Source: Macrostomum lignano (taxonomy: Eukaryota). From it: a stretch of DNA of 64,000 nt. The notes beneath the pieces were generated by a model, which was given only the letters and a program-made list of their open reading frames with translations, was not told the DNA's origin and ran no database searches. The DNA is taken from the NCBI GenBank assembly GCA_002269645.1, contig NIVC01000491.1, forward strand, positions 1-64,000, in the 5' to 3' direction. The stretch's first letter is position 1. The number at the start of each line of letters is the position of its first letter. The position numbers were made by a program, and so were the translations under genes. Below, one piece after another: positions 1-64,000 of this stretch.

Positions 1-2894
1 CAAGCCTTAGAATATATTCAGTGGTTTAGCAGTTCAGCAGTTATTCGAAGTAATTGTGTAGAAAGCTTATAAGGAGGGTGGAGAGCAGCTTTATAATAAT
101 TGCGTCTTAAGCATTGACTTTCTCCCCAATGAGTCTGGCACCACAAATCGTCATTGATAACTTGCATGTCTAACATGCCCCAGGACTACTAAAACACTGT
201 CATGGATCGGTAGTAAACAGCTGCAAATATTAATTTGTTTAAATAGATGTTTTTAGAAGCAAAGTTGCATTGTTAAAGTCTGCTTTAGCTGATAGCACCG
301 ATTCCTTAACAGGCTTGTTTATCAGTTATTGAACTAATCCTCAGTATATGGCCGTAATCTGTAAGAGTTCTGTAGTAGTCTTAAGCAGTTTTTTCACCTA
401 TTATTTTGACATAAAACAACTTCAAAAGGTTTTATTTCTAACAATTGTGACAGGTCTCTACGTCTTTTCCTAACGATGCCACCAATTTTTGTGGGTCTTT
501 CCTTTCCTAAGAAATTATTCCACAGCTATCACCAATAGTGACAGCTAGGTGTTCTGGTTCTCTCTTTATAATCCCTCAGCTGATATCAATTTGTTATTGG
601 ACCGGTGGGGGGGGTCTTAGCTTAGGATTGTGGGAAAGAATTCTATTTCTAATCTGATTCGAGTGTACTTTATTGATACTCTAGTAGCGTTATTACAGAA
701 TGTCTTACAGGGAGGCAGCACGCCTGATAGACTGGGAGTCTAGGGGATAGGCAAAACGCCTGGTAGACAGTAAGTTTAGGGAGATAGGCGAACGCTTAAT
801 GGACAGTACGTTCTAAAAACTACGCCTAAATCGGACAATACGCCCTTGAGGTTGGAAGAAGGCAGAATGCTGTACTGGGCACTGGGCAGCACGCTCTTGG
901 GAAGAGAGAGAGAGAGAGACAACACGCCTTATTGAACAGCACTGTTGTACCTTGGGAGAAAGAGGCAAAATCTTCCCAAGTAAGTGATAATGACAAATAT
1001 GCTATTTTTAGAACAAAAATATCAGACACTCGGATCGAGGCAAGTATTAGGCAAGAGCCCAGGAGCAAGAAGTTGGTCTTTCACTTGTGTTTTTCGTCGG
1101 TATATTTAATAAGAAAATGAAGATGGCGGTTTCTTTAAAACAAACTACAGTATTTATACGTGTCTTTTAAATACAATAGGTGCAAAATATCAGTTTTTAT
1201 CAGTGCGCTAATAAAATATGGTTAGAAAATATATTTTTTCAAGGGATAGAAAATAATGCTAACCACCTATATAATCACCTAATCACCTAGTAATCATAGT
1301 AATCACCAGAGATCCAAAGCCACTCTGAGTCTAAGGACCTCGATGACAACATGTACTTTTAAAATTTCACCGATGTTTAGCCGACGTAAAATGACGTTAT
1401 CCGTCGATGTAACGTGAGAGTGCATTTTTATACTCTCGGATTGTTTACAGTCTAGTCGGATTGCTGTACGGTGTGACGTTGCTAGTTTAAAGTGGTCCCG
1501 CAAAAGGGCCGTTGGACTACAAATTTCCTTACAATTTCTCATTTAATATTCTCCAATCCTGTATTCTCACGTTTACTTGTAGTAGCGCCAACGAATCTGT
1601 ATCAATTGCTAAATCACTCCGTACTTTGTAAGCCTTGTGTACGGCTGTAGGGTCTCGCGCGATCGATAATTTCTGTTTCTTGTTTTTTCCTCGACAGCCA
1701 ATGATAACTCTCCGCATATATTATGTTAACCCTCCTGCGCTCCTTTATTAACCCGCCTAGCGGCGGCTGGGGTTTTTTCACTCCTTCGCCACTTTCGCTC
1801 TTTCGCTCTCTCGTTCTCTCGTCTCGTGCCTCCTTATCTCTCGCCACGGCTCCACTCCGTCTGGGCCAGACTGTCTACGCACTCTTGCTACACTGTGTAC
1901 TGCCACGGGCCGACGCCCAATCTCGCCGCTTTGTTTGTTTGCCTACTTGTTACTCACAGCCATCACTTGCTACTCGGCTCCATCCCAATTATCATCATCT
2001 ACTCAACTTCCATCTATAGACTAGATTACATCAACCCATTGTTGCAGCCGCCAGTGCCCCATAACGTCATAAGCTTCTGTATTAATATTAACATTGATAA
2101 TTATAAACCAGTTGGCGTCTTTTGTTATCTACCGCCATTGCCAAGTGCTACCGCTACAAAATCTACTCTGCCATTGTTGAGTTCACCATCCTTTTTGGGA
2201 CTAATAACGTCAGCACTCTCGTCAAACGCCCTTTTGAGGCTATAGCCACTACTACGCCAATAACGTGACACGGTATAATGAAATTTGGGATATTGCCTCG
2301 CAAAGTAGCGGCCTAACTAATTCAGAACAAATGTCAGGTATGATCATAGCTATTGGTTTTACTCGGTAGTTCACGCACTTCACGCTCGCACTCGTAATAT
2401 AGTTTTATGCTTATTTCTCTTAGATAAGAAGGTGGATAGATCTAAAGATAGTTACCGCGAATTTAAAATAGTTTTACATGTATACGTACAAAAACACCGC
2501 TTTTAAGGCTTTGAACTTTCCGTAACAATGTCCACCAAGCTTGTGTGGTTTTTAATCCGATTCTTCTTATTTTTCTTCCTAGATTCGTCTCCTAAATCCA
2601 ATGGCATCACATTAATTTCGGATTATTCAGTGTTCGAGTGCTGTTGATTGCGACAGCAAAAAAAATTTGTCTGGCTCTCTGACCCTCTTGGTAATCTCTA
2701 AATTTGACAAGAGCAAATCTAATAATTTGTTATTAGAAATGAGAGCATTTCTCTAAGCACTACGATCGTAGCATAGAACTCAATTTTAAGTACTCGTAAT
2801 CGACCATTTCCTGAAAAATCTCAGCACTTGAGACTGTCTAAGTGCTAATAATTAATTCGTGCTAAGTACTTTGAGCTTAATTCTAAATTGCAGA

Positions 2895-3440
2895 ATGGGC
2901 AATACTGGAAGCAAACTGAGCAACAATACTGATGAGCATTGGAGCGTAGCTGCAGAATACAAGGTCGTTGGATGGAGCGCTGGCGATGGCATCATTCATG
3001 TGGACCCTTGGAACTCAACACATTATGATTTCAAGGGTTTTCCTGTTAACATCTATTTTAAACACAAGACACACAGTTTATCAGATACGATTAGTGACTC
3101 AGATATGAAATCATGGTGCAACGGTATCAGAAACAAGGACTGGAAGCTGCATTCACCATCAGAAGGCATCATCCATCTGGAATATAATGGAGGATATGTT
3201 GCAAACTACAAATACGAAACCAGATCGATGTTCGAGGCGAGAATGCACAGAGAACGAGAGCAGAGAATGGAGAGAGAGCGCAGAGGACAAGAGCAGAGAA
3301 TGGAGAGAGAGCGCCGAGGACAAGAGCAGAGAATGGAGAGAGAGCGCAGAGGACAAGAGCAGAGAATGGAGAGAGAGCGCAGAGAAAAAGAGCAGAGAAT
3401 GGAGAGAGAGCGCAGAGAAAAAGAGCAGAGAATGGAGAGA
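2895..3440 (+). CDS. N-terminal segment of SecA-like gene: MGxxxSK motif, ~105-aa globular domain, start of E/R-rich coiled coil
   Basis: ATG at 2895 (MGNTGSK), preceded by an acceptor-like ttctaaattgcag. The frame is lost at an extra GA in a GA run at ~3440. Confidence 0.7.
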
Positions 3441-6400
3441 GAGAGCGCCGAGAAAAAGAGCAGAGAATGGAGAGAGAGCGCAGAGAAAAAGTTCAGAGAA
3501 TGCAAGGGGCGCTACAGCAGCTGAAGCAGGGTGACAGAGAGCAGTCACTTTTGATCAAAGGAGGGCGGAACAGCAGATGGCTCGACAAAGTGCGATGCAA
3601 ACTGAAAACATACAAAAGTGGAAAAGCTTGAATGCTGAGCGAGACAGGGCTTTGGTGAACTTCAACCATAAAACTAAAGATTTCAGCAGAAGATGCGAGG
3701 CGACGAGGCAAGAGAGATCGGCCAAACACGAGGCGAGTAAAAGGCAAACTGAGAAAGATCGAGCAGAACACTTTGCCAGACTGCAGAAGCAGGCAAGAGA
3801 CAGAACAGAAAGCGAACAGCTATCTTTGGCTGATGAACAGGAGCAGGCAAATGCTATTCGCAAACAGAGACACGATGAGTTTCATCGTCAAAAATTAAAA
3901 GTCACCTCAGAAACTAGCGAAAAATTTAGCAGTCTCAACCAGGAAGCTCAGGAAACAAGAGCTCGTTTGAGAGCTCAGTTTGAAGAGAGAAAAAGTACTT
4001 TTCAGGAACAGATGAAGCGAAAGAAGGAGGAGATGCAGCAGCAAAGCTCGGAGATGCAAGACAGGCTGCAGTTGCAGAAAAATCAGCTGGAAATTGGCAA
4101 AGAAGAACTTCACCGCGAAATGGCTGAAAGGGAGGCTGAGATTGCCCGAAAAATAGAAGAGCAGCGGCGGCATCGAGCGGAGAAGCAACGGGAGTCTGAG
4201 AACCTGAAGAAAACAGAGCAGTTCAAGCGACAAATATTGATAGAGCTGGAGAGAGAGAGAGCCAAATCTATGCGCAGACAATTTAAGAGTGTTAGCTACT
4301 CCATTCAGCACGTTCGTGGGAAGAGCGCCAAAGGCTATTCTAACCCTGCAGTAAGCGAAGCATCCGAAGTGATGCTCAGAGACCAGCTTGAAGAAAATGT
4401 TGAAGATGCTTTGACGAAATTTCTAGGCAGTCTGTCAGGTGCTATCGAGGATGATTCCAATCAGGAACTGTCAGTAGCAGCTAATGTCAAAACAATTTCT
4501 GCAAAGGACGCTTTAGATTTATTTAAGCGTGTCTGGAAATCAGAAGGTCATCCATTTGGAAAGCAGCCAACATCTAGCCAATTGTCTCTCCTACAATTAT
4601 TGGATGAAAAATTCGCTCAACAGTGTTTAGATGCGGCTAACAAAGTTTTCCGAGAGATCTGCTTTCCGAGTTTAGAACTCGACTTGGTCAGCTATGGTCT
4701 GCTGGTTTTTGTCCTGCACAGCGAAAAATCCCAAGATATCAAGCACGAAGAAGACTTCAGTGCTCTCCGTCAGCAACTCAGCGACACAAGAATTGCACTG
4801 GCGCATATGAGAAAGCTCACTAGTGAAACAGCCTATAATGAGCTCAGTCCTGTCACTGAAAGGCTGCTCCAGCTGCTAGTTGTGGCTGAAGATGTTGTGC
4901 GACTTTGGCCGATTCAACAAGACCCTGCTGCTGGCTTAAAGAGGCTCAGAGTCGTACTGGCAACGATGCTGAGGCATGCTGGTGTGTCGCAGTATTTGGA
5001 TGAAAAATCCAACACCGAATGTGTCGTAGAGCTCATAACATCGATGCAGCATTGGGACCCTGTTAGCATGCTCAAGCTGATGGAATTTATACATACAAGT
5101 TGCACTGAGCCCGATCAGGTGAGAGAATTCGTGAAGATGATGGTGTTGAGCCGCGGCGACCCCAGATCTCTTCCGAGTCCTCGCGAGGCGATTACGGAAA
5201 CTTATATTGCGAGCCTAAAAAAAGATCAAGCATCACAGAAAACACTTGACCAGCTTCTCGATGAACTGAAGAAGACAGGGCAGTTCGACGAGGGTCAACT
5301 TTCAGAACTTGCTGACGTAGTAAGAAAAGTTTTCACATATTTTGATTCGTCTGGGTTCGATAAAGCATTGCAGAAACTGAAAATATGGAAACGTGGTAAG
5401 GAATCGCCACTGCACAAAATTCTGATTGATCTCTGTAAGGCAGTGCTGAAATGCAAGGGATATCTCCCAAGACATACACAAGTATTCAGTACTGCAGCCC
5501 TCCTAAACGCTTTTAAAAACAAAACAAGTGGGCAAGTATTACAGATCCTGACTGGTGAAGGTAAATCCTGCATTGTCGCAATGTCTGCTGTAGGATTGGT
5601 GCGTCTTGGACAAAAGTCTGTTGATGTCGTGGCTCCGTCAGAAGTTTTGGCTGCGAGAGACTGTAAGGAATGGAAAGATTTCTATAAAATATGCGATGTT
5701 CGAGTTGACTGCAACATTGAGCACGAAAATCCTAAAAAATGCTATGAATCGTGCATAGTGTATGGCACAGTCTCTTCTTTCGCGGGCGACACATTGCGGC
5801 ATGAGTTCCAGTTCAAAGACATCCGCGGCTCACGAGGCTTTGATTCAATAATCGTGGATGAAGTTGACTCTCTGCTGCTGGACCAAGGTGTGCAGCTGAC
5901 ATATCTGGCTCAGGACGCAGGTGACATGAAAATGCTGGATCCAATTTTCGCTACTATCTTTAGAGCCACTATGGGCTGCCACGTTCTCAACACAGCGCAC
6001 GGAGGTGAGATGGTGGCAGAGCAACAAATGACTTTTCTCTACCTCATAAAAGAGTTCGTCTCGTCGGATGAAGAGTTCAGCACTTTGGTCGAGCAACTTG
6101 ATCTCAAACAGTTAATTAGTTCAGAGGAGAAACAGAGCTTCTTGGCTCAAAATGCCGAACCAGTGGATTTGTCAAACTTTGATATTAAAAGGACGATTCA
6201 GGTTCTTGAAGTTTCTGGAGAAGTTTTGCAAAATTTTCCATCGTATACAATTTATGCATTTAGAAATGCTGAAATCGAACCAGTGCGGCTTTGCCAAGAT
6301 AGCTCATTGGATCTTTTAGTCCAAGATGGTGGAGTCTGCAATTTGCTTTTTGAAAATATCGATGACTTCAAAACACGAAAGAAGGAAGATATCTGGTCGA

Positions 6401-9400
6401 GAATAGACTACAGTACAACAATACTAGACCCGAAAGACGACACCGAAAAGAAACATGAAGAGGCCCAGCTGCCCATTCCATCGCATTTAAAGCAGTTCAT
6501 AGATGACATGCTGGATGTCTGGATCAACAGTGCCCTCACTGCAGGAGCTCTGCAACCCGGTAGAGACTACCTGCTTCAGGGTGGGGACGCTGTTCCAGTA
6601 GACTACAAGCACACAGGAGTGGTGCAGGAGAACATGAGATGGAGCGATGGGCTGCAGCAGTTTCTGCAGTTAAAACACAGCCTGCAAATGCGGCCTCTAG
6701 GATTGGAAACAAACTTCCTGTCAAACTTGGCCTTCTTCCGTCGATATGGCAAATCCATGTTCGGTGTGTCTGGAACTCTCGGAGAAGAGCATGAGAAAAA
6801 GTTCATGCGGGAAACTTACAAAGTGCAACTGAACTACATTCCTCCGTACAGGGAGCGCCGGCTTGTGGAGAACCCGGGCATTGTGGCAGAAACCAAGTCA
6901 GAGTGCATCACGAAAATTTGCCAACTAGTTACACAGGAGAGAAATCGGCCCAGCTTGATCGTGTGCGAGGATATCAACAGTGCCGACCTCATTTTCGAAG
7001 AGGTGGCTCGCCGTTGTCAAGGAGTCAAGACAAAAAAGTACGTCAAGAATGAGGACACAAAAGATGAACTTCAGGTGGGTCCCGGTGATGTTATTGTGGC
7101 CACGAATCTGGCAGGCAGGGGCACGGATGTGAAAGTGAGTGACGACGCGGAGACAGCGGGAGGTCTACACGTTCTCGTCACATTCCTGCCCTGAATCAGC
7201 GCGTTGAGGAGCAAGTGTTCGGCCGCAGTGGTCGCAAGGGCCAGCGGGGTTCAGCGACTTTGCTGCTAAGCAGAGAGGGCCTCAGTGCCTGCTTTTCAGA
7301 CTGTGACTCTGTCGAAGAAATGAAGCAGGTGAGACGAGAGGCCAGCTTGCAGGAACTGAAGAATCATGAGGAGTTCGCGCTGCCGGAAGTTGAGTTCAAG
7401 GAGAATCTTTTCAAGTGTATCAGTCATTTGCTATCGGAGTATTATCATCAGATAAAGAAACCTCCCAGCACTGGTACAGAGCTAGAAAAGCGTTGGTCAG
7501 AGACGGACCTAAAATTAAAAATGGATCATTTAAAAGAGATTTGGGGCATGCATCTCAAAAAAACACTCTGTCACATTACTGATTTCAGTAGAGAGAGAAC
7601 AGCTCAGTGCATTGGAGAAGTTGAGAAAATGTTCCAGGAAGCAAAATCTAATGTCGAATCCGAGTGTTCATTGAGTCCTTTTCAAGCACTGAAGTTTGCC
7701 GAGAAAAGTGTAAGGCACGAAGATTTCGAGCGGGCCATTGATCTTTACACAAAAGCTATAAATATGAACAGCTCATGGTCGTCTATCGCGTACTACAACA
7801 GAGCATACGCAAAAATAATGAAAGGCAACTGTGATATCAGAGAAGTGATGGATGACTTGAAAGACGCAAAAGCTCGGATTGCAGAAACTTGGCTGGCCCA
7901 TGCCACGTGGACGCAGCTGTACTCTGGCGCAAGAATCCAGCAGGAAAATGCAAGCGATAATGACTGTGAGGAGGAGGCTAAGAAGGAAACACCCAAAGAC
8001 CAAGCGAATAAACAAGTTAAGGAAGAAGCCAGACAAGATGTTCGAAGTGAAACTGCAAACCCTCAGTTCCGTCAATGCATGGCTCGAATAAGGATAATCA
8101 GCAATTATAAAACCCAAATAGAGAAATGCCTGGAAAAGCTGGAAGAGCACAGAAGAGCTGGTGATAAAATAATTGCTGTCAGCACTTGCATTAAGGAGAT
8201 TGAGAAGGAACCAGACAGCATTACACTCGACGAGCTCAAGTCTCTGTACCATCTGGGTCATGTAAGATTTTTTGATGTACAAAAGAAGCCTTCATATACA
8301 TTAGCGATTGCTGTGGCGATTTTCGGTGCTTTTGAGATTGCACTTGGCAGCGCGCTGTGCTACTGTGGTCAGGTGAATGTCGGAAATTATTTTATCAATG
8401 AAGGCATTAATGATATAATGGCAGGTGCGATGGGAATGATTCAGGGTGATTTTAATTTAAAAGCCTGGCTAAAAAGTAAAGCCATCAATATTGGTGTCAG
8501 CCTACTGACTTTTGGATTTAGAAAAGTAGCCAACTATCTTAAGTCTTCGGGAAAATTCGCATCCGTTGCGCAAAAAGTTAACTCAGCTGGGAGTACATTT
8601 TACACTAAAGCCGCATCAGTACTGAACAAAGTGATTGGACAAAACGCTGTTAAGTTTATTAAGAACATAATGAGCAATCCAATTGTACAGAAAGTGACCG
8701 ATTACGCGATAAGTGTAGCTCAAAGGAAACTGCTCGATCAGTTAATTGAAAAGTTGAAGCAGGACGTCCAAAGTGACGTTAAAGAGAAGTGCGCCTCTGA
8801 GGCTGAAAGTGGAAAACTTCATGACATTGTTCTCCGACTGACTGCTCCTCTCTGCTTAGTAAAAGACCAGGAGACGAGTAAAGTCGATTTATATGATTTT
8901 TCCACTCTACCTCATTCTCAAAGCAATAATATTTTACAGGCTCTTACAACTATAGCACACGAAGCAACAGATGAATTAATGTCCGATGTAACAAATACGG
9001 CCAAAGTAATTGAAGCAATTAATTCACGATTGACTGTACTAAAAGACGAGTTCTCGCAACTCTTCAAAGGTATTCTGTCTTTTGTAAGACTGGCATCAGT
9101 GGCAGTGGATTCGGCAGCAATAGCACAGCATGCAAAAACATTAAACAGCCTGGTAGGCAATACTGTCGATTGCATGTACAAATTATTGCTGAAGAGAGAA
9201 TGGAAAATAAAATTTGACCAGACCATTGACATCCGAAGCAAAAAGCTGCAGAGAAAAGAATGCATCAAACCACTCTGTAAAGCTACTGGAAAAGAGCTGG
9301 AGCAGCGCATCATTGAATGCGTCATTGTGATACTGGAAGAGCACATCCGTAAAAACCTAGATGGCATTGTGGAAAACAGCATTGAACAAGCAAAAAAATT

Positions 9401-11204
9401 CATTGGAAAAACATTTAAAACCGCGCATAAAGAAAATACAGCTAATAAAAAGATACCATCCATCAAAAATAAAAATATTGAAGAATCCGAAAAAGCCGGA
9501 ATAAAGAAATTCATGAAGAAGACTAAAGTCACTGCTACAGACTCCGGTGTGGAGCTAGCTAATGCAGACACCAAACTAGCGGTCAGGACTGGCGACTCTG
9601 GAGTGAGTGTGGCCGTTCAGCACAAAGACATGGCTCTCGGCGTGTCTCACGGATCGGACGGTTCTACAGAAGTGGCCGCCAGCAAAGGCGACAGCAAACT
9701 AGCGGTCAAGGCTGGCGACTCTGGAGTGAGTGTGGCCGCTCAGCACAAAGACATCGCTCTCGGCGTGTCTCACGGATCGGACGGTTCTACAGAAGTGGCC
9801 GCGAGCAAAAGCGACAGCAAACTAGCGGTCAAGGCTGGCGACTCTGGAGTGAGTGTGGCCGCTCAGCACAAAGACATCGCTCTCGGCGTGTCTCACGGAT
9901 CGGACGGTTCTACAGAAGTGGCCGCCAGCAAAGGCGACAGCAAACTAGCGGTCAAGGCTGGCGACTCTGGAGTGAGTGTGGCCGCTCAGCACAAAGACAT
10001 GGCTCTCGGCGTGTCTCACGGATCGGACAGTTCTACAGAAGTGGCCGCGAGCAAGGGCGACAGCAAACTAGTGGTCAAGGCTGGCGACTCTGGAGTGAGT
10101 GTGGCCGCTCAGCACAAAGACATGGCTCTCGGCGTGTCTCACGGATCGGACAGTTCTACAGAAGTGGCCGCGAGCAAGGGCGACAGCAAACTAGCGGTCA
10201 GGACTGGTGACTCTGGAGTGAGTGTGGCCGCTCAGCACAAAGACATCGCTCTCGGCGTGTCTCACGGATCGGACAGTTCTACAGAAGTGGCCGCGAGCAA
10301 GGGCGACAGCAAACTAGCGGTCAAGGCTGGCGACTCTGGAGTGAGTGTGGCCGCTCAGCACAAAGACATGGCTCTCGGCGTGTCTCACGGATCGGACGGT
10401 TCTACAGAAGTGGCCGCGAGCAAGGGCGACAGCAAACTAGCGGTCAAGGCTGGCGACTCTGGAGTGAGTGTGGCCGCTCAGCACAAAGACATCGCTCTCG
10501 GCGTGTCTCACGGATCGGACAGTTCTACAGAAGTGGCCGCGAGCAAGGGCGACAGCAAACTAGCGGTCAGGACTGGTGACTCTGGAGTGAGTGTGGCCGC
10601 TCAGCACAAAGACATCGCTCTCGGCGTGTCTCACGGATCGGACAGTTCTACAGAAGTGGCCGCGAGCAAGGGCGACAGCAAACTAGCGGTCAAGGCTGGC
10701 GACTCTGGAGTGAGTGTGGCCGCTCAGCACAAAGACATGGCTCTCGGCGTGTCTCACGGATCGGACGGTTCTACAGAAGTAGCCGCGAGCAAGGGCGACA
10801 GCAAACTAGCGGTCAAGGCTGGCGACTCTGGAGTGAGTGTGGCCGCTCAGCACAAAGACATGGCTCTCGGCGTGTCTCACGGATCGGACGGTTCTACAGA
10901 AGTGGCCGCCAGCAAAGGCGACAGCAAACTAGCGGTCAAGGCTGGCGACTCTGGAGTGAGTGTGGCCGCTCAGCACAAAGACATCGCTCTCGGCGTGTCT
11001 CACGGATCGGACGGTTCTACAGAAGTGGCCGCCAGCAAAGGCGACAGCAAACTAGCGGTCAAGGCTGGCGACTCTGGAGTGAGTGTGGCCGCTCAGCACA
11101 AAGACATCGCTCTCGGCGTGTCTCACGGATCGGACAGTTCTACAGAAGTGGCCGCCAGCAAGGGCGACAGCAAACTAGCGGTCAAGGCTGGTGAATCTCT
11201 ATAA
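2895..11204 (+). CDS. Giant SecA-like ATPase gene (reconstructed ~2,770 aa), interrupted by about three small indels
   Basis: Three consecutive ORFs join into one protein if indels at ~3440, ~3535 and ~7190 are corrected. SecA motifs occur in order: QILTGEGKS, VAPSEVLAARD, IVYGTVSSFAGDTLR, IIVDEVDSLLLD, RWSDGLQQFL, GVSGT, VATNLAGRGTD, GGLHV, then QRVEEQVFGRSGRKG in the -1 frame. Confidence 0.85.
3250..3495 (+). repeat. 33-bp coding tandem repeat (EQRMERERRGQ/EK), ~7 copies
   Basis: Unit gagcagagaatggagagagagcgcagagga(c/a)aa repeated. Confidence 0.9.
3535..7191 (+). CDS. Middle segment of SecA-like gene: coiled coil, helical region, SecA DEAD-like and helicase-C domains
   Basis: ORF 3577-7194 extends upstream as AVTFDQRRAEQQMARQ. 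It has the Walker A-like TGEGKS and DEVD motifs and ends at ...VTFLP-TGA in the middle of a conserved SecA motif. Confidence 0.9.
7191..11204 (+). CDS. C-terminal segment of SecA-like gene: motif VI, TPR, hydrophobic segment, 41-aa repeats
   Basis: The frame from 7191 reads LNQRVEEQVFGRSGRKGQRG, equivalent to SecA RRIDNQLRGRSGRQG. TPR-like FERAIDLYTKAINMN...AYYNRAYAKI follows. Stop TAA at 11202-11204. Confidence 0.85.
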   Translation: MNQRVEEQVFGRSGRKGQRGSATLLLSREGLSACFSDCDSVEEMKQVRREASLQELKNHEEFALPEVEFKENLFKCISHLLSEYYHQIKKPPSTGTELEKRWSETDLKLKMDHLKEIWGMHLKKTLCHITDFSRERTAQCIGEVEKMFQEAKSNVESECSLSPFQALKFAEKSVRHEDFERAIDLYTKAINMNSSWSSIAYYNRAYAKIMKGNCDIREVMDDLKDAKARIAETWLAHATWTQLYSGARIQQENASDNDCEEEAKKETPKDQANKQVKEEARQDVRSETANPQFRQCMARIRIISNYKTQIEKCLEKLEEHRRAGDKIIAVSTCIKEIEKEPDSITLDELKSLYHLGHVRFFDVQKKPSYTLAIAVAIFGAFEIALGSALCYCGQVNVGNYFINEGINDIMAGAMGMIQGDFNLKAWLKSKAINIGVSLLTFGFRKVANYLKSSGKFASVAQKVNSAGSTFYTKAASVLNKVIGQNAVKFIKNIMSNPIVQKVTDYAISVAQRKLLDQLIEKLKQDVQSDVKEKCASEAESGKLHDIVLRLTAPLCLVKDQETSKVDLYDFSTLPHSQSNNILQALTTIAHEATDELMSDVTNTAKVIEAINSRLTVLKDEFSQLFKGILSFVRLASVAVDSAAIAQHAKTLNSLVGNTVDCMYKLLLKREWKIKFDQTIDIRSKKLQRKECIKPLCKATGKELEQRIIECVIVILEEHIRKNLDGIVENSIEQAKKFIGKTFKTAHKENTANKKIPSIKNKNIEESEKAGIKKFMKKTKVTATDSGVELANADTKLAVRTGDSGVSVAVQHKDMALGVSHGSDGSTEVAASKGDSKLAVKAGDSGVSVAAQHKDIALGVSHGSDGSTEVAASKSDSKLAVKAGDSGVSVAAQHKDIALGVSHGSDGSTEVAASKGDSKLAVKAGDSGVSVAAQHKDMALGVSHGSDSSTEVAASKGDSKLVVKAGDSGVSVAAQHKDMALGVSHGSDSSTEVAASKGDSKLAVRTGDSGVSVAAQHKDIALGVSHGSDSSTEVAASKGDSKLAVKAGDSGVSVAAQHKDMALGVSHGSDGSTEVAASKGDSKLAVKAGDSGVSVAAQHKDIALGVSHGSDSSTEVAASKGDSKLAVRTGDSGVSVAAQHKDIALGVSHGSDSSTEVAASKGDSKLAVKAGDSGVSVAAQHKDMALGVSHGSDGSTEVAASKGDSKLAVKAGDSGVSVAAQHKDMALGVSHGSDGSTEVAASKGDSKLAVKAGDSGVSVAAQHKDIALGVSHGSDGSTEVAASKGDSKLAVKAGDSGVSVAAQHKDIALGVSHGSDSSTEVAASKGDSKLAVKAGESL
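9570..11195 (+). repeat. 123-bp coding tandem repeat, 13 full copies plus a partial (41 aa each)
   Basis: aaactagc recurs at 9573, 9696 and onwards. Unit DSKLAVKAGDSGVSVAAQHKD(M/I)ALGVSHGSD(G/S)STEVAASKG. Confidence 0.97.
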
Positions 11205-13310
11205 GGACTACCATTTTGACGTGTAATGACGGTAATATTTTGGCTATACGATTTAATCGAAAAGGACATTTTTCAGTGACGTCCTTTGACTTCCGTGTGG
11301 TTGAATACTTTTGCGGACTTCAGAGTGTCGTTGTCTAAGCGTTCGTTTGAAATGCAGTGTAGATGAAAAAAAGTGTTGAAATTAGTATTTATAGTTTCTA
11401 GTATAGCAAGTAAATCATTTAGGTCATTTTATCCACCTACATGTGCTTGTATCGTTTGAATTAAAAACTTTTACAAGAATACAAGTACCCACTAAATTGA
11501 TGCAGCTTCGTTTAGGAGTTATTTGGCATTGATTTGGGGCTACTAGTTTTTATTTTATTTATAAAATAATATTAACTATTCGCATTGTAATCGTGTAATT
11601 CGTGGTTTTTCTATGGGTAAATTATGGATTTTCTATGGGTAAATTATGGATTTTCTATGGGTAAATTACCTTTTGGAGGAATGCAGCGACAGGTACATGT
11701 CGCTAACTTTTTATGCTATCTGCTAATAACATTTTGAGCTAAAGCTTTCCCTAAATTGCCTGACGTCAAAGTATGCAAATGAGTAAGCTTAATGATCTAT
11801 AGTTAGTGGAGCGAATAATTGTGAGCAAAAACGAGAACCCTGAGCCCTTTTCGGCTAAATTTTAAAATTATTATGATCATTGTATTGTTGGACAAATTTT
11901 AGTGAAAGCACTTCTGCTCATTTTGCATGTACATATATGTGAATGTACGACTCATATCGCACATATCCAGAGAATTTGGAATATTGCTAATGGTGAGTAA
12001 TTCAGTTGAAGATAATGAACTGCTTTGCCTATTTCTTTACTATTTCTGGTTTAACATTGTTAATTTTTTAAATGGCTTTAAAATCATTTGATTTTAAACA
12101 CACTACTACATGTATATGTTACTGTACCTTCGTAGCTTTTTTGTCGAACGTATATCGAACGCACCAAAAGCCGAATTACAATCTTTATTTTATTTTAAGA
12201 GGAGTATATAGCTCGTATGTATTAAATAAATTATCGGAAAAAGTCTGAGATCTGATGTGAACAGCAAATTTACTGATGATTATGTACATAGGCTACACTC
12301 GGCGACTTTAAATAAAGGCTCATTCCCATTGCAATCAAATTCAACCAACCAAATAGTACGATTGATGTAACCGCCCTTGTCGCCTGTCCACTCCTATTGA
12401 GAGACGAACGCTTGGCTAGAGGGGGCAATGACCGTAGGCTGCCTATGACCGGGCAATGACCTGACGGACCTCCAGCACCAGACTGTCCCGCCCACATGAT
12501 TGATAGCTTTGGTAGCGCTTCGTGACCAGAGGGCCAAGGACCCACATGGACCCCACCTGTAGCCAAGGTGCAATAGTTGGTCACTCGGTCATAGTATGAC
12601 CGAGTGGCTGCCACCACTCTATGTGACCTGGCGCACCTGGATCTTTCTACCAGACCTCTCGAGGCTAGAGCCCCGCCTGGATTGGTTACCAGGGGATTTA
12701 GGCTAACAGGGGAGACGCATGCAGCCGAGTACAGGGACTCTGCTTGGGGCATGATCGGGAACTCTGGGCTCAATCCTGGAGGATTTCTCAGCAGGGGATC
12801 CTTTGTGGCTGTGAGCGAGGCTGACTTGCGACTTTGATTACTAAGAGTAGCATGAGGCGAACATGTACTGTCTCTAGTTTAGATTGCTCAGGGCGAAGGG
12901 ACGCGTTAGCATGGGGTTGCAACCTTCCTACTGCCATTCTGTGCCAAGACTCGCTAATCCCTCTACTGCACGCACACGCGGCCCCGCAGCACGCACTCAC
13001 AGGCGGGCTTTGCACGGGGAGAGGCCATTAGCTTACCCAAACTTCCCTATGCTTTGCCACCCCGGGAGAAAGGCTTAGCAAGCCATGAGTTAAATGATGG
13101 TGAAAGATGGAATAATGATGAAGTTAGTTAATAGTTAATAATTAGGCCCTTAGGCGAATAATCAGGCAATTAGGCGGCTTCACTATTGAGTAAAATACAG
13201 CAAGAGATACGGTATCACAATTGGCTCAGCTCTCTAATCAGACAATGGAAAATAGGCAAACCCCGGATAAGCAAAGGCAATTAGGGCACAAATTAGTAAC
13301 AGGAACTTAC

Positions 13311-13603
13311 CGGCAGCTGCACAGAGAGAGAGAGAGGCGGAGTGACCGGTGGCGGCTGTAGGCTGCAGTCAGGCAGACAGTGAAGCGGCGATGCGCTGGA
13401 GCGACGAGGCGCTGATGTAGATCAGGCGATGCTGATGATGCTGGGCGGTATCAGACCGCTGGCCGATAGGCGAGCTCACTTGGGGAGCTAAGGATAACTT
13501 GGCGGTAACAGACCGCGGACCGGCAGGGATTCGCCTTATAGACGAACAGGTCAGAACTCAGTCTGACAACAAGTCCCGGAAAGGGGGAAACGTAGAACGA
13601 GTG
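13311..13603 (-). other. Candidate non-coding first exon downstream of the promoter
   Basis: ATG-free ~290 nt starting ~30 nt after the TATA box and ending at the donor CCG|GTAAGT (13311/13310). Confidence 0.4.
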
Positions 13604-13628
13604 AGGATTCTCATGCCGAAATCGCTTC

Positions 13629-14180
13629 CTTTTATAGACCTCACAGCCGCCTCCTCAAGGTCGTTACCATGGCTCCCTCTCTCTGATTGGCTGCCGGCAA
13701 AATGACGTCAGAGTGAGTCATGATGAGAAGCATGAGACCGGCATAGCAACATGAGAAATCGGGAAATTGCGCAATCCGGAAGTGGGGTGGGGGGATAATT
13801 GGCGCAGCGGGTGGTCGCGAAAGTATTGCGCAAGCAAACATTGAGAACAATAGGGCTGGGGTCGAGAACAAAGGAATTGGAAAACGGGGATAATTGGGGA
13901 GAACTGAGAACAATGGAAAAGTAAACATTGGGGAAAAGGTGATAATTAGGTGCGAAAACGAGAACAAAAGAAAGAGAAAATCGGAGAAAATGTGATAATT
14001 GGTGGGGGTCGAGAGAACAAAAGAATCAAAAACGAGAACAATAGAAGCGGAGGTGGGGTGGGTGTCGCATGAGAAATTTGGGAAGGAGAACAATGGCATG
14101 AGAAAAGGTTGCGCAAGAGAGGGGGATGAGTCATCGATGAGTCATCGGGGGGGGAAGAAGGGGTCACACGACTTGCGTCA
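13629..14180 (-). promoter_or_regulatory. Pol II promoter/enhancer: TATA, CCAAT, CRE, AP-1 x3, C/EBP x3, ETS
   Basis: Minus-strand CTATAAAAG 13629-13637 and CCAAT 13686-13690. TGACGTCA 13703-13710; TGAGTCA 13714, 14127, 14138; ATTGCGCAAT 13766-13775, ATTGCGCAAG 13825, GTTGCGCAAG 14108; CCGGAAGT 13776-13783. Confidence 0.6.
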
Positions 14181-14757
14181 CCGTTTGGGAGTTTGAGAGG
14201 GGATGGGGGGACGGTGAGCACACAACATACTGTAAGTAGACACAGGGAAAGAGGGGACAGCGCAGGAAAAGAGTGCAGAGGAAGACAAAAAGAGGGGAGA
14301 CAGGGAAAGTACAGGAAGAATAGGGCGGAAAACAGAAGAGATAGGGTAGAGGGGGAGGTACAGAAAGGGGTAGGGGGCTCCGGAAAGGCAGGTGTGGCGG
14401 CAGGGGAGACGGGACCAAGGCAGCAAGAGAGGTGCAGCAGAGCGGGAGTCTCCAGGCCCGGTCGGAGACCTGGCCGAGTCTCGACAGCTCTGTGCAGAGG
14501 GTGCACGGGATAGGAGGCACTTTCGAAAAAGTTCCCATGCCCTATCCCGCGACCGGAGCGTGGTTACATCACGATCAATGTACAAATGAACCAAATTTGA
14601 TGTACAAGTCGCGTTATCAAACGAAATTGGACCAGATTAGATGGTGTTTTGAATGAACGAAGTTAGGGCCGCACTCCTGTGTGAGTTTGGCCTGCTGTGC
14701 ATATGGCTGCCGTACGTATCCGAGCGCTTGCATGTGTGCCTGGTCGGGGGGGGTGTC

Positions 14758-14928
<171 letters not shown>

Positions 14929-15432
14929 CAAACTGCAGCCCTCCTACTTCTAAGTCCAACCCATTACTCTGATGGATCTAAGTACACGCACATGAGGGTA
15001 CATGCGTTAGATGTAAAAATACAAATTAAAGCTATGCAAGCGCATGAACTTCAAGAACACGGCCGGACATTTTCTTGCGTACTTTTCAAACAAGAATCAA
15101 GTCGCCAGCCCTCCAGACCGTGGAGATATTCGACGATTCTGCGAAGGTAGGATTTTTCCCATACGATCTATATTTTATATAGTGTGTTCAATAATTAATT
15201 ACACCCCTGTTCGCCAATCAGCACTGCACTGCACCTCAGTACTCATGCAGCCTTGCCTGCTAGCCTCGAAATTTCATTAATTAGCACGTCGAAGATGCAG
15301 TGTCTGCATCAACTCGAACTTCGTCGGTCTCTGGCTTTCACCCAAAGACGGAGCTTCTGGACTTTCAACAGGTGGCACCAGGTGACTATGGACACCCTGT
15401 TGCGAATTTCCGGTCTACTTTCGCTGATTAAG

Positions 15433-15686
15433 CCTCTCGACAGTGGGCAAGCCTCAACTGCTGGACATCCTGGGTCGATCGCTATAGTCTCTCATGCATT
15501 CAGTCATCATCCAGACGTCGTCGTCTACTGATCAACTGAGATGACCTGGTGATGAGGATCCATATAGTCTGAACCTGCCACCTGGTGTCATCTATTAAAT
15601 GCCGATGACGACGTCTGGGTGATGACTGAATGCTTGAGAGACTTAGCTGAGAATTTCCAGCTGTTGAGGTTTGCCCTCTCTCGGGG
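15433..15686. other. ~250-nt imperfect inverted repeat (foldback/MITE or long hairpin RNA)
   Basis: Arms 15486-15525 and 15604-15643 are reverse complements at 37/40. Weaker pairing extends out to 15433/15686. Confidence 0.75.
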
Positions 15687-16701
15687 GATTCCCCTTTGTT
15701 ATAGTTGTACTTTTAGTGCATATAAATACTTAATCGACCAGGACCAAGCCTTATATCGACTAGACTGTTCATGATCTTAGACGTAAAGGCCGCTGCAGCG
15801 CTGTACATGTACATGTATATATGAATATCAGTGCAACATAGACGTCTCTGCCAAATGAATATTTCACGTTAAGCCGACAGAAAAAATGTTGCATGTACGT
15901 ACTTATGTATTTGCCTTGTCGCATCGATGATAATTAATTACTTTGCAAGGAAAATTTCTGCCGACGTTGTCTCAGGTGCTTGCGTTAATTGTCTGCATGT
16001 ACTTCAATTTGCTGACATGTACATATGTCGCTCAGTGTGTGCGTGCTTGTAAAAAGGCATCAGTGTCTACATAATGTAACTACAGGTAACTAAAAACTAA
16101 CTATAGCCTATATACCTTCAACAGGTAGCATCAGGAGCATAAGTATATGGACACCAGCTGTTGCTACTACACTGACAGTGGGCAGACCTCAACTACTGGG
16201 CATTTTCATTTTGTTTTTTAAACTAGAAGAATGGCAATTAGTATTCCTACTGTTGATATATTAGACTTCAATAGGCCACTACTGCACTGCACCGAGCTTA
16301 AATGTCCTTCTGCCAGTGTACTTGATAATCTCGTAGTATTTGGTATTATTAAGTAGTGGTGGTAACCGGTCATTCTTTAAAGCATCGCATTACATTAAAA
16401 AATCACATATTTGCTAAAAAATTGCGCACTCCAAAAACTACGACTATATTTGTTCGAACTGCTAGCAACGATATCATGCGAAAAAAAATCTCATTCAATT
16501 GAACGTAGCATGTGTACAGTGTGGTCGGATTCTCGCCTTTAACAATTTTCAAGTTTACAAAATAAAAACCGCTAGAGTCGAGCAAATCTTAATTTTATTA
16601 ATTTGCTATTCAATTAAAATCTATTTTGACCTAAGATTTGACTTTCTTGCTTTTCGATTCTTGTATAGCTTTTAAAGCTAAGGGGGGCCCTAATAAAAAT
16701 C

Positions 16702-16792
16702 ATGGAAAACTCAACAAAGTCAAAACAAATCTCCTCTGAAGCCGAAGGTGCCGAAAAAGATATTTTCAGAGACACTTGGGTTCGATATTTAG
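16702..16792 (+). CDS. MTFP1: Mitochondrial fission process protein 1 (MTP18), exon 1
   Basis: MENSTKSKQISSEAEGAEKDIFRDTWVRYL(G) matches the MTFP1 D-x-Y/F-RDTWVRYLG motif. Donor AG|GTAAG, phase 1. Confidence 0.92.
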
Positions 16793-17491
16793 GTAAGTTA
16801 TCCATAAAAGTCTTACAGCCATTTTTATTGTTTAATCCTACTATTTACTGAAGCAAGGTCTAGGTCTAGGCTAGGGTCTATATCCTATATACTAAAAATG
16901 AAAATCTTGCTTGCTTGCTTGCTTGCTTGCAATCGATTAGAGAAAAAATGGCTTAACCGATTTTCATGAGACTTGCACTGTTTGATCAGAAATTTTCCCG
17001 TGACGGTACATGCATCTTGGCTAAGAAATTGCTCCATGTTAAAGGGATTAAATATTCGAAAAACATGCTTTTTTGCAAAGGTCAAGCAAACTTTTCGACT
17101 TGAAATGCATTGTAAGAATGCTAGAGAAAAAAACTGACTGGTTGAATTCTGATTCTGAAATAGATTGCATCATAACTGAATTGTAACTCTGACTTGAATT
17201 GAAAATGCAGTGTGGAAGCGTAGCACCAGACTTGATTTAAATTGCGTAACCATATTGTTAACTGATACTGACTGACTGAGAAATTGATTATGTCATAACT
17301 GCCTCGTGTGATTTACTCCATGCTTGGAGTTTTGAAACTTATAATTATAAGTGCTAAAATTCATATTATCAAAACGATGAGAGCTAGCCTAGAGGTAAAC
17401 AGACTGACTGCTAAATGCAGGGACGATGGTTCGAATTTTTAGAGAGTGGAATTTTTTTAATTAAAGCTTTTTAACACCAAGAAGAAAACTA

Positions 17492-18300
17492 AAAAATCAT
17501 AGAAGCGTCATGTAAAAAATCATAGAAGCATCATGTAAAAAATCATAGAAGCGTCATGTAAAAAATCATGGAAGCATCATGAAAAAATCATAGAAGCATC
17601 ATGTAAAAATCATAGAAGCGTCCTGCAGAAATCGTAGAAGCATCATGTAAAAATCATAGAAGCGTCATGTAAACAATCATAGAAGCGTCATGTAAAAAAT
17701 CATAGAAGCGTCATGTAAACAATCATAGAAGCGTCATGCAAAAAATCATAGAAGTGTCATGTAAAAGATCATGGAAGCGTCATGAAAAAATCATGGAAGC
17801 GTCATGTAAAAATCATAGAAGTGTCATGTAAAAAATCATGGAAGCGTCATGTAAAAATCATAGAAGCGTCATGTAAAAAATCATAGAAGCGTCATGTAAA
17901 CAATCATAGAAGCGTCCTGCAGATATCGTAGAAGCGTCATGAAATAATCATAGAAGCGTCATGTAAAAAGCATAGAAGCGTCATGTAAAAAATCATGGAA
18001 GCGTCATGTAAACAATCATAGTAGCGTCATGTAAAAATCATAGAAGTGTCATGAAAAAATCATAGAAGCGTCATGAAAAAAACATAGAAATGTCATGTAA
18101 AAATCATAGAATCGTCATATAAAAAGCATAGAAGCATCATGTAAACAATCATAGAAGCGTCATATAAAAAGCATAGAAGCGGCATGAAAAAATCATGGAA
18201 GCGTCATGAAAAAATCATAGAAGCGTCATGTAAAAAGCATAGAAGCGTCATGTAAACAATCATAGAAGCGTCATGAAAAAATCATAGAAGCCTCATTTAA
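17492..18300. repeat. ~21-23-bp minisatellite inside Helitron copy 1 (repeated at 19943-20751)
   Basis: Unit aaaaatcatagaagcgtcatgt. Confidence 0.95.
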
Positions 18301-19172
18301 AAACTAATGAAAGTGTCATTTAAAAAATTAAGAAGCATCATGGAAGAATAAAAGAAGTGTAATGTAAAAATCAAAAGAAGCGTCATGTCAGACATGAAGG
18401 ATGTCATGTAAAAATGAAATGCAGCTATAATGCTGTGCTGGGAAGAAAAACTGAGACGTAAAGGCTCTCAGAGAATAACTGAGATTACGAGGGGGGGTTG
18501 TTTCTGGGATCTCAAAGCAAAAGTCAGAAGCTACTTCAAAGTTCATGTACTTTACTCAATTTTTTATTACATTCTTTGTTGGCTCGCCATGGGGGGTGCT
18601 GATAGAAGAAGAGTCATGTAAAAAATAAAAGTAGCACTATGTATACATAAAAGACAAGTCATGTCAAAGTTAAAAGATTCATTTGGGAATTGCTACGATG
18701 TCAAAGCTTGGTGGAAATCGTTATAGTGCTGTGATTCTTAAAGAAGGAATCACTAAAATGTCAAGGCTTAGGGGAGAAGAATTGCTGAGATTTCAAGGCT
18801 TTAGGTTGGGTTAAAGTTAGGTTTAGGTCAGGTGTGGGTTGAGGGTTATATTTTATCGGGTTTCAAGGTTAACAGTGGATTTTTTAGATTTCAAGGTTTA
18901 TGGGGGCCATCGCTGACATGTCAAGGCTTACGGACAGGGGGGGGGAATAGCTGAGATGTCAAGGCTCACGGGGGTATAAATGAGATTTCAAGGCTAAAGT
19001 CAGAAGCTACATGTAGTTTATTGAAAACTTTTTATTACATTATTTGATGCCTCCTCAGGCGAGGGATTGCTGATAAAAAAAGCGTTATGTAAAAAATAAA
19101 AGAAGCTTATCGCTATAATGCTGTAGTAGTGCTATAATGACTCTTAGAGAGAATTACTGAAATTTCAATGCT

Positions 19173-19211
19173 TTAGGGTTAGGTTAGGGTTAGGGTTAGG
19201 GTTAGGGTTAG
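19173..19211 (+). repeat. Interstitial telomeric (TTAGGG)n tract, repeated at 21624-21662
   Basis: ttagggttaggttagggttagggttagggttagggttag. Confidence 0.9.
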
Positions 19212-19333
19212 AAGGTTGACAGATATTTTTAGATAAGCTTATTAAAAAAATGTGTATAGCATTTCTTTGGCTCCCCAACGGGGGGCGTAGATTGCTAGTA
19301 ATATTCTAATTGTTGTAATTTTGTAGACAACCA

Positions 19334-21749
19334 TCCTATATACTAAAAATGAAAATCTTGCTTGCTTGCTTGCTTGCTTGCAATCGATTAGAGAAAAAAT
19401 GGCTTAACCGATTTTCATGAGACTTGCACTGTTTGATCAGAAATTTTCCCGTGACGGTACATGCATCTTGGCTAAGAAATTGCTCCATGTTAAAGGGATT
19501 AAATATTCGAAAAACATGCTTTTTTGCAAAGGTCAAGCAAACTTTTCGACTTGAAATGCATTGTAAGAATGCTAGAGAAAAAAACTGACTGGTTGAATTC
19601 TGATTCTGAAATAGATTGCATCATAACTGAATTGTAACTCTGACTTGAATTGAAAATGCAGTGTGGAAGCGTAGCACCAGACTTGATTTAAATTGCGTAA
19701 CCATATTGTTAACTGATACTGACTGACTGAGAAATTGATTATGTCATAACTGCCTCGTGTGATTTACTCCATGCTTGGAGTTTTGAAACTTATAATTATA
19801 AGTGCTAAAATTCATATTATCAAAACGATGAGAGCTAGCCTAGAGGTAAACAGACTGACTGCTAAATGCAGGGACGATGGTTCGAATTTTTAGAGAGTGG
19901 AATTTTTTTAATTAAAGCTTTTTAACACCAAGAAGAAAACTAAAAAATCATAGAAGCGTCATGTAAAAAATCATAGAAGCATCATGTAAAAAATCATAGA
20001 AGCGTCATGTAAAAAATCATGGAAGCATCATGAAAAAATCATAGAAGCATCATGTAAAAATCATAGAAGCGTCCTGCAGAAATCGTAGAAGCATCATGTA
20101 AAAATCATAGAAGCGTCATGTAAACAATCATAGAAGCGTCATGTAAAAAATCATAGAAGCGTCATGTAAACAATCATAGAAGCGTCATGCAAAAAATCAT
20201 AGAAGTGTCATGTAAAAGATCATGGAAGCGTCATGAAAAAATCATGGAAGCGTCATGTAAAAATCATAGAAGTGTCATGTAAAAAATCATGGAAGCGTCA
20301 TGTAAAAATCATAGAAGCGTCATGTAAAAAATCATAGAAGCGTCATGTAAACAATCATAGAAGCGTCCTGCAGATATCGTAGAAGCGTCATGAAATAATC
20401 ATAGAAGCGTCATGTAAAAAGCATAGAAGCGTCATGTAAAAAATCATGGAAGCGTCATGTAAACAATCATAGTAGCGTCATGTAAAAATCATAGAAGTGT
20501 CATGAAAAAATCATAGAAGCGTCATGAAAAAAACATAGAAATGTCATGTAAAAATCATAGAATCGTCATATAAAAAGCATAGAAGCATCATGTAAACAAT
20601 CATAGAAGCGTCATATAAAAAGCATAGAAGCGGCATGAAAAAATCATGGAAGCGTCATGAAAAAATCATAGAAGCGTCATGTAAAAAGCATAGAAGCGTC
20701 ATGTAAACAATCATAGAAGCGTCATGAAAAAATCATAGAAGCCTCATTTAAAAACTAATGAAAGTGTCATTTAAAAAATTAAGAAGCATCATGGAAGAAT
20801 AAAAGAAGTGTAATGTAAAAATCAAAAGAAGCGTCATGTCAGACATGAAGGATGTCATGTAAAAATGAAATGCAGCTATAATGCTGTGCTGGGAAGAAAA
20901 ACTGAGACGTAAAGGCTCTCAGAGAATAACTGAGATTACGAGGGGGGGGTTGTTTCTGGGATCTCAAAGCAAAAGTCAGAAGCTACTTCAAAGTTCATGT
21001 ACTTTACTCAATTTTTTATTACATTCTTTGTTGGCTCGCCATGGGGGTGCTGATAGAAGAAGAGTCATGTAAAAAATAAAAGTAGCACTATGTATACATA
21101 AAAGACAAGTCATGTCAAAGTTAAAAGATTCATTTGGGAATTGCTACGATGTCAAAGCTTGGTGGAAATCGTTATAGTGCTGTGATTCTTAAAGAAGGAA
21201 TCACTAAAATGTCAAGGCTTAGGGGAGAAGAATTGCTGAGATTTCAAGGCTTTAGGTTGGGTTAAAGTTAGGTTTAGGTCAGGTGTGGGTTGAGGGTTAT
21301 ATTTTATCGGGTTTCAAGGTTAACAGTGGATTTTTTAGATTTCAAGGTTTATGGGGGCCATCGCTGACATGTCAAGGCTTACGGACAGGGGGGGGGAATA
21401 GCTGAGATGTCAAGGCTCACGGGGGTATAAATGAGATTTCAAGGCTAAAGTCAGAAGCTACATGTAGTTTATTGAAAACTTTTTATTACATTATTTGATG
21501 CCTCCTCAGGCGAGGGATTGCTGATAAAAAAAGCGTTATGTAAAAAATAAAAGAAGCTTATCGCTATAATGCTGTAGTAGTGCTATAATGACTCTTAGAG
21601 AGAATTACTGAAATTTCAATGCTTTAGGGTTAGGTTAGGGTTAGGGTTAGGGTTAGGGTTAGAAGGTTGACAGATATTTTTAGATAAGCTTATTAAAAAA
21701 ATGTGTATAGCATTTCTTTGGCTCCCCAACGGGGGGCGTAGATTGCTAG
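19334..21749 (+). mobile_element. Non-autonomous Helitron, copy 2 (near-identical head-to-tail duplicate)
   Basis: Same termini at an offset of 2451 bp. The only differences I noticed are G-run lengths. Confidence 0.75.
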
Positions 21750-24325
21750 TAATATTCTAATTGTTGTAATTTTGTAGACAACCAAATAAGCAAAAATCAG
21801 TAACTCACAACAATTATTGAAAATATCAAAATAAATACTGGTAGTAGCTGTGTAATTAAAAATTAGCTGAATTATAAGAATAAGTTATTTAGACCCTACT
21901 TTTAAGGTTTCTAATATTTTTTATTCATTTTCAAGTGCAAGACATGGGCTTATTGAACTTTATAGGTTTATAAGTTACATATAGGCCTATATAACTTTGG
22001 CCAATTGGTTTTTACCGATGTTAAAACTGATGTTAAATGTACATAATGGGAGTGGGGTGGCTGTATACTAGACGACAATTTACTCAGTTATAGGGTAGCT
22101 GACCAAATGGATGAGACTAAGAGATAAGTGAGTCATGCAAAATCATGCACATGTCTATGTACATTTTAATATCAGTTTTAACATCTGTAAAAACTGATCA
22201 ACCAAAGTTATTTTCATTAAATTAGTTGCAGTTTTGATAATATTTATAGATAATCCATAGTCAGGAAATGGCATGTGCATGCCAAAATTAAATTTGGGAA
22301 AAGGTCCTTATGTACACCCTATAGTCCCAAGTATGCACTGTGTATACAAGATTTTTTTTGCTTTGTAGGCTGGTTTGATGAATTTGATCCCATAGGCCAT
22401 AGTTAAGCTATGAAAGTTGTTGCAGGTCTCTAAATAGTAATTATATATATGTTTTTCAGAATCTCATTTTGATGTAATTATTGTGCATTTCTAATAATTG
22501 TTCTTCATCTTGTAATATTATATTTAGTTCTAGTAGCATTTTGATATAGTTTGCCTAAGCAGTCTTATGTAGGCTTATTCTAGTAATGGGTAATGGTCTA
22601 ATGTAATTGCCTGAGTGGTCTAATGTATTCTTTCTAGTCCTTCGGGCATTATCTAGATTAGAGGGTCATGGCATGTCTCTCTAAATTTCCTTTGATGGCT
22701 TATTATAATTCTCCAATCTATTCTCTTAGACTTAGTAAGCTTCTTAGCACTTCAAATTTCTTAGTGTAAAATACTAATTTGATATAATTCCTTCAAAGGT
22801 TTATTTAAACAACATTTAAAAGGTCTTGAGGGCATTGGGAAGCATACATGCCCAACACCTGTCTAACCCATCCAAACTAGATGGGTAAAATGGCCACTGG
22901 CCAAGGTAAGTTGCAAAATCAAAAATGTGAAAAACAAAAAATTGGGAGAATAAAGAAAGGAAAGGAAGAGAAATGGAAAAGAAAGGAGAGAAAAGAGAGT
23001 AAGGGGAAAGAGAAAGAGAAGAAAAGAGAAGAAAGCAGGAAAAAAAGAAAAAAGTCATATATACAAAGTGAAAATTAAGTTGCAATCAAGAGGAACTAAG
23101 TCGCAAATCTGGACAAAGCAAAGTTGTACCAGATAGGTGAAACTTTGAGGTTGGGAAGGGGGTTTTAGTGGTAAGAAAAATGGTATTCCTTTGATTTACA
23201 AGTTCATTTTTTCACCTACATTTTGGTTCATGATCCTCATGTAATTTTCTATTTCGGTGTTCAAAAGAAACAAAAATGGTTAAACTAGGCTTATTCATTT
23301 CACTAGAAAAACTAAATAGAATAGCCAACCTATAGTTTCTCCTATGGCATGGCAATGATGAGGATCCTATGTATCTACCTCAGTTTATGATCATTAAAAT
23401 AGTAGAAATAACACTTAAATGATTGTGAAGTGAAGGTAAGGGAGTTGTAGTGATTTTATATTCCAAAACTGTTCAATGAAGATAATCCTATATATCTACT
23501 TGGTTTACAATCATTTCAATGGCAGAAATACATGTAATTTGATTACAAACTGAAGGTAAGGGGGTTTAGTGTATCATGATGCTGTCTCATTGACTTCTAA
23601 ACCATTTGCATATGGTGCAACAATAGTTTGACCACTGGATTGCAGCTTTAGACTCAACTCCATACATTATCTGCAAAGTTCTGTGGAAAAAAGACAAATA
23701 AATTAATATACCACATTTGTATTCACTACCTTTCTCAGCTTTGGTTTATAATCATTTAAATTGAAGAAATACATATAAATGATTGAAAACCAAAGGTAGC
23801 TTGTGTATTTAGATAGCCATCAATTTTAGTTACTTATTACACAAAACCCCCTTACCTTCAGCTCACAATCATTTAAAGTTATTTCTGCTATTTAAATGAT
23901 TGTAAACTAAAGAGGACATATAAGATCTTTTTTGTCAAACACTGGCACACATTTGAACATCTCTTCTATAACCATATGCATAGGTATTTATAGGAATAAG
24001 AATAACTATTTATTCAAGTATTCATACATATACCTACTTTATTTTTATTCAAAGCTTTTTATTTAGTATTCAACTGTCAGTGAAATTCACTATTATAATT
24101 GATACAACAAATTATATATTTAATAACCTAGTGTTAAACCAAGAAACCATTGACATACTTAGCTTTTTATTGAAACAATTCCAATTTTGGCAAAACTATT
24201 GCATTTTGGCATGGCTGTTAGACAGTATGATGCTAATGAATTTCAAAATCAAAATGTTACCATTACAGTAAACAAAAATGCTACTATTCAAATAAAAATA
24301 CACTTTTGTTTTATCTTACTTGTAG

Positions 24326-24453
24326 GTTACGCCAATGAAGTTGGTGAAGCATTTCGGATTCAAGTCCATGTGAACTGGGTTCGCTTCTCCTATGTGGTTG
24401 CATCGGGCTATGTGGCTGCTGACACTGCACACAAAACTCAACTTGAGTATCAG
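24326..24453 (+). CDS. MTFP1: MTFP1 exon 2
   Basis: Acceptor tgtag|. Reads (G)YANEVGEAFRIQVHVNWVRFSYVVASGYVAADTAHKTQLEYQ. Donor CAG|GTAAT, phases compatible. Confidence 0.92.
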
Positions 24454-24559
24454 GTAATAATACTTAAAGAGCTAATAGTTAATCTACTTTGAAGCTAAAC
24501 TTTATTAATTCCCATGATAATTAAAAATCCTTCCTTATTTCCTGTGATTCCAGTCCCAA

Positions 24560-25090
24560 TTTCACGATCCTCAACCCTTAATCCAAAGAATCCTCAACCC
24601 TTAATCCCCATGATCATCAACCCTTAATCCCCATGGTTCTCAACCCTTAATCCCCATGACCCTCAACTCAACTCTTAATCCCCATGATAATCAACCATTA
24701 ATCCCCATGATAATCAACCATTAATCCCCATGATAATCAACCCTTGATCCCCATGATCCTCAAACCCTTAATCCCATGGATAATCAACCCTTAATCTCCA
24801 TGATCTTCAACCCTTAATCCCCATGATCCTCAACCCTTAATCCCCATGACCCTCAACCCTTAATCCCCATGACCCTCAACCCTTAATCCCCATGACCCTC
24901 AACCCTTAATCCCCATGATCCTCAACCCTTAATCCCCATGACCCTCAACCCTTAATCCCCATGACCCTCAACCCTTAATCCCCATGACCCTCAACCCTTA
25001 ATCCCCATGACCCTCAACCCTTAATCCCCATGACCCTCAACCCTTAATCCCCATGACCCTCAACTCCTAATCCCCAAGGTCCTCAACCCT
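24560..25090. repeat. 23-bp minisatellite in MTFP1 intron 2
   Basis: Unit ccccatgaccctcaacccttaat. Confidence 0.95.
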
Positions 25091-25160
25091 TCCCCTATTC
25101 TTTTTTTTCTCACCAAACCGTGCGTCTTATTGATCCAAACCCAACCCAACCCACTCGCAG

Positions 25161-25490
25161 GCCTCAGGTAATCGCTGGAATTCCCGAGTCGCTTTTGCCT
25201 GCTTAGACTCGCTAGTCTGGCAAAGCCTGGCGTCAGTAATTGTACCCGGCCTTACAATCAACAGAATCTGCTGGGCAGCCAATTTAACAATTAATAAGCT
25301 AATTAGAATGCGCACACTGACTACGGTTGGGCCGTTAACAACTCGTTGGTTAGTAACTGGCATTGGGCTGGGCAGCATCCCCTTCATCGTTGGGCCCATA
25401 GACAGGACTGTGCACTCCGCCATGGACGGCAGTTTGAGGCGTTTTGCTCCGAAAGCTGAGCAGCCAACTTCTACTAAAGGAGAAGACTAA
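25161..25490 (+). CDS. MTFP1: MTFP1 exon 3 (protein ~182 aa in total)
   Basis: Acceptor cgcag|. Reads ASGNRWNSRVAFACLDSLVWQSLASVIVPGLTINRIC...GLGSIPFIVGPIDRTVHSAMDGSLRRF..., matching MTFP1 DTFVWQALASVAIPGFTINRVC and IPIIIHPIDRSV. Confidence 0.92.
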   Translation, partial: ASGNRWNSRVAFACLDSLVWQSLASVIVPGLTINRICWAANLTINKLIRMRTLTTVGPLTTRWLVTGIGLGSIPFIVGPIDRTVHSAMDGSLRRFAPKAEQPTSTKGED

Positions 25491-26411
25491 ATTTCTGCGT
25501 TTGCAGTCTTTTGTTTAACTGGAAGCTAGTTTAAATTTTATTAAACACTGTTGCTCATTTATTTTAAGCGAGTTTCCAACCCAAAATTGATCTCCCATCT
25601 ATTCAATCAATCTTGTATTATTAGCATTTAAATCTTACAAAACAAAGATTGTCTTTATTTTCTTAGATTTTTAGTTTTCGATTATTTAATAATGCAATTT
25701 GTTAGAATCTGATCATGCTGTTTGACCGGTCTTCCCTTGAACAAAAATGGACTATTTCTAATAATATTACACTAGTTTAGTTTAGTTAAAGGATAAACTT
25801 TGATATTTTTGAAGGCCGATTTTCTAGAAAAGGTTATTCCAGGAAATTTGCCTCCAAAAACTACGCGGTCTCTGAGTCTTACGTCCTGTTACAATATGCT
25901 ACAGTAGTCCTTGGTTTAGTTGGCTATTAGTTGCAAAGTAGTTTTTAGCTTATGATTGCTTTTATTGAAAAATATATAGACAATTAACTTGCAAGTAATT
26001 TTATTATTTTATTCAAAAATTAAATGCTGGTCACGTTTGTTCAGCTTCCTTAGATTTAATATGCAAAATGTCTACTTTTCTACTTAGTTAGTAGCTTAAA
26101 CGGGTAATTTCGCCTCGGGCTGCATATAAATCAATGCTTTAAAGGTATTTTTCAGTGGCACCAGCGTTAGTGCGGTTGGGGTTTGCTAAAATTGGTAACT
26201 TTACTAACAAAACCCGCTCCCGTCTGTCAGTGGCTTGCTTTAAAAATGAAGATTTAAAAGTACAAAAGAAAGTAACGGCCTTCAAGCCTTGGCCGCTGGC
26301 CATCTGTATGTGGGGCCGTGATTTCCAGTGTAGAGGAATAACTTGGGCTTCTGGAAAAAGGAAAGTTTTTTGGCGTGTTTACACCGAGCCAGGCCGTCAT
26401 TGATGCTTTAG

Positions 26412-29400
26412 CAACAACAACAACAACAAAATACGCGGCCCCGCAAGCAAAGTCAGTTAGAGCAGGGCGCGTCAGATGGCGCGCCGCAGAGCCTGGGAGC
26501 GAACGAAATCCGCTCCGTTGGCAGTGTCGGGCGCCCCAGCGTCGCACAGCAGGCAGTCCACGTATCGACGGGTTCGGGCCTGACCCCGCCTGAACGGGCC
26601 CTGCAAGGTGAGCAGCAGGACGTCCTGAACGGGTTGGGGGCAGTAGCCCTCGCCCGGATCACGTGGCCCGCCAGTTGGAGTCGCCGTCGGCGCAGGATGG
26701 TGGACGGGCGCTGCAGCTTGGCCCGATCGTACAGGGCCTCGGTCCCGACGCTCTCGTCAGCTCGAAAGGCCGCACGGAGCAGCCCTGAGTGCGCCGAGTC
26801 CAGCTGCCGCTCCAGCGTAGCCGTCAGCGTCCACGTCTCGGCGTTGTAGAGCAGGACGGTTTCGACCACCGCCTGCCACAGCCGAGCCCTCTGGCGGTCG
26901 GGCAGCGCTTCGGACTGGAGGACGGCTCGGATCGAACGAAAGGCCGCCCAGGCAAGTCCTCTGCGCCGCCGGAGGTCTTCTTCCACGTGGGGCACCAGAC
27001 CGCCGAGGTAGGTGAACCGCTGGCAACGTGCGAGCCTGGTCGTCTGCCCGTCTGCGCCGCGGCATGTCAGGTCTGCTGGGATTTCGGCCGGCACAGTCAG
27101 CACCTCGGTCTTTAGCGTGTTGACAACCAGACCGACGCTCGATGCTACCTCGACCAACCTGTCGATCTGGCGCTGGGCGCCTCCAACAGACGAGGACAGG
27201 AGGGCGAGGTCGTCGGCGTAGCCAAGCACGCTTAGGCGCTTTTCGCCGTGGCGGCGACCGATGCGTCTGCGCAGCAGGAAGCCGTCATTAGCCGAGGGGA
27301 GTGCGGTCCGAAGCACCCAGTCCAGCAGCAGCACGAAGAGGAACGGCGCCAAGGTGTCTCCCTGCAGAACTCCTGATGAAGTGTCGAACAGGTCAGACAG
27401 GCCGTCCGCCGTCACCACAGCAGCTCGAGTATCGCAATACAGCGCCATGACAGCGTCGATTAGCTGCTGGGGCACCCGGTAGGCTCGAAGGACAAAGGGG
27501 AGAGCGGCTCTCAACACCGAGTCAAACGCCTTTCGGAAGTCAACGAAGACAATGATCAGCGTAGACTGGCGGATGCGCGCCTCCTCGATGACACGGCGGA
27601 GTGCGAGGATCTGTGTCACTGTACCGCGTTGCGGCCGGAATCCGTTCTGCTCGTACCGCAGGTACGGGTCCAGCACCGACTGCAGACGATCGAGCAGCAG
27701 CCGGTTGAAGAGCTTCGCGGTGCAGGACATCAGCGAGATCCCGCGGTGGTCTTCTTTCCGCGTTGTCCCTGCCTTCTTCGGGATTGGCACGATGTGCGCG
27801 ACGGTCCACTCGGTGGGCGCAGGAGCGCCGGCGAGCACGCGGTTCATGACGCCTGTGACCTGGGAGGCCACACAGCGGAGCCGCAGCGCTTCGACCGGGA
27901 CTTCGTCGGGGCCGAGCGCCTTGCCGCCTGATGTTTTCCGAGCGAACAGCACAACGTCCTCCGTGGTGACTGGTCTGGTGCAGAAGTCCTCCTCAGCTGG
28001 GAGCGGCGTGTCCAGTGGGAGCGCAAAGCTGGCGGGCAGCGGCGATGCGGGCGCGTTCACAATGCCGGCGAAGAAGTCGCGCAATTCATTCCTGCGCTCC
28101 TCCGGAGTGTCGCCGGCCAGATTCAGCGCCACGCGCTTTTTGCGCCCCGTCAGAGTCCGGACGGCCGTCCACACTGCGCGGCTCTTCACGTCGGGGCCGG
28201 CTGCAGTGATGGACCTAATGGCGTCGTCGACAGCGGCCTGCTGCCGCTCGTCAAGAAGGCGCTCAAATGCGTCTTCAGCTTCGCCTGTGGGCCTCCGGTT
28301 TCTGCGGAGTCGCTCGATGTTGAGCCGCGCCTGCCTGATGGCGGGGTCGCTCTGCCAGGCAGGCAACAATTTTTGCGCTGGCCGCATCAGCGGGACCGTC
28401 TGCTCTGCAGCGGCTCTAACGGCGGTGCTGATGTCGGAATACTCCGCCTCGCGCTGGTCTCCAAGCGAGCCGACGAAGGCACCCGCAAATTGACGCTTCA
28501 CACGGGTGTCCAACAGTGCACGATAGTAGCGCCGTGGCCGCTGCTTTGGCGGTCGGTAGAGCTGATCGCGGAGCCGCAAGTCGCAGATCAGGAGTCGGTG
28601 GTCTGACCGGAGAGCCAGCGGAGCCATGGTGTCGCAGTTGGTGACGCGGCGGCGCTCGCGAGTGCGAACCAGCGCATGATCGAGTTGCGCCAGTCTCCTC
28701 GTGGCATTCCGCCCGCGTGCGTTCCGCCGCCTTCTCTTGCAGCCCGCAAAGGTGACCAGGCGGGCAGGGGGCTTGCGGAACTGGGTGTTCGCGGACACCA
28801 GGTCCAGCCGGTCAAGCAGGTCCTCCAGCGCATCGGTGTTGGCGTTCTCGCGTCCCGCGACAAAGGGCGAGCGCTCGGACCTCCGCGGGACTGCGTTCAG
28901 GTCTCCGAGCACTGCCAGCGTGTCGCGGTTTGGCACCTCTTCCAGCTGCCCAGCCAGGAAGTCGAAGAAGGCACGCGCCTCCTCGGGGTGAGCAGCGGTG
29001 GGTGCATACGCGCAGAACAGCCGGATGCAGCGGGCGCGCAGTCGCAGGTCGACCCGCATCAGTCGCGAAGACAGCGAGATGCAGTGCATGCTCTGCTGGA
29101 GGCGCGGTCCGATCAGTACGCCGACACCGCCCCGGCCGCGGTTGTCTGCCGACGTGTACAGGAGGCTCCAGCCGGCTCCGAGGTCCTCAGACTGGAGCCC
29201 CGGCTCGGCCACGATAGAGACCTCCTGCAGTGAGACGAGGTCCAGCTGTAGGTCGTGGGCCAGCTGGACAAGGATGGTGCGACGCCAGGGGGCCTTCAGA
29301 GTTCGGCAGTTCATCGTGCCGAGCCTGAGGCGGCCACCTGGTACAGCTGGGGCCAGATGGAGGTTGGCCTCATGGTCCCCGGCGCCACCCGGCGGATCCA

Positions 29401-29641
29401 TAGTTGAGGTAGCAGGGACTGGGGAAAACAGGCGCCTGGCCGCGCCACGGAGTCGCCCTCGCCGGTTGCGCTCGCGCCGCCGCTCAGTGCGACGTTGCGC
29501 GCTGCGCTGACCTCTGCGAGTCCCTGCTGTGCTGAGCTTTGCTGCCGCAGCCGAAGCGCGGCCGTCCGAGCCAACCGAGGTCATCCGCGGCCTGATGATC
29601 TGGCCGCGATGCCAGGAGGTGTCAGCACGATTTGCACGGGT
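26412..29641 (-). mobile_element. RTE-type non-LTR retrotransposon (LINE), essentially full length
   Basis: Single ORF with APE endonuclease and RT, GC-rich 5' UTR, short 3' UTR ending in (TTG)n on the element strand. Confidence 0.9.
26472..29401 (-). CDS. APE endonuclease + reverse transcriptase ORF of the LINE (1-nt frameshift near 26651)
   Basis: GTMNCRTL, SLQEV, CAYAPT, VLGDLNA and QLDHAL (APE); HRGISLMS, QNGFRP, FVDFRKAFDSV, GVLQGDTLAPFLF, YADDL and FTYLG (RT). The natural C-terminus ...EGYCPQPVQDVLLL...ALRRAI* is in the shifted frame. Confidence 0.92.
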
Positions 29642-31020
29642 GTGCAAATAAAATGGCTCTGCAAATAAAATGGCTCTGCAAATAAAATGGCTCTGCAAAT
29701 AAAATGGCTCTGCAAATAAAATGGCTCTGCAAATAAAATGGCTCTGCAAATAAAATGGCTCTGCAAATAAAATGGCTCTGCAAATAAAATGGCTCTGCAA
29801 ATAAAATGGCTCTGCAAATAAAATGGCTCTGCAAATAAAATGGCTCTGCAAATAAAATGGCTCTGCAAATAAAATGGCTCTGCAAATAAAATGGCTCTGC
29901 AAATAAAATGGCTCTGCAAATAAAATGGCTCTGCAAATAAAATGGCTCTGCAAATAAAATGGCTCTGCAAATAAAATGGCTCTGCAAATAAAATGGCTCT
30001 GCAAATAAAATGGCTCTGCAAATAAAATGGCTCTGCAAATAAAATGGCTCTGCAAATAAAATGGCTCTGCAAATAAAATGGCTCTGCAAATAAAATGGCT
30101 CTGCAAATAAAATGGCTCTGCAAATAAAATGGCTCTGCAAATAAAATGGCTCTGCAAATAAAATGGCTCTGCAAATAAAATGGCTCTGCAAATAAAATGG
30201 CTCTGCAAATAAAATGGCCCTGCAAATAAAATGGCTCTGCAAATAAAATGGCTCTGCAAATAAAATGGCTCTGCAAATAAAATGGCTCTGCAAATAAAAT
30301 GGCTCTGCAAATAAAATGGCTCTGCAAATAAAATGGCTCTGCAAATAAAATGGCTCTGCAAATAAAATGGCTCTGCAAATAAAATGGCTCTGCAAATAAA
30401 ATGGCTCTGCAAATAAAATGGCTCTGCAAATAAAATGGCTCTGCAAATAAAATGGCTCTGCAAATAAAATGGCTCTGCAAATAAAATGGCTCTGCAAATA
30501 AAATGGCTCTGCAAATAAAATGGCTCTGCAAATAAAATGGCTCTGCAAATAAAATGGCTCTGCAAATAAAATGGCTCTGCAAATAAAATGGCTCTGCAAA
30601 TAAAATGGCTCTGCAAATAAAATGGCTCTGCAAATAAAATGGCTCTGCAAATAAAATGGCTCTGCAAATAAAATGGCTCTGCAAATAAAATGGCTCTGCA
30701 AATAAAATGGCTCTGCAAATAAAATGGCTCTGCAAATAAAATGGCTCTGCAAATAAAATGGCTCTGCAAATAAAATGGCTCTGCAAATAAAATGGCTCTG
30801 CAAATAAAATGGCTCTGCAAATAAAATGGCTCTGCAAATAAAATGGCTCTGCAAATAAAATGGCTCTGCAAATAAAATGGCTCTGCAAATAAAATGGCTC
30901 TGCAAATAAAATGGCTCTGCAAATAAAATGGCTCTGCAAATAAAATGGCTCTGCAAATAAAATGGCTCTGCAAATAAAATGGCTCTGCAAATAAAATGGC
31001 TCTGCAAATAAAATGGCTCT
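29642..31020. repeat. 17-bp satellite, ~81 nearly identical copies
   Basis: Unit gcaaataaaatggctct, with a single variant near 30218. Confidence 0.98.
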
Positions 31021-31164
31021 CGGTTTATATTTTATAATAAAACGGTTTAGCAAACTGTATACACAGCTTTCGGGTGACATGATGGGAAGGTTTGTGCTTG
31101 TGTGGCGTGTGTACAGTGATTGTCTGTCCTTTGTGCTTAGGATAAGCCTTTATCGGATTTTTGG

Positions 31165-31695
31165 CACTACCTGTCTTGGGATATCGGATTCTACATACCT
31201 GTCTCGGGATATCGGATTCTAAATACCTGTCTCGGGATATCGGATTCTACATACCTGTCTCGGGATATTGGATTCTACATACCTGTCTCGGGATATTGTT
31301 GGGTTCTGCATACCTGTCTTGGGGATATTGTTGGGTTCTGCATACCTGTCTTGGGGATATTGTTGGGTTCTGCATACCTGTCTTGGGGATATTGTTGGGT
31401 TCTGCATACCTGTCTTGGGGATATTGTTGGGTTCTACATACCTGTCTGAGATATTGTTGGGTTCTACCTGCATACCTGTCTTGGGGATATTGTTGGGTTC
31501 TACATACCTGTCTTGGGGATATTGTTGGGTTCTTCATACCTGTCTGAGATATTGTTGAGTTCTACATACCTGTCTTGGGACATTGTTGAGTTCTACATAC
31601 CTGTCCTGGGACATTGTTGAGTTCTACATACCTGTCTTGGGACATTGTTGAGTTCTACATACCTGTCTTGGGACATTGTTGAGTTCTACATACGT
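31165..31695. repeat. 28-32-bp minisatellite with graded unit change
   Basis: gggatatcggattctacatacctgtctc shifts to ggggatattgttgggttctgcatacctgtctt. Confidence 0.93.
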
Positions 31696-32069
31696 GTAAT
31701 CTTTGGTGGAGAAAAGACAGCACAGAACAGCCAGCATCGCTTCCTTTGCTGTCTCGACTCGTGTCTGTCTCGTGGCGGGACTAATGAGCCCCCATGCTAA
31801 TCAGGCTTTTCCTTGACAATCTTTGTTTTTTTCGGGTGTCCCAGTCGGTCGCTATAATTAATTTGAGTCGCAAAAGTACAAATACAGTAGCTAGACTTTA
31901 GACATTTAGTATTAGTATATAGGTGGATATATGCCTGATACCTTTATTACATGACGGTCTCTGCTCACACATCTTAGCATCAAGGAATGGAATCAATGTT
32001 AGTGATTACTTGGTTGTGTCACATGTACAATGTAGCTCATTTAAACTATGCCCCCCCCCCGGTTTCGGT

Positions 32070-35000
32070 GTAGCTTCAGCACCTGAAGGATAGGATATAA
32101 CAGTGTAGCTTCAGAACCTGAAGGATAGGATATAAGAGTGTAGCTTCAGGACCTGAAGGGTAGGATATAAGAGTGTAGCTTCAGAACCTGAAGGATAGGA
32201 TATAAGAGTGTAGCTTCATCACCTGAAGGATAGGATATAACAGTGTAGCTTCAGAATCTGAAGGATAGGATATAAGAGTGTAGCTTCAGAACCTGAAGGA
32301 TAGGATATAAGAGTGTAGCTTCAGAACCTGAAGGATAGGATATAAGAGTGTAGCTTCAGCACCTGAAGGATAGGATATAAGAGTGTAGCTTCAGAACCTG
32401 AAGGATAGGATATAAGAGTGTAGCTTCAGCACCTGAAGGATAGGATATAACAGTGTAGCTTCAAAATCTGAAGGATAGGATATAAGAGTGCAGCTTCAGC
32501 ACCTGAAGGATAGGATATAAGAGTGTAGCTTGAGGACCTGAAGTACAGGATAAGAGTGTAGCTTCAGCACCTGAAGGATAGGATATAAGAGTGTAGCTTC
32601 AGAACCTGAAGGATAGGATATAAGAGTGTAGCTTCAGCACCTGAAGGATAGGATATAAGTGTGTAGCTTAAGAACCTGAAGGATAGGATATAAGAGTGTA
32701 GCTTCAGAACCTGAAGGATAGGATATAAGAGTGCAGCTTCAGTACCTAAAGGATATGATATAAGAGTGCAGCTTCAGAACCTGAAGGACAGGATATAAGA
32801 GTGCAGCTTCAGGACCTGAAGGATAGGATATAAGAGTGCAGCTTCAGAACCTGAAGGACAGGATATAAGAGTGCAGCTTCAGTACCTGAAGGATAGGATA
32901 TAAGAGTGTAGCTTCAGAACCTGAAGGATAGGATATAAGAGTGTAGCTTCAGCACCTGAAGGATAGGATATAAGAGTGCAGCTTCAGAACCTGAAGGATA
33001 GGATATAAGAGTGTAGCTTCAGAACCTGAAGGATATGATATAAGAGTGTAGCTTCAGAACCTGAAGGATAGGATATAAGAGTGTAGCTTCAGAACCTGAA
33101 GGATAGGATATAAGAGTGTAGCTTCAGGACCTGAAGGATAGGATATAAGAGTGCAGCTTCAGAACCTGAAGGATAGGATATGAGAGTGTCGCTTTAGCAC
33201 CTGAAGGATAGGATATAAGAGTGTAGCTTCAGCACCTGAAGGATATGATATAAGAGTGCAGCTTCAGCACCTGAAGGATAGGATATAAGAGTGTAGCTTC
33301 AGCACCTGAAGGATATGATATAAGAGTGCAGCTTCAGCACCTGAAGGATAGGATATAAGAGTGTAGCTTCAGCACCTGAAGGATAGGATATAAGAGTGTA
33401 GCTTCAGAACCTGAAGGATAGGATATAGGAGTGTAGCTTCACAACCTGAAGGATAGGATATAAGAGTGTAGCTTCAGAACCTGAAGGATAGGATGTAAGA
33501 GTGTAGCTTCAGCACCTGAAGGATAGGTTATAAGAGTGTAGCTTCAGAACCTGAAGGATAGGATATAAGAGTGTAGCTTCAGAACCTGAAGGATATGATA
33601 TAAGAGTGTAGCTTCAGAACCTGAAGGATAGGATATAAGTGTGTAGCTTCAGAACCTGAAGGATAGGATATAAGAGTGTAGCTTCAGGACCTGAAGGACA
33701 GGATATAAGAGTGCAGCTTCAGAACCTGAAGGATAGGATATGAGAGTGTCGCTTTAGCACCTGAAGGATAGGATATAAGAGTGTAGCTTCAGAACCTGAA
33801 GGACAGAATATAAGAGTGCAGCTTCAGCACCTGAAGGATAGGATATAAGAGTGTAGCTTCAGCACCTGAAGGATAGGATATAAGAGTGTAGCTTCAGAAC
33901 CTGAAGGATAGGATATAAGAGTGTAGCTTCAGGACCTGAAGGACAGGATATAAGAGTGCAGCTTCAGAACCTGAAGGATAGGATATGAGAGTGTCGCTTT
34001 AGCACCTGAAGGATAGGATATAAGAGTGTAGCTTCAGAACCTGAAGGACAGAATATAAGAGTGCAGCTTCAGCACCTGAAGGATAGGATATAAGAGTGTA
34101 GCTTCAGCACCTGAAGGATAGGATATAAGAGTGTAGCTTCAGCACCTGAAGGATAGGATATAAGAGTGTAGCTTCAGAACCTGAAGGATAGGATATAAGA
34201 GTGTAACTTCAGCACCTGAAGGATAGGATATAAGAGTGTAGCTTCAGGACCTGAAGGATAGGATATAAGAGTGCAGCTTCAGAACCTGAAGGATAGGATA
34301 TGAGAGTGTCGCTTTAGCACCTGAAGGATAGGATATAAGAGTGTAGCTTCAGCACCTGAAGGATATGATATAAGAGTGCAGCTTCAGCACCTGAAGGATA
34401 GGATATAAGAGTGTAGCTTCAGCACCTGAAGGATATGATATAAGAGTGCAGCTTCAGCACCTGAAGGATAGGATATAAGAGTGTAGCTTCAGCACCTGAA
34501 GGATAGGATATAAGAGTGTAGCTTCAGAACCTGAAGGATAGGATATAGGAGTGTAGCTTCAGAACCTGAAGGATAGGATATAAGAGTGTAGCTTCAGAAC
34601 CTGAAGGATAGGATATAAGAGTGTAGCTTCAGAACCTGAAGGATAGGATATAAGAGTGTAGCTTCAGAACCTGAAGGATAGGATATAAGAGTGTAGCTTC
34701 AGCACCTGAAGGATATGATATAAGAGTGTAGCTTCAGAACCTGAAGGATAGGATATAAGTGTGTAGCTTCAGAACCTGAAGGATAGGATATAAGAGTGTA
34801 GCTTCAGGACCTGAAGGACAGGATATAAGAGTGCAGCTTCAGAACCTGAAGGATAGGATATAAGAGTGTAGCTTCAGCACCTGAAGGATAGGATATAAGA
34901 GTGTAGCTTCAGAACCTGAAGGATAGGATATAAGAGTGTAGCTTCATCACCTGAAGGATAGGATATAAGAGTGCAGCTTCAGTACCTGAAGGATATGATA

Positions 35001-35385
35001 TAAGAGTGCAGCTTCAGAACCTGAAGGACAGGATATAAGAGTGCAGCTTCAGTACCTGAAGGATAGGATATAAGAGTGCAGCTTCAGAACCTGAAGGACA
35101 GGATATAAGAGTGCAGCTTCAGTACCTGAAGGATAGGATATAAGAGTGTAGCTTCAGAACCTGAAGGATAGGATATAAGAGTGCAGCTTCAGCACCTGAA
35201 GGATAGGATATAAGAGTGCAGCTTCAGCACCTGAAGGATAGGATATAAGAGTGTAGCTTCAGCACCTGAAGGATAGGATATAAGAGTGTAGCTTCAGCAC
35301 CTGAAGGATAGGATATAAGAGTGTAGCTTCAGAACCTGAAGGATAGGATATAAGAGTGTAACTTCAGCACCTGAAGGATATGATA
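32070..35385. repeat. 35-bp satellite, ~95 copies, each with an internal CTTCAG-NNN-CTGAAG inverted repeat
   Basis: Unit agtgtagcttcagaacctgaaggataggatataag. Confidence 0.98.
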
Positions 35386-35879
35386 TAGTATAAGTTGCAG
35401 TCTGTTTAAATTGGCTCATTTGTTACGAAGCAAATTTTGCCTATAATTGCTGCTCTGCGAAAATTTCCAAAAACATGTGTTCATCATATCGCTGACTTCA
35501 GAAGGACCAAAATTATTCAGTAAACATCTCCTGAGGCACCACTGGTGCATGTATCCATGCTCAAGATTCAAGCCTTTATCTTAAAAAATTATCATCTGTA
35601 ATTTGCGGATGGGTTGTAGGGTAATTTGATGTTTAAGAATGACTTTAATCAATTTCAATGTAGCAAAGTTTTTCAGGCATGATAGCCTGAACCAGTGCTG
35701 TATATTGCTTTTGTTTGTGTGAGATGACTCTTAGGGTTTTTTCTTTCTTCTCTTGGAACAATTTCGGTCGCAGGGAGATCTTCATTTTTGCTAATCAAAT
35801 CATATTTTAATCTATTCTGAACTTCTGAACTCTTCTCTCAGCTCTAACCCTCCTACACTGGCATCTCATCTCCAATCTC

Positions 35880-37130
35880 ATTCCCTCTCCGTCTCTCCCT
35901 CTCTCATTTCCTCCTCTCCCCTGTCCTCTCCCTCTCTCATTTCCCCCTCTCCCCTGTCCTCTACCTCTCTCATTTCCCCCCTCTCCCTTGTCCTCTCCCT
36001 CTCTCATTTCCCCCCTCTCCCCTGTCCTCTCCCTCTCTCATTTCCCCCTCTCCCTTGTCCTCTCCCTCTCTCATTTCCCCCTCTCCCCTGTCCTCTACCT
36101 CTCTCATTTCCCCCTCTCCCCTGTCCTCTCCCTATCTCATTTTCCCCTCTCCCCTGTCCTCTCCCTCTCTCATTTCCCCCTCTCCCCTGTCCTCTCCCTC
36201 TCTTATTTCCCCCTCTCCCCTGTCCTCTCCCTCTCTCATTTCCCCCTCTCCCCTGTACCCTCCCTCTCTCATTTCCTCCTCTCCCATGTCCTCTCCCTCT
36301 ATCATTTCCCCCTCTCCCCTGTCCTCTACCTCTCTCATTTCCTCCTCTCCCATGTCCTCTCCCTCTCTCATTTCCCCCTCTCCCCTGTACTCTCCCTCTC
36401 TCATTTCCCCCTCTCCCCTGTACTCTCCCTCTCTCATTTCCTCCTCTCCCATGTCCTCTCCCTCTCTTATTTCCCCCTCTCCCCTGTCCTCTACCTCTCT
36501 CATTTCCTCCTCTCCCATGTCCTCTCCCTCTCTCATTTCCCCCTCTCCCCTGTACTCTCCCTCTCTCATTTCCCCCTCTCCCCTGTACTCTCCCTCTCTC
36601 ATTTCCTCCTCTCCCATGTCCTCTCCCTCTCTCATTTCCCCCTCTCCCCTGTCCTCTCCCTCTCTCATTTCCCCCTCTCCCCTGTCCTCTCCCTCTCTCA
36701 TTTCCCCCTCTCCCCTGTCCTCTCTCTCTCTCTCATTTCCCCCTCTCCCCTGTCCTCTCCCTCTTTCATTTCCCCCTCTCCCCTGTCCTCTCCCTCTTTC
36801 ATTTCCTCCTCTCCCCTGTCCTCTCCCTCTCTCATTTCCCCCTCTCCCCTGTCCTCTCCCTCTTTCATTTCCTCCTCTCCCATGTCCTCTCCCTCTCTCA
36901 TTTCCCCCTCTCCCCTGTCCTCTCCCTCTCTCATTCCCCCCTCTCCCCTGTCCTCTCCCTCTCTCATTTCCCCCTCTCCCCTGTCCTCTCTCTCTCTCAT
37001 TTCCCCCTCTCCCCTGTCCTCTCCCTCTTTCATTTCCCCCTCTCCCCTGTCCTCTCCCTCTTTCATTTCCTCCTCTCCCCTGTCCTCTCCCTCTCTCATT
37101 TCCCCCTCTCCCCTGTCCTCTCCCTCTCTC
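35880..37130. repeat. 33-bp polypyrimidine minisatellite
   Basis: Unit tctccctctctcatttccccctctcccctgtcc. Confidence 0.95.
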
Positions 37131-37964
37131 TTCTCCTCTAACTCTCCTCTCCTCTACTTATCCCCTCCTCCTCTCCCTTCTCCTGCTCTCCCTCTCCCCT
37201 CTTCTTCCTCTCTTCTCTCTCTTGAATCTCCCCCTTTCTTATCTCTCATCTTATCTACTTCTACCTCTCCTCTCCCAAATCATCTCCCTCTCTAATCACC
37301 CCTCCCATCTCCTCTCCCTCTCATATCATCTGCCTCTCTCATCTCTCATCTCATCTCCATCTCCGATCCCATCACTTCCTCTCCCTGCTCTTTTCCAGAG
37401 CTAAGAATTGCTGCGTTTGAAAAAAGACAGTGTCACTAACTGTTTAATCCTTGACCTCAGAACTTTTTTCTACGGTAGAACAGGTAATAGCTTTTGGCAT
37501 AAGCGCGTTTTACTGCACGGAAACTGCAGTGTTGTTACCTTTGTTACCTTTTCCGTTTCAAAGGTGCAACAGCTGTTCTTACCTTGTCAAACTGCTAAAT
37601 GGTCTCTTTGGACCGGTTTGGCTGTTGTTGCAAAACTAGAAAATATTTCGTCTTTTACGTTAAAGCAGATTTATAGATACATGCAGTTCAACAAGAGATA
37701 CCTGCAAGCTTCTACTTAGGGTATTTTGACTATGTTCTTCAAGATTAACAAAATTCAGTGTCAAAACAGGAGGCGACTAGAGGGAAAGAGATAGCATAAG
37801 AAAGGAAGTGGATGAGGGGAAGAGATGTGTTGAGTAGAGGGGATGTGAGGGTAGAGAGAATATGCGAGGGATATAGGGCATGAGAGGGGTAGAGAGAGGA
37901 TGGGAGGGGAAGAGAGGGGATGGGAGAGATAGAGGAGATGGAAGGGGTAGAGAGGATGTGAGGG

Positions 37965-38305
37965 GCAGAGAGGGGAAGAGAGGGGACTTAAGGGGTAGAG
38001 AGGGGATGTGAGAGGTAGAGAGGGGATGTGAGAGGTAGAGAGGGGATGTGAGGGGTAGAGAGGGGATTTAAGGGGTAGAGAGGGGATTTAAGGGGTAGAG
38101 AGGGGATTTAAGGGGTAGAGAGGGGATTTAAGGGGTAGAGGGGGGTGTGAGGGGTAGAGGGGATTTAAGGGGTAGAGAGGGGATTTAAGGGGTAGAGAGG
38201 GGATTTAAGGGGTAGAGAGGGGATTTAAGGGGTAGAGAGGGGATTTAAGGGGTAGAGAGGGGATTTAAGGGGTAGAGGGGGTGTGAGGGGTAGAGAGGGG
38301 ATGAG
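37965..38305. repeat. 20-bp G-rich minisatellite
   Basis: Unit aggggtagagaggggattta. Confidence 0.9.
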
Positions 38306-38845
38306 TAGATGAGGGGAAAAGCGGTTATAGAAAGTTCAACAAAATCACCAAAAGATGCAATCGTGAAAGTTTACAAGGACAATTGCAGAGTCCAATGACA
38401 GATGGTACAAGTTACAGTATATTTGAATAATTTTATTGCAAGCTTACCAATTGTATATAATATAATACAATATATCAGTATATGTATATAGCATATTTGG
38501 AGTCGATATAACAGGCAGAATTTTATTTTAAACGAACTCAGTTGAATAAAGGAATTAGACATATATAACATTGGGATTAAGATAATCCAGTGCTTAAGCA
38601 GGTCTGTTAAAGCTTTAGCAAACAAAAAATGAATTATTTTTGCTGATAAATCACGACAAATAATTATAAATAAGAATTTGTTTAAATGATATTTCACGAT
38701 GGGAAAAAACACGTTTACACAAATGAAGCTCCAGCTTATTATGTACTGTAATATCACCCGCGATACAATGGGATATAACAATTAAAAAGAATAATAGTAG
38801 CAAGTAATATTCGAGCGTTAATGTAGACATATGCATAGTTATTAT

Positions 38846-39948
38846 CAGTGTTGGGCACTTCCGTTACCGAGTAACTTGCAAATGGTAACGCAAGTTACTT
38901 TTTCGTAAAGCGTTCCTTACGCAAGTTACTTTTTTATTTTAGTAACGGAGTAACGGTAAGTTACTCAAATTTCGGAAGTCCGTTACAGTTACTTTGCAAC
39001 AATCGCAATATTTAAATTAAAAACTGAAATGCTTAGCTAGTACGCCGGTTGTCACATGTTTTTGCATTTTTCATTCATAAATTCAAAATTAAGTGAATAG
39101 TATCATATGGTATTGCGTTTAATTAATGAAGAAATACTTGAAACATGTATTACTTTGTTAATATTGGTAAAATATTTTCGCCTTTCATTGAGGCTTTTCA
39201 TATTACCAATTCCAGAATCAGAATCGGTTCGGATCTTCCAAGAAAAACAGCAGTATAACTATTTAATTCTGTTGAATGTTTGACTGCCTTAACAACCTCA
39301 CATAGCACAATTTTTCACTTTCTTCTTAGCGATTTTCATTCAATAATAAAAACTTTATAGCACGTATCTCCCTCTAGTTATGGAGACAAAAAGTTATACT
39401 TCACAAATTGGTTCTGATTCTGGAACCAGAACTAGCTATATGAAAAGGCCCATTTTCGTTACTAAAAATTTTCAAGTTTGATTCAAACAAACAACCAAAG
39501 AAAGAAATTCATCTGTAGCCTCCACAAGTCCCTCCACTGGCACTGCAGTACACTACACCATTTTATACAGTTCTATTTATTTTACTCTATTGAATTATTG
39601 ATATTCGTTTATTTTATCATTTATAATTTTAATTATTGATTGCCATTGCCATTGGTCCTTCTATTTGCCTCACATCGTGTCGCCAATTCCTGTCTCTGTC
39701 TGTTAATCGGTTAATCCCAATGCCCAATGGCAAATTTCGGTAACAACAATGTGAAAAAATGTGCAATGTGAAAAAAGCAGAAAATTTTGTTAATAACATG
39801 GGTAACGGAAGTGAGTAACGGACAGTAACTTAAAAGTTACCAGGTTTTTGTCTAAAGTTACTAGGCTAACGTAAGTTACTTTTTAAAAATTGGTAACTTA
39901 AGTTACAGTAACGCAAGTTACTTTTTTTAAGTAACTTGCCCAACACTG
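38846..39948. mobile_element. Non-autonomous hAT-superfamily DNA transposon (1103 bp)
   Basis: 12-bp TIRs CAGTGTTGGGCA/TGCCCAACACTG. Perfect 8-bp TSD GTTATTAT at 38838-38845 and 39949-39956. Subterminal GTAAC/GTTAC repeats. Confidence 0.9.
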
Positions 39949-40652
39949 GTTATTATCAAGATATGATCAGCATTTATTGCGTTATATTGTTAATTAAAAA
40001 GAGCCTTATTAATTATAAGTAAGTTAGCTATCAGTTACAACAGAATGTTTCATTGTAAAACAGAAAAAGCTCATAGCAGTGGGAATATATATAAATAATA
40101 TTATATATATGATATGACATATATATATATATGTTCCCAAACAATTTTGAGCAGTGCAAAAGAAGCCACATATGTTTACTATATAGTAGTTAAACAATAA
40201 ATAAACAAATAAACAGTTCAGTAGATGATTTATTATTTTTAAAAAACCATTTGCGCCATCAATTAACTGGATTTACAACCTGTTGATTAAGTGGAAACTG
40301 ATTGACTGACATAAAAGTGGGCAAAATTCAAAATGTCCAATATACAGGAATGTGCTTCACGTAGTGCTTGAGAAAGTGTTTCGTTTTTCTAATTTCCTCA
40401 CCTTAAAAACTCCAAAATAGGCGAAGCAGAGGAAATTAAAAAAATAGATTACAATATAAATTCATGGGTCAGGGAGATCACTTCCAAAGCACAGGTCCGG
40501 GGGTGGCTATACCTGTATAGGTGAGCAATAATATGGGATAATTAAGCAAGTTAATTAATTACCGATAAGCAGTTTGATTAATAATATAGTAGATTAATTC
40601 AAATTTACCGACAAAGTTGCATAATATAAATAAATATATATGTTAAAACAGT

Positions 40653-41814
40653 TCAGTGTTTGTATAAACATTTGTGTTGAAACTTCATCAGAACACACAA
40701 CGCCTCAGTAGGCAAATAAGATAAACAAATAATAATAAGTTGCTTTAAGAATAAGCAAGTGCTCGGAGGTGACAAACGCATATAGATAAAATGCTTTTTC
40801 ATACTCACAGAAATTGAAGTGTTAAATCTTGCATGTGACAGAATGTGTAAGACAAAATGGGGATATTGGGGCCTCTTTATCAACTCGTTCCTCAATTAGT
40901 CAAATTTTGTTTTAATGCGAAAAAAATCCAAATCAGACGCGGCGGTGAAATATTCTAGGAATTGCTGAGCAGTGGCGGAGCGAACAGCTGAAATTGAAAA
41001 GTGCCAGGACTCTCAGTCTGACTCTCATCCTGACTCTCAGCTGACTCTCAGCCTGATTCTTAGTCTTGATCTAACCCTGACTCTAACCCTCACTCTTATT
41101 CATCCAGACTATTATCCAGACTCTGATCTCAGTCTGACTCTCAGTCTGAATCTCAGCCAGACTCTCAGTCTGACTCTCATCCAGACTCTCAGTCTGACTC
41201 TAATCCAGACTTCCAGCCTGACTCTCAGTCTGACTCTCATCCAGACTCTCAGTCTGACTCTCATCCAGACTCTCAGTCTGACTTTCACCCAGACCATCAT
41301 CCAGACTTTCATAGAATTTCAGCCTGACTCTCATCCAGACTCTCAGTCTGACTCTCATCCAGACTCTCAGCCTGACTCTCATCCAGACTCTCACCCAGAC
41401 CATCATCCAGACTCTCAGTCTGACTCTCATCCAGACTCTCAGCCTGACTCTCATCCAGACTTTCATAGAACTTCAGTATGACTCTCGTCTAGACTCTCAT
41501 CCAGACTCTCAGCCTGACATTCATTTAAACTCTGACCCTCTCCCTAACTCTAAACCACTAGCACAATTAGACTCTGTATTCTGATTCTCTGTCTGACGCT
41601 TAGTCTGACTCTTATCTTGGTTCGGGTTGGTTAACTACCTCTGATTCACTCTATTATCATATTATCAAAAACCTGGATCTGGATCAACCGACTCTAAGAG
41701 AAAATACAATAGTTATCGCGACACTTACAAAAATATCAGCAGGTCAGAAGAGAGGTCGAGCCGAAGTCGCCTATCAGTGTCCTCGTTGCAGCTCGGCAGC
41801 TTAGTGGTAGCCAT
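40653..41814 (-). CDS. Candidate small spliced ORF of unknown function (exons 41814-41729, 40890-40809, 40742-40653)
   Basis: caaaATGG start, donors GTAAGT and GTGAGT, phases compatible. One acceptor is a weak GAG and I recognise no family. Confidence 0.25.
40995..41520. repeat. 24-bp minisatellite
   Basis: Unit gactctcagtctgactctcatcca. Confidence 0.92.
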
Positions 41815-42068
41815 TTTGAAAGTGCGGGATGAGAGTGCCCTGAGGAATTTAAGAGGTCTCTTATTGATTGGTTCATAAAGGTAGTATGATATTAGAAATA
41901 TCGATTTTGTAAATGCAGGGGCGCGTCAAACGGAAACTATGAGGTATGCGGAGCAGTTTGATAGTTTAAATATGATGGAGTTAAACCAGTATAAATATAG
42001 AAGGACGTATAGAGATTGCTAGCTAAGATGGACTGAGACAGAACAAACGGGCAGATAGTGAGAAATAA

Positions 42069-43916
<1,848 letters not shown>

Positions 43917-44067
43917 CAAAAACAAGCATATAAAGAGCTGCACGCAGATTGCCGAAGCAACAGGATTGAAGAGAAATTTAAACTTAATTTTTAATTTTAG
44001 AAGACAAACAGGGGAACCATCCGAGATTGCAAGACAAGAATTGAAGTTTTGGTATTTCTAAAAGTCA

Positions 44068-44949
44068 TCTATATACTACTAATGTTGTTATAATTCAACG
44101 ATTTGCTTTATTAAGAACACAAAACGCCAAAACCGCTACAATGGAACAGTTGGTGCGCCAACGGAAGGTTTAAATCTATTTACAACCCAAACACCAGCGA
44201 GCAGGCAGACAGACAATGTAAAAGCGCATTAGTGTCCAGCTATTAATAAATAAAATTATTGCATAAATATTGTGATCCAAATTTGGTGCGTTTGCGGTAT
44301 GAGTAACTAAATAAGAGTAGATGGGTAAAGCGATAAAATAGACCTGCCTGTAACCCTGTCTGTAAGACCGTTCTGTAAGCCTGTCTGTAAACCTGTCTGT
44401 AAGACCGTTCTGTAAGCCTGTCTGTAAACCTGTCTGTAAGACCGTTCTGTAAGCCTGCCTGTAACCCTGTCTGTAAGACCGTTCTGTAAGCCTGCCTGTA
44501 ACCCTGTCTGTAGGACCGTTCTGTAAGCCTGCCTGTAACCCTGTCTGTAGGACCGTTCTGTAAGCCTGCCTGTAACCCTGTCTGTAGGACCGTTCTGTAA
44601 GCCTGTCTGTAAACCTGTCTGTAAGACCGTTCTGTAAGCCTGCCTGTAACCCTGTCTGTAGGACCGTTCTGTAAGCCTGCCTGTAACCCTGTCTGTTAAC
44701 TCTTCTGTAAACCTATCTGTAAACCGTTCTTCTGTAAATTTGTCTATAAGCACCCAATAAGCTTGTCTGTAAACTCTTCTGTAGACCCATCTGTAAACCT
44801 GTCTGTAAAATATCTGTAAACCGTTGTGCTGTAAACTTATTTGTAAGCACTCTATAGGCATGCCTACATAATCTATCGGTGTAAGCACTAAAATTTAAGA
44901 CTAATTACCAAGTAATCAGCCTGCAGCAGTGTTGGTAGTAGCTATCTAG
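44068..44949 (+). mobile_element. Possible second small Helitron-like element containing a 37-bp minisatellite
   Basis: A|TCTATATACTACTAAT at 44068 and CTAG|T at 44946-44950, but no convincing subterminal hairpin. Confidence 0.25.
44340..44830. repeat. 37-bp minisatellite built from CTGTAA-containing subunits
   Basis: Unit ctgtaagcctgcctgtaaccctgtctgtaggaccgtt. Confidence 0.92.
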
Positions 44950-45819
44950 TAGTATACGCAGGCTTGGATAAACGACTGTCATTACATATATAAAGATAAG
45001 ATGTCAAATTGATAGATAGGTTTCAACTAAGAGGAGACGGCTCTTACTAAAGGTTCCATCAAGGCATGCTATAGTCAATTATTTACAAGTTTCTTATTAG
45101 TTTTGTTAATAACAATTTTTTGTCAACAAAACAATATGAAACTTAATATAATTAAATACATATAATTATATAGGAGGCTAAAATGTATGCTACAATATTA
45201 ATTACCACACTGCAGGCACCGCAATGAAAACAATAAATATGCTAAATTAAGTAAGTGCCTGTCTCAATGTAAATTACCTTTCAGAATTTGATTAATAATT
45301 TGTCGAATTTGCCTATTAGCAATGATAATGATGAGGCAGTGGCAATGACGCAACCTAAATCAATGCAGACTGGGTTGCCATTAAGGCACGGCCAGGGTTA
45401 GATTATAATGAGGCGCTTAATTCGGGAGGAATATCTCTCGATCACAGGATGAGATTTGGATCGGGAATACGCAGAACCTGCCCCCCGCGATGTCTGTTAC
45501 TGTTGTCAAGGCGTAGGTATTTACATATAATTATGAGCTAATTTGTATAAAAAGATTATTAATTATAAGCCAGACTTTTACAATGCACTTTTATTGTCCG
45601 TTGCATGCTCCTGGCATATTGGATATCTGAGATGATTAATATACACTGAATCACGCGCAATATATTACACAGAGCAAATGTATAGAATTATAGGCTTTTC
45701 TTCCATTGGAATACAGGTAGTTAAGGAGAGAAATTAAAAAAAATAACTGTCCTAGTATAGACAGTTAGAGGCAGGAATGAAGTTTAACTGAGCTGATGAA
45801 TCTGTGCGTTAACATCTGT

Positions 45820-46050
45820 AAGTGATCTGTCTGTAACTTGTCTGTAATTTTACTGTGATCTGTCTGTAACTTGTCTGTAATTTTACTGTGATCATGTCTG
45901 TAACTTGTCTGCAATTTTACTGTGATCATGTCTGTAACTTGTCTGTAATTTTACTGTGATCATGTCTGTAACTTGTCTGTAATTTTACTGTGATCATGTC
46001 TGTAACTTGTCTGTAATTTTACTGTGATCATGTCTGTAACTTGTCTGTAG
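45820..46050. repeat. 34-bp minisatellite
   Basis: Unit ttgtctgtaattttactgtgatcatgtctgtaac. Confidence 0.92.
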
Positions 46051-46339
46051 TTCAACTCTAACCCATTGTACAACCCCTGTCTGTAAAGAGGTCTGTAGTT
46101 TATCCGTAGCCGTCTGTAAACTTTCTGTCATATCATACGTCTCCGATTCGACTGTAATCTTGTCTGTAATTTGTCTGTAATACTGTTTCTCTTAAAGAAC
46201 TTGTCAGCAAAGTCTTCTCCTCAAATTCTGTCTGTAAATCAATGAAGTTTGCTGATAAAAAGAAATGATTGGCAAAAAATCCAAAAGAACAACTTTATTG
46301 TAGTTATAAGTGAATGAACTTCCCGAATTTCTCTAAAGG

Positions 46340-46446
<107 letters not shown>

Positions 46447-46789
46447 GTTGAGGCTGTGTGTGGCGACCCCCCAGTCCTTGGACTGAACAGCCGTACGCAG
46501 CCTTCAGATGCGCCGCGCGATAGCTGCGGCTGAGCTGTCGGTTGCAAATCAATAATAAATTTTTCTTATTATTAAACACTAAAAATGTACACTCAGGCAT
46601 GTACACTCGCTGTGTTTTTGGGGGGCTGGCCCTCATGGCTGTGAAGGGGGTCACGTGGCACTCCAGACGTTCATTCTGTCAATAAAATCTTATGGTCTCA
46701 GCTCTCAGCCTCCCCTACAGAATCCCTACAGAATCCCATCTCATCATCTGCATCGGCGACACATCCTCCCGAATTTCGTAGCCTCTCAC

Positions 46790-46916
46790 CTGGCCGTACA
46801 GCTTAGCTGGCAGCACGGATGCTGCATTGGTCAGGTCGCAGCCGGGTCGCTTGACACCGGCTGTGCAGGCACCGGCCGCTGCTGCTGAGCCAGCACTCAC
46901 CGCTGCAAGAGCTGCC

Positions 46917-46954
<38 letters not shown>

Positions 46955-47151
46955 CTGCTGGATGCTTCCAGAAGCGGCTGCAGCCGCAGCAGCCTGCTGA
47001 AGCAGAGCGGCGAAGTCCTGACCGTAGATGTCGGCTGGGTTGGCGCCGGTGGCTGACAGAGCGGCGGCACTGCTGGTCGGCACGAGGGCCCGGCTGGAGG
47101 AGGTCACCAGCTGGCCCGTGGCGCCGGGAGCGCCGTACATCATCGGCGGAG
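46790..47151 (-). CDS. msi: Musashi exon (Ala/Gln-rich region); true 3' end of gene uncertain
   Basis: cccccgacag| acceptor in phase 1. PPMMYGAPG...ADIYGQDFAALLQQAAAAAAASGSIQ(n)...KLYGQ. Donor GTGAGA, or read-through to a stop at 46715. Confidence 0.65.
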
Positions 47152-47989
47152 CTGTCGGGGGATGCGAGAGTTCGAATTGGCTGGGTTGGGGTTTGGGTTG
47201 CAAGGCAACGCGAGAGGAAGAGGAAGAAGGGAGGAGATGAAGGGAGAGGACGAAAGGAGAGAAAACGAAGGAGGGGAGACGAAGGGAGAGGAAATAAAGA
47301 GAGGGGAGATGAAAAAAGAGAGGAGGAGAAGAGATGAAGGGAAAACAGATAAATGAAAGGGAGATGAAAGGAGTGGATATGAATTAAGTGAAGACGAGGG
47401 AGAGAATATGAAGGGAGAACAGATGAAAGGAGGGGAGATGAAGGGAGGGCAAAAATGAAGGAGAACAGGTAAAGGTAGGGGAGATAAAGGGAAGGGAGAT
47501 GAAGGGTGGGGAGAAGAAGGGAGAACAGATAAAGGAAGAGAGATGAAGAGGGAAGCTCAGAGATTGGACAAAAATCAATAAAATAATACTACTATTACCG
47601 ATATGAGCCATTTTTGTTAAAGGCTAAAACGAATACTAACTCTAAAAATGTTTTATCGCAGTCATTAATGAAAACCAAATTTTTGCTTAATGCAGATCTG
47701 CACAAAACAAAGACAGTCCGTTTCAGAGAAGAAATTCCGTTTCCTTCTTAATAATTAACTAAGGCAAAATTGTGTCGAAAATACAAGCAAACTGGGTATC
47801 AATATTTGCAGGGATCGGATTTCAATTATACTGGAAAACTGATAAACAGCAAGAGTCTGAGCGAATCTTAGGTGACAGGAAATTGAAATGAGATCGTGTT
47901 CTACTTTATTTTGTCTTTTGTCGTTAACTTTGGCTTTGATAAACCATGCTAAATAGATGCAGTTAGATGTTGGCTGGTGATTCCATTTC

Positions 47990-48560
47990 CGTCAAGATTT
48001 CCATGTAGATTCTCTGGGAGAGTTTCTGTGAGATTTCCAGAGAGGCTTCTAATGAGATTTCCAGAGAGGCTTCTAGTAAGATTTCCAGAGAGGCTTCTAG
48101 TGAGATTTCCAGAGAGGCTTCTAGTGGGATTCCCAGAGAGGCTTCTAGTGAGATTTCCAGAGAGACTTCTAGTGAGATTTCCAGAGAGGCTTCTAGTGAG
48201 ATTTCCAGAGAGGCTTCCTGTGAGATTTCCAGAGAGGCTTCTAGTGAGATTTCCAGAGAGGCTTCTAGTGGGATTCCCAGAGAGGCTTCTAGTGAGATTT
48301 CCAGACAGGCTTCTAGTGAGATTTCCAGAGAGGCTTCTAGTGAGATTTCCAGAGAGGCTTCTAGTGAGATTTCCAGAGAGGCTTCTAGTGGGATTCCAGA
48401 GAGACTTCCTCTGAGATTTCCAGAGAGGCTTCTAGTGAGATTTCCAGAGAGGCTTCTAGTGAGATTTCCAGAGATGCTTCTAGTGCGATTCCAGAGAGGC
48501 TTCCTCTGAGATTTCCAGAGAGGCTTCCTGCGAGATTTCCAGAGAGTTTCCCATGAGATT
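47990..48560. repeat. 24-bp minisatellite
   Basis: Unit ccagagaggcttctagtgagattt. Confidence 0.94.
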
Positions 48561-49039
48561 CGTTTCCTTTAACGTATTTGTTTGTTATTGTTCACACTGA
48601 GTATTTAGGGACAAAGAAGAAGACAATAGTTGCATATCTGCCTTACTTGACTTGACTTAGCTGCAGGGGGCTCATATCTTAGCTGCTTAGCTGCATAGCT
48701 GCCGATATGTTGTGTAGTTCACTTTGCGTTTGAAAAGTAAAAAAAATCGAATATTTTATACGCACTGAAACTTTGAGAGTTGAAGATGCAGTTTAACAAA
48801 TAAACCGATTATCAGTATTCTCAAAAGTCTGCTTCCGATAAGATTATTTTAATTACACGTACATGCAACCACAACTACAGGTATGCTAATACTAAAATCT
48901 ACATCCAATTTTTGATATTTGCAAAATTACAAATTTCCATTTTTTGACATAGCATATTTTAATATTTTTGGCTAAATGTAAGTGCATTAGGTTAAGCCCT
49001 TTAATGGTAATAGTGCAAGTTGTGTGTCGTGAGCAGGTT

Positions 49040-49345
49040 TGGGATCTAGGTGAAGGAATTAGGGATCTAGGTGAGGGGATTAATGATCTAGGTGATGGGA
49101 TTAGGGATCTAGGTGATAGGATAAGAGATCTAGGTGAGCGGATTAGGGATCTGGGTGATGGGATTAGGGATCTAGGTAAGGGGATTAGGGATCTAGGTGA
49201 GGGGATTAGAGATCTAGGTGAGGGTATTAGGGTCCAGGGATCTGGGTGATGGGATAAGAGATCTGGGTGATGGGATTAGATATCTATGTGAGTTGATTAT
49301 GGATCTGTGAGGATAGTAGGGATCTGGGTGAGGGGATTAGGGATC
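49040..49345. repeat. 21-bp minisatellite
   Basis: Unit tagggatctaggtgaggggat. Confidence 0.9.
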
Positions 49346-49559
49346 TTTATAAAATGAATAAGGATTTGGGATAAACGTATTGGGATTAAGAAAATTAGAA
49401 TAGACACGCCCGGAACGCTCTATCAGCGTAAAACTACATCAGGTGGCTAATAAACAAATAATTTCAGTCTAATTAAGCAACTGCAACTACTAAGACTAAC
49501 TAACAGCTAAAACTAATGCTAGCTAATTAGATACAAGACTACTATCACTACTACAGTAC

Positions 49560-49715
49560 CTGGTCTAGCAATCTGCAGACTGTAAGACGCCTGCGGCGAT
49601 TTAACGTGCAACGCAATCGCGCTGCCGCCAACGCCGCCGAAATCCAGGGAGGAGCAGAGGCTGCTCGCGGGGTCTTGGGAGATGGCGGGGAAGCAGGAAT
49701 AGGCGCCGCCTCCCG
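49560..49715 (-). CDS. msi: Musashi exon (inferred from splice sites and phase)
   Basis: ccattctcag| acceptor, open GC-rich frame GGGAYSCFPAISQDPASS...QIARP, phase 1 to 1. Donor GTACTG. Confidence 0.6.
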
Positions 49716-49744
49716 CTGAGAATGGTGGGATGGCGAACCGAATA

Positions 49745-49765
49745 GATTGATTGATTGATTGATGA

Positions 49766-49823
<58 letters not shown>

Positions 49824-49977
49824 GGATTGATGGACTGATGGATTGGATTGGTTGATGGATTGATTGATGGATTGATTGATTGATTGATTGATGGATGAAT
49901 TGATGGATTGATGGATTGATAGATTGATTGATTGATTGATGGATTGATGGATTGATTGATTGATTGGTTGATTGACG

Positions 49978-50023
<46 letters not shown>

Positions 50024-50025
50024 CG

Positions 50026-50075
<50 letters not shown>

Positions 50076-50185
50076 CGGATTGATTGATTGATTGATTGAT
50101 GGATTGATTGATTGATTGGTTGATTGACGGATTGATTGATGGATGAATTGATGGATTGATTGATTGATTGGTTGATTGATTGACG

Positions 50186-50216
<31 letters not shown>

Positions 50217-50237
50217 GGATTGATTGATTGATTGATG

Positions 50238-50269
<32 letters not shown>

Positions 50270-50333
50270 AATTGATTGATTGATGGATGAATGGTTGGAT
50301 TGATTGATTGATTGATTGATGGATGAATTGATG

Positions 50334-50374
<41 letters not shown>

Positions 50375-50581
50375 ATTGATGGTTGATTGATTGATTGATA
50401 GTTGATTGATTGATTGATGGTTGATTGATTGATTGATGGTTGATTGATTGATTGATGGTTGATTGATTGATTGATAGTTGATTGATTGATTGATGGTTGA
50501 TTAATTGATTGATGGTTGATTGATTGATTGATGGTTGATTGATTGATTGATGGTTGATTGATTGATTGATGGTTGATTGAT
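49745..50581. repeat. (GATT)n microsatellite
   Basis: Direct reading. Confidence 0.96.
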
Positions 50582-50884
50582 TCAATTATTGATGAATTGA
50601 TGGGAATAGCGTGTCCAATGTTTTACTAACAGCAGTAGTAGCTATTTCTAAAGTTTACTAGGCTTTTTATAATTCCGCAACAGCTGTATATGTTTATATG
50701 GAAACGAATATACACGTATTACAATCGATTACCAAATTTTCATATAGCAAAATCGGACAAAAGAAATGTAAGATTAGCTAGATGTAGATTAGATGAGATG
50801 CGGTTTTACTGAGATTGGATCGTAAATCCAAAAATACTAGATCTAGATCCATGGAGACTAAATCGATCATATTTAATTAAGAAT

Positions 50885-51790
50885 GGATTTAGATCTACTT
50901 AAGATTAGATCTGCAATCCTTGAGACTAGATCTACATTCCTTGAGATTAAATCTACATCCCTCGAGACTAGACTAGATCCCTTGAGTTTATATCTAATCC
51001 CTTAAGATCAGATTTACATCCCTTGAGATTAGACCTACATCTCTTGAGAGTAGATCTAGATGTACATCCCTTGATATTTAATCTAAGTGCCTTGAGATTA
51101 AATCTACATTTCTTGAGATTAGATCTAAATCCCCTGAGATCCTTTGAGATTAGATCTATATCTCCTACGATCTCTAGATCTCTTGAAATTAGATATACAT
51201 CCCTTGAGATTAGATCTACATTTCTTGAGAGTAGATCTACATCCCTTGAGGCTAGATCTATATCCCTTAAGTTTAGATCTAATCCCTTGAGATAAGATTT
51301 ACATCCCTTGAGATCAGATCTACATCCCTTGAGATTTGAGATTTGATCTACATCTCTTGAGAGTAGATCTACATCCCTTGATAGTTGATTTAAGTGCCTT
51401 GAGATTAAATCTACATTTCTTGAGACTAGATCTACATCTCTTAAGATTAGATCTACATCTCCTAAGATTAGATCTACATCTCTTGAAATTAGATCTACAT
51501 CTTTTGAGATCAAACTGCATCCATTAAGATTAGATCTACATTTCTTGAGGGTAGATCTACATCCCTTGAGACTAGATCTATATCCCTTAAGTTTAGATCT
51601 AATCCCTTGAGATCAGATTTACATCCCTTGAGATCAGATCCACATCCCTTGAGATTTGAGATTAGATCTACATCTCTTAAGATTAGATCTACATCTCCTA
51701 AGATTAGATCTACCTCTCCTGAAATTAGATCCAAATCTTTTGAGATCATATCTACATTCATTGAGATTAGATCTAGCTCCAAAGAGATCC
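50885..51790. repeat. Degenerate 21-bp minisatellite
   Basis: Unit agatctacatcccttgagatt. Confidence 0.9.
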
Positions 51791-52842
51791 AAAAAATCTA
51801 CTGAAATTTTGTACCACACTTAGTAAAAAACCGCAAATTGAAAATTACAGTAACTGTCAACACAATTTGACAATTTCAATTTGTCAATTAGAGGAAATAC
51901 CTCATCTAAAAGCGTATGATTACAAAAATAATCAATTCGAAATGTTTCCAATCTAACAGTAACTAAGGCCTGTCTACTCTATGCTGATCGCACCGCAAAA
52001 TGCGCTTATAATTTTACGACGCATTGGCAGATTAAATGTGTACAATTTAAACTAATTCACAATTGCAATTTGCAAGCCGCGAAATCTATGCTAAAAATCA
52101 ATTCTAATTAGTCGCCTATTACGATTAATATAAAATACAGGGGCCTTAAGAACCTCCCATACAATAATCATCTTGCTATACAAAAAACAGACAGTCTCTA
52201 CACAGATGAGTAATAATTGAAAATATTTAATAAATCTACCACATTATATGTAAAATATAAAAATATTAGATTACTAAAAAACGAACAAATTTCGCAACTA
52301 ATATAATTTACTATTAGTAGCATAAGCTACTGTAAAATCTATTTGATTGCATTTATACACGAGAACTAATTGCAGTGAAACGTGGGGAGTGTTCCGATTC
52401 CGCACGCTAAATTGCTGAATCAGTGTCTGATTGAGATCAGGAAAAGTCTACGAGGGACTCAATTAAACTAAATTCTTCATCATTCTGAAGAGTGAGGGCT
52501 CAGAGAACCAGAGCAGATCTAGGCAGAGAGCTAGGCTTTACTTGCAACTTCCAACGAAAAATCTTTCTTACCAACAATACCAAATTTAGCGTCCACGATT
52601 CACTCACGGGGGCAATTTTCTTTTACAAAAATTGCACTTTGTTTAATTCGTAAAATATTTTGTGGAGAAAATGGGGAGAGAAGAAGAAATAAGTTTTAGC
52701 TATATAAATTTATTATTGCATATTGTAGTCATAAAATTTTTAAGGCATTTCACGAAGTTCTTTTTATCTCAAATTTTACTCTGGACGTTACCAGTGACAG
52801 CAAGCAAACGAAACACAGGCGTATTGCTATTAGACCATGTGA

Positions 52843-53100
52843 GTGTCACGTGATCAGCTCTCGCCCAATGGCAATGCAGACGTATCGCTATTGGACAAGA
52901 TAATTGTCACGTGACCGACTCTAGACCAATAGCAATGCAAGCGTATTGCTATTGGACAAGACAATTGTCACGTGACCGACTCTAGACCAATAGCAATGCA
53001 AGCGTATTGCTATTGGACAAGATAATTGTCACGTGACGTTCTCTTGACCAATAGTAACACATGCGTATCACTATTGGATGGCGCAATTATCATGTGACTA
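52843..53100. repeat. 61-63-bp tandem repeat (4 copies) of E-box palindrome plus inverted CCAAT pair
   Basis: GTCACGTGAC-N10-CCAAT-N20-ATTGG-N11, with units starting at 52843, 52906, 52967 and 53028. Confidence 0.9.
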
Positions 53101-53237
53101 ACAGATACTTTAGCATAAAAATTTATTAATAAATTAATCACGGTAGAAAACCTTGGTCAGTATATTCAATGTCTTAGGCTTGGGCAACATCAACCAATTA
53201 TCAGTAAAAAACTGAAAGCGCAACAGCGGCGGCTCAC

Positions 53238-53462
53238 CTGCGGGCAGGTAGTACCCGGGCAGACTGTAGTAGCCTGTAGCGGCTGGAGACTGCGGCACTG
53301 CGGCTGCTGCAGCTGCAGCGGCAGCTGCCGCTTGCTGACGAGCTGAAGCGGCCGCGGCGGCTGCGGCGGCTGCAGCAGCGGCTGCGTTGGGGTTCGCCAG
53401 GCCTGCGGCGGCTGAACCAGCAGTGAGCGCGTAGGACACTGGTAGCTGGCCAGGGAGGTACA
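53238..53462 (-). CDS. msi: Musashi exon (Ala-rich low-complexity region)
   Basis: cccctgcag| acceptor, phase 1 to 1. YLPGQLPVSYALTAGSAAAG...GYYSLPGYYLPA. Donor GTGAGC. Confidence 0.75.
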
Positions 53463-53507
53463 CTGCAGGGGGGTTGAGTGGATATTGCGATTGTTGGATG
53501 CTAAGCT

Positions 53508-54430
53508 TGCCACATCTTCTCTGATTCCATATCTTCTCTGATGCCACATCTTCTCTGATTCCATATCTTCTCTGATGCCACATCTTCTCTGATTCCATAT
53601 CTTCTCTGATGCCACATCTTCTCTGATTCCATATCTTCTCTGATCCCACATATTTGATTCCACATCTTCTCTGATCGCATATCTTCTCTGATCCCATATC
53701 TTCTCTGATCCCATATCTTCTCTGATCCCATATCTTCTCTGATCCCACATCTTCTCTGATCCCACATCTTCTCTGATCCCATATCTTCTCTGATCCCATA
53801 TCTTCTCTGATCCCATATCTTCTCTGATCCCATATCTTCTCTGATCCCATATCTTCGCTGATCCCATATCTTCTCTGATCCCATATCTTCTCTGATCCCA
53901 TATCTTCTCTGATCCCATATCTTCTCTGATCCCATATCTTCTCTGATCCCATATCTTCTCTGATCCCATATCTTCTCTGATCCCACATCTTCTCTGATCC
54001 CATATCTTCTCTGATCCCATATCTTCTCTGATCCCATATCTTCTCTGATCCCATATCTTCTCTGATCCCATATCTTCTCTGATCCCACATCTTCTCTGAT
54101 CCCACATCTTCTCTGATCCCATATCTTCTCTGATCCCATATCTTCGCTGATCCCACATCTTCCCTGATCCCATATCTTCTCTGATCCCATATCTTCGCTG
54201 ATCCCATATCTTCTCTGATCTCATATCTTCGCTGATCCCATATCTTCTCTGATCTCACATCTCTGATTCCACATCTCTGATCCCACATCTCTGATTCCAC
54301 ATCTCTGATTCCACATCTTCTCTGATCCCATATCTTCTCTGATCCCATATCTTCTCTGATCCCATATCTCTGATTCCACATCTTCTCTGATCCCAAATCT
54401 TCTCGGATACCACATCTCTGATCCCAAATC
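53508..54430. repeat. 17-bp minisatellite
   Basis: Unit atcttctctgatcccat. Confidence 0.95.
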
Positions 54431-54637
54431 AATTTTATCCCAATAATTTTATCCCATTTTCCTGAAGTTTATTTGGCAAATAAGAGTCCCTTTTATTCCA
54501 AATCATTGAAATATTCTTAATCTTCTTGATTTTCAAAACCGCTCAAGTCAATAAATCTTTAACTACTCATAAATCTGCTAATCGCAGTCTTTCTCACATT
54601 CTATAAACATTTCAATCTCAGTTCTAGAATAACTCAC

Positions 54638-54808
54638 GCAGTGGTCTTAAAAGAGCTCCACCTCGTCCTTTTAGATTCGTATACGGCATCATGACCTCCT
54701 TGGGCAGGGCCTTCTTGCACTCAACCATCTTGCTGTTTAGCTCGTGAAAATGAATGTCGCACACTTTATCGGCTGATTCTTCCATCTCGAAGGTCACAAA
54801 GCCGAAGC
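54638..54808 (-). CDS. msi: Musashi exon (RNP1 and end of RRM2)
   Basis: (G)[39 protein letters not shown] matches MSI1 [40 protein letters not shown]. Donor GTGAGT. Confidence 0.95.
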
Positions 54809-54860
54809 CTGCGTGTGTGTTTTTGGGGAATATTCTTGACGAGTGAAGTGAACTATAACC

Positions 54861-55370
<510 letters not shown>

Positions 55371-56231
55371 ATCACATATACATACATAAATAGGCTTCAT
55401 CCACAGAGGCAGCTGGCAAGCAAGCCGGTAGCAAGCGAGCTTGCAGAAACACAGATCCGATACAGCGCAAGAAACACAGAAACAGTCACAGGAAAACTTA
55501 GAGCGGCAGAAACTTTATCTTTTGGTCTCATGGTTTCCATCAACTTAGATGCGCAATAAGAATTGCATTAGATTACTGTATGTATAGATTTTGATTATTA
55601 TTTCGCTAAACAACCACTGGTGCAGTAAACGCTATGCATAGGATGTAAAAAACATCTTTCTAAACGGTCCTAAGAATTTCTTTCCTTCTTAGAAAATTGG
55701 TTGCAATTTTGCTAATTACAGTCAAACTGTTTGCAAATCATTTACTATCCAATAGGACTTGCGATCTTCCTGTACTATTCTAGGAAACATCCTTAGAAAT
55801 AGAGGTGTACTTGGGCTCAGTGTGGTAAGCCTTAAACCGGTCTACCTAAACTGCTGGGACTCTGGGAACTACTTTACAGTTTTTCATGGATTTGTTAAGC
55901 CCTTGTATAGCATTGCAGGGAAGAGGGAGAGGGAGAGAGAGAGAGAGAGAGAGCTGACTGCGGTCGTGCCTGTCAATGCCGCCCATCCATCCGTCTTTGT
56001 CACCCTCTACAGCGTTGAAACACAGTCGCTCCAGTATGTGGGATAGTTAGGGGGTGTAAAATTTCTGTATTTCGCATTAGTTTTCTCTTACTCGTAACTG
56101 TGGGGCATTCCTTTTGCTACAGACCAAGATGCTGCTGCTGCTGTAATATACTTTTTGGGCTTGCGCCTGCAGCTTGTTATAAGAGTGGATCTTGTTAGCA
56201 GGTTGATGGGTCATTAGATATGGATGTACAC

Positions 56232-56586
<355 letters not shown>

Positions 56587-56619
56587 TTATATTAGATAGA
56601 TCTATAAACGAAGAATTAC

Positions 56620-56668
56620 CTCTATGTCTATTAGTAGTCTTGTCCATCATCAGTTCGCAGCTTTCAAT
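56620..56668 (-). CDS. msi: Musashi exon (RRM2 middle)
   Basis: ttttcag|IESCELMMDKTTNRHR(G)|GTAATT, phase 0 to 1. Confidence 0.92.
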
Positions 56669-56879
56669 CTGAAAACGAATTACCGGGTTTAGAAATAGTT
56701 TATCTAATAAATTATTCATAGAATTTAAAAAAAACAGATTACGTCATTTTGGCAGTTCAAATGCAAAATAGATTTCTCAATCTGAGTAGTACATAAGAAG
56801 TCATTCGAAACAATTAAACAATATCGCTATTGAAATAATTGCCCTAAAGCAGTTTGCATGTCTCAGAGCTTTAAAATAG

Positions 56880-57220
56880 AAACTTCACAAACTAACAGAA
56901 CCTTCACAAACTAATGGAAACTTCACAAACTAACAGAAACTTCACAAACTAACAGAAACTTCACAAACTAATGGAAACTTCACAAACTAACAGAAACTTC
57001 ACAAACTAATAGCAACTTCACAAACTAACAGAAACTTCACAAACTAACAGAAACTTCACAAACTAACAGAAACTTCACAAACTAATGGAAACTTCACAAA
57101 CTAACAGAAACTTCACAAACTAATAGCAACTTCACAAACTAACAGAAACTTCACAAACTAACAGAAACTTCACAAACTAATGGAAACTTCGCAAACTAAT
57201 AGCAACTTCACAAACTAATT
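56880..57220. repeat. 19-bp minisatellite
   Basis: Unit aacttcacaaactaacaga. Confidence 0.94.
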
Positions 57221-57629
57221 GACAATTCACAAACTTATAGTAACTTCACAAATTTATAAAGTAGCTCCCTGTCTATCAGCATGGCAGATGCACCACTTAA
57301 CAAGGCTAATAACTTTATACACAGGTCAGGTAAAAAAAATTCTAGAAAAACAGGTGCGTCTTTCTGTGTGCGTGAACATCCGCTTACATAGGAAAATGTG
57401 TTCTATCATTAAGCTTACTCTGTACACATAGCACTGGGTTCTAGAAATGAATTAACTGATATTATACACAGAGCTCAGCTCGTGCCAAGGCCTCAAGTTA
57501 GACATTGGCAACACGCGGACGCAGAGTGGGACTGGGTGAGAAAGCTTTATAATGGGATGCTGGAGTTGGCGTTGCTAATGTCAACCTTGCGCGTGACCAC
57601 GACAGGAAATGGATGCAGGCACTGGGATT

Positions 57630-57713
<84 letters not shown>
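57630..57713. repeat. (GA)n microsatellite
   Basis: Direct reading. Confidence 0.95.
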
Positions 57714-57717
<4 letters not shown>

Positions 57718-57919
57718 TTAAGTTAAAGTCGTCGACTGACTGACTTGAGTGACGCGGGCAACTTAACGAAGAGAAGAGTGTAGGACTCTTTAAGGAGTTT
57801 CTCTAGGACTCGGAGGAAGTTCGGAAAGGTTGCAAAGAGTATAAAATTTAGTAAGATTCTGCTTCAGCTAACAGGCGGGTGTGATAGAGGATCGAGTGAA
57901 TTTTACGGAGTGAAAAGAC

Positions 57920-59130
57920 GGACAGATGGAACAAGGGAGAGTGACAGATGGAACGGGGGAGAGTGACAGATGGAACGGGGAGAGTGACATATGGAATGGG
58001 GTAGTGACAGATAGAACGGGGGAGAGGGACATGTTATGGGAGAGAGTGACAGATAGAACGGGGAGAGTGACATATGGAATGGGGGAGAGTGACAAATGGA
58101 ATGGGGGAGTGACATATGGAATGGGGGAGAGTGACATATGGAATGGGGGAGAGTGACGTATGGAACGGGGGAGAGTGACATATGGAATGGGGGAGAGTGA
58201 CATATGGAATGGGGGAGAGTGACATATGGAATGGGGGAGTGATATATGTTATGGGGGAGAGTGACAGGGAATGGGGGTGGGAGAGAGTGACAGATAGAAC
58301 GGGGAGAGTGACATATGGAATGGGAGAGAGACATGGAATGGGAGAGTGACATATGGAATGGGGGAGTGACATGGAATGGGAGAGTGACAGATGGAATGGG
58401 AGAGTGACATATGGAATGGGGAGAGTGACATGGAATGGGAGAGTGACATATGGAATGGGGAGAGTGACATGGAATGGGAGAGTGACAGATGGAATGGGGG
58501 AGAGTGACAGATGGAATGGGGGAGAGTGACATATGGAATGGGGAGAGTGACATGGAATGGGGATGGGGGAGTGACAGATAGAACGGGGAGAGTGACATAT
58601 GGAATGGGGGAGTGACATGGAATGGGAGAGTGACGGATGGAATGGGGGGAGTGACAGATGGAATGGGGAGTGACATGGAATGGGAGAGTGACAGGTGGAA
58701 TGGGGGAGAGTGACAGGTGGAATGGGGAGTGACAGATGGAATGGGGAAGTGACAGATGGAATGGGGGGGAGTGACAGATGGAATGGGGAGTGACAGATGG
58801 AATGGGGAGTGACAGATGGAATGGGAAGTGACAGATGGAATGGGGGTGACATGGAATGGGGGGAGTGACAGATGGAATGGGGGAGTGACATGGAATGGGG
58901 GGGTGACAGATGGAATGGGGAGTGACAGATGGAATGGGGAGAGTGACAGATGGAATGGGGGGAGTGACAGATGGAATGGGGGTGACATGGAATGGGGGGA
59001 GTGACAGATGGAATGGGGGAGTGACATGGAATGGGGGGAGTGACAGATGGAATGGGGAGTGACAGATGGAATGGGGAAGTGACAGATGGAATGGGGGAGA
59101 GTGACAGGTGGAACGGGAAGTGACGGAAAA
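57920..59130. repeat. ~20-22-bp G-rich minisatellite
   Basis: Unit gagtgacagatggaatgggg(ga). Confidence 0.94.
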
Positions 59131-60147
59131 AATGGGAAAGAGTGACAGATAAAAGGTATTAGAAAATTAGGATTGAAAGGAGAGTGAGAGATTAATAGTA
59201 AAGAAATGTAACGAACTTATGCCAGAATAAATTAACGTCAATGTAAACGAGAAGCAAACGCCTCAACACTCTAAGCATCTTATTTTTCTCGCGACTTTCG
59301 TCTGCTTTTCTTTTTTTTCTGCACAGTTTAAAATTTCTTAAATTAAACGAACTCAGTTAACTTGAACTCTTAGCTAATGGATATGTCAAAGCCATTATAG
59401 CTACCCTTCTAACTCAGTCTTCTAATGCGAATAAATGAATTTATTGCAACTCTTTCTTGACTAGTGCAGGCTACCGCACAATGACTAAAGCAGAAATTTT
59501 TTTGACACTTTATGCCCGTACAATGTTAGGCTGCCGCTATGCGAGCTAAAAATTGCCATTACTGTATGAAGGCGTTTAATAATAAGCTTGAAATTTTACA
59601 TCGTTAAAAGACAGAATCTATCGCAAGCTCGAATCTTAAAACGAATTCGACTATGTAAAAGTTTTTGAACTTGTAAAAGCGATCCTGGCTGAGCAACCAA
59701 CATGTGATGTACGAGCGTAAAACAAGTCTCAGACTTGAAAACTTTTCAACGCGAGAGATGCCAAATTAAAGGCCAGCCCCCGCCGAGACTAAATTAAAAT
59801 TAATAAAATAAAGATCGTGCTAAAGTGGCTATTATGTGGCCCCACAGACCGACTAAGGTAATTGCAATAAGTTTAACAAATTATTCAAGGGCCTGCATGC
59901 AGAAAAGAGCAGCGAAATGAACGTAGATAAGCGAGGGTCATTTAGCTAGCTAACGGTTGAATTCAATTGAATGCGGGGAGTTCGCGATTTATTTAATTTT
60001 AATCGTTTCGTCGTGTTTAATCGATTTAGACAAAAAGAGGCAATTCGATATCACCGTTAGTACAACGATATTGTTGTTAATTGGAAATAAAAAGCTATGT
60101 TAAGCAATAAAACGTTTTGTAGAAAAAGTAAAACAAGCGGAACTCAC

Positions 60148-60321
60148 CTTGCCAAACTTGCAGAAATGCTCCTTCAATTCGTCCGCAGTCGTGCTGTTGC
60201 TTATACCGCCAACGAATACTTTCTTGGTCTTCTGCAGTTGCTGCTGTTGCGTTAGAGACAAATTGTTAGATATTAATGACGGATTTGGTAGGCTTAGACT
60301 TGGCGCTATTGATGTGTACAT
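60148..60321 (-). CDS. msi: Musashi-family RNA-binding protein, first visible coding exon (start of RRM2)
   Basis: ...[29 protein letters not shown]|GTGAGT corresponds to MSI1 [27 protein letters not shown]. The 5' boundary (ATG 60321 or an internal acceptor) is uncertain. Confidence 0.88.
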
Positions 60322-62399
60322 TTTATAACGCTTTTCTTTGTAGCAAAGATTTGGGACAATAGAAGCTGGGTGACTAAGTCTGTACTTTCCTCTGTTTTCT
60401 GCTCAATTTCTACTTAAATTAATAAGATCGATAAGAGAAGTGGGTGAAAGGCGACACCCTATATATTGAGACTGAGTAAAACTTTGATAATGCTTAGATA
60501 ATAATTAGGCCTTTCACTTCCTTCGCTTTTCTATTCTAATTGAACCAAATAAAGCTTGGGCCCACAAAACCAAAATACGAGCCGAACGCCTCCGGACCAG
60601 CAGGAGATCCGAAGTGTGAAAATTTTATCAGAAAATTGGGGCTGGGTTCAACCCGAGAGGAGGAGGAGGAGGAGGAGGCTAAACAGAGAAGCCTGATTTG
60701 ATTATCAGCTGCGGGCAAGGGTCGGACTGGGGTGCTGTTTTAATTGGCTGTCTGGGGGGGGGGTTTGAAGCGGGGTGGGGTAGGGGTTGGCTTAACCCTT
60801 TGGGCCTGTGTTGGGGTTTTTCTCTTGATAGCTTTTTACTAAAACTAAATACTAAATATTCGGTAGTCTTGAACTAACACATTAGTAGTAGTGTTAAAAA
60901 CTAATGTTGACTTAGAACGAGTTCTATTAAAATAATTTAAGCGCTAGCCCTTTTAATAACTCTGATGATGAGCAAACAGTAAAGTTATTAAAGAAGATTG
61001 GAACCTGAATATTATGTGTGTCCTCCTAATCTAAATCTACAGTTAAATGCAAGCGAGAGAAGGCCGACTGTGTGTGTGTGTCTTCTTTGACGGACAGGCA
61101 AGTGGCCTTGTTTGGGGTGGATGGATTCGGATATAGGGGGCGGGTTTAGCTGACAGGCACTGCTAAGCAAATGCTTCTGCAATCAGCCTGGAGTGTTTGT
61201 GTGTGGTGTGGAGTACCCTAGTGTGAAGAGCTGCAAGGGCTGAGCAACTGAGCAACTGAGCAACTGAGTAGATTACGGGGTGCCTAAAGCCTAACAGTGC
61301 AGTGCCTAATACCGCACAGAGAGAGAGAGAGATTGTCTTGAGCTGTCGAAGCTTTATAGCTGATTGCTGCTGCTGCTGCTGAGACCAAGATTGCTTTATA
61401 ATAGAAGAGTATAAAACTGAGCTTAGGCTCTAGGGAGGGGTGTGAGAGCGGAGGTGGAGAGGGCGGAATTTCGGCAGGCAGTGTCGACCAGGCGCTTGTC
61501 TGCGCGCGCTCGGTGTGGTGGTCCTCTTCTTCTCTTCTGCTGACGTCTCTCTCAGTTAAACAAATTTTGCTGCTCTTCAAATTTCTTCTTCTAGCTATGG
61601 CTTAATACTGCTTGATTATTATTATATCTCTTTATAAGTTATTAGAGACTTCGATTAGTTAGGGTTCGCAACTGCAGACTTGGGCCTCGGTCTGCTAAGG
61701 CCATATACAGACAGACCCGCGGTCAAGAGAACTTCAAGGCAGAGAGTGTCGGTCGGTCGGTCGGTCGGGCACACAGACAGGAGGGGAACTCAATTTGAGC
61801 TAGGCGGGGCATGACTGCGCTTTTCGAAAATGGTTCGGCATATATAAGAAGCAGAAATAAAAAAGAATTTTCCTCCCTCCCTCCTAAGAGAGAAAAAGCA
61901 ACTGGCACCGCGGGGATGGACCTTGCTGGCTTGCCCCGAAAAAAGCATCAATCAGAGGCAAGGACTTTCTTCTCTCGACTGCCCAGAGAGCTTCCAGCAG
62001 AAAATACAATCACTTAGATCAATAAGGAGGAAGCTGATTGTATTAGTGGATACGCCTGGAACCGCCAAAATTGCAATTGGGGTGCTGGGGGTCCAACAGG
62101 CTAGTTAGTTAGTTGGCTTGGTATAAAGAGGATTTCGGAGGAAAAAAAGAAAACGAAGACCTCTCTGCCTCTTCGGCCCTAACGATCCTACCGTCTTTAA
62201 ATCTACTTGCAATCGATAAAATCGTATAAAAGTTAAATTGAACTTGTTGTTTAAAATCCGATTAAATTAGCCGCGTTTTACTACTTACTAGTAGGACATT
62301 TTGGAATTTCGATGGCACCAATTCGTAGGAATTAAGTTTTGTGAATCTTTTAAGGGCATTTTTTCTTAAACTTAAGTTTATAAAGTCAGAGAAAGAAAG

Positions 62400-62822
62400 A
62401 TCAGGAAGGAAATCCAAGTAGGTCAGCAGGAAGGAAGGCCAAATACGTCATCAAGGAAGACCAAGTAGGTCAGGAAGGAAGGAAGGCCAAGTAGGTCAGG
62501 AAGGAAGGAAGGCCAAGTAGGTCAGGAAGGAAGACCAAGTAGGTCAGGAAGGAAAGAAGGCCAAGTAGGTCAGGAAGGAAGGCCAAGTAGGTCAGGAAGG
62601 AAGGAAGACCAAGTAGGTCAGGAAGGAAGACCAAGTAGGTCAGGAAGGAAGGCCATGTAGGTCAGGAAGGAAGACCAAGTAGGTCAGGAAAGAAAGCCAA
62701 GTAGGTCAGGAAGGAAGCCAAGTGGGTCAGGAAGGAAGGAAGACCAAGTAGGTCAGGAAAGAAAGCCAAGTAGGTCAGGAAAGAAAGCCAAGTGGGTCAG
62801 GAAGGAAGCCAAGTGGGTCAGG
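62400..62822. repeat. 22-26-bp minisatellite
   Basis: Unit aggaaggaag(a/g)ccaagtaggtc. Confidence 0.92.
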
Positions 62823-64000
62823 AGAAACAATTAATTGTGTTGTGATTAATGCTACAGCTTGAAGCTCTGGGTCTGTAACTTTATTTGAATAAAAATAGTT
62901 TCAATTCTCAAGCTCAATGACATAAAGCAGCAGCAGCAGCAGGTTTAGTTGAAGCGCCAAGGTATTGAAGGTACTCAGATACTGCCATATCTAATCAGAA
63001 AACTTCGGCGGTACAAGATCAAAGGCTCCAAATGAGAGGTCACGCAGATTTGAATACGAAAGGAATGATAGCTTCAAAAATAAATCTCAACACACACGCC
63101 TATAGAGACTGCTATACATACTTACCAATGAGTCCGAGCTCTTGACAGCTGTAGAGGACAACATTTTATTCCTCAGAAATTTGTTGGTTGGTCTTTGCTT
63201 GAAGAACTTTGGTTGGTAATAAAAGCGTTTGAAAATCGCCTATATAGCAATCAATGCCTTTCTGATCTAAACTGAATATATATGGGCCTATATAGTTGTG
63301 ACGTAATTTGTACAGTTGATGTACACCTGCACTTTGATGCGTGCCGGGCGCGTACACAACACCTCGCTATAGGCTTGTTGGGAATCGATTCAAATAGATA
63401 TATGCAAGCTTTAGACTTTGTAGGAATGCAGGGTGCGGACAACAGCAAGCCTATAGCTATAACCAGCTGAGGGAGGACTGACAGGTCTTCAAATCTATGC
63501 AAACCTAACAACTATCCTAATAAATCATGGACCTGCAGTGCGCGTACTGAGTGGGGTATTGGCTATGCTTACACTCCTATATATCTTAGCTGCCTGCCTC
63601 TTTAGACTAGTTCGTTGGGCTACAAGGAGGCCCCCGGGGTCCTTCCTTTTTAACACAAAAAGACCACGGGAGGGGTTGCGTGGGCCTTTGGAGTGTTAGG
63701 AAGAGAGCGACAGAGAGAGAGAGAGGGGGGGTGGAGGAAGAGAGAAGTGAAGGAGGAAAATGGGCAAGGGAAAGAATTGAAGGGAGGGTCCCAACCCCGC
63801 GTGGAAAGACGGCGATTGTTGTGTGTGTACCGGGCCCACCGGAGTCTGTGGTGGACAAGTCTGGAGGAAATCTCTGAGGTGGGTAAAATCAAGGAGAGAA
63901 GGCCAAGTGGTTGGGAAGAGAGAGAGAGAGAGAGGAGAAAAGGTCGGGAGATTGTGGTGGCCGGAGCTTGGAAACGAAAAGCCGGCCGCCTTCTTCAACC

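Follow-up and report, generated by a model that had tools for sequence, protein, structure and literature searches.

A giant flatworm protein with a SecA-like motor belongs to a family, distinct from the SecA translocases, of aquatic animals, ciliates and mainly intracellular bacteria

By textbook account, SecA is restricted to bacteria and plastids. SecA-like domains have been described in effectors of Amoebophilus (PMC3482391) and in the Legionella fallonii protein lfa2470 (PMC4256840). The giant proteins of Omnitrophota, of archaeovorin and dockerin types, contain a SecA_DEAD and a preprotein-binding domain, without scaffold or wing, and adjacent membrane helices; self-export has been suggested for them without experiments (bioRxiv 10.1101/2023.11.21.568195), and a similar self-export mechanism has been proposed for giant actinobacterial toxins (PMC8195603). 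For the animal and ciliate proteins that concern us here, the only literature mention we found is a fish genome paper where the family is listed under the KEGG heading 'bacterial secretion system' among enriched gene sets (PMC10298005). No functional study, experiment or expression data on any family member turned up in the open-access literature.

The locus described here lies in a window, the whole stretch of DNA analysed, of 64,000 nucleotides from the flatworm Macrostomum lignano (contig NIVC01000491.1). Three open reading frames are found on the same strand, the forward strand on which all features below lie, at 2859-3524, 3577-7194 and 7215-11204. As the preliminary description had proposed, they belong to one protein: three minimal indel corrections join them into a product of 2,769 residues encoded at 2895-11204, with no stop codon left before that at 11202-11204. 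A Macrostomum lignano protein, P0001, is colinear with this product at 92-97% identity and is uninterrupted at all three junctions, and the gene model at a sister locus (L001) consists of a single exon. We conclude that a single nuclear gene of Macrostomum, without introns, makes up the locus.

The motor occupies 5413-7304, with one of the frame breaks (7191/7192) inside it, and comprises NBD1, a PPXD-like insertion and NBD2 as judged from motifs, Pfam, the PDB and an AF2 model. In order, it contains Walker A (TGEGKS, 5551-5568, residue 886), DEVD (5857-5868, residue 988), RWSDGL (6637-6654, residue 1248), motif V (ATNLAGRGTD, 7099-7128, residue 1402) and motif VI (GRSGRKG, 7221-7241, residue 1443). 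Walker A, Walker B and motifs V and VI show little or no variation across 60 family members, and a RWSDGLQQF motif is conserved in the family along with the SecA-specific insertion in NBD1. In the window protein this insertion, of around 235 residues (about 5908-6615), is assigned from its position in NBD1. It matches Pfam SecA_PP_bind at E=0.0085 over profile positions 61-109 only, the match being stronger in homologues (down to about 2e-8), and the AF2 model has an alpha/beta insertion at the PPXD position. Pfam SecA_DEAD is matched with E=4e-24 and P-loop_SecA weakly, while the top sequence matches in the PDB are to SecA (E=2.6e-27). The earlier suggestion of a SecA-type motor that is encoded in the nuclear genome of an animal and stands apart from the canonical Sec pathway is supported. 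The AF2 model (pLDDT 79.9, pTM 0.76) retrieves SecA structures with E=4e-26 and TM scores up to 0.60, albeit in a loose alignment (rmsd 14-23 A), followed by a second-tier fold class of DinG, UvrB and Hna at about 1e-5. Sequence and predicted fold both mark the motor as SecA-like, and its ATPase motifs are intact.

Orthology to the SecA translocase was considered and rejected. Scores against NCBIfam models fall far below the curated cut-offs, at 111.6 bits against 814 for PRK12904, 111.2 against 800 for TIGR00963 and 75-97 against 725-1100 for the SecA2 models. There is no match to Pfam SecA_SW, which represents the helical scaffold, wing and two-helix finger, so that these elements are not detectable in the sequence; the SEC-C tail is likewise absent. 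Profile-profile homology to canonical SecA stops 85 columns in, just past motif VI, and of these elements the AF2 model shows a long helix only; a two-helix finger, and with it SecA-style pushing, stays hypothetical. In a tree of 473 motor columns, built by crude neighbour-joining with a midpoint root and no bootstrap, the root separates the ten sequences of SecA, SecA2 and plastid SecA from all family members, placing the protein in a clade outside canonical, accessory and plastid SecA. A general survey of the open reading frames in the window brought up no SecY-like gene. Of the refuting conditions set in the preliminary description, those examined, namely a contaminant or plastid-like contig (see the flanks below), nesting within canonical SecA and a matching SecY, were not borne out.

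The core of the protein, residues 840-1880 or thereabouts, defines a large family separate from the translocases SecA, SecA2 and plastid SecA. At E<1e-30 the family comprises 1,193 representative clusters, with members in fishes, amphibians, coelacanth, mussels, crayfish, rotifers, tardigrades, Tetrahymena and mainly intracellular bacteria. Compared with these, the window protein gives E-values down to about 1e-145 (1e-108 for the motor alone) against 3e-17 for the best canonical SecA, and animal and ciliate members are 27-34% identical to it over a core of some 1,100 residues. It is not unique to the window: in databases, the entries of this family that go by the name 'protein translocase subunit SecA-like' run to hundreds, and others are named 'uncharacterized protein LOC…'. 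The core common to the members is made up of the motor, a TPR-like motif and a hydrophobic segment of three helices, rich in Gly and with an invariant E-G-x-x-D.

Bacterial members that match well past the motor motifs come mostly from Coxiellaceae, Francisellaceae, Rickettsiales, Orientia, Cytophagales and Chlamydiales. Shorter matches, of about 65-150 residues at the end of the motor, are seen in Legionellales, Parachlamydiaceae, Midichloriaceae and Ca. Tisiphia MAGs. That the family is common to hosts and to Rickettsiales, Coxiella/Legionella-type and chlamydial bacteria points to the host-pathogen interface and to gene exchange. Fusions to OTU, Peptidase_C48 and RickCE domains occur in unnamed, mostly metagenomic members, a T5orf172/MUG113 nuclease-type domain forms the C-terminal end of a tardigrade member, and one protein (P0076) has an N-terminal ApoL domain (E=8e-17). 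Tandem paralogues are present in a frog, coelacanth and bichir, as read from consecutive locus numbers on one contig. PADLOC detected no defence system.

The protein begins with MGNTGSK (2895-2915, residues 1-7), which, with G2, S6 and K7, matches the N-myristoylation-type pattern G-{EDRKHPFYW}-x2-[STAGCN]-{P} and is a lipidation site predicted from sequence alone. Starts of the MG type are found in 30 of the 118 family proteins having a long N-terminal region, against 3 of the 145 that have none. The small N-terminal domain (residues 1-113, 2895-3233) is lineage-variable and gave no match in Pfam and PDB searches; in frog and fish members, too, a small domain comes after the MG start. The succession of MG start, small domain and charged helix recurs in frog, fish, coelacanth and mussel members. 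In the flatworm the charged part is a helical spacer rich in E, R, Q and K (residues 114-560, 3234-4575), which holds the frame breaks at 3435-3436 and after 3552. It had been called a long coiled coil: the four residue types do make up 52% of positions 126-560, but this is a matter of composition and the coiled coil itself stays putative. Within the spacer, 7.7 copies of a 33-bp repeat (3248-3502) are specific to the window, the sister locus being without the expansion. The helical pre-motor region that follows (residues 561-839, 4576-5412) is weakly conserved, coverage by homologues climbing from about residue 650-800 onwards.

Beyond the motor, a helical region (7305-7679) includes a long scaffold-like helix, of 49 residues at positions 655-703 of the AF2 model. 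The TPR reported earlier is represented by a single TPR-like motif (…AIAYYNRAYA…, 7680-7844): W-x-AIAYYNRA at residue 1631 is also seen in the family consensus, there is a sub-threshold match to Pfam TPR_BSK1_C and the model has three short helices forming short pairs here. A helical linker with a small beta-alpha-beta element (7845-8282; model helices 830-936, strands 940-978) leads to the conserved Gly-rich hydrophobic segment (residues 1797-1880, 8283-8534), which has invariant Q, G, E-G-x-x-D and K. Its three helices are modelled at 983-1004, 1008-1031 and 1036-1053 with block-mean pLDDT of 81-92, and the sequence …AFEIALGSAL…NEGINDIMAG…KSKAINIG… aligns with the conserved block of the family. 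The segment matches no Pfam family and is kept family-wide, Tetrahymena and one bacterial member included. It contains the sole strongly membrane-like stretch of the protein (residues 1803-1821, Kyte-Doolittle 2.13), and by hydropathy only one of its helices is clearly membrane-like. The membrane-anchor features proposed earlier hold up well, the lipid-anchor-type N-terminus recurring in several phyla and the hydrophobic segment being conserved throughout the family.

On balance we favour, as rather probable, a cytosolic, membrane-anchored, ATP-driven machine that handles polypeptides, probably in host-pathogen conflict. Lacking a signal peptide, the protein would be synthesized in the cytosol and anchored at the cytosolic face of a membrane through an N-myristate and the hydrophobic segment. 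At that membrane the SecA-like clamp may, by ATP binding and hydrolysis, grip a polypeptide and move or unfold it. As far as phyletic pattern and domain fusions can tell, its role is most likely in host-pathogen or some other conflict and not in housekeeping secretion: the family has expanded in particular lineages, its ends vary, some members are fused to pore-forming, nuclease or deubiquitinase domains, and intracellular bacteria share it.

In the C-terminal part, a helical region (residues 1881-2212, 8535-9530), of low AF2 confidence, is partly common to a coelacanth and a crayfish member, P0035 and P0034 matching the window protein to residues 2212 and 2261, respectively. It is followed at 9567-11198 by 13.3 tandem copies (97% matched) of a 123-bp, 41-residue unit with consensus DSKLAVKAGDSGVSVAAQHKDIALGVSHGSDGSTEVAASKG, in agreement with the 13 repeats previously counted. 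The AF2 model of the repeats is all-beta, with four strands per unit, at low confidence (pLDDT 61.5). A WD40 beta-propeller was rejected for them: phmmer matches the repetitive WD40 protein 2ymu with E=6e-15, yet at 58 bits over 476 residues, the units have neither W nor a GH/WD pair, and the model's weak fold matches are to open beta-helices, not propellers. A self-translocating effector, in which the embedded motor threads its own beta-rich C-terminal part across the membrane holding the hydrophobic segment, would suit the order of motor, hydrophobic segment and long tail. It would also suit the resemblance of the repeat model to secreted open beta-helix passengers and the similar proposals for bacterial giants (bioRxiv 10.1101/2023.11.21.568195) and actinobacterial toxins (PMC8195603). 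Those precedents are themselves only hypotheses, however, and the fold matches are weak and non-significant (E>=0.13). Moreover, the tail is unconserved. No homologue of the repeats was found among the roughly 170 family proteins fetched and their number varies from 13.3 in the window to 57.2 in the sister locus, so that they are not a conserved cargo, contrary to the preliminary description; at least three gene models (P0169, P0170 and P0070) are nearly tail-less, stopping about 15-40 residues past the hydrophobic segment. We regard self-translocation as unlikely.

A nucleotide-gated attack on membranes is a similarly doubtful reading. The ATPase would here be a conformational switch controlling exposure of the Gly-rich segment and its insertion in a target membrane, for example that of a pathogen vacuole, in the manner of myristoylated IRG GTPases and ApoL-type proteins. 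The IRG protein Irga6 is N-myristoylated. The invariant acidic and Gly residues within the hydrophobic helices hint at a function beyond passive anchoring, members have the MG start in common, the family has expanded in tandem and one member carries the ApoL domain mentioned above. Nevertheless, neither ApoL nor, in the Pfam search, any pore-forming family resembles the hydrophobic segment, retention of the PPXD-like clamp points instead to polypeptide handling, and no data on expression upon infection or interferon were found in the open-access literature.

The locus might also be dead or artefactual, a decaying pseudogene, a contaminant or a set of mis-joined reading frames, given that it has three frame breaks in 8.3 kb, one of them outside a simple run. 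The first is due to two surplus bases at 3435-3436, in a (GA)n run within one 33-bp repeat unit, and the second to a T-run (3549-3552) short by one T, with T4 in the window and T5 in the sister locus. At the third, 7191/7192, a T is absent from a site that is not a homopolymer (CC-CTG in the window, CCTCTG in the sister locus). The sister locus is syntenic with the window at 95-97% DNA identity and its copy is intact at all three sites, its own break lying elsewhere, in its repeat array. The dN/dS between the two copies, 0.33 overall, falls to 0.18-0.24 in the motor and post-motor regions. The flanks, with a LINE-type retroelement, an RRM exon and satellites, are eukaryotic and agree in synteny with the published assembly, which speaks against a contaminant or plastid-like contig, and the corrected frame, as noted, is free of stop codons. 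A dead or artefactual locus is therefore very unlikely. Assembly errors are the more likely cause of the breaks, although the window copy could be a young pseudogene given their number and the position of that at 7191.

SF2 activity on RNA or DNA, regained or retained, is highly improbable: secondary Pfam matches to DEAD, ResIII and Helicase_C, second-tier fold matches to DinG, UvrB, XPD and Hna and the nuclease-type end of the tardigrade member would fit a helicase, but fold matches to SecA are about 20 orders of magnitude better, the SecA-specific insertion and RWSDGLQQF are conserved, and the membrane features have no obvious use in such an enzyme.

Returning to the anchored polypeptide-handling machine, the results place a SecA-derived motor at the centre of a large family of giant proteins, often expanded in tandem, that fishes, amphibians and many aquatic invertebrates possess. 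The family has membrane-anchoring features of its own, and databases mislabel it as 'protein translocase subunit SecA'. A bolder form of the idea, to which we give only slight credence, is that animals and the intracellular bacteria sharing the module own a Sec61-independent SecA-type machine. This would be anchored by N-myristate, with the conserved Gly-rich segment as conduit or insertion device and ATP driving a polypeptide, either its own variable tail or a partner, into or across a target membrane, for example that of a pathogen-containing vacuole. If true, eukaryotic cells would have a protein-translocation or membrane-attack system that had gone unrecognised. The conserved module provides handles (Walker A, G2 and the E-G-x-x-D segment) in tractable models, namely Macrostomum with RNAi, zebrafish and Xenopus, and could reveal a new ATP-driven membrane activity in animal cells.

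Compared with known systems, the flatworm protein has in common with SecA, SecA2 and plastid SecA two RecA-like nucleotide-binding domains, the same motif set and an NBD1 insertion at the PPXD position; a long helix also follows NBD2, as in SecA, which is its best fold match. Unlike SecA, it is eukaryotic, presumably cytosolic, and carries a lipid-anchor motif and a hydrophobic segment of its own. The giants of Omnitrophota and Actinobacteria are alike, by domain description, in having SecA_DEAD and a preprotein-binding domain without scaffold or wing. They differ in being far larger, with many membrane helices and many enzymatic domains, whereas the flatworm protein has one hydrophobic segment and, in the Pfam search, no enzymatic or other Pfam domain besides the motor. 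The resemblance of the Amoebophilus proteins and lfa2470 is again one of description, not sequence alignment. Homologues in Coxiellaceae, Francisellaceae and Rickettsiales have the same motor and, in several cases (P0079, loci L003 and L004), the TPR-like motif and hydrophobic segment. Unlike the flatworm protein, bacterial members bear deubiquitinase or desumoylase domains of OTU, Ulp1 or RickCE type and are presumably delivered into host cells. As for the animal and ciliate SecA-like entries, C-terminal tails differ between the flatworm protein and its animal relatives, the 41-residue repeats having been found in no other member, and vertebrate members have a CxxC…CxxC in the small N-terminal domain that the flatworm lacks. 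These entries resemble it in having the TPR-like motif and the hydrophobic segment, often together with the MG start and charged helix.

The gene at 2895–11204 (+) can be read as a single protein. Translations of three plus-strand ORFs (2859–3524, 3577–7194 and 7215–11204), representing its first, middle and last pieces, join into a frame of 2,769 residues without internal stop after three small corrections. Two bases are removed at 3435–3436 from a (GA)n run inside one 33-bp tandem-repeat unit; one T is added to the T-run at 3549–3552, which DNA alignment shows as T4 in the window and T5 in a sister locus, L001; and one T is added at 7191/7192, where the same alignment has CC-CTG in the window and CCTCTG in the sister. 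The join is not arbitrary, since a Macrostomum lignano protein, P0001 (BOX15_Mlig033771g1, a 2,019-residue hypothetical protein encoded by L001 and retrieved in a word-index protein search), is 92–97% identical to the window protein, colinear with it and unbroken at all three junctions. The preliminary description had proposed one frameshifted giant protein with a SecA-type motor and 13 C-terminal repeats of 41 residues, and all three elements are borne out by the results below. We are nearly certain of the identity and architecture described here.

In Pfam, the window protein matches SecA_DEAD (E = 4e-24), with weaker matches to P-loop_SecA and Helicase_C and a partial one to SecA_PP_bind, and its top PDB sequence matches are all SecA (E = 2.6e-27). 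An AlphaFold2 model of the core was built from the intact P0001 segment (residues 743–1932) with 59 homologues, giving a mean pLDDT of 79.9 and a pTM of 0.76. When it was compared with the PDB using Foldseek, SecA structures ranked first (E = 4e-26), with SecA-normalised TM-scores of up to 0.54–0.60 for SecY-bound SecA. Across 60 members of the family, defined by a SecA-like motor, a TPR-like motif and a Gly-rich hydrophobic segment, invariant positions are the Walker B D-E-x-D and several residues of motifs V and VI; the Walker A TGEGK and most other motif positions reach at least 90% conservation. The motor is expected to be an active ATPase.

Conservation against about 170 fetched homologues spans residues ~750 to ~2000 of the reconstructed protein. 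After the motor, the AlphaFold2 model shows in order a 49-residue helix, helices bearing the TPR-like motif (AIAYYNRAYA, found in the family consensus), a small beta-alpha-beta element and three hydrophobic helices at model positions 983–1004, 1008–1031 and 1036–1053 (block-mean pLDDT 81–92). Conservation of the hydrophobic segment, at 8283–8534 of the window, extends to members from fish, frog, mussel, Tetrahymena and bacteria, and its marks are an invariant Q, several G, an E-G-x-x-D motif and a K. The one strongly membrane-like stretch of the protein lies within it. Pfam searches with the isolated segment of three members matched no family (best E = 0.12), and a resemblance to ApoL was discarded, there being no similarity to the ApoL domain of the family protein P0076. 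Eight metagenome or fish-like members (P0181, P0189, P0212, P0177, P0178, P0184, P0187 and P0182) have lost the hydrophobic pattern with flanks still aligning, and may form a soluble sub-family.

At the N-terminus, the MGNTGSK start fits the N-myristoylation consensus. Such MG starts occur in 30 of 118 family proteins with at least 300 residues before the motor, versus 3 of the 145 without, and their bearers come from flatworm, mussel, fishes, gar, coelacanth and frogs. Alignment of the N-termini reveals a common layout, in which the MG start is followed by a small domain and an E/R/K-rich helix. In many vertebrate and mussel members this small domain bears CxxC…CxxC, which the flatworm protein lacks. 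The N-terminal domain has no match in the PDB, and its similarity to that of the frog protein P0074, indicated by phmmer (2.7e-7), was rejected as not significant by composition-corrected BLASTP, only the layout being common. A 33-bp × 7.7 expansion in the charged helix is private to the window copy and absent from L001.

The C-terminal array (9567–11198) comprises 13.3 copies of a 41-residue, 123-bp unit, 97% matched. From unit to unit the sequence barely changes, apart from a few conservative variants (I/M, G/S, KA/RT), and no homologue is present among the ~170 fetched proteins. In L001 the array (16441–23463) runs to 57.2 copies of the 123-bp repeat interrupted by several frameshifts, so that copy number differs more than four-fold between loci whose copies are 95–97% identical. 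A single-sequence AlphaFold2 model of the array is all-beta with four strands per unit, at low confidence (pLDDT 61.5), and its fold matches, mostly open beta-helix proteins, are non-significant (E ≥ 0.13). With phmmer, a repetitive WD40 protein is matched at E = 6e-15 but at only 58 bits over 476 residues; as evidence of WD40 identity this was rejected, the common 41-residue periodicity being its best explanation. At least three family gene models (P0169, P0170 and P0070) terminate shortly past the hydrophobic segment.

An exhaustive HMMER scan with the motor retrieved 6,326 representative clusters at a threshold of E ≤ 1e-3, of which 1,193 remain at E ≤ 1e-30; the best matches are mostly of 1,000–4,400 residues with the motor in the middle. 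Vertebrate members come from bichir, sturgeon, gar, many teleosts, coelacanth and the frogs Xenopus, Aquarana, Lithobates and Discoglossus; those of teleosts often bear the name ‘protein translocase subunit SecA-like’, commonly occur several to a genome and are frequently flagged ‘LOW QUALITY’. Invertebrate members are found in Mytilus, the crayfish Procambarus, bdelloid rotifers and one tardigrade, and further ones in the ciliate Tetrahymena and in bacteria. The named matches include no amniote except for one entry co-labelled with a fish, which we take to be contamination. In bichir the gene is only ~50 bp longer than its coding sequence, so that here, as in the flatworm, the family is practically without introns; consecutive locus numbers on one contig each suggest tandem clusters in Discoglossus, coelacanth and bichir.

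In a survey of one genome per prokaryotic species, bacterial matches extending well beyond the motor motifs were mostly from Coxiellaceae, Francisellaceae, Rickettsiales and Rickettsiaceae, Orientia, Cytophagales and Chlamydiales. Shorter matches, to ~65–150 residues of the motor end, came from Legionellales, Parachlamydiaceae, Midichloriaceae and Ca. Tisiphia MAGs, and numerous others covered only ~70 residues around motifs V and VI. Most of the lineages with relatives are intracellular, in agreement with a passing remark on SecA-like domains in Amoebophilus effectors (PMC3482391) and with the listing of a Legionella fallonii ‘SecA DEAD-like’ protein among eukaryote-like proteins (PMC4256840). 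Viral contigs searched with the motif VI pattern yielded no relative. Domain fusions are seen in several members: OTU in the Coxiellaceae protein P0079; OTU, Peptidase_C48 (Ulp1) and RickCE, in one member each, among giant and mostly metagenomic proteins; a C-terminal T5orf172/MUG113 nuclease-type domain in the tardigrade member; and an N-terminal ApoL domain (E = 8e-17) in P0076, from a 540-kb contig.

The core of the window protein is a SecA-like ATPase bearing a putative clamp-type insertion, and the family is variable at its ends, expanded in animals and shared with intracellular bacteria. The likeliest mechanism, to which in its specifics we give somewhat less than even odds, is that of a polypeptide motor at a membrane. 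The protein would be cytosolic, lacking a signal peptide, and held at the cytosolic membrane face by myristate and the hydrophobic segment; ATP would then drive the gripping and moving, or the unfolding, of polypeptide at that membrane. Its role probably lies in conflict, as host defence or bacterial mimicry thereof, rather than in housekeeping export; PADLOC defence models gave zero matches to any of the three ORFs. One alternative is the preliminary description's own, that the protein exports its own tail. Similar self-export has been proposed for giant bacterial proteins and actinobacterial giant toxins; the tail here is the array of variable copy number, and some relatives stop before any such extension. 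Another is a nucleotide-gated membrane-insertion switch. A nucleic-acid helicase fares less well, the second fold class in the Foldseek comparison with the PDB (DinG, UvrB, XPD and Hna) reaching only ~1e-5.

A further alternative, that the gene is a dead copy, concerns the locus itself. L001 lies on contig NIVC01002610.1 of the same assembly (GCA_002269645.1), with P0001 modelled as a single exon, and is syntenic with the window, flanks included, at 95–97% DNA identity (dS 0.086). The window is a further copy of the L001 locus, allele or duplicate, and contains no second copy of the gene. We read the frame breaks as probable assembly noise rather than decay, because L001 is intact at the window's breaks yet has several of its own inside its repeat array. 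The break at 7191 sits outside any homopolymer, so the window copy could still be a very young pseudogene; dN/dS between the copies is 0.33 overall and 0.18–0.24 in the motor and post-motor parts, showing that the gene has been under purifying selection. Around the gene, ~1.2 kb of upstream sequence (1470–2667) corresponds to only ~240 bp in L001, an indel in the putative promoter region, and the ATG is directly preceded by …aaattgcag/A, resembling a splice or trans-splice acceptor. Just past the stop codon a 22-bp × 3 repeat (11603–11668) is conserved in both copies, and L001 has a short TTAGGG × 5.7 tract downstream (24379–24412).

Elsewhere the window has the repeat-rich character typical of animal DNA which, with the syntenic L001, excludes a contaminant or organelle origin. 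The flanks hold an intact-looking non-LTR retrotransposon ORF (26456–29401, −) with Exo_endo_phos endonuclease and RVT_1 domains, at 60% G+C against 33–49% in its surroundings. Directly against its 5′ end lies a 17-bp satellite (29643–31020; 81 copies, 99% identity), which artificially lengthens the ORF to 1,506 residues. What look like exons of a gene for an RRM-type RNA-binding protein (54627–54830, 56600–56719, 46715–47203 and 53134–53400, −; weak RRM_1 match) are split up by arrays of (ACAG)n, (ATAG)n and a 17-bp unit, and nearby Q/A-rich ORF stretches may belong to the same gene. Among many satellites and microsatellites, two 22-bp arrays (17490–18388 and 19941–20839), 40 copies each and 2.45 kb apart, have identical statistics, implying recent segmental duplication. 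Five large arrays give long spurious ORFs on both strands: 35 bp × 95 (32068–35387), 33 bp × 37 (35893–37130), (ACAG) × 463 (42069–43916), (GATT) × 217 (49745–50601) and 22 bp × 59 (57921–59117). Rfam matched nothing over the whole window.

Searches of open-access literature by name, species and locus tag retrieved no functional study of the animal family, and no paper describing it, its conserved hydrophobic segment or its myristoylation-type start; several ‘SecA’ matches were set aside as species abbreviations or bacterial proteins. The sole trace was a KEGG label, ‘bacterial secretion system: SECA’, which a paper on a fish genome gives in its table of enriched gene sets. GenBank already lists a near-identical paralogue as a hypothetical protein, and ‘SecA-like’ is the automatic name of hundreds of relatives.

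Comparison with canonical SecA shows that the window protein is not the SecA translocase. Curated SecA and SecA2 models score it at 75–112 bits against cut-offs of 725–1,493, and in Pfam SecA_SW and SEC-C have no match in it. The family's post-motor region, compared profile to profile with canonical SecA, is homologous to it through motifs V and VI only (85 columns). A crude neighbour-joining tree without bootstrap, built on 473 motor columns, places the window protein and its relatives in a clade apart from bacterial SecA, SecA2 and plastid SecA. We rate the protein as a SecA-type motor in a new, self-anchored eukaryotic architecture, neither categorically new nor already explained.
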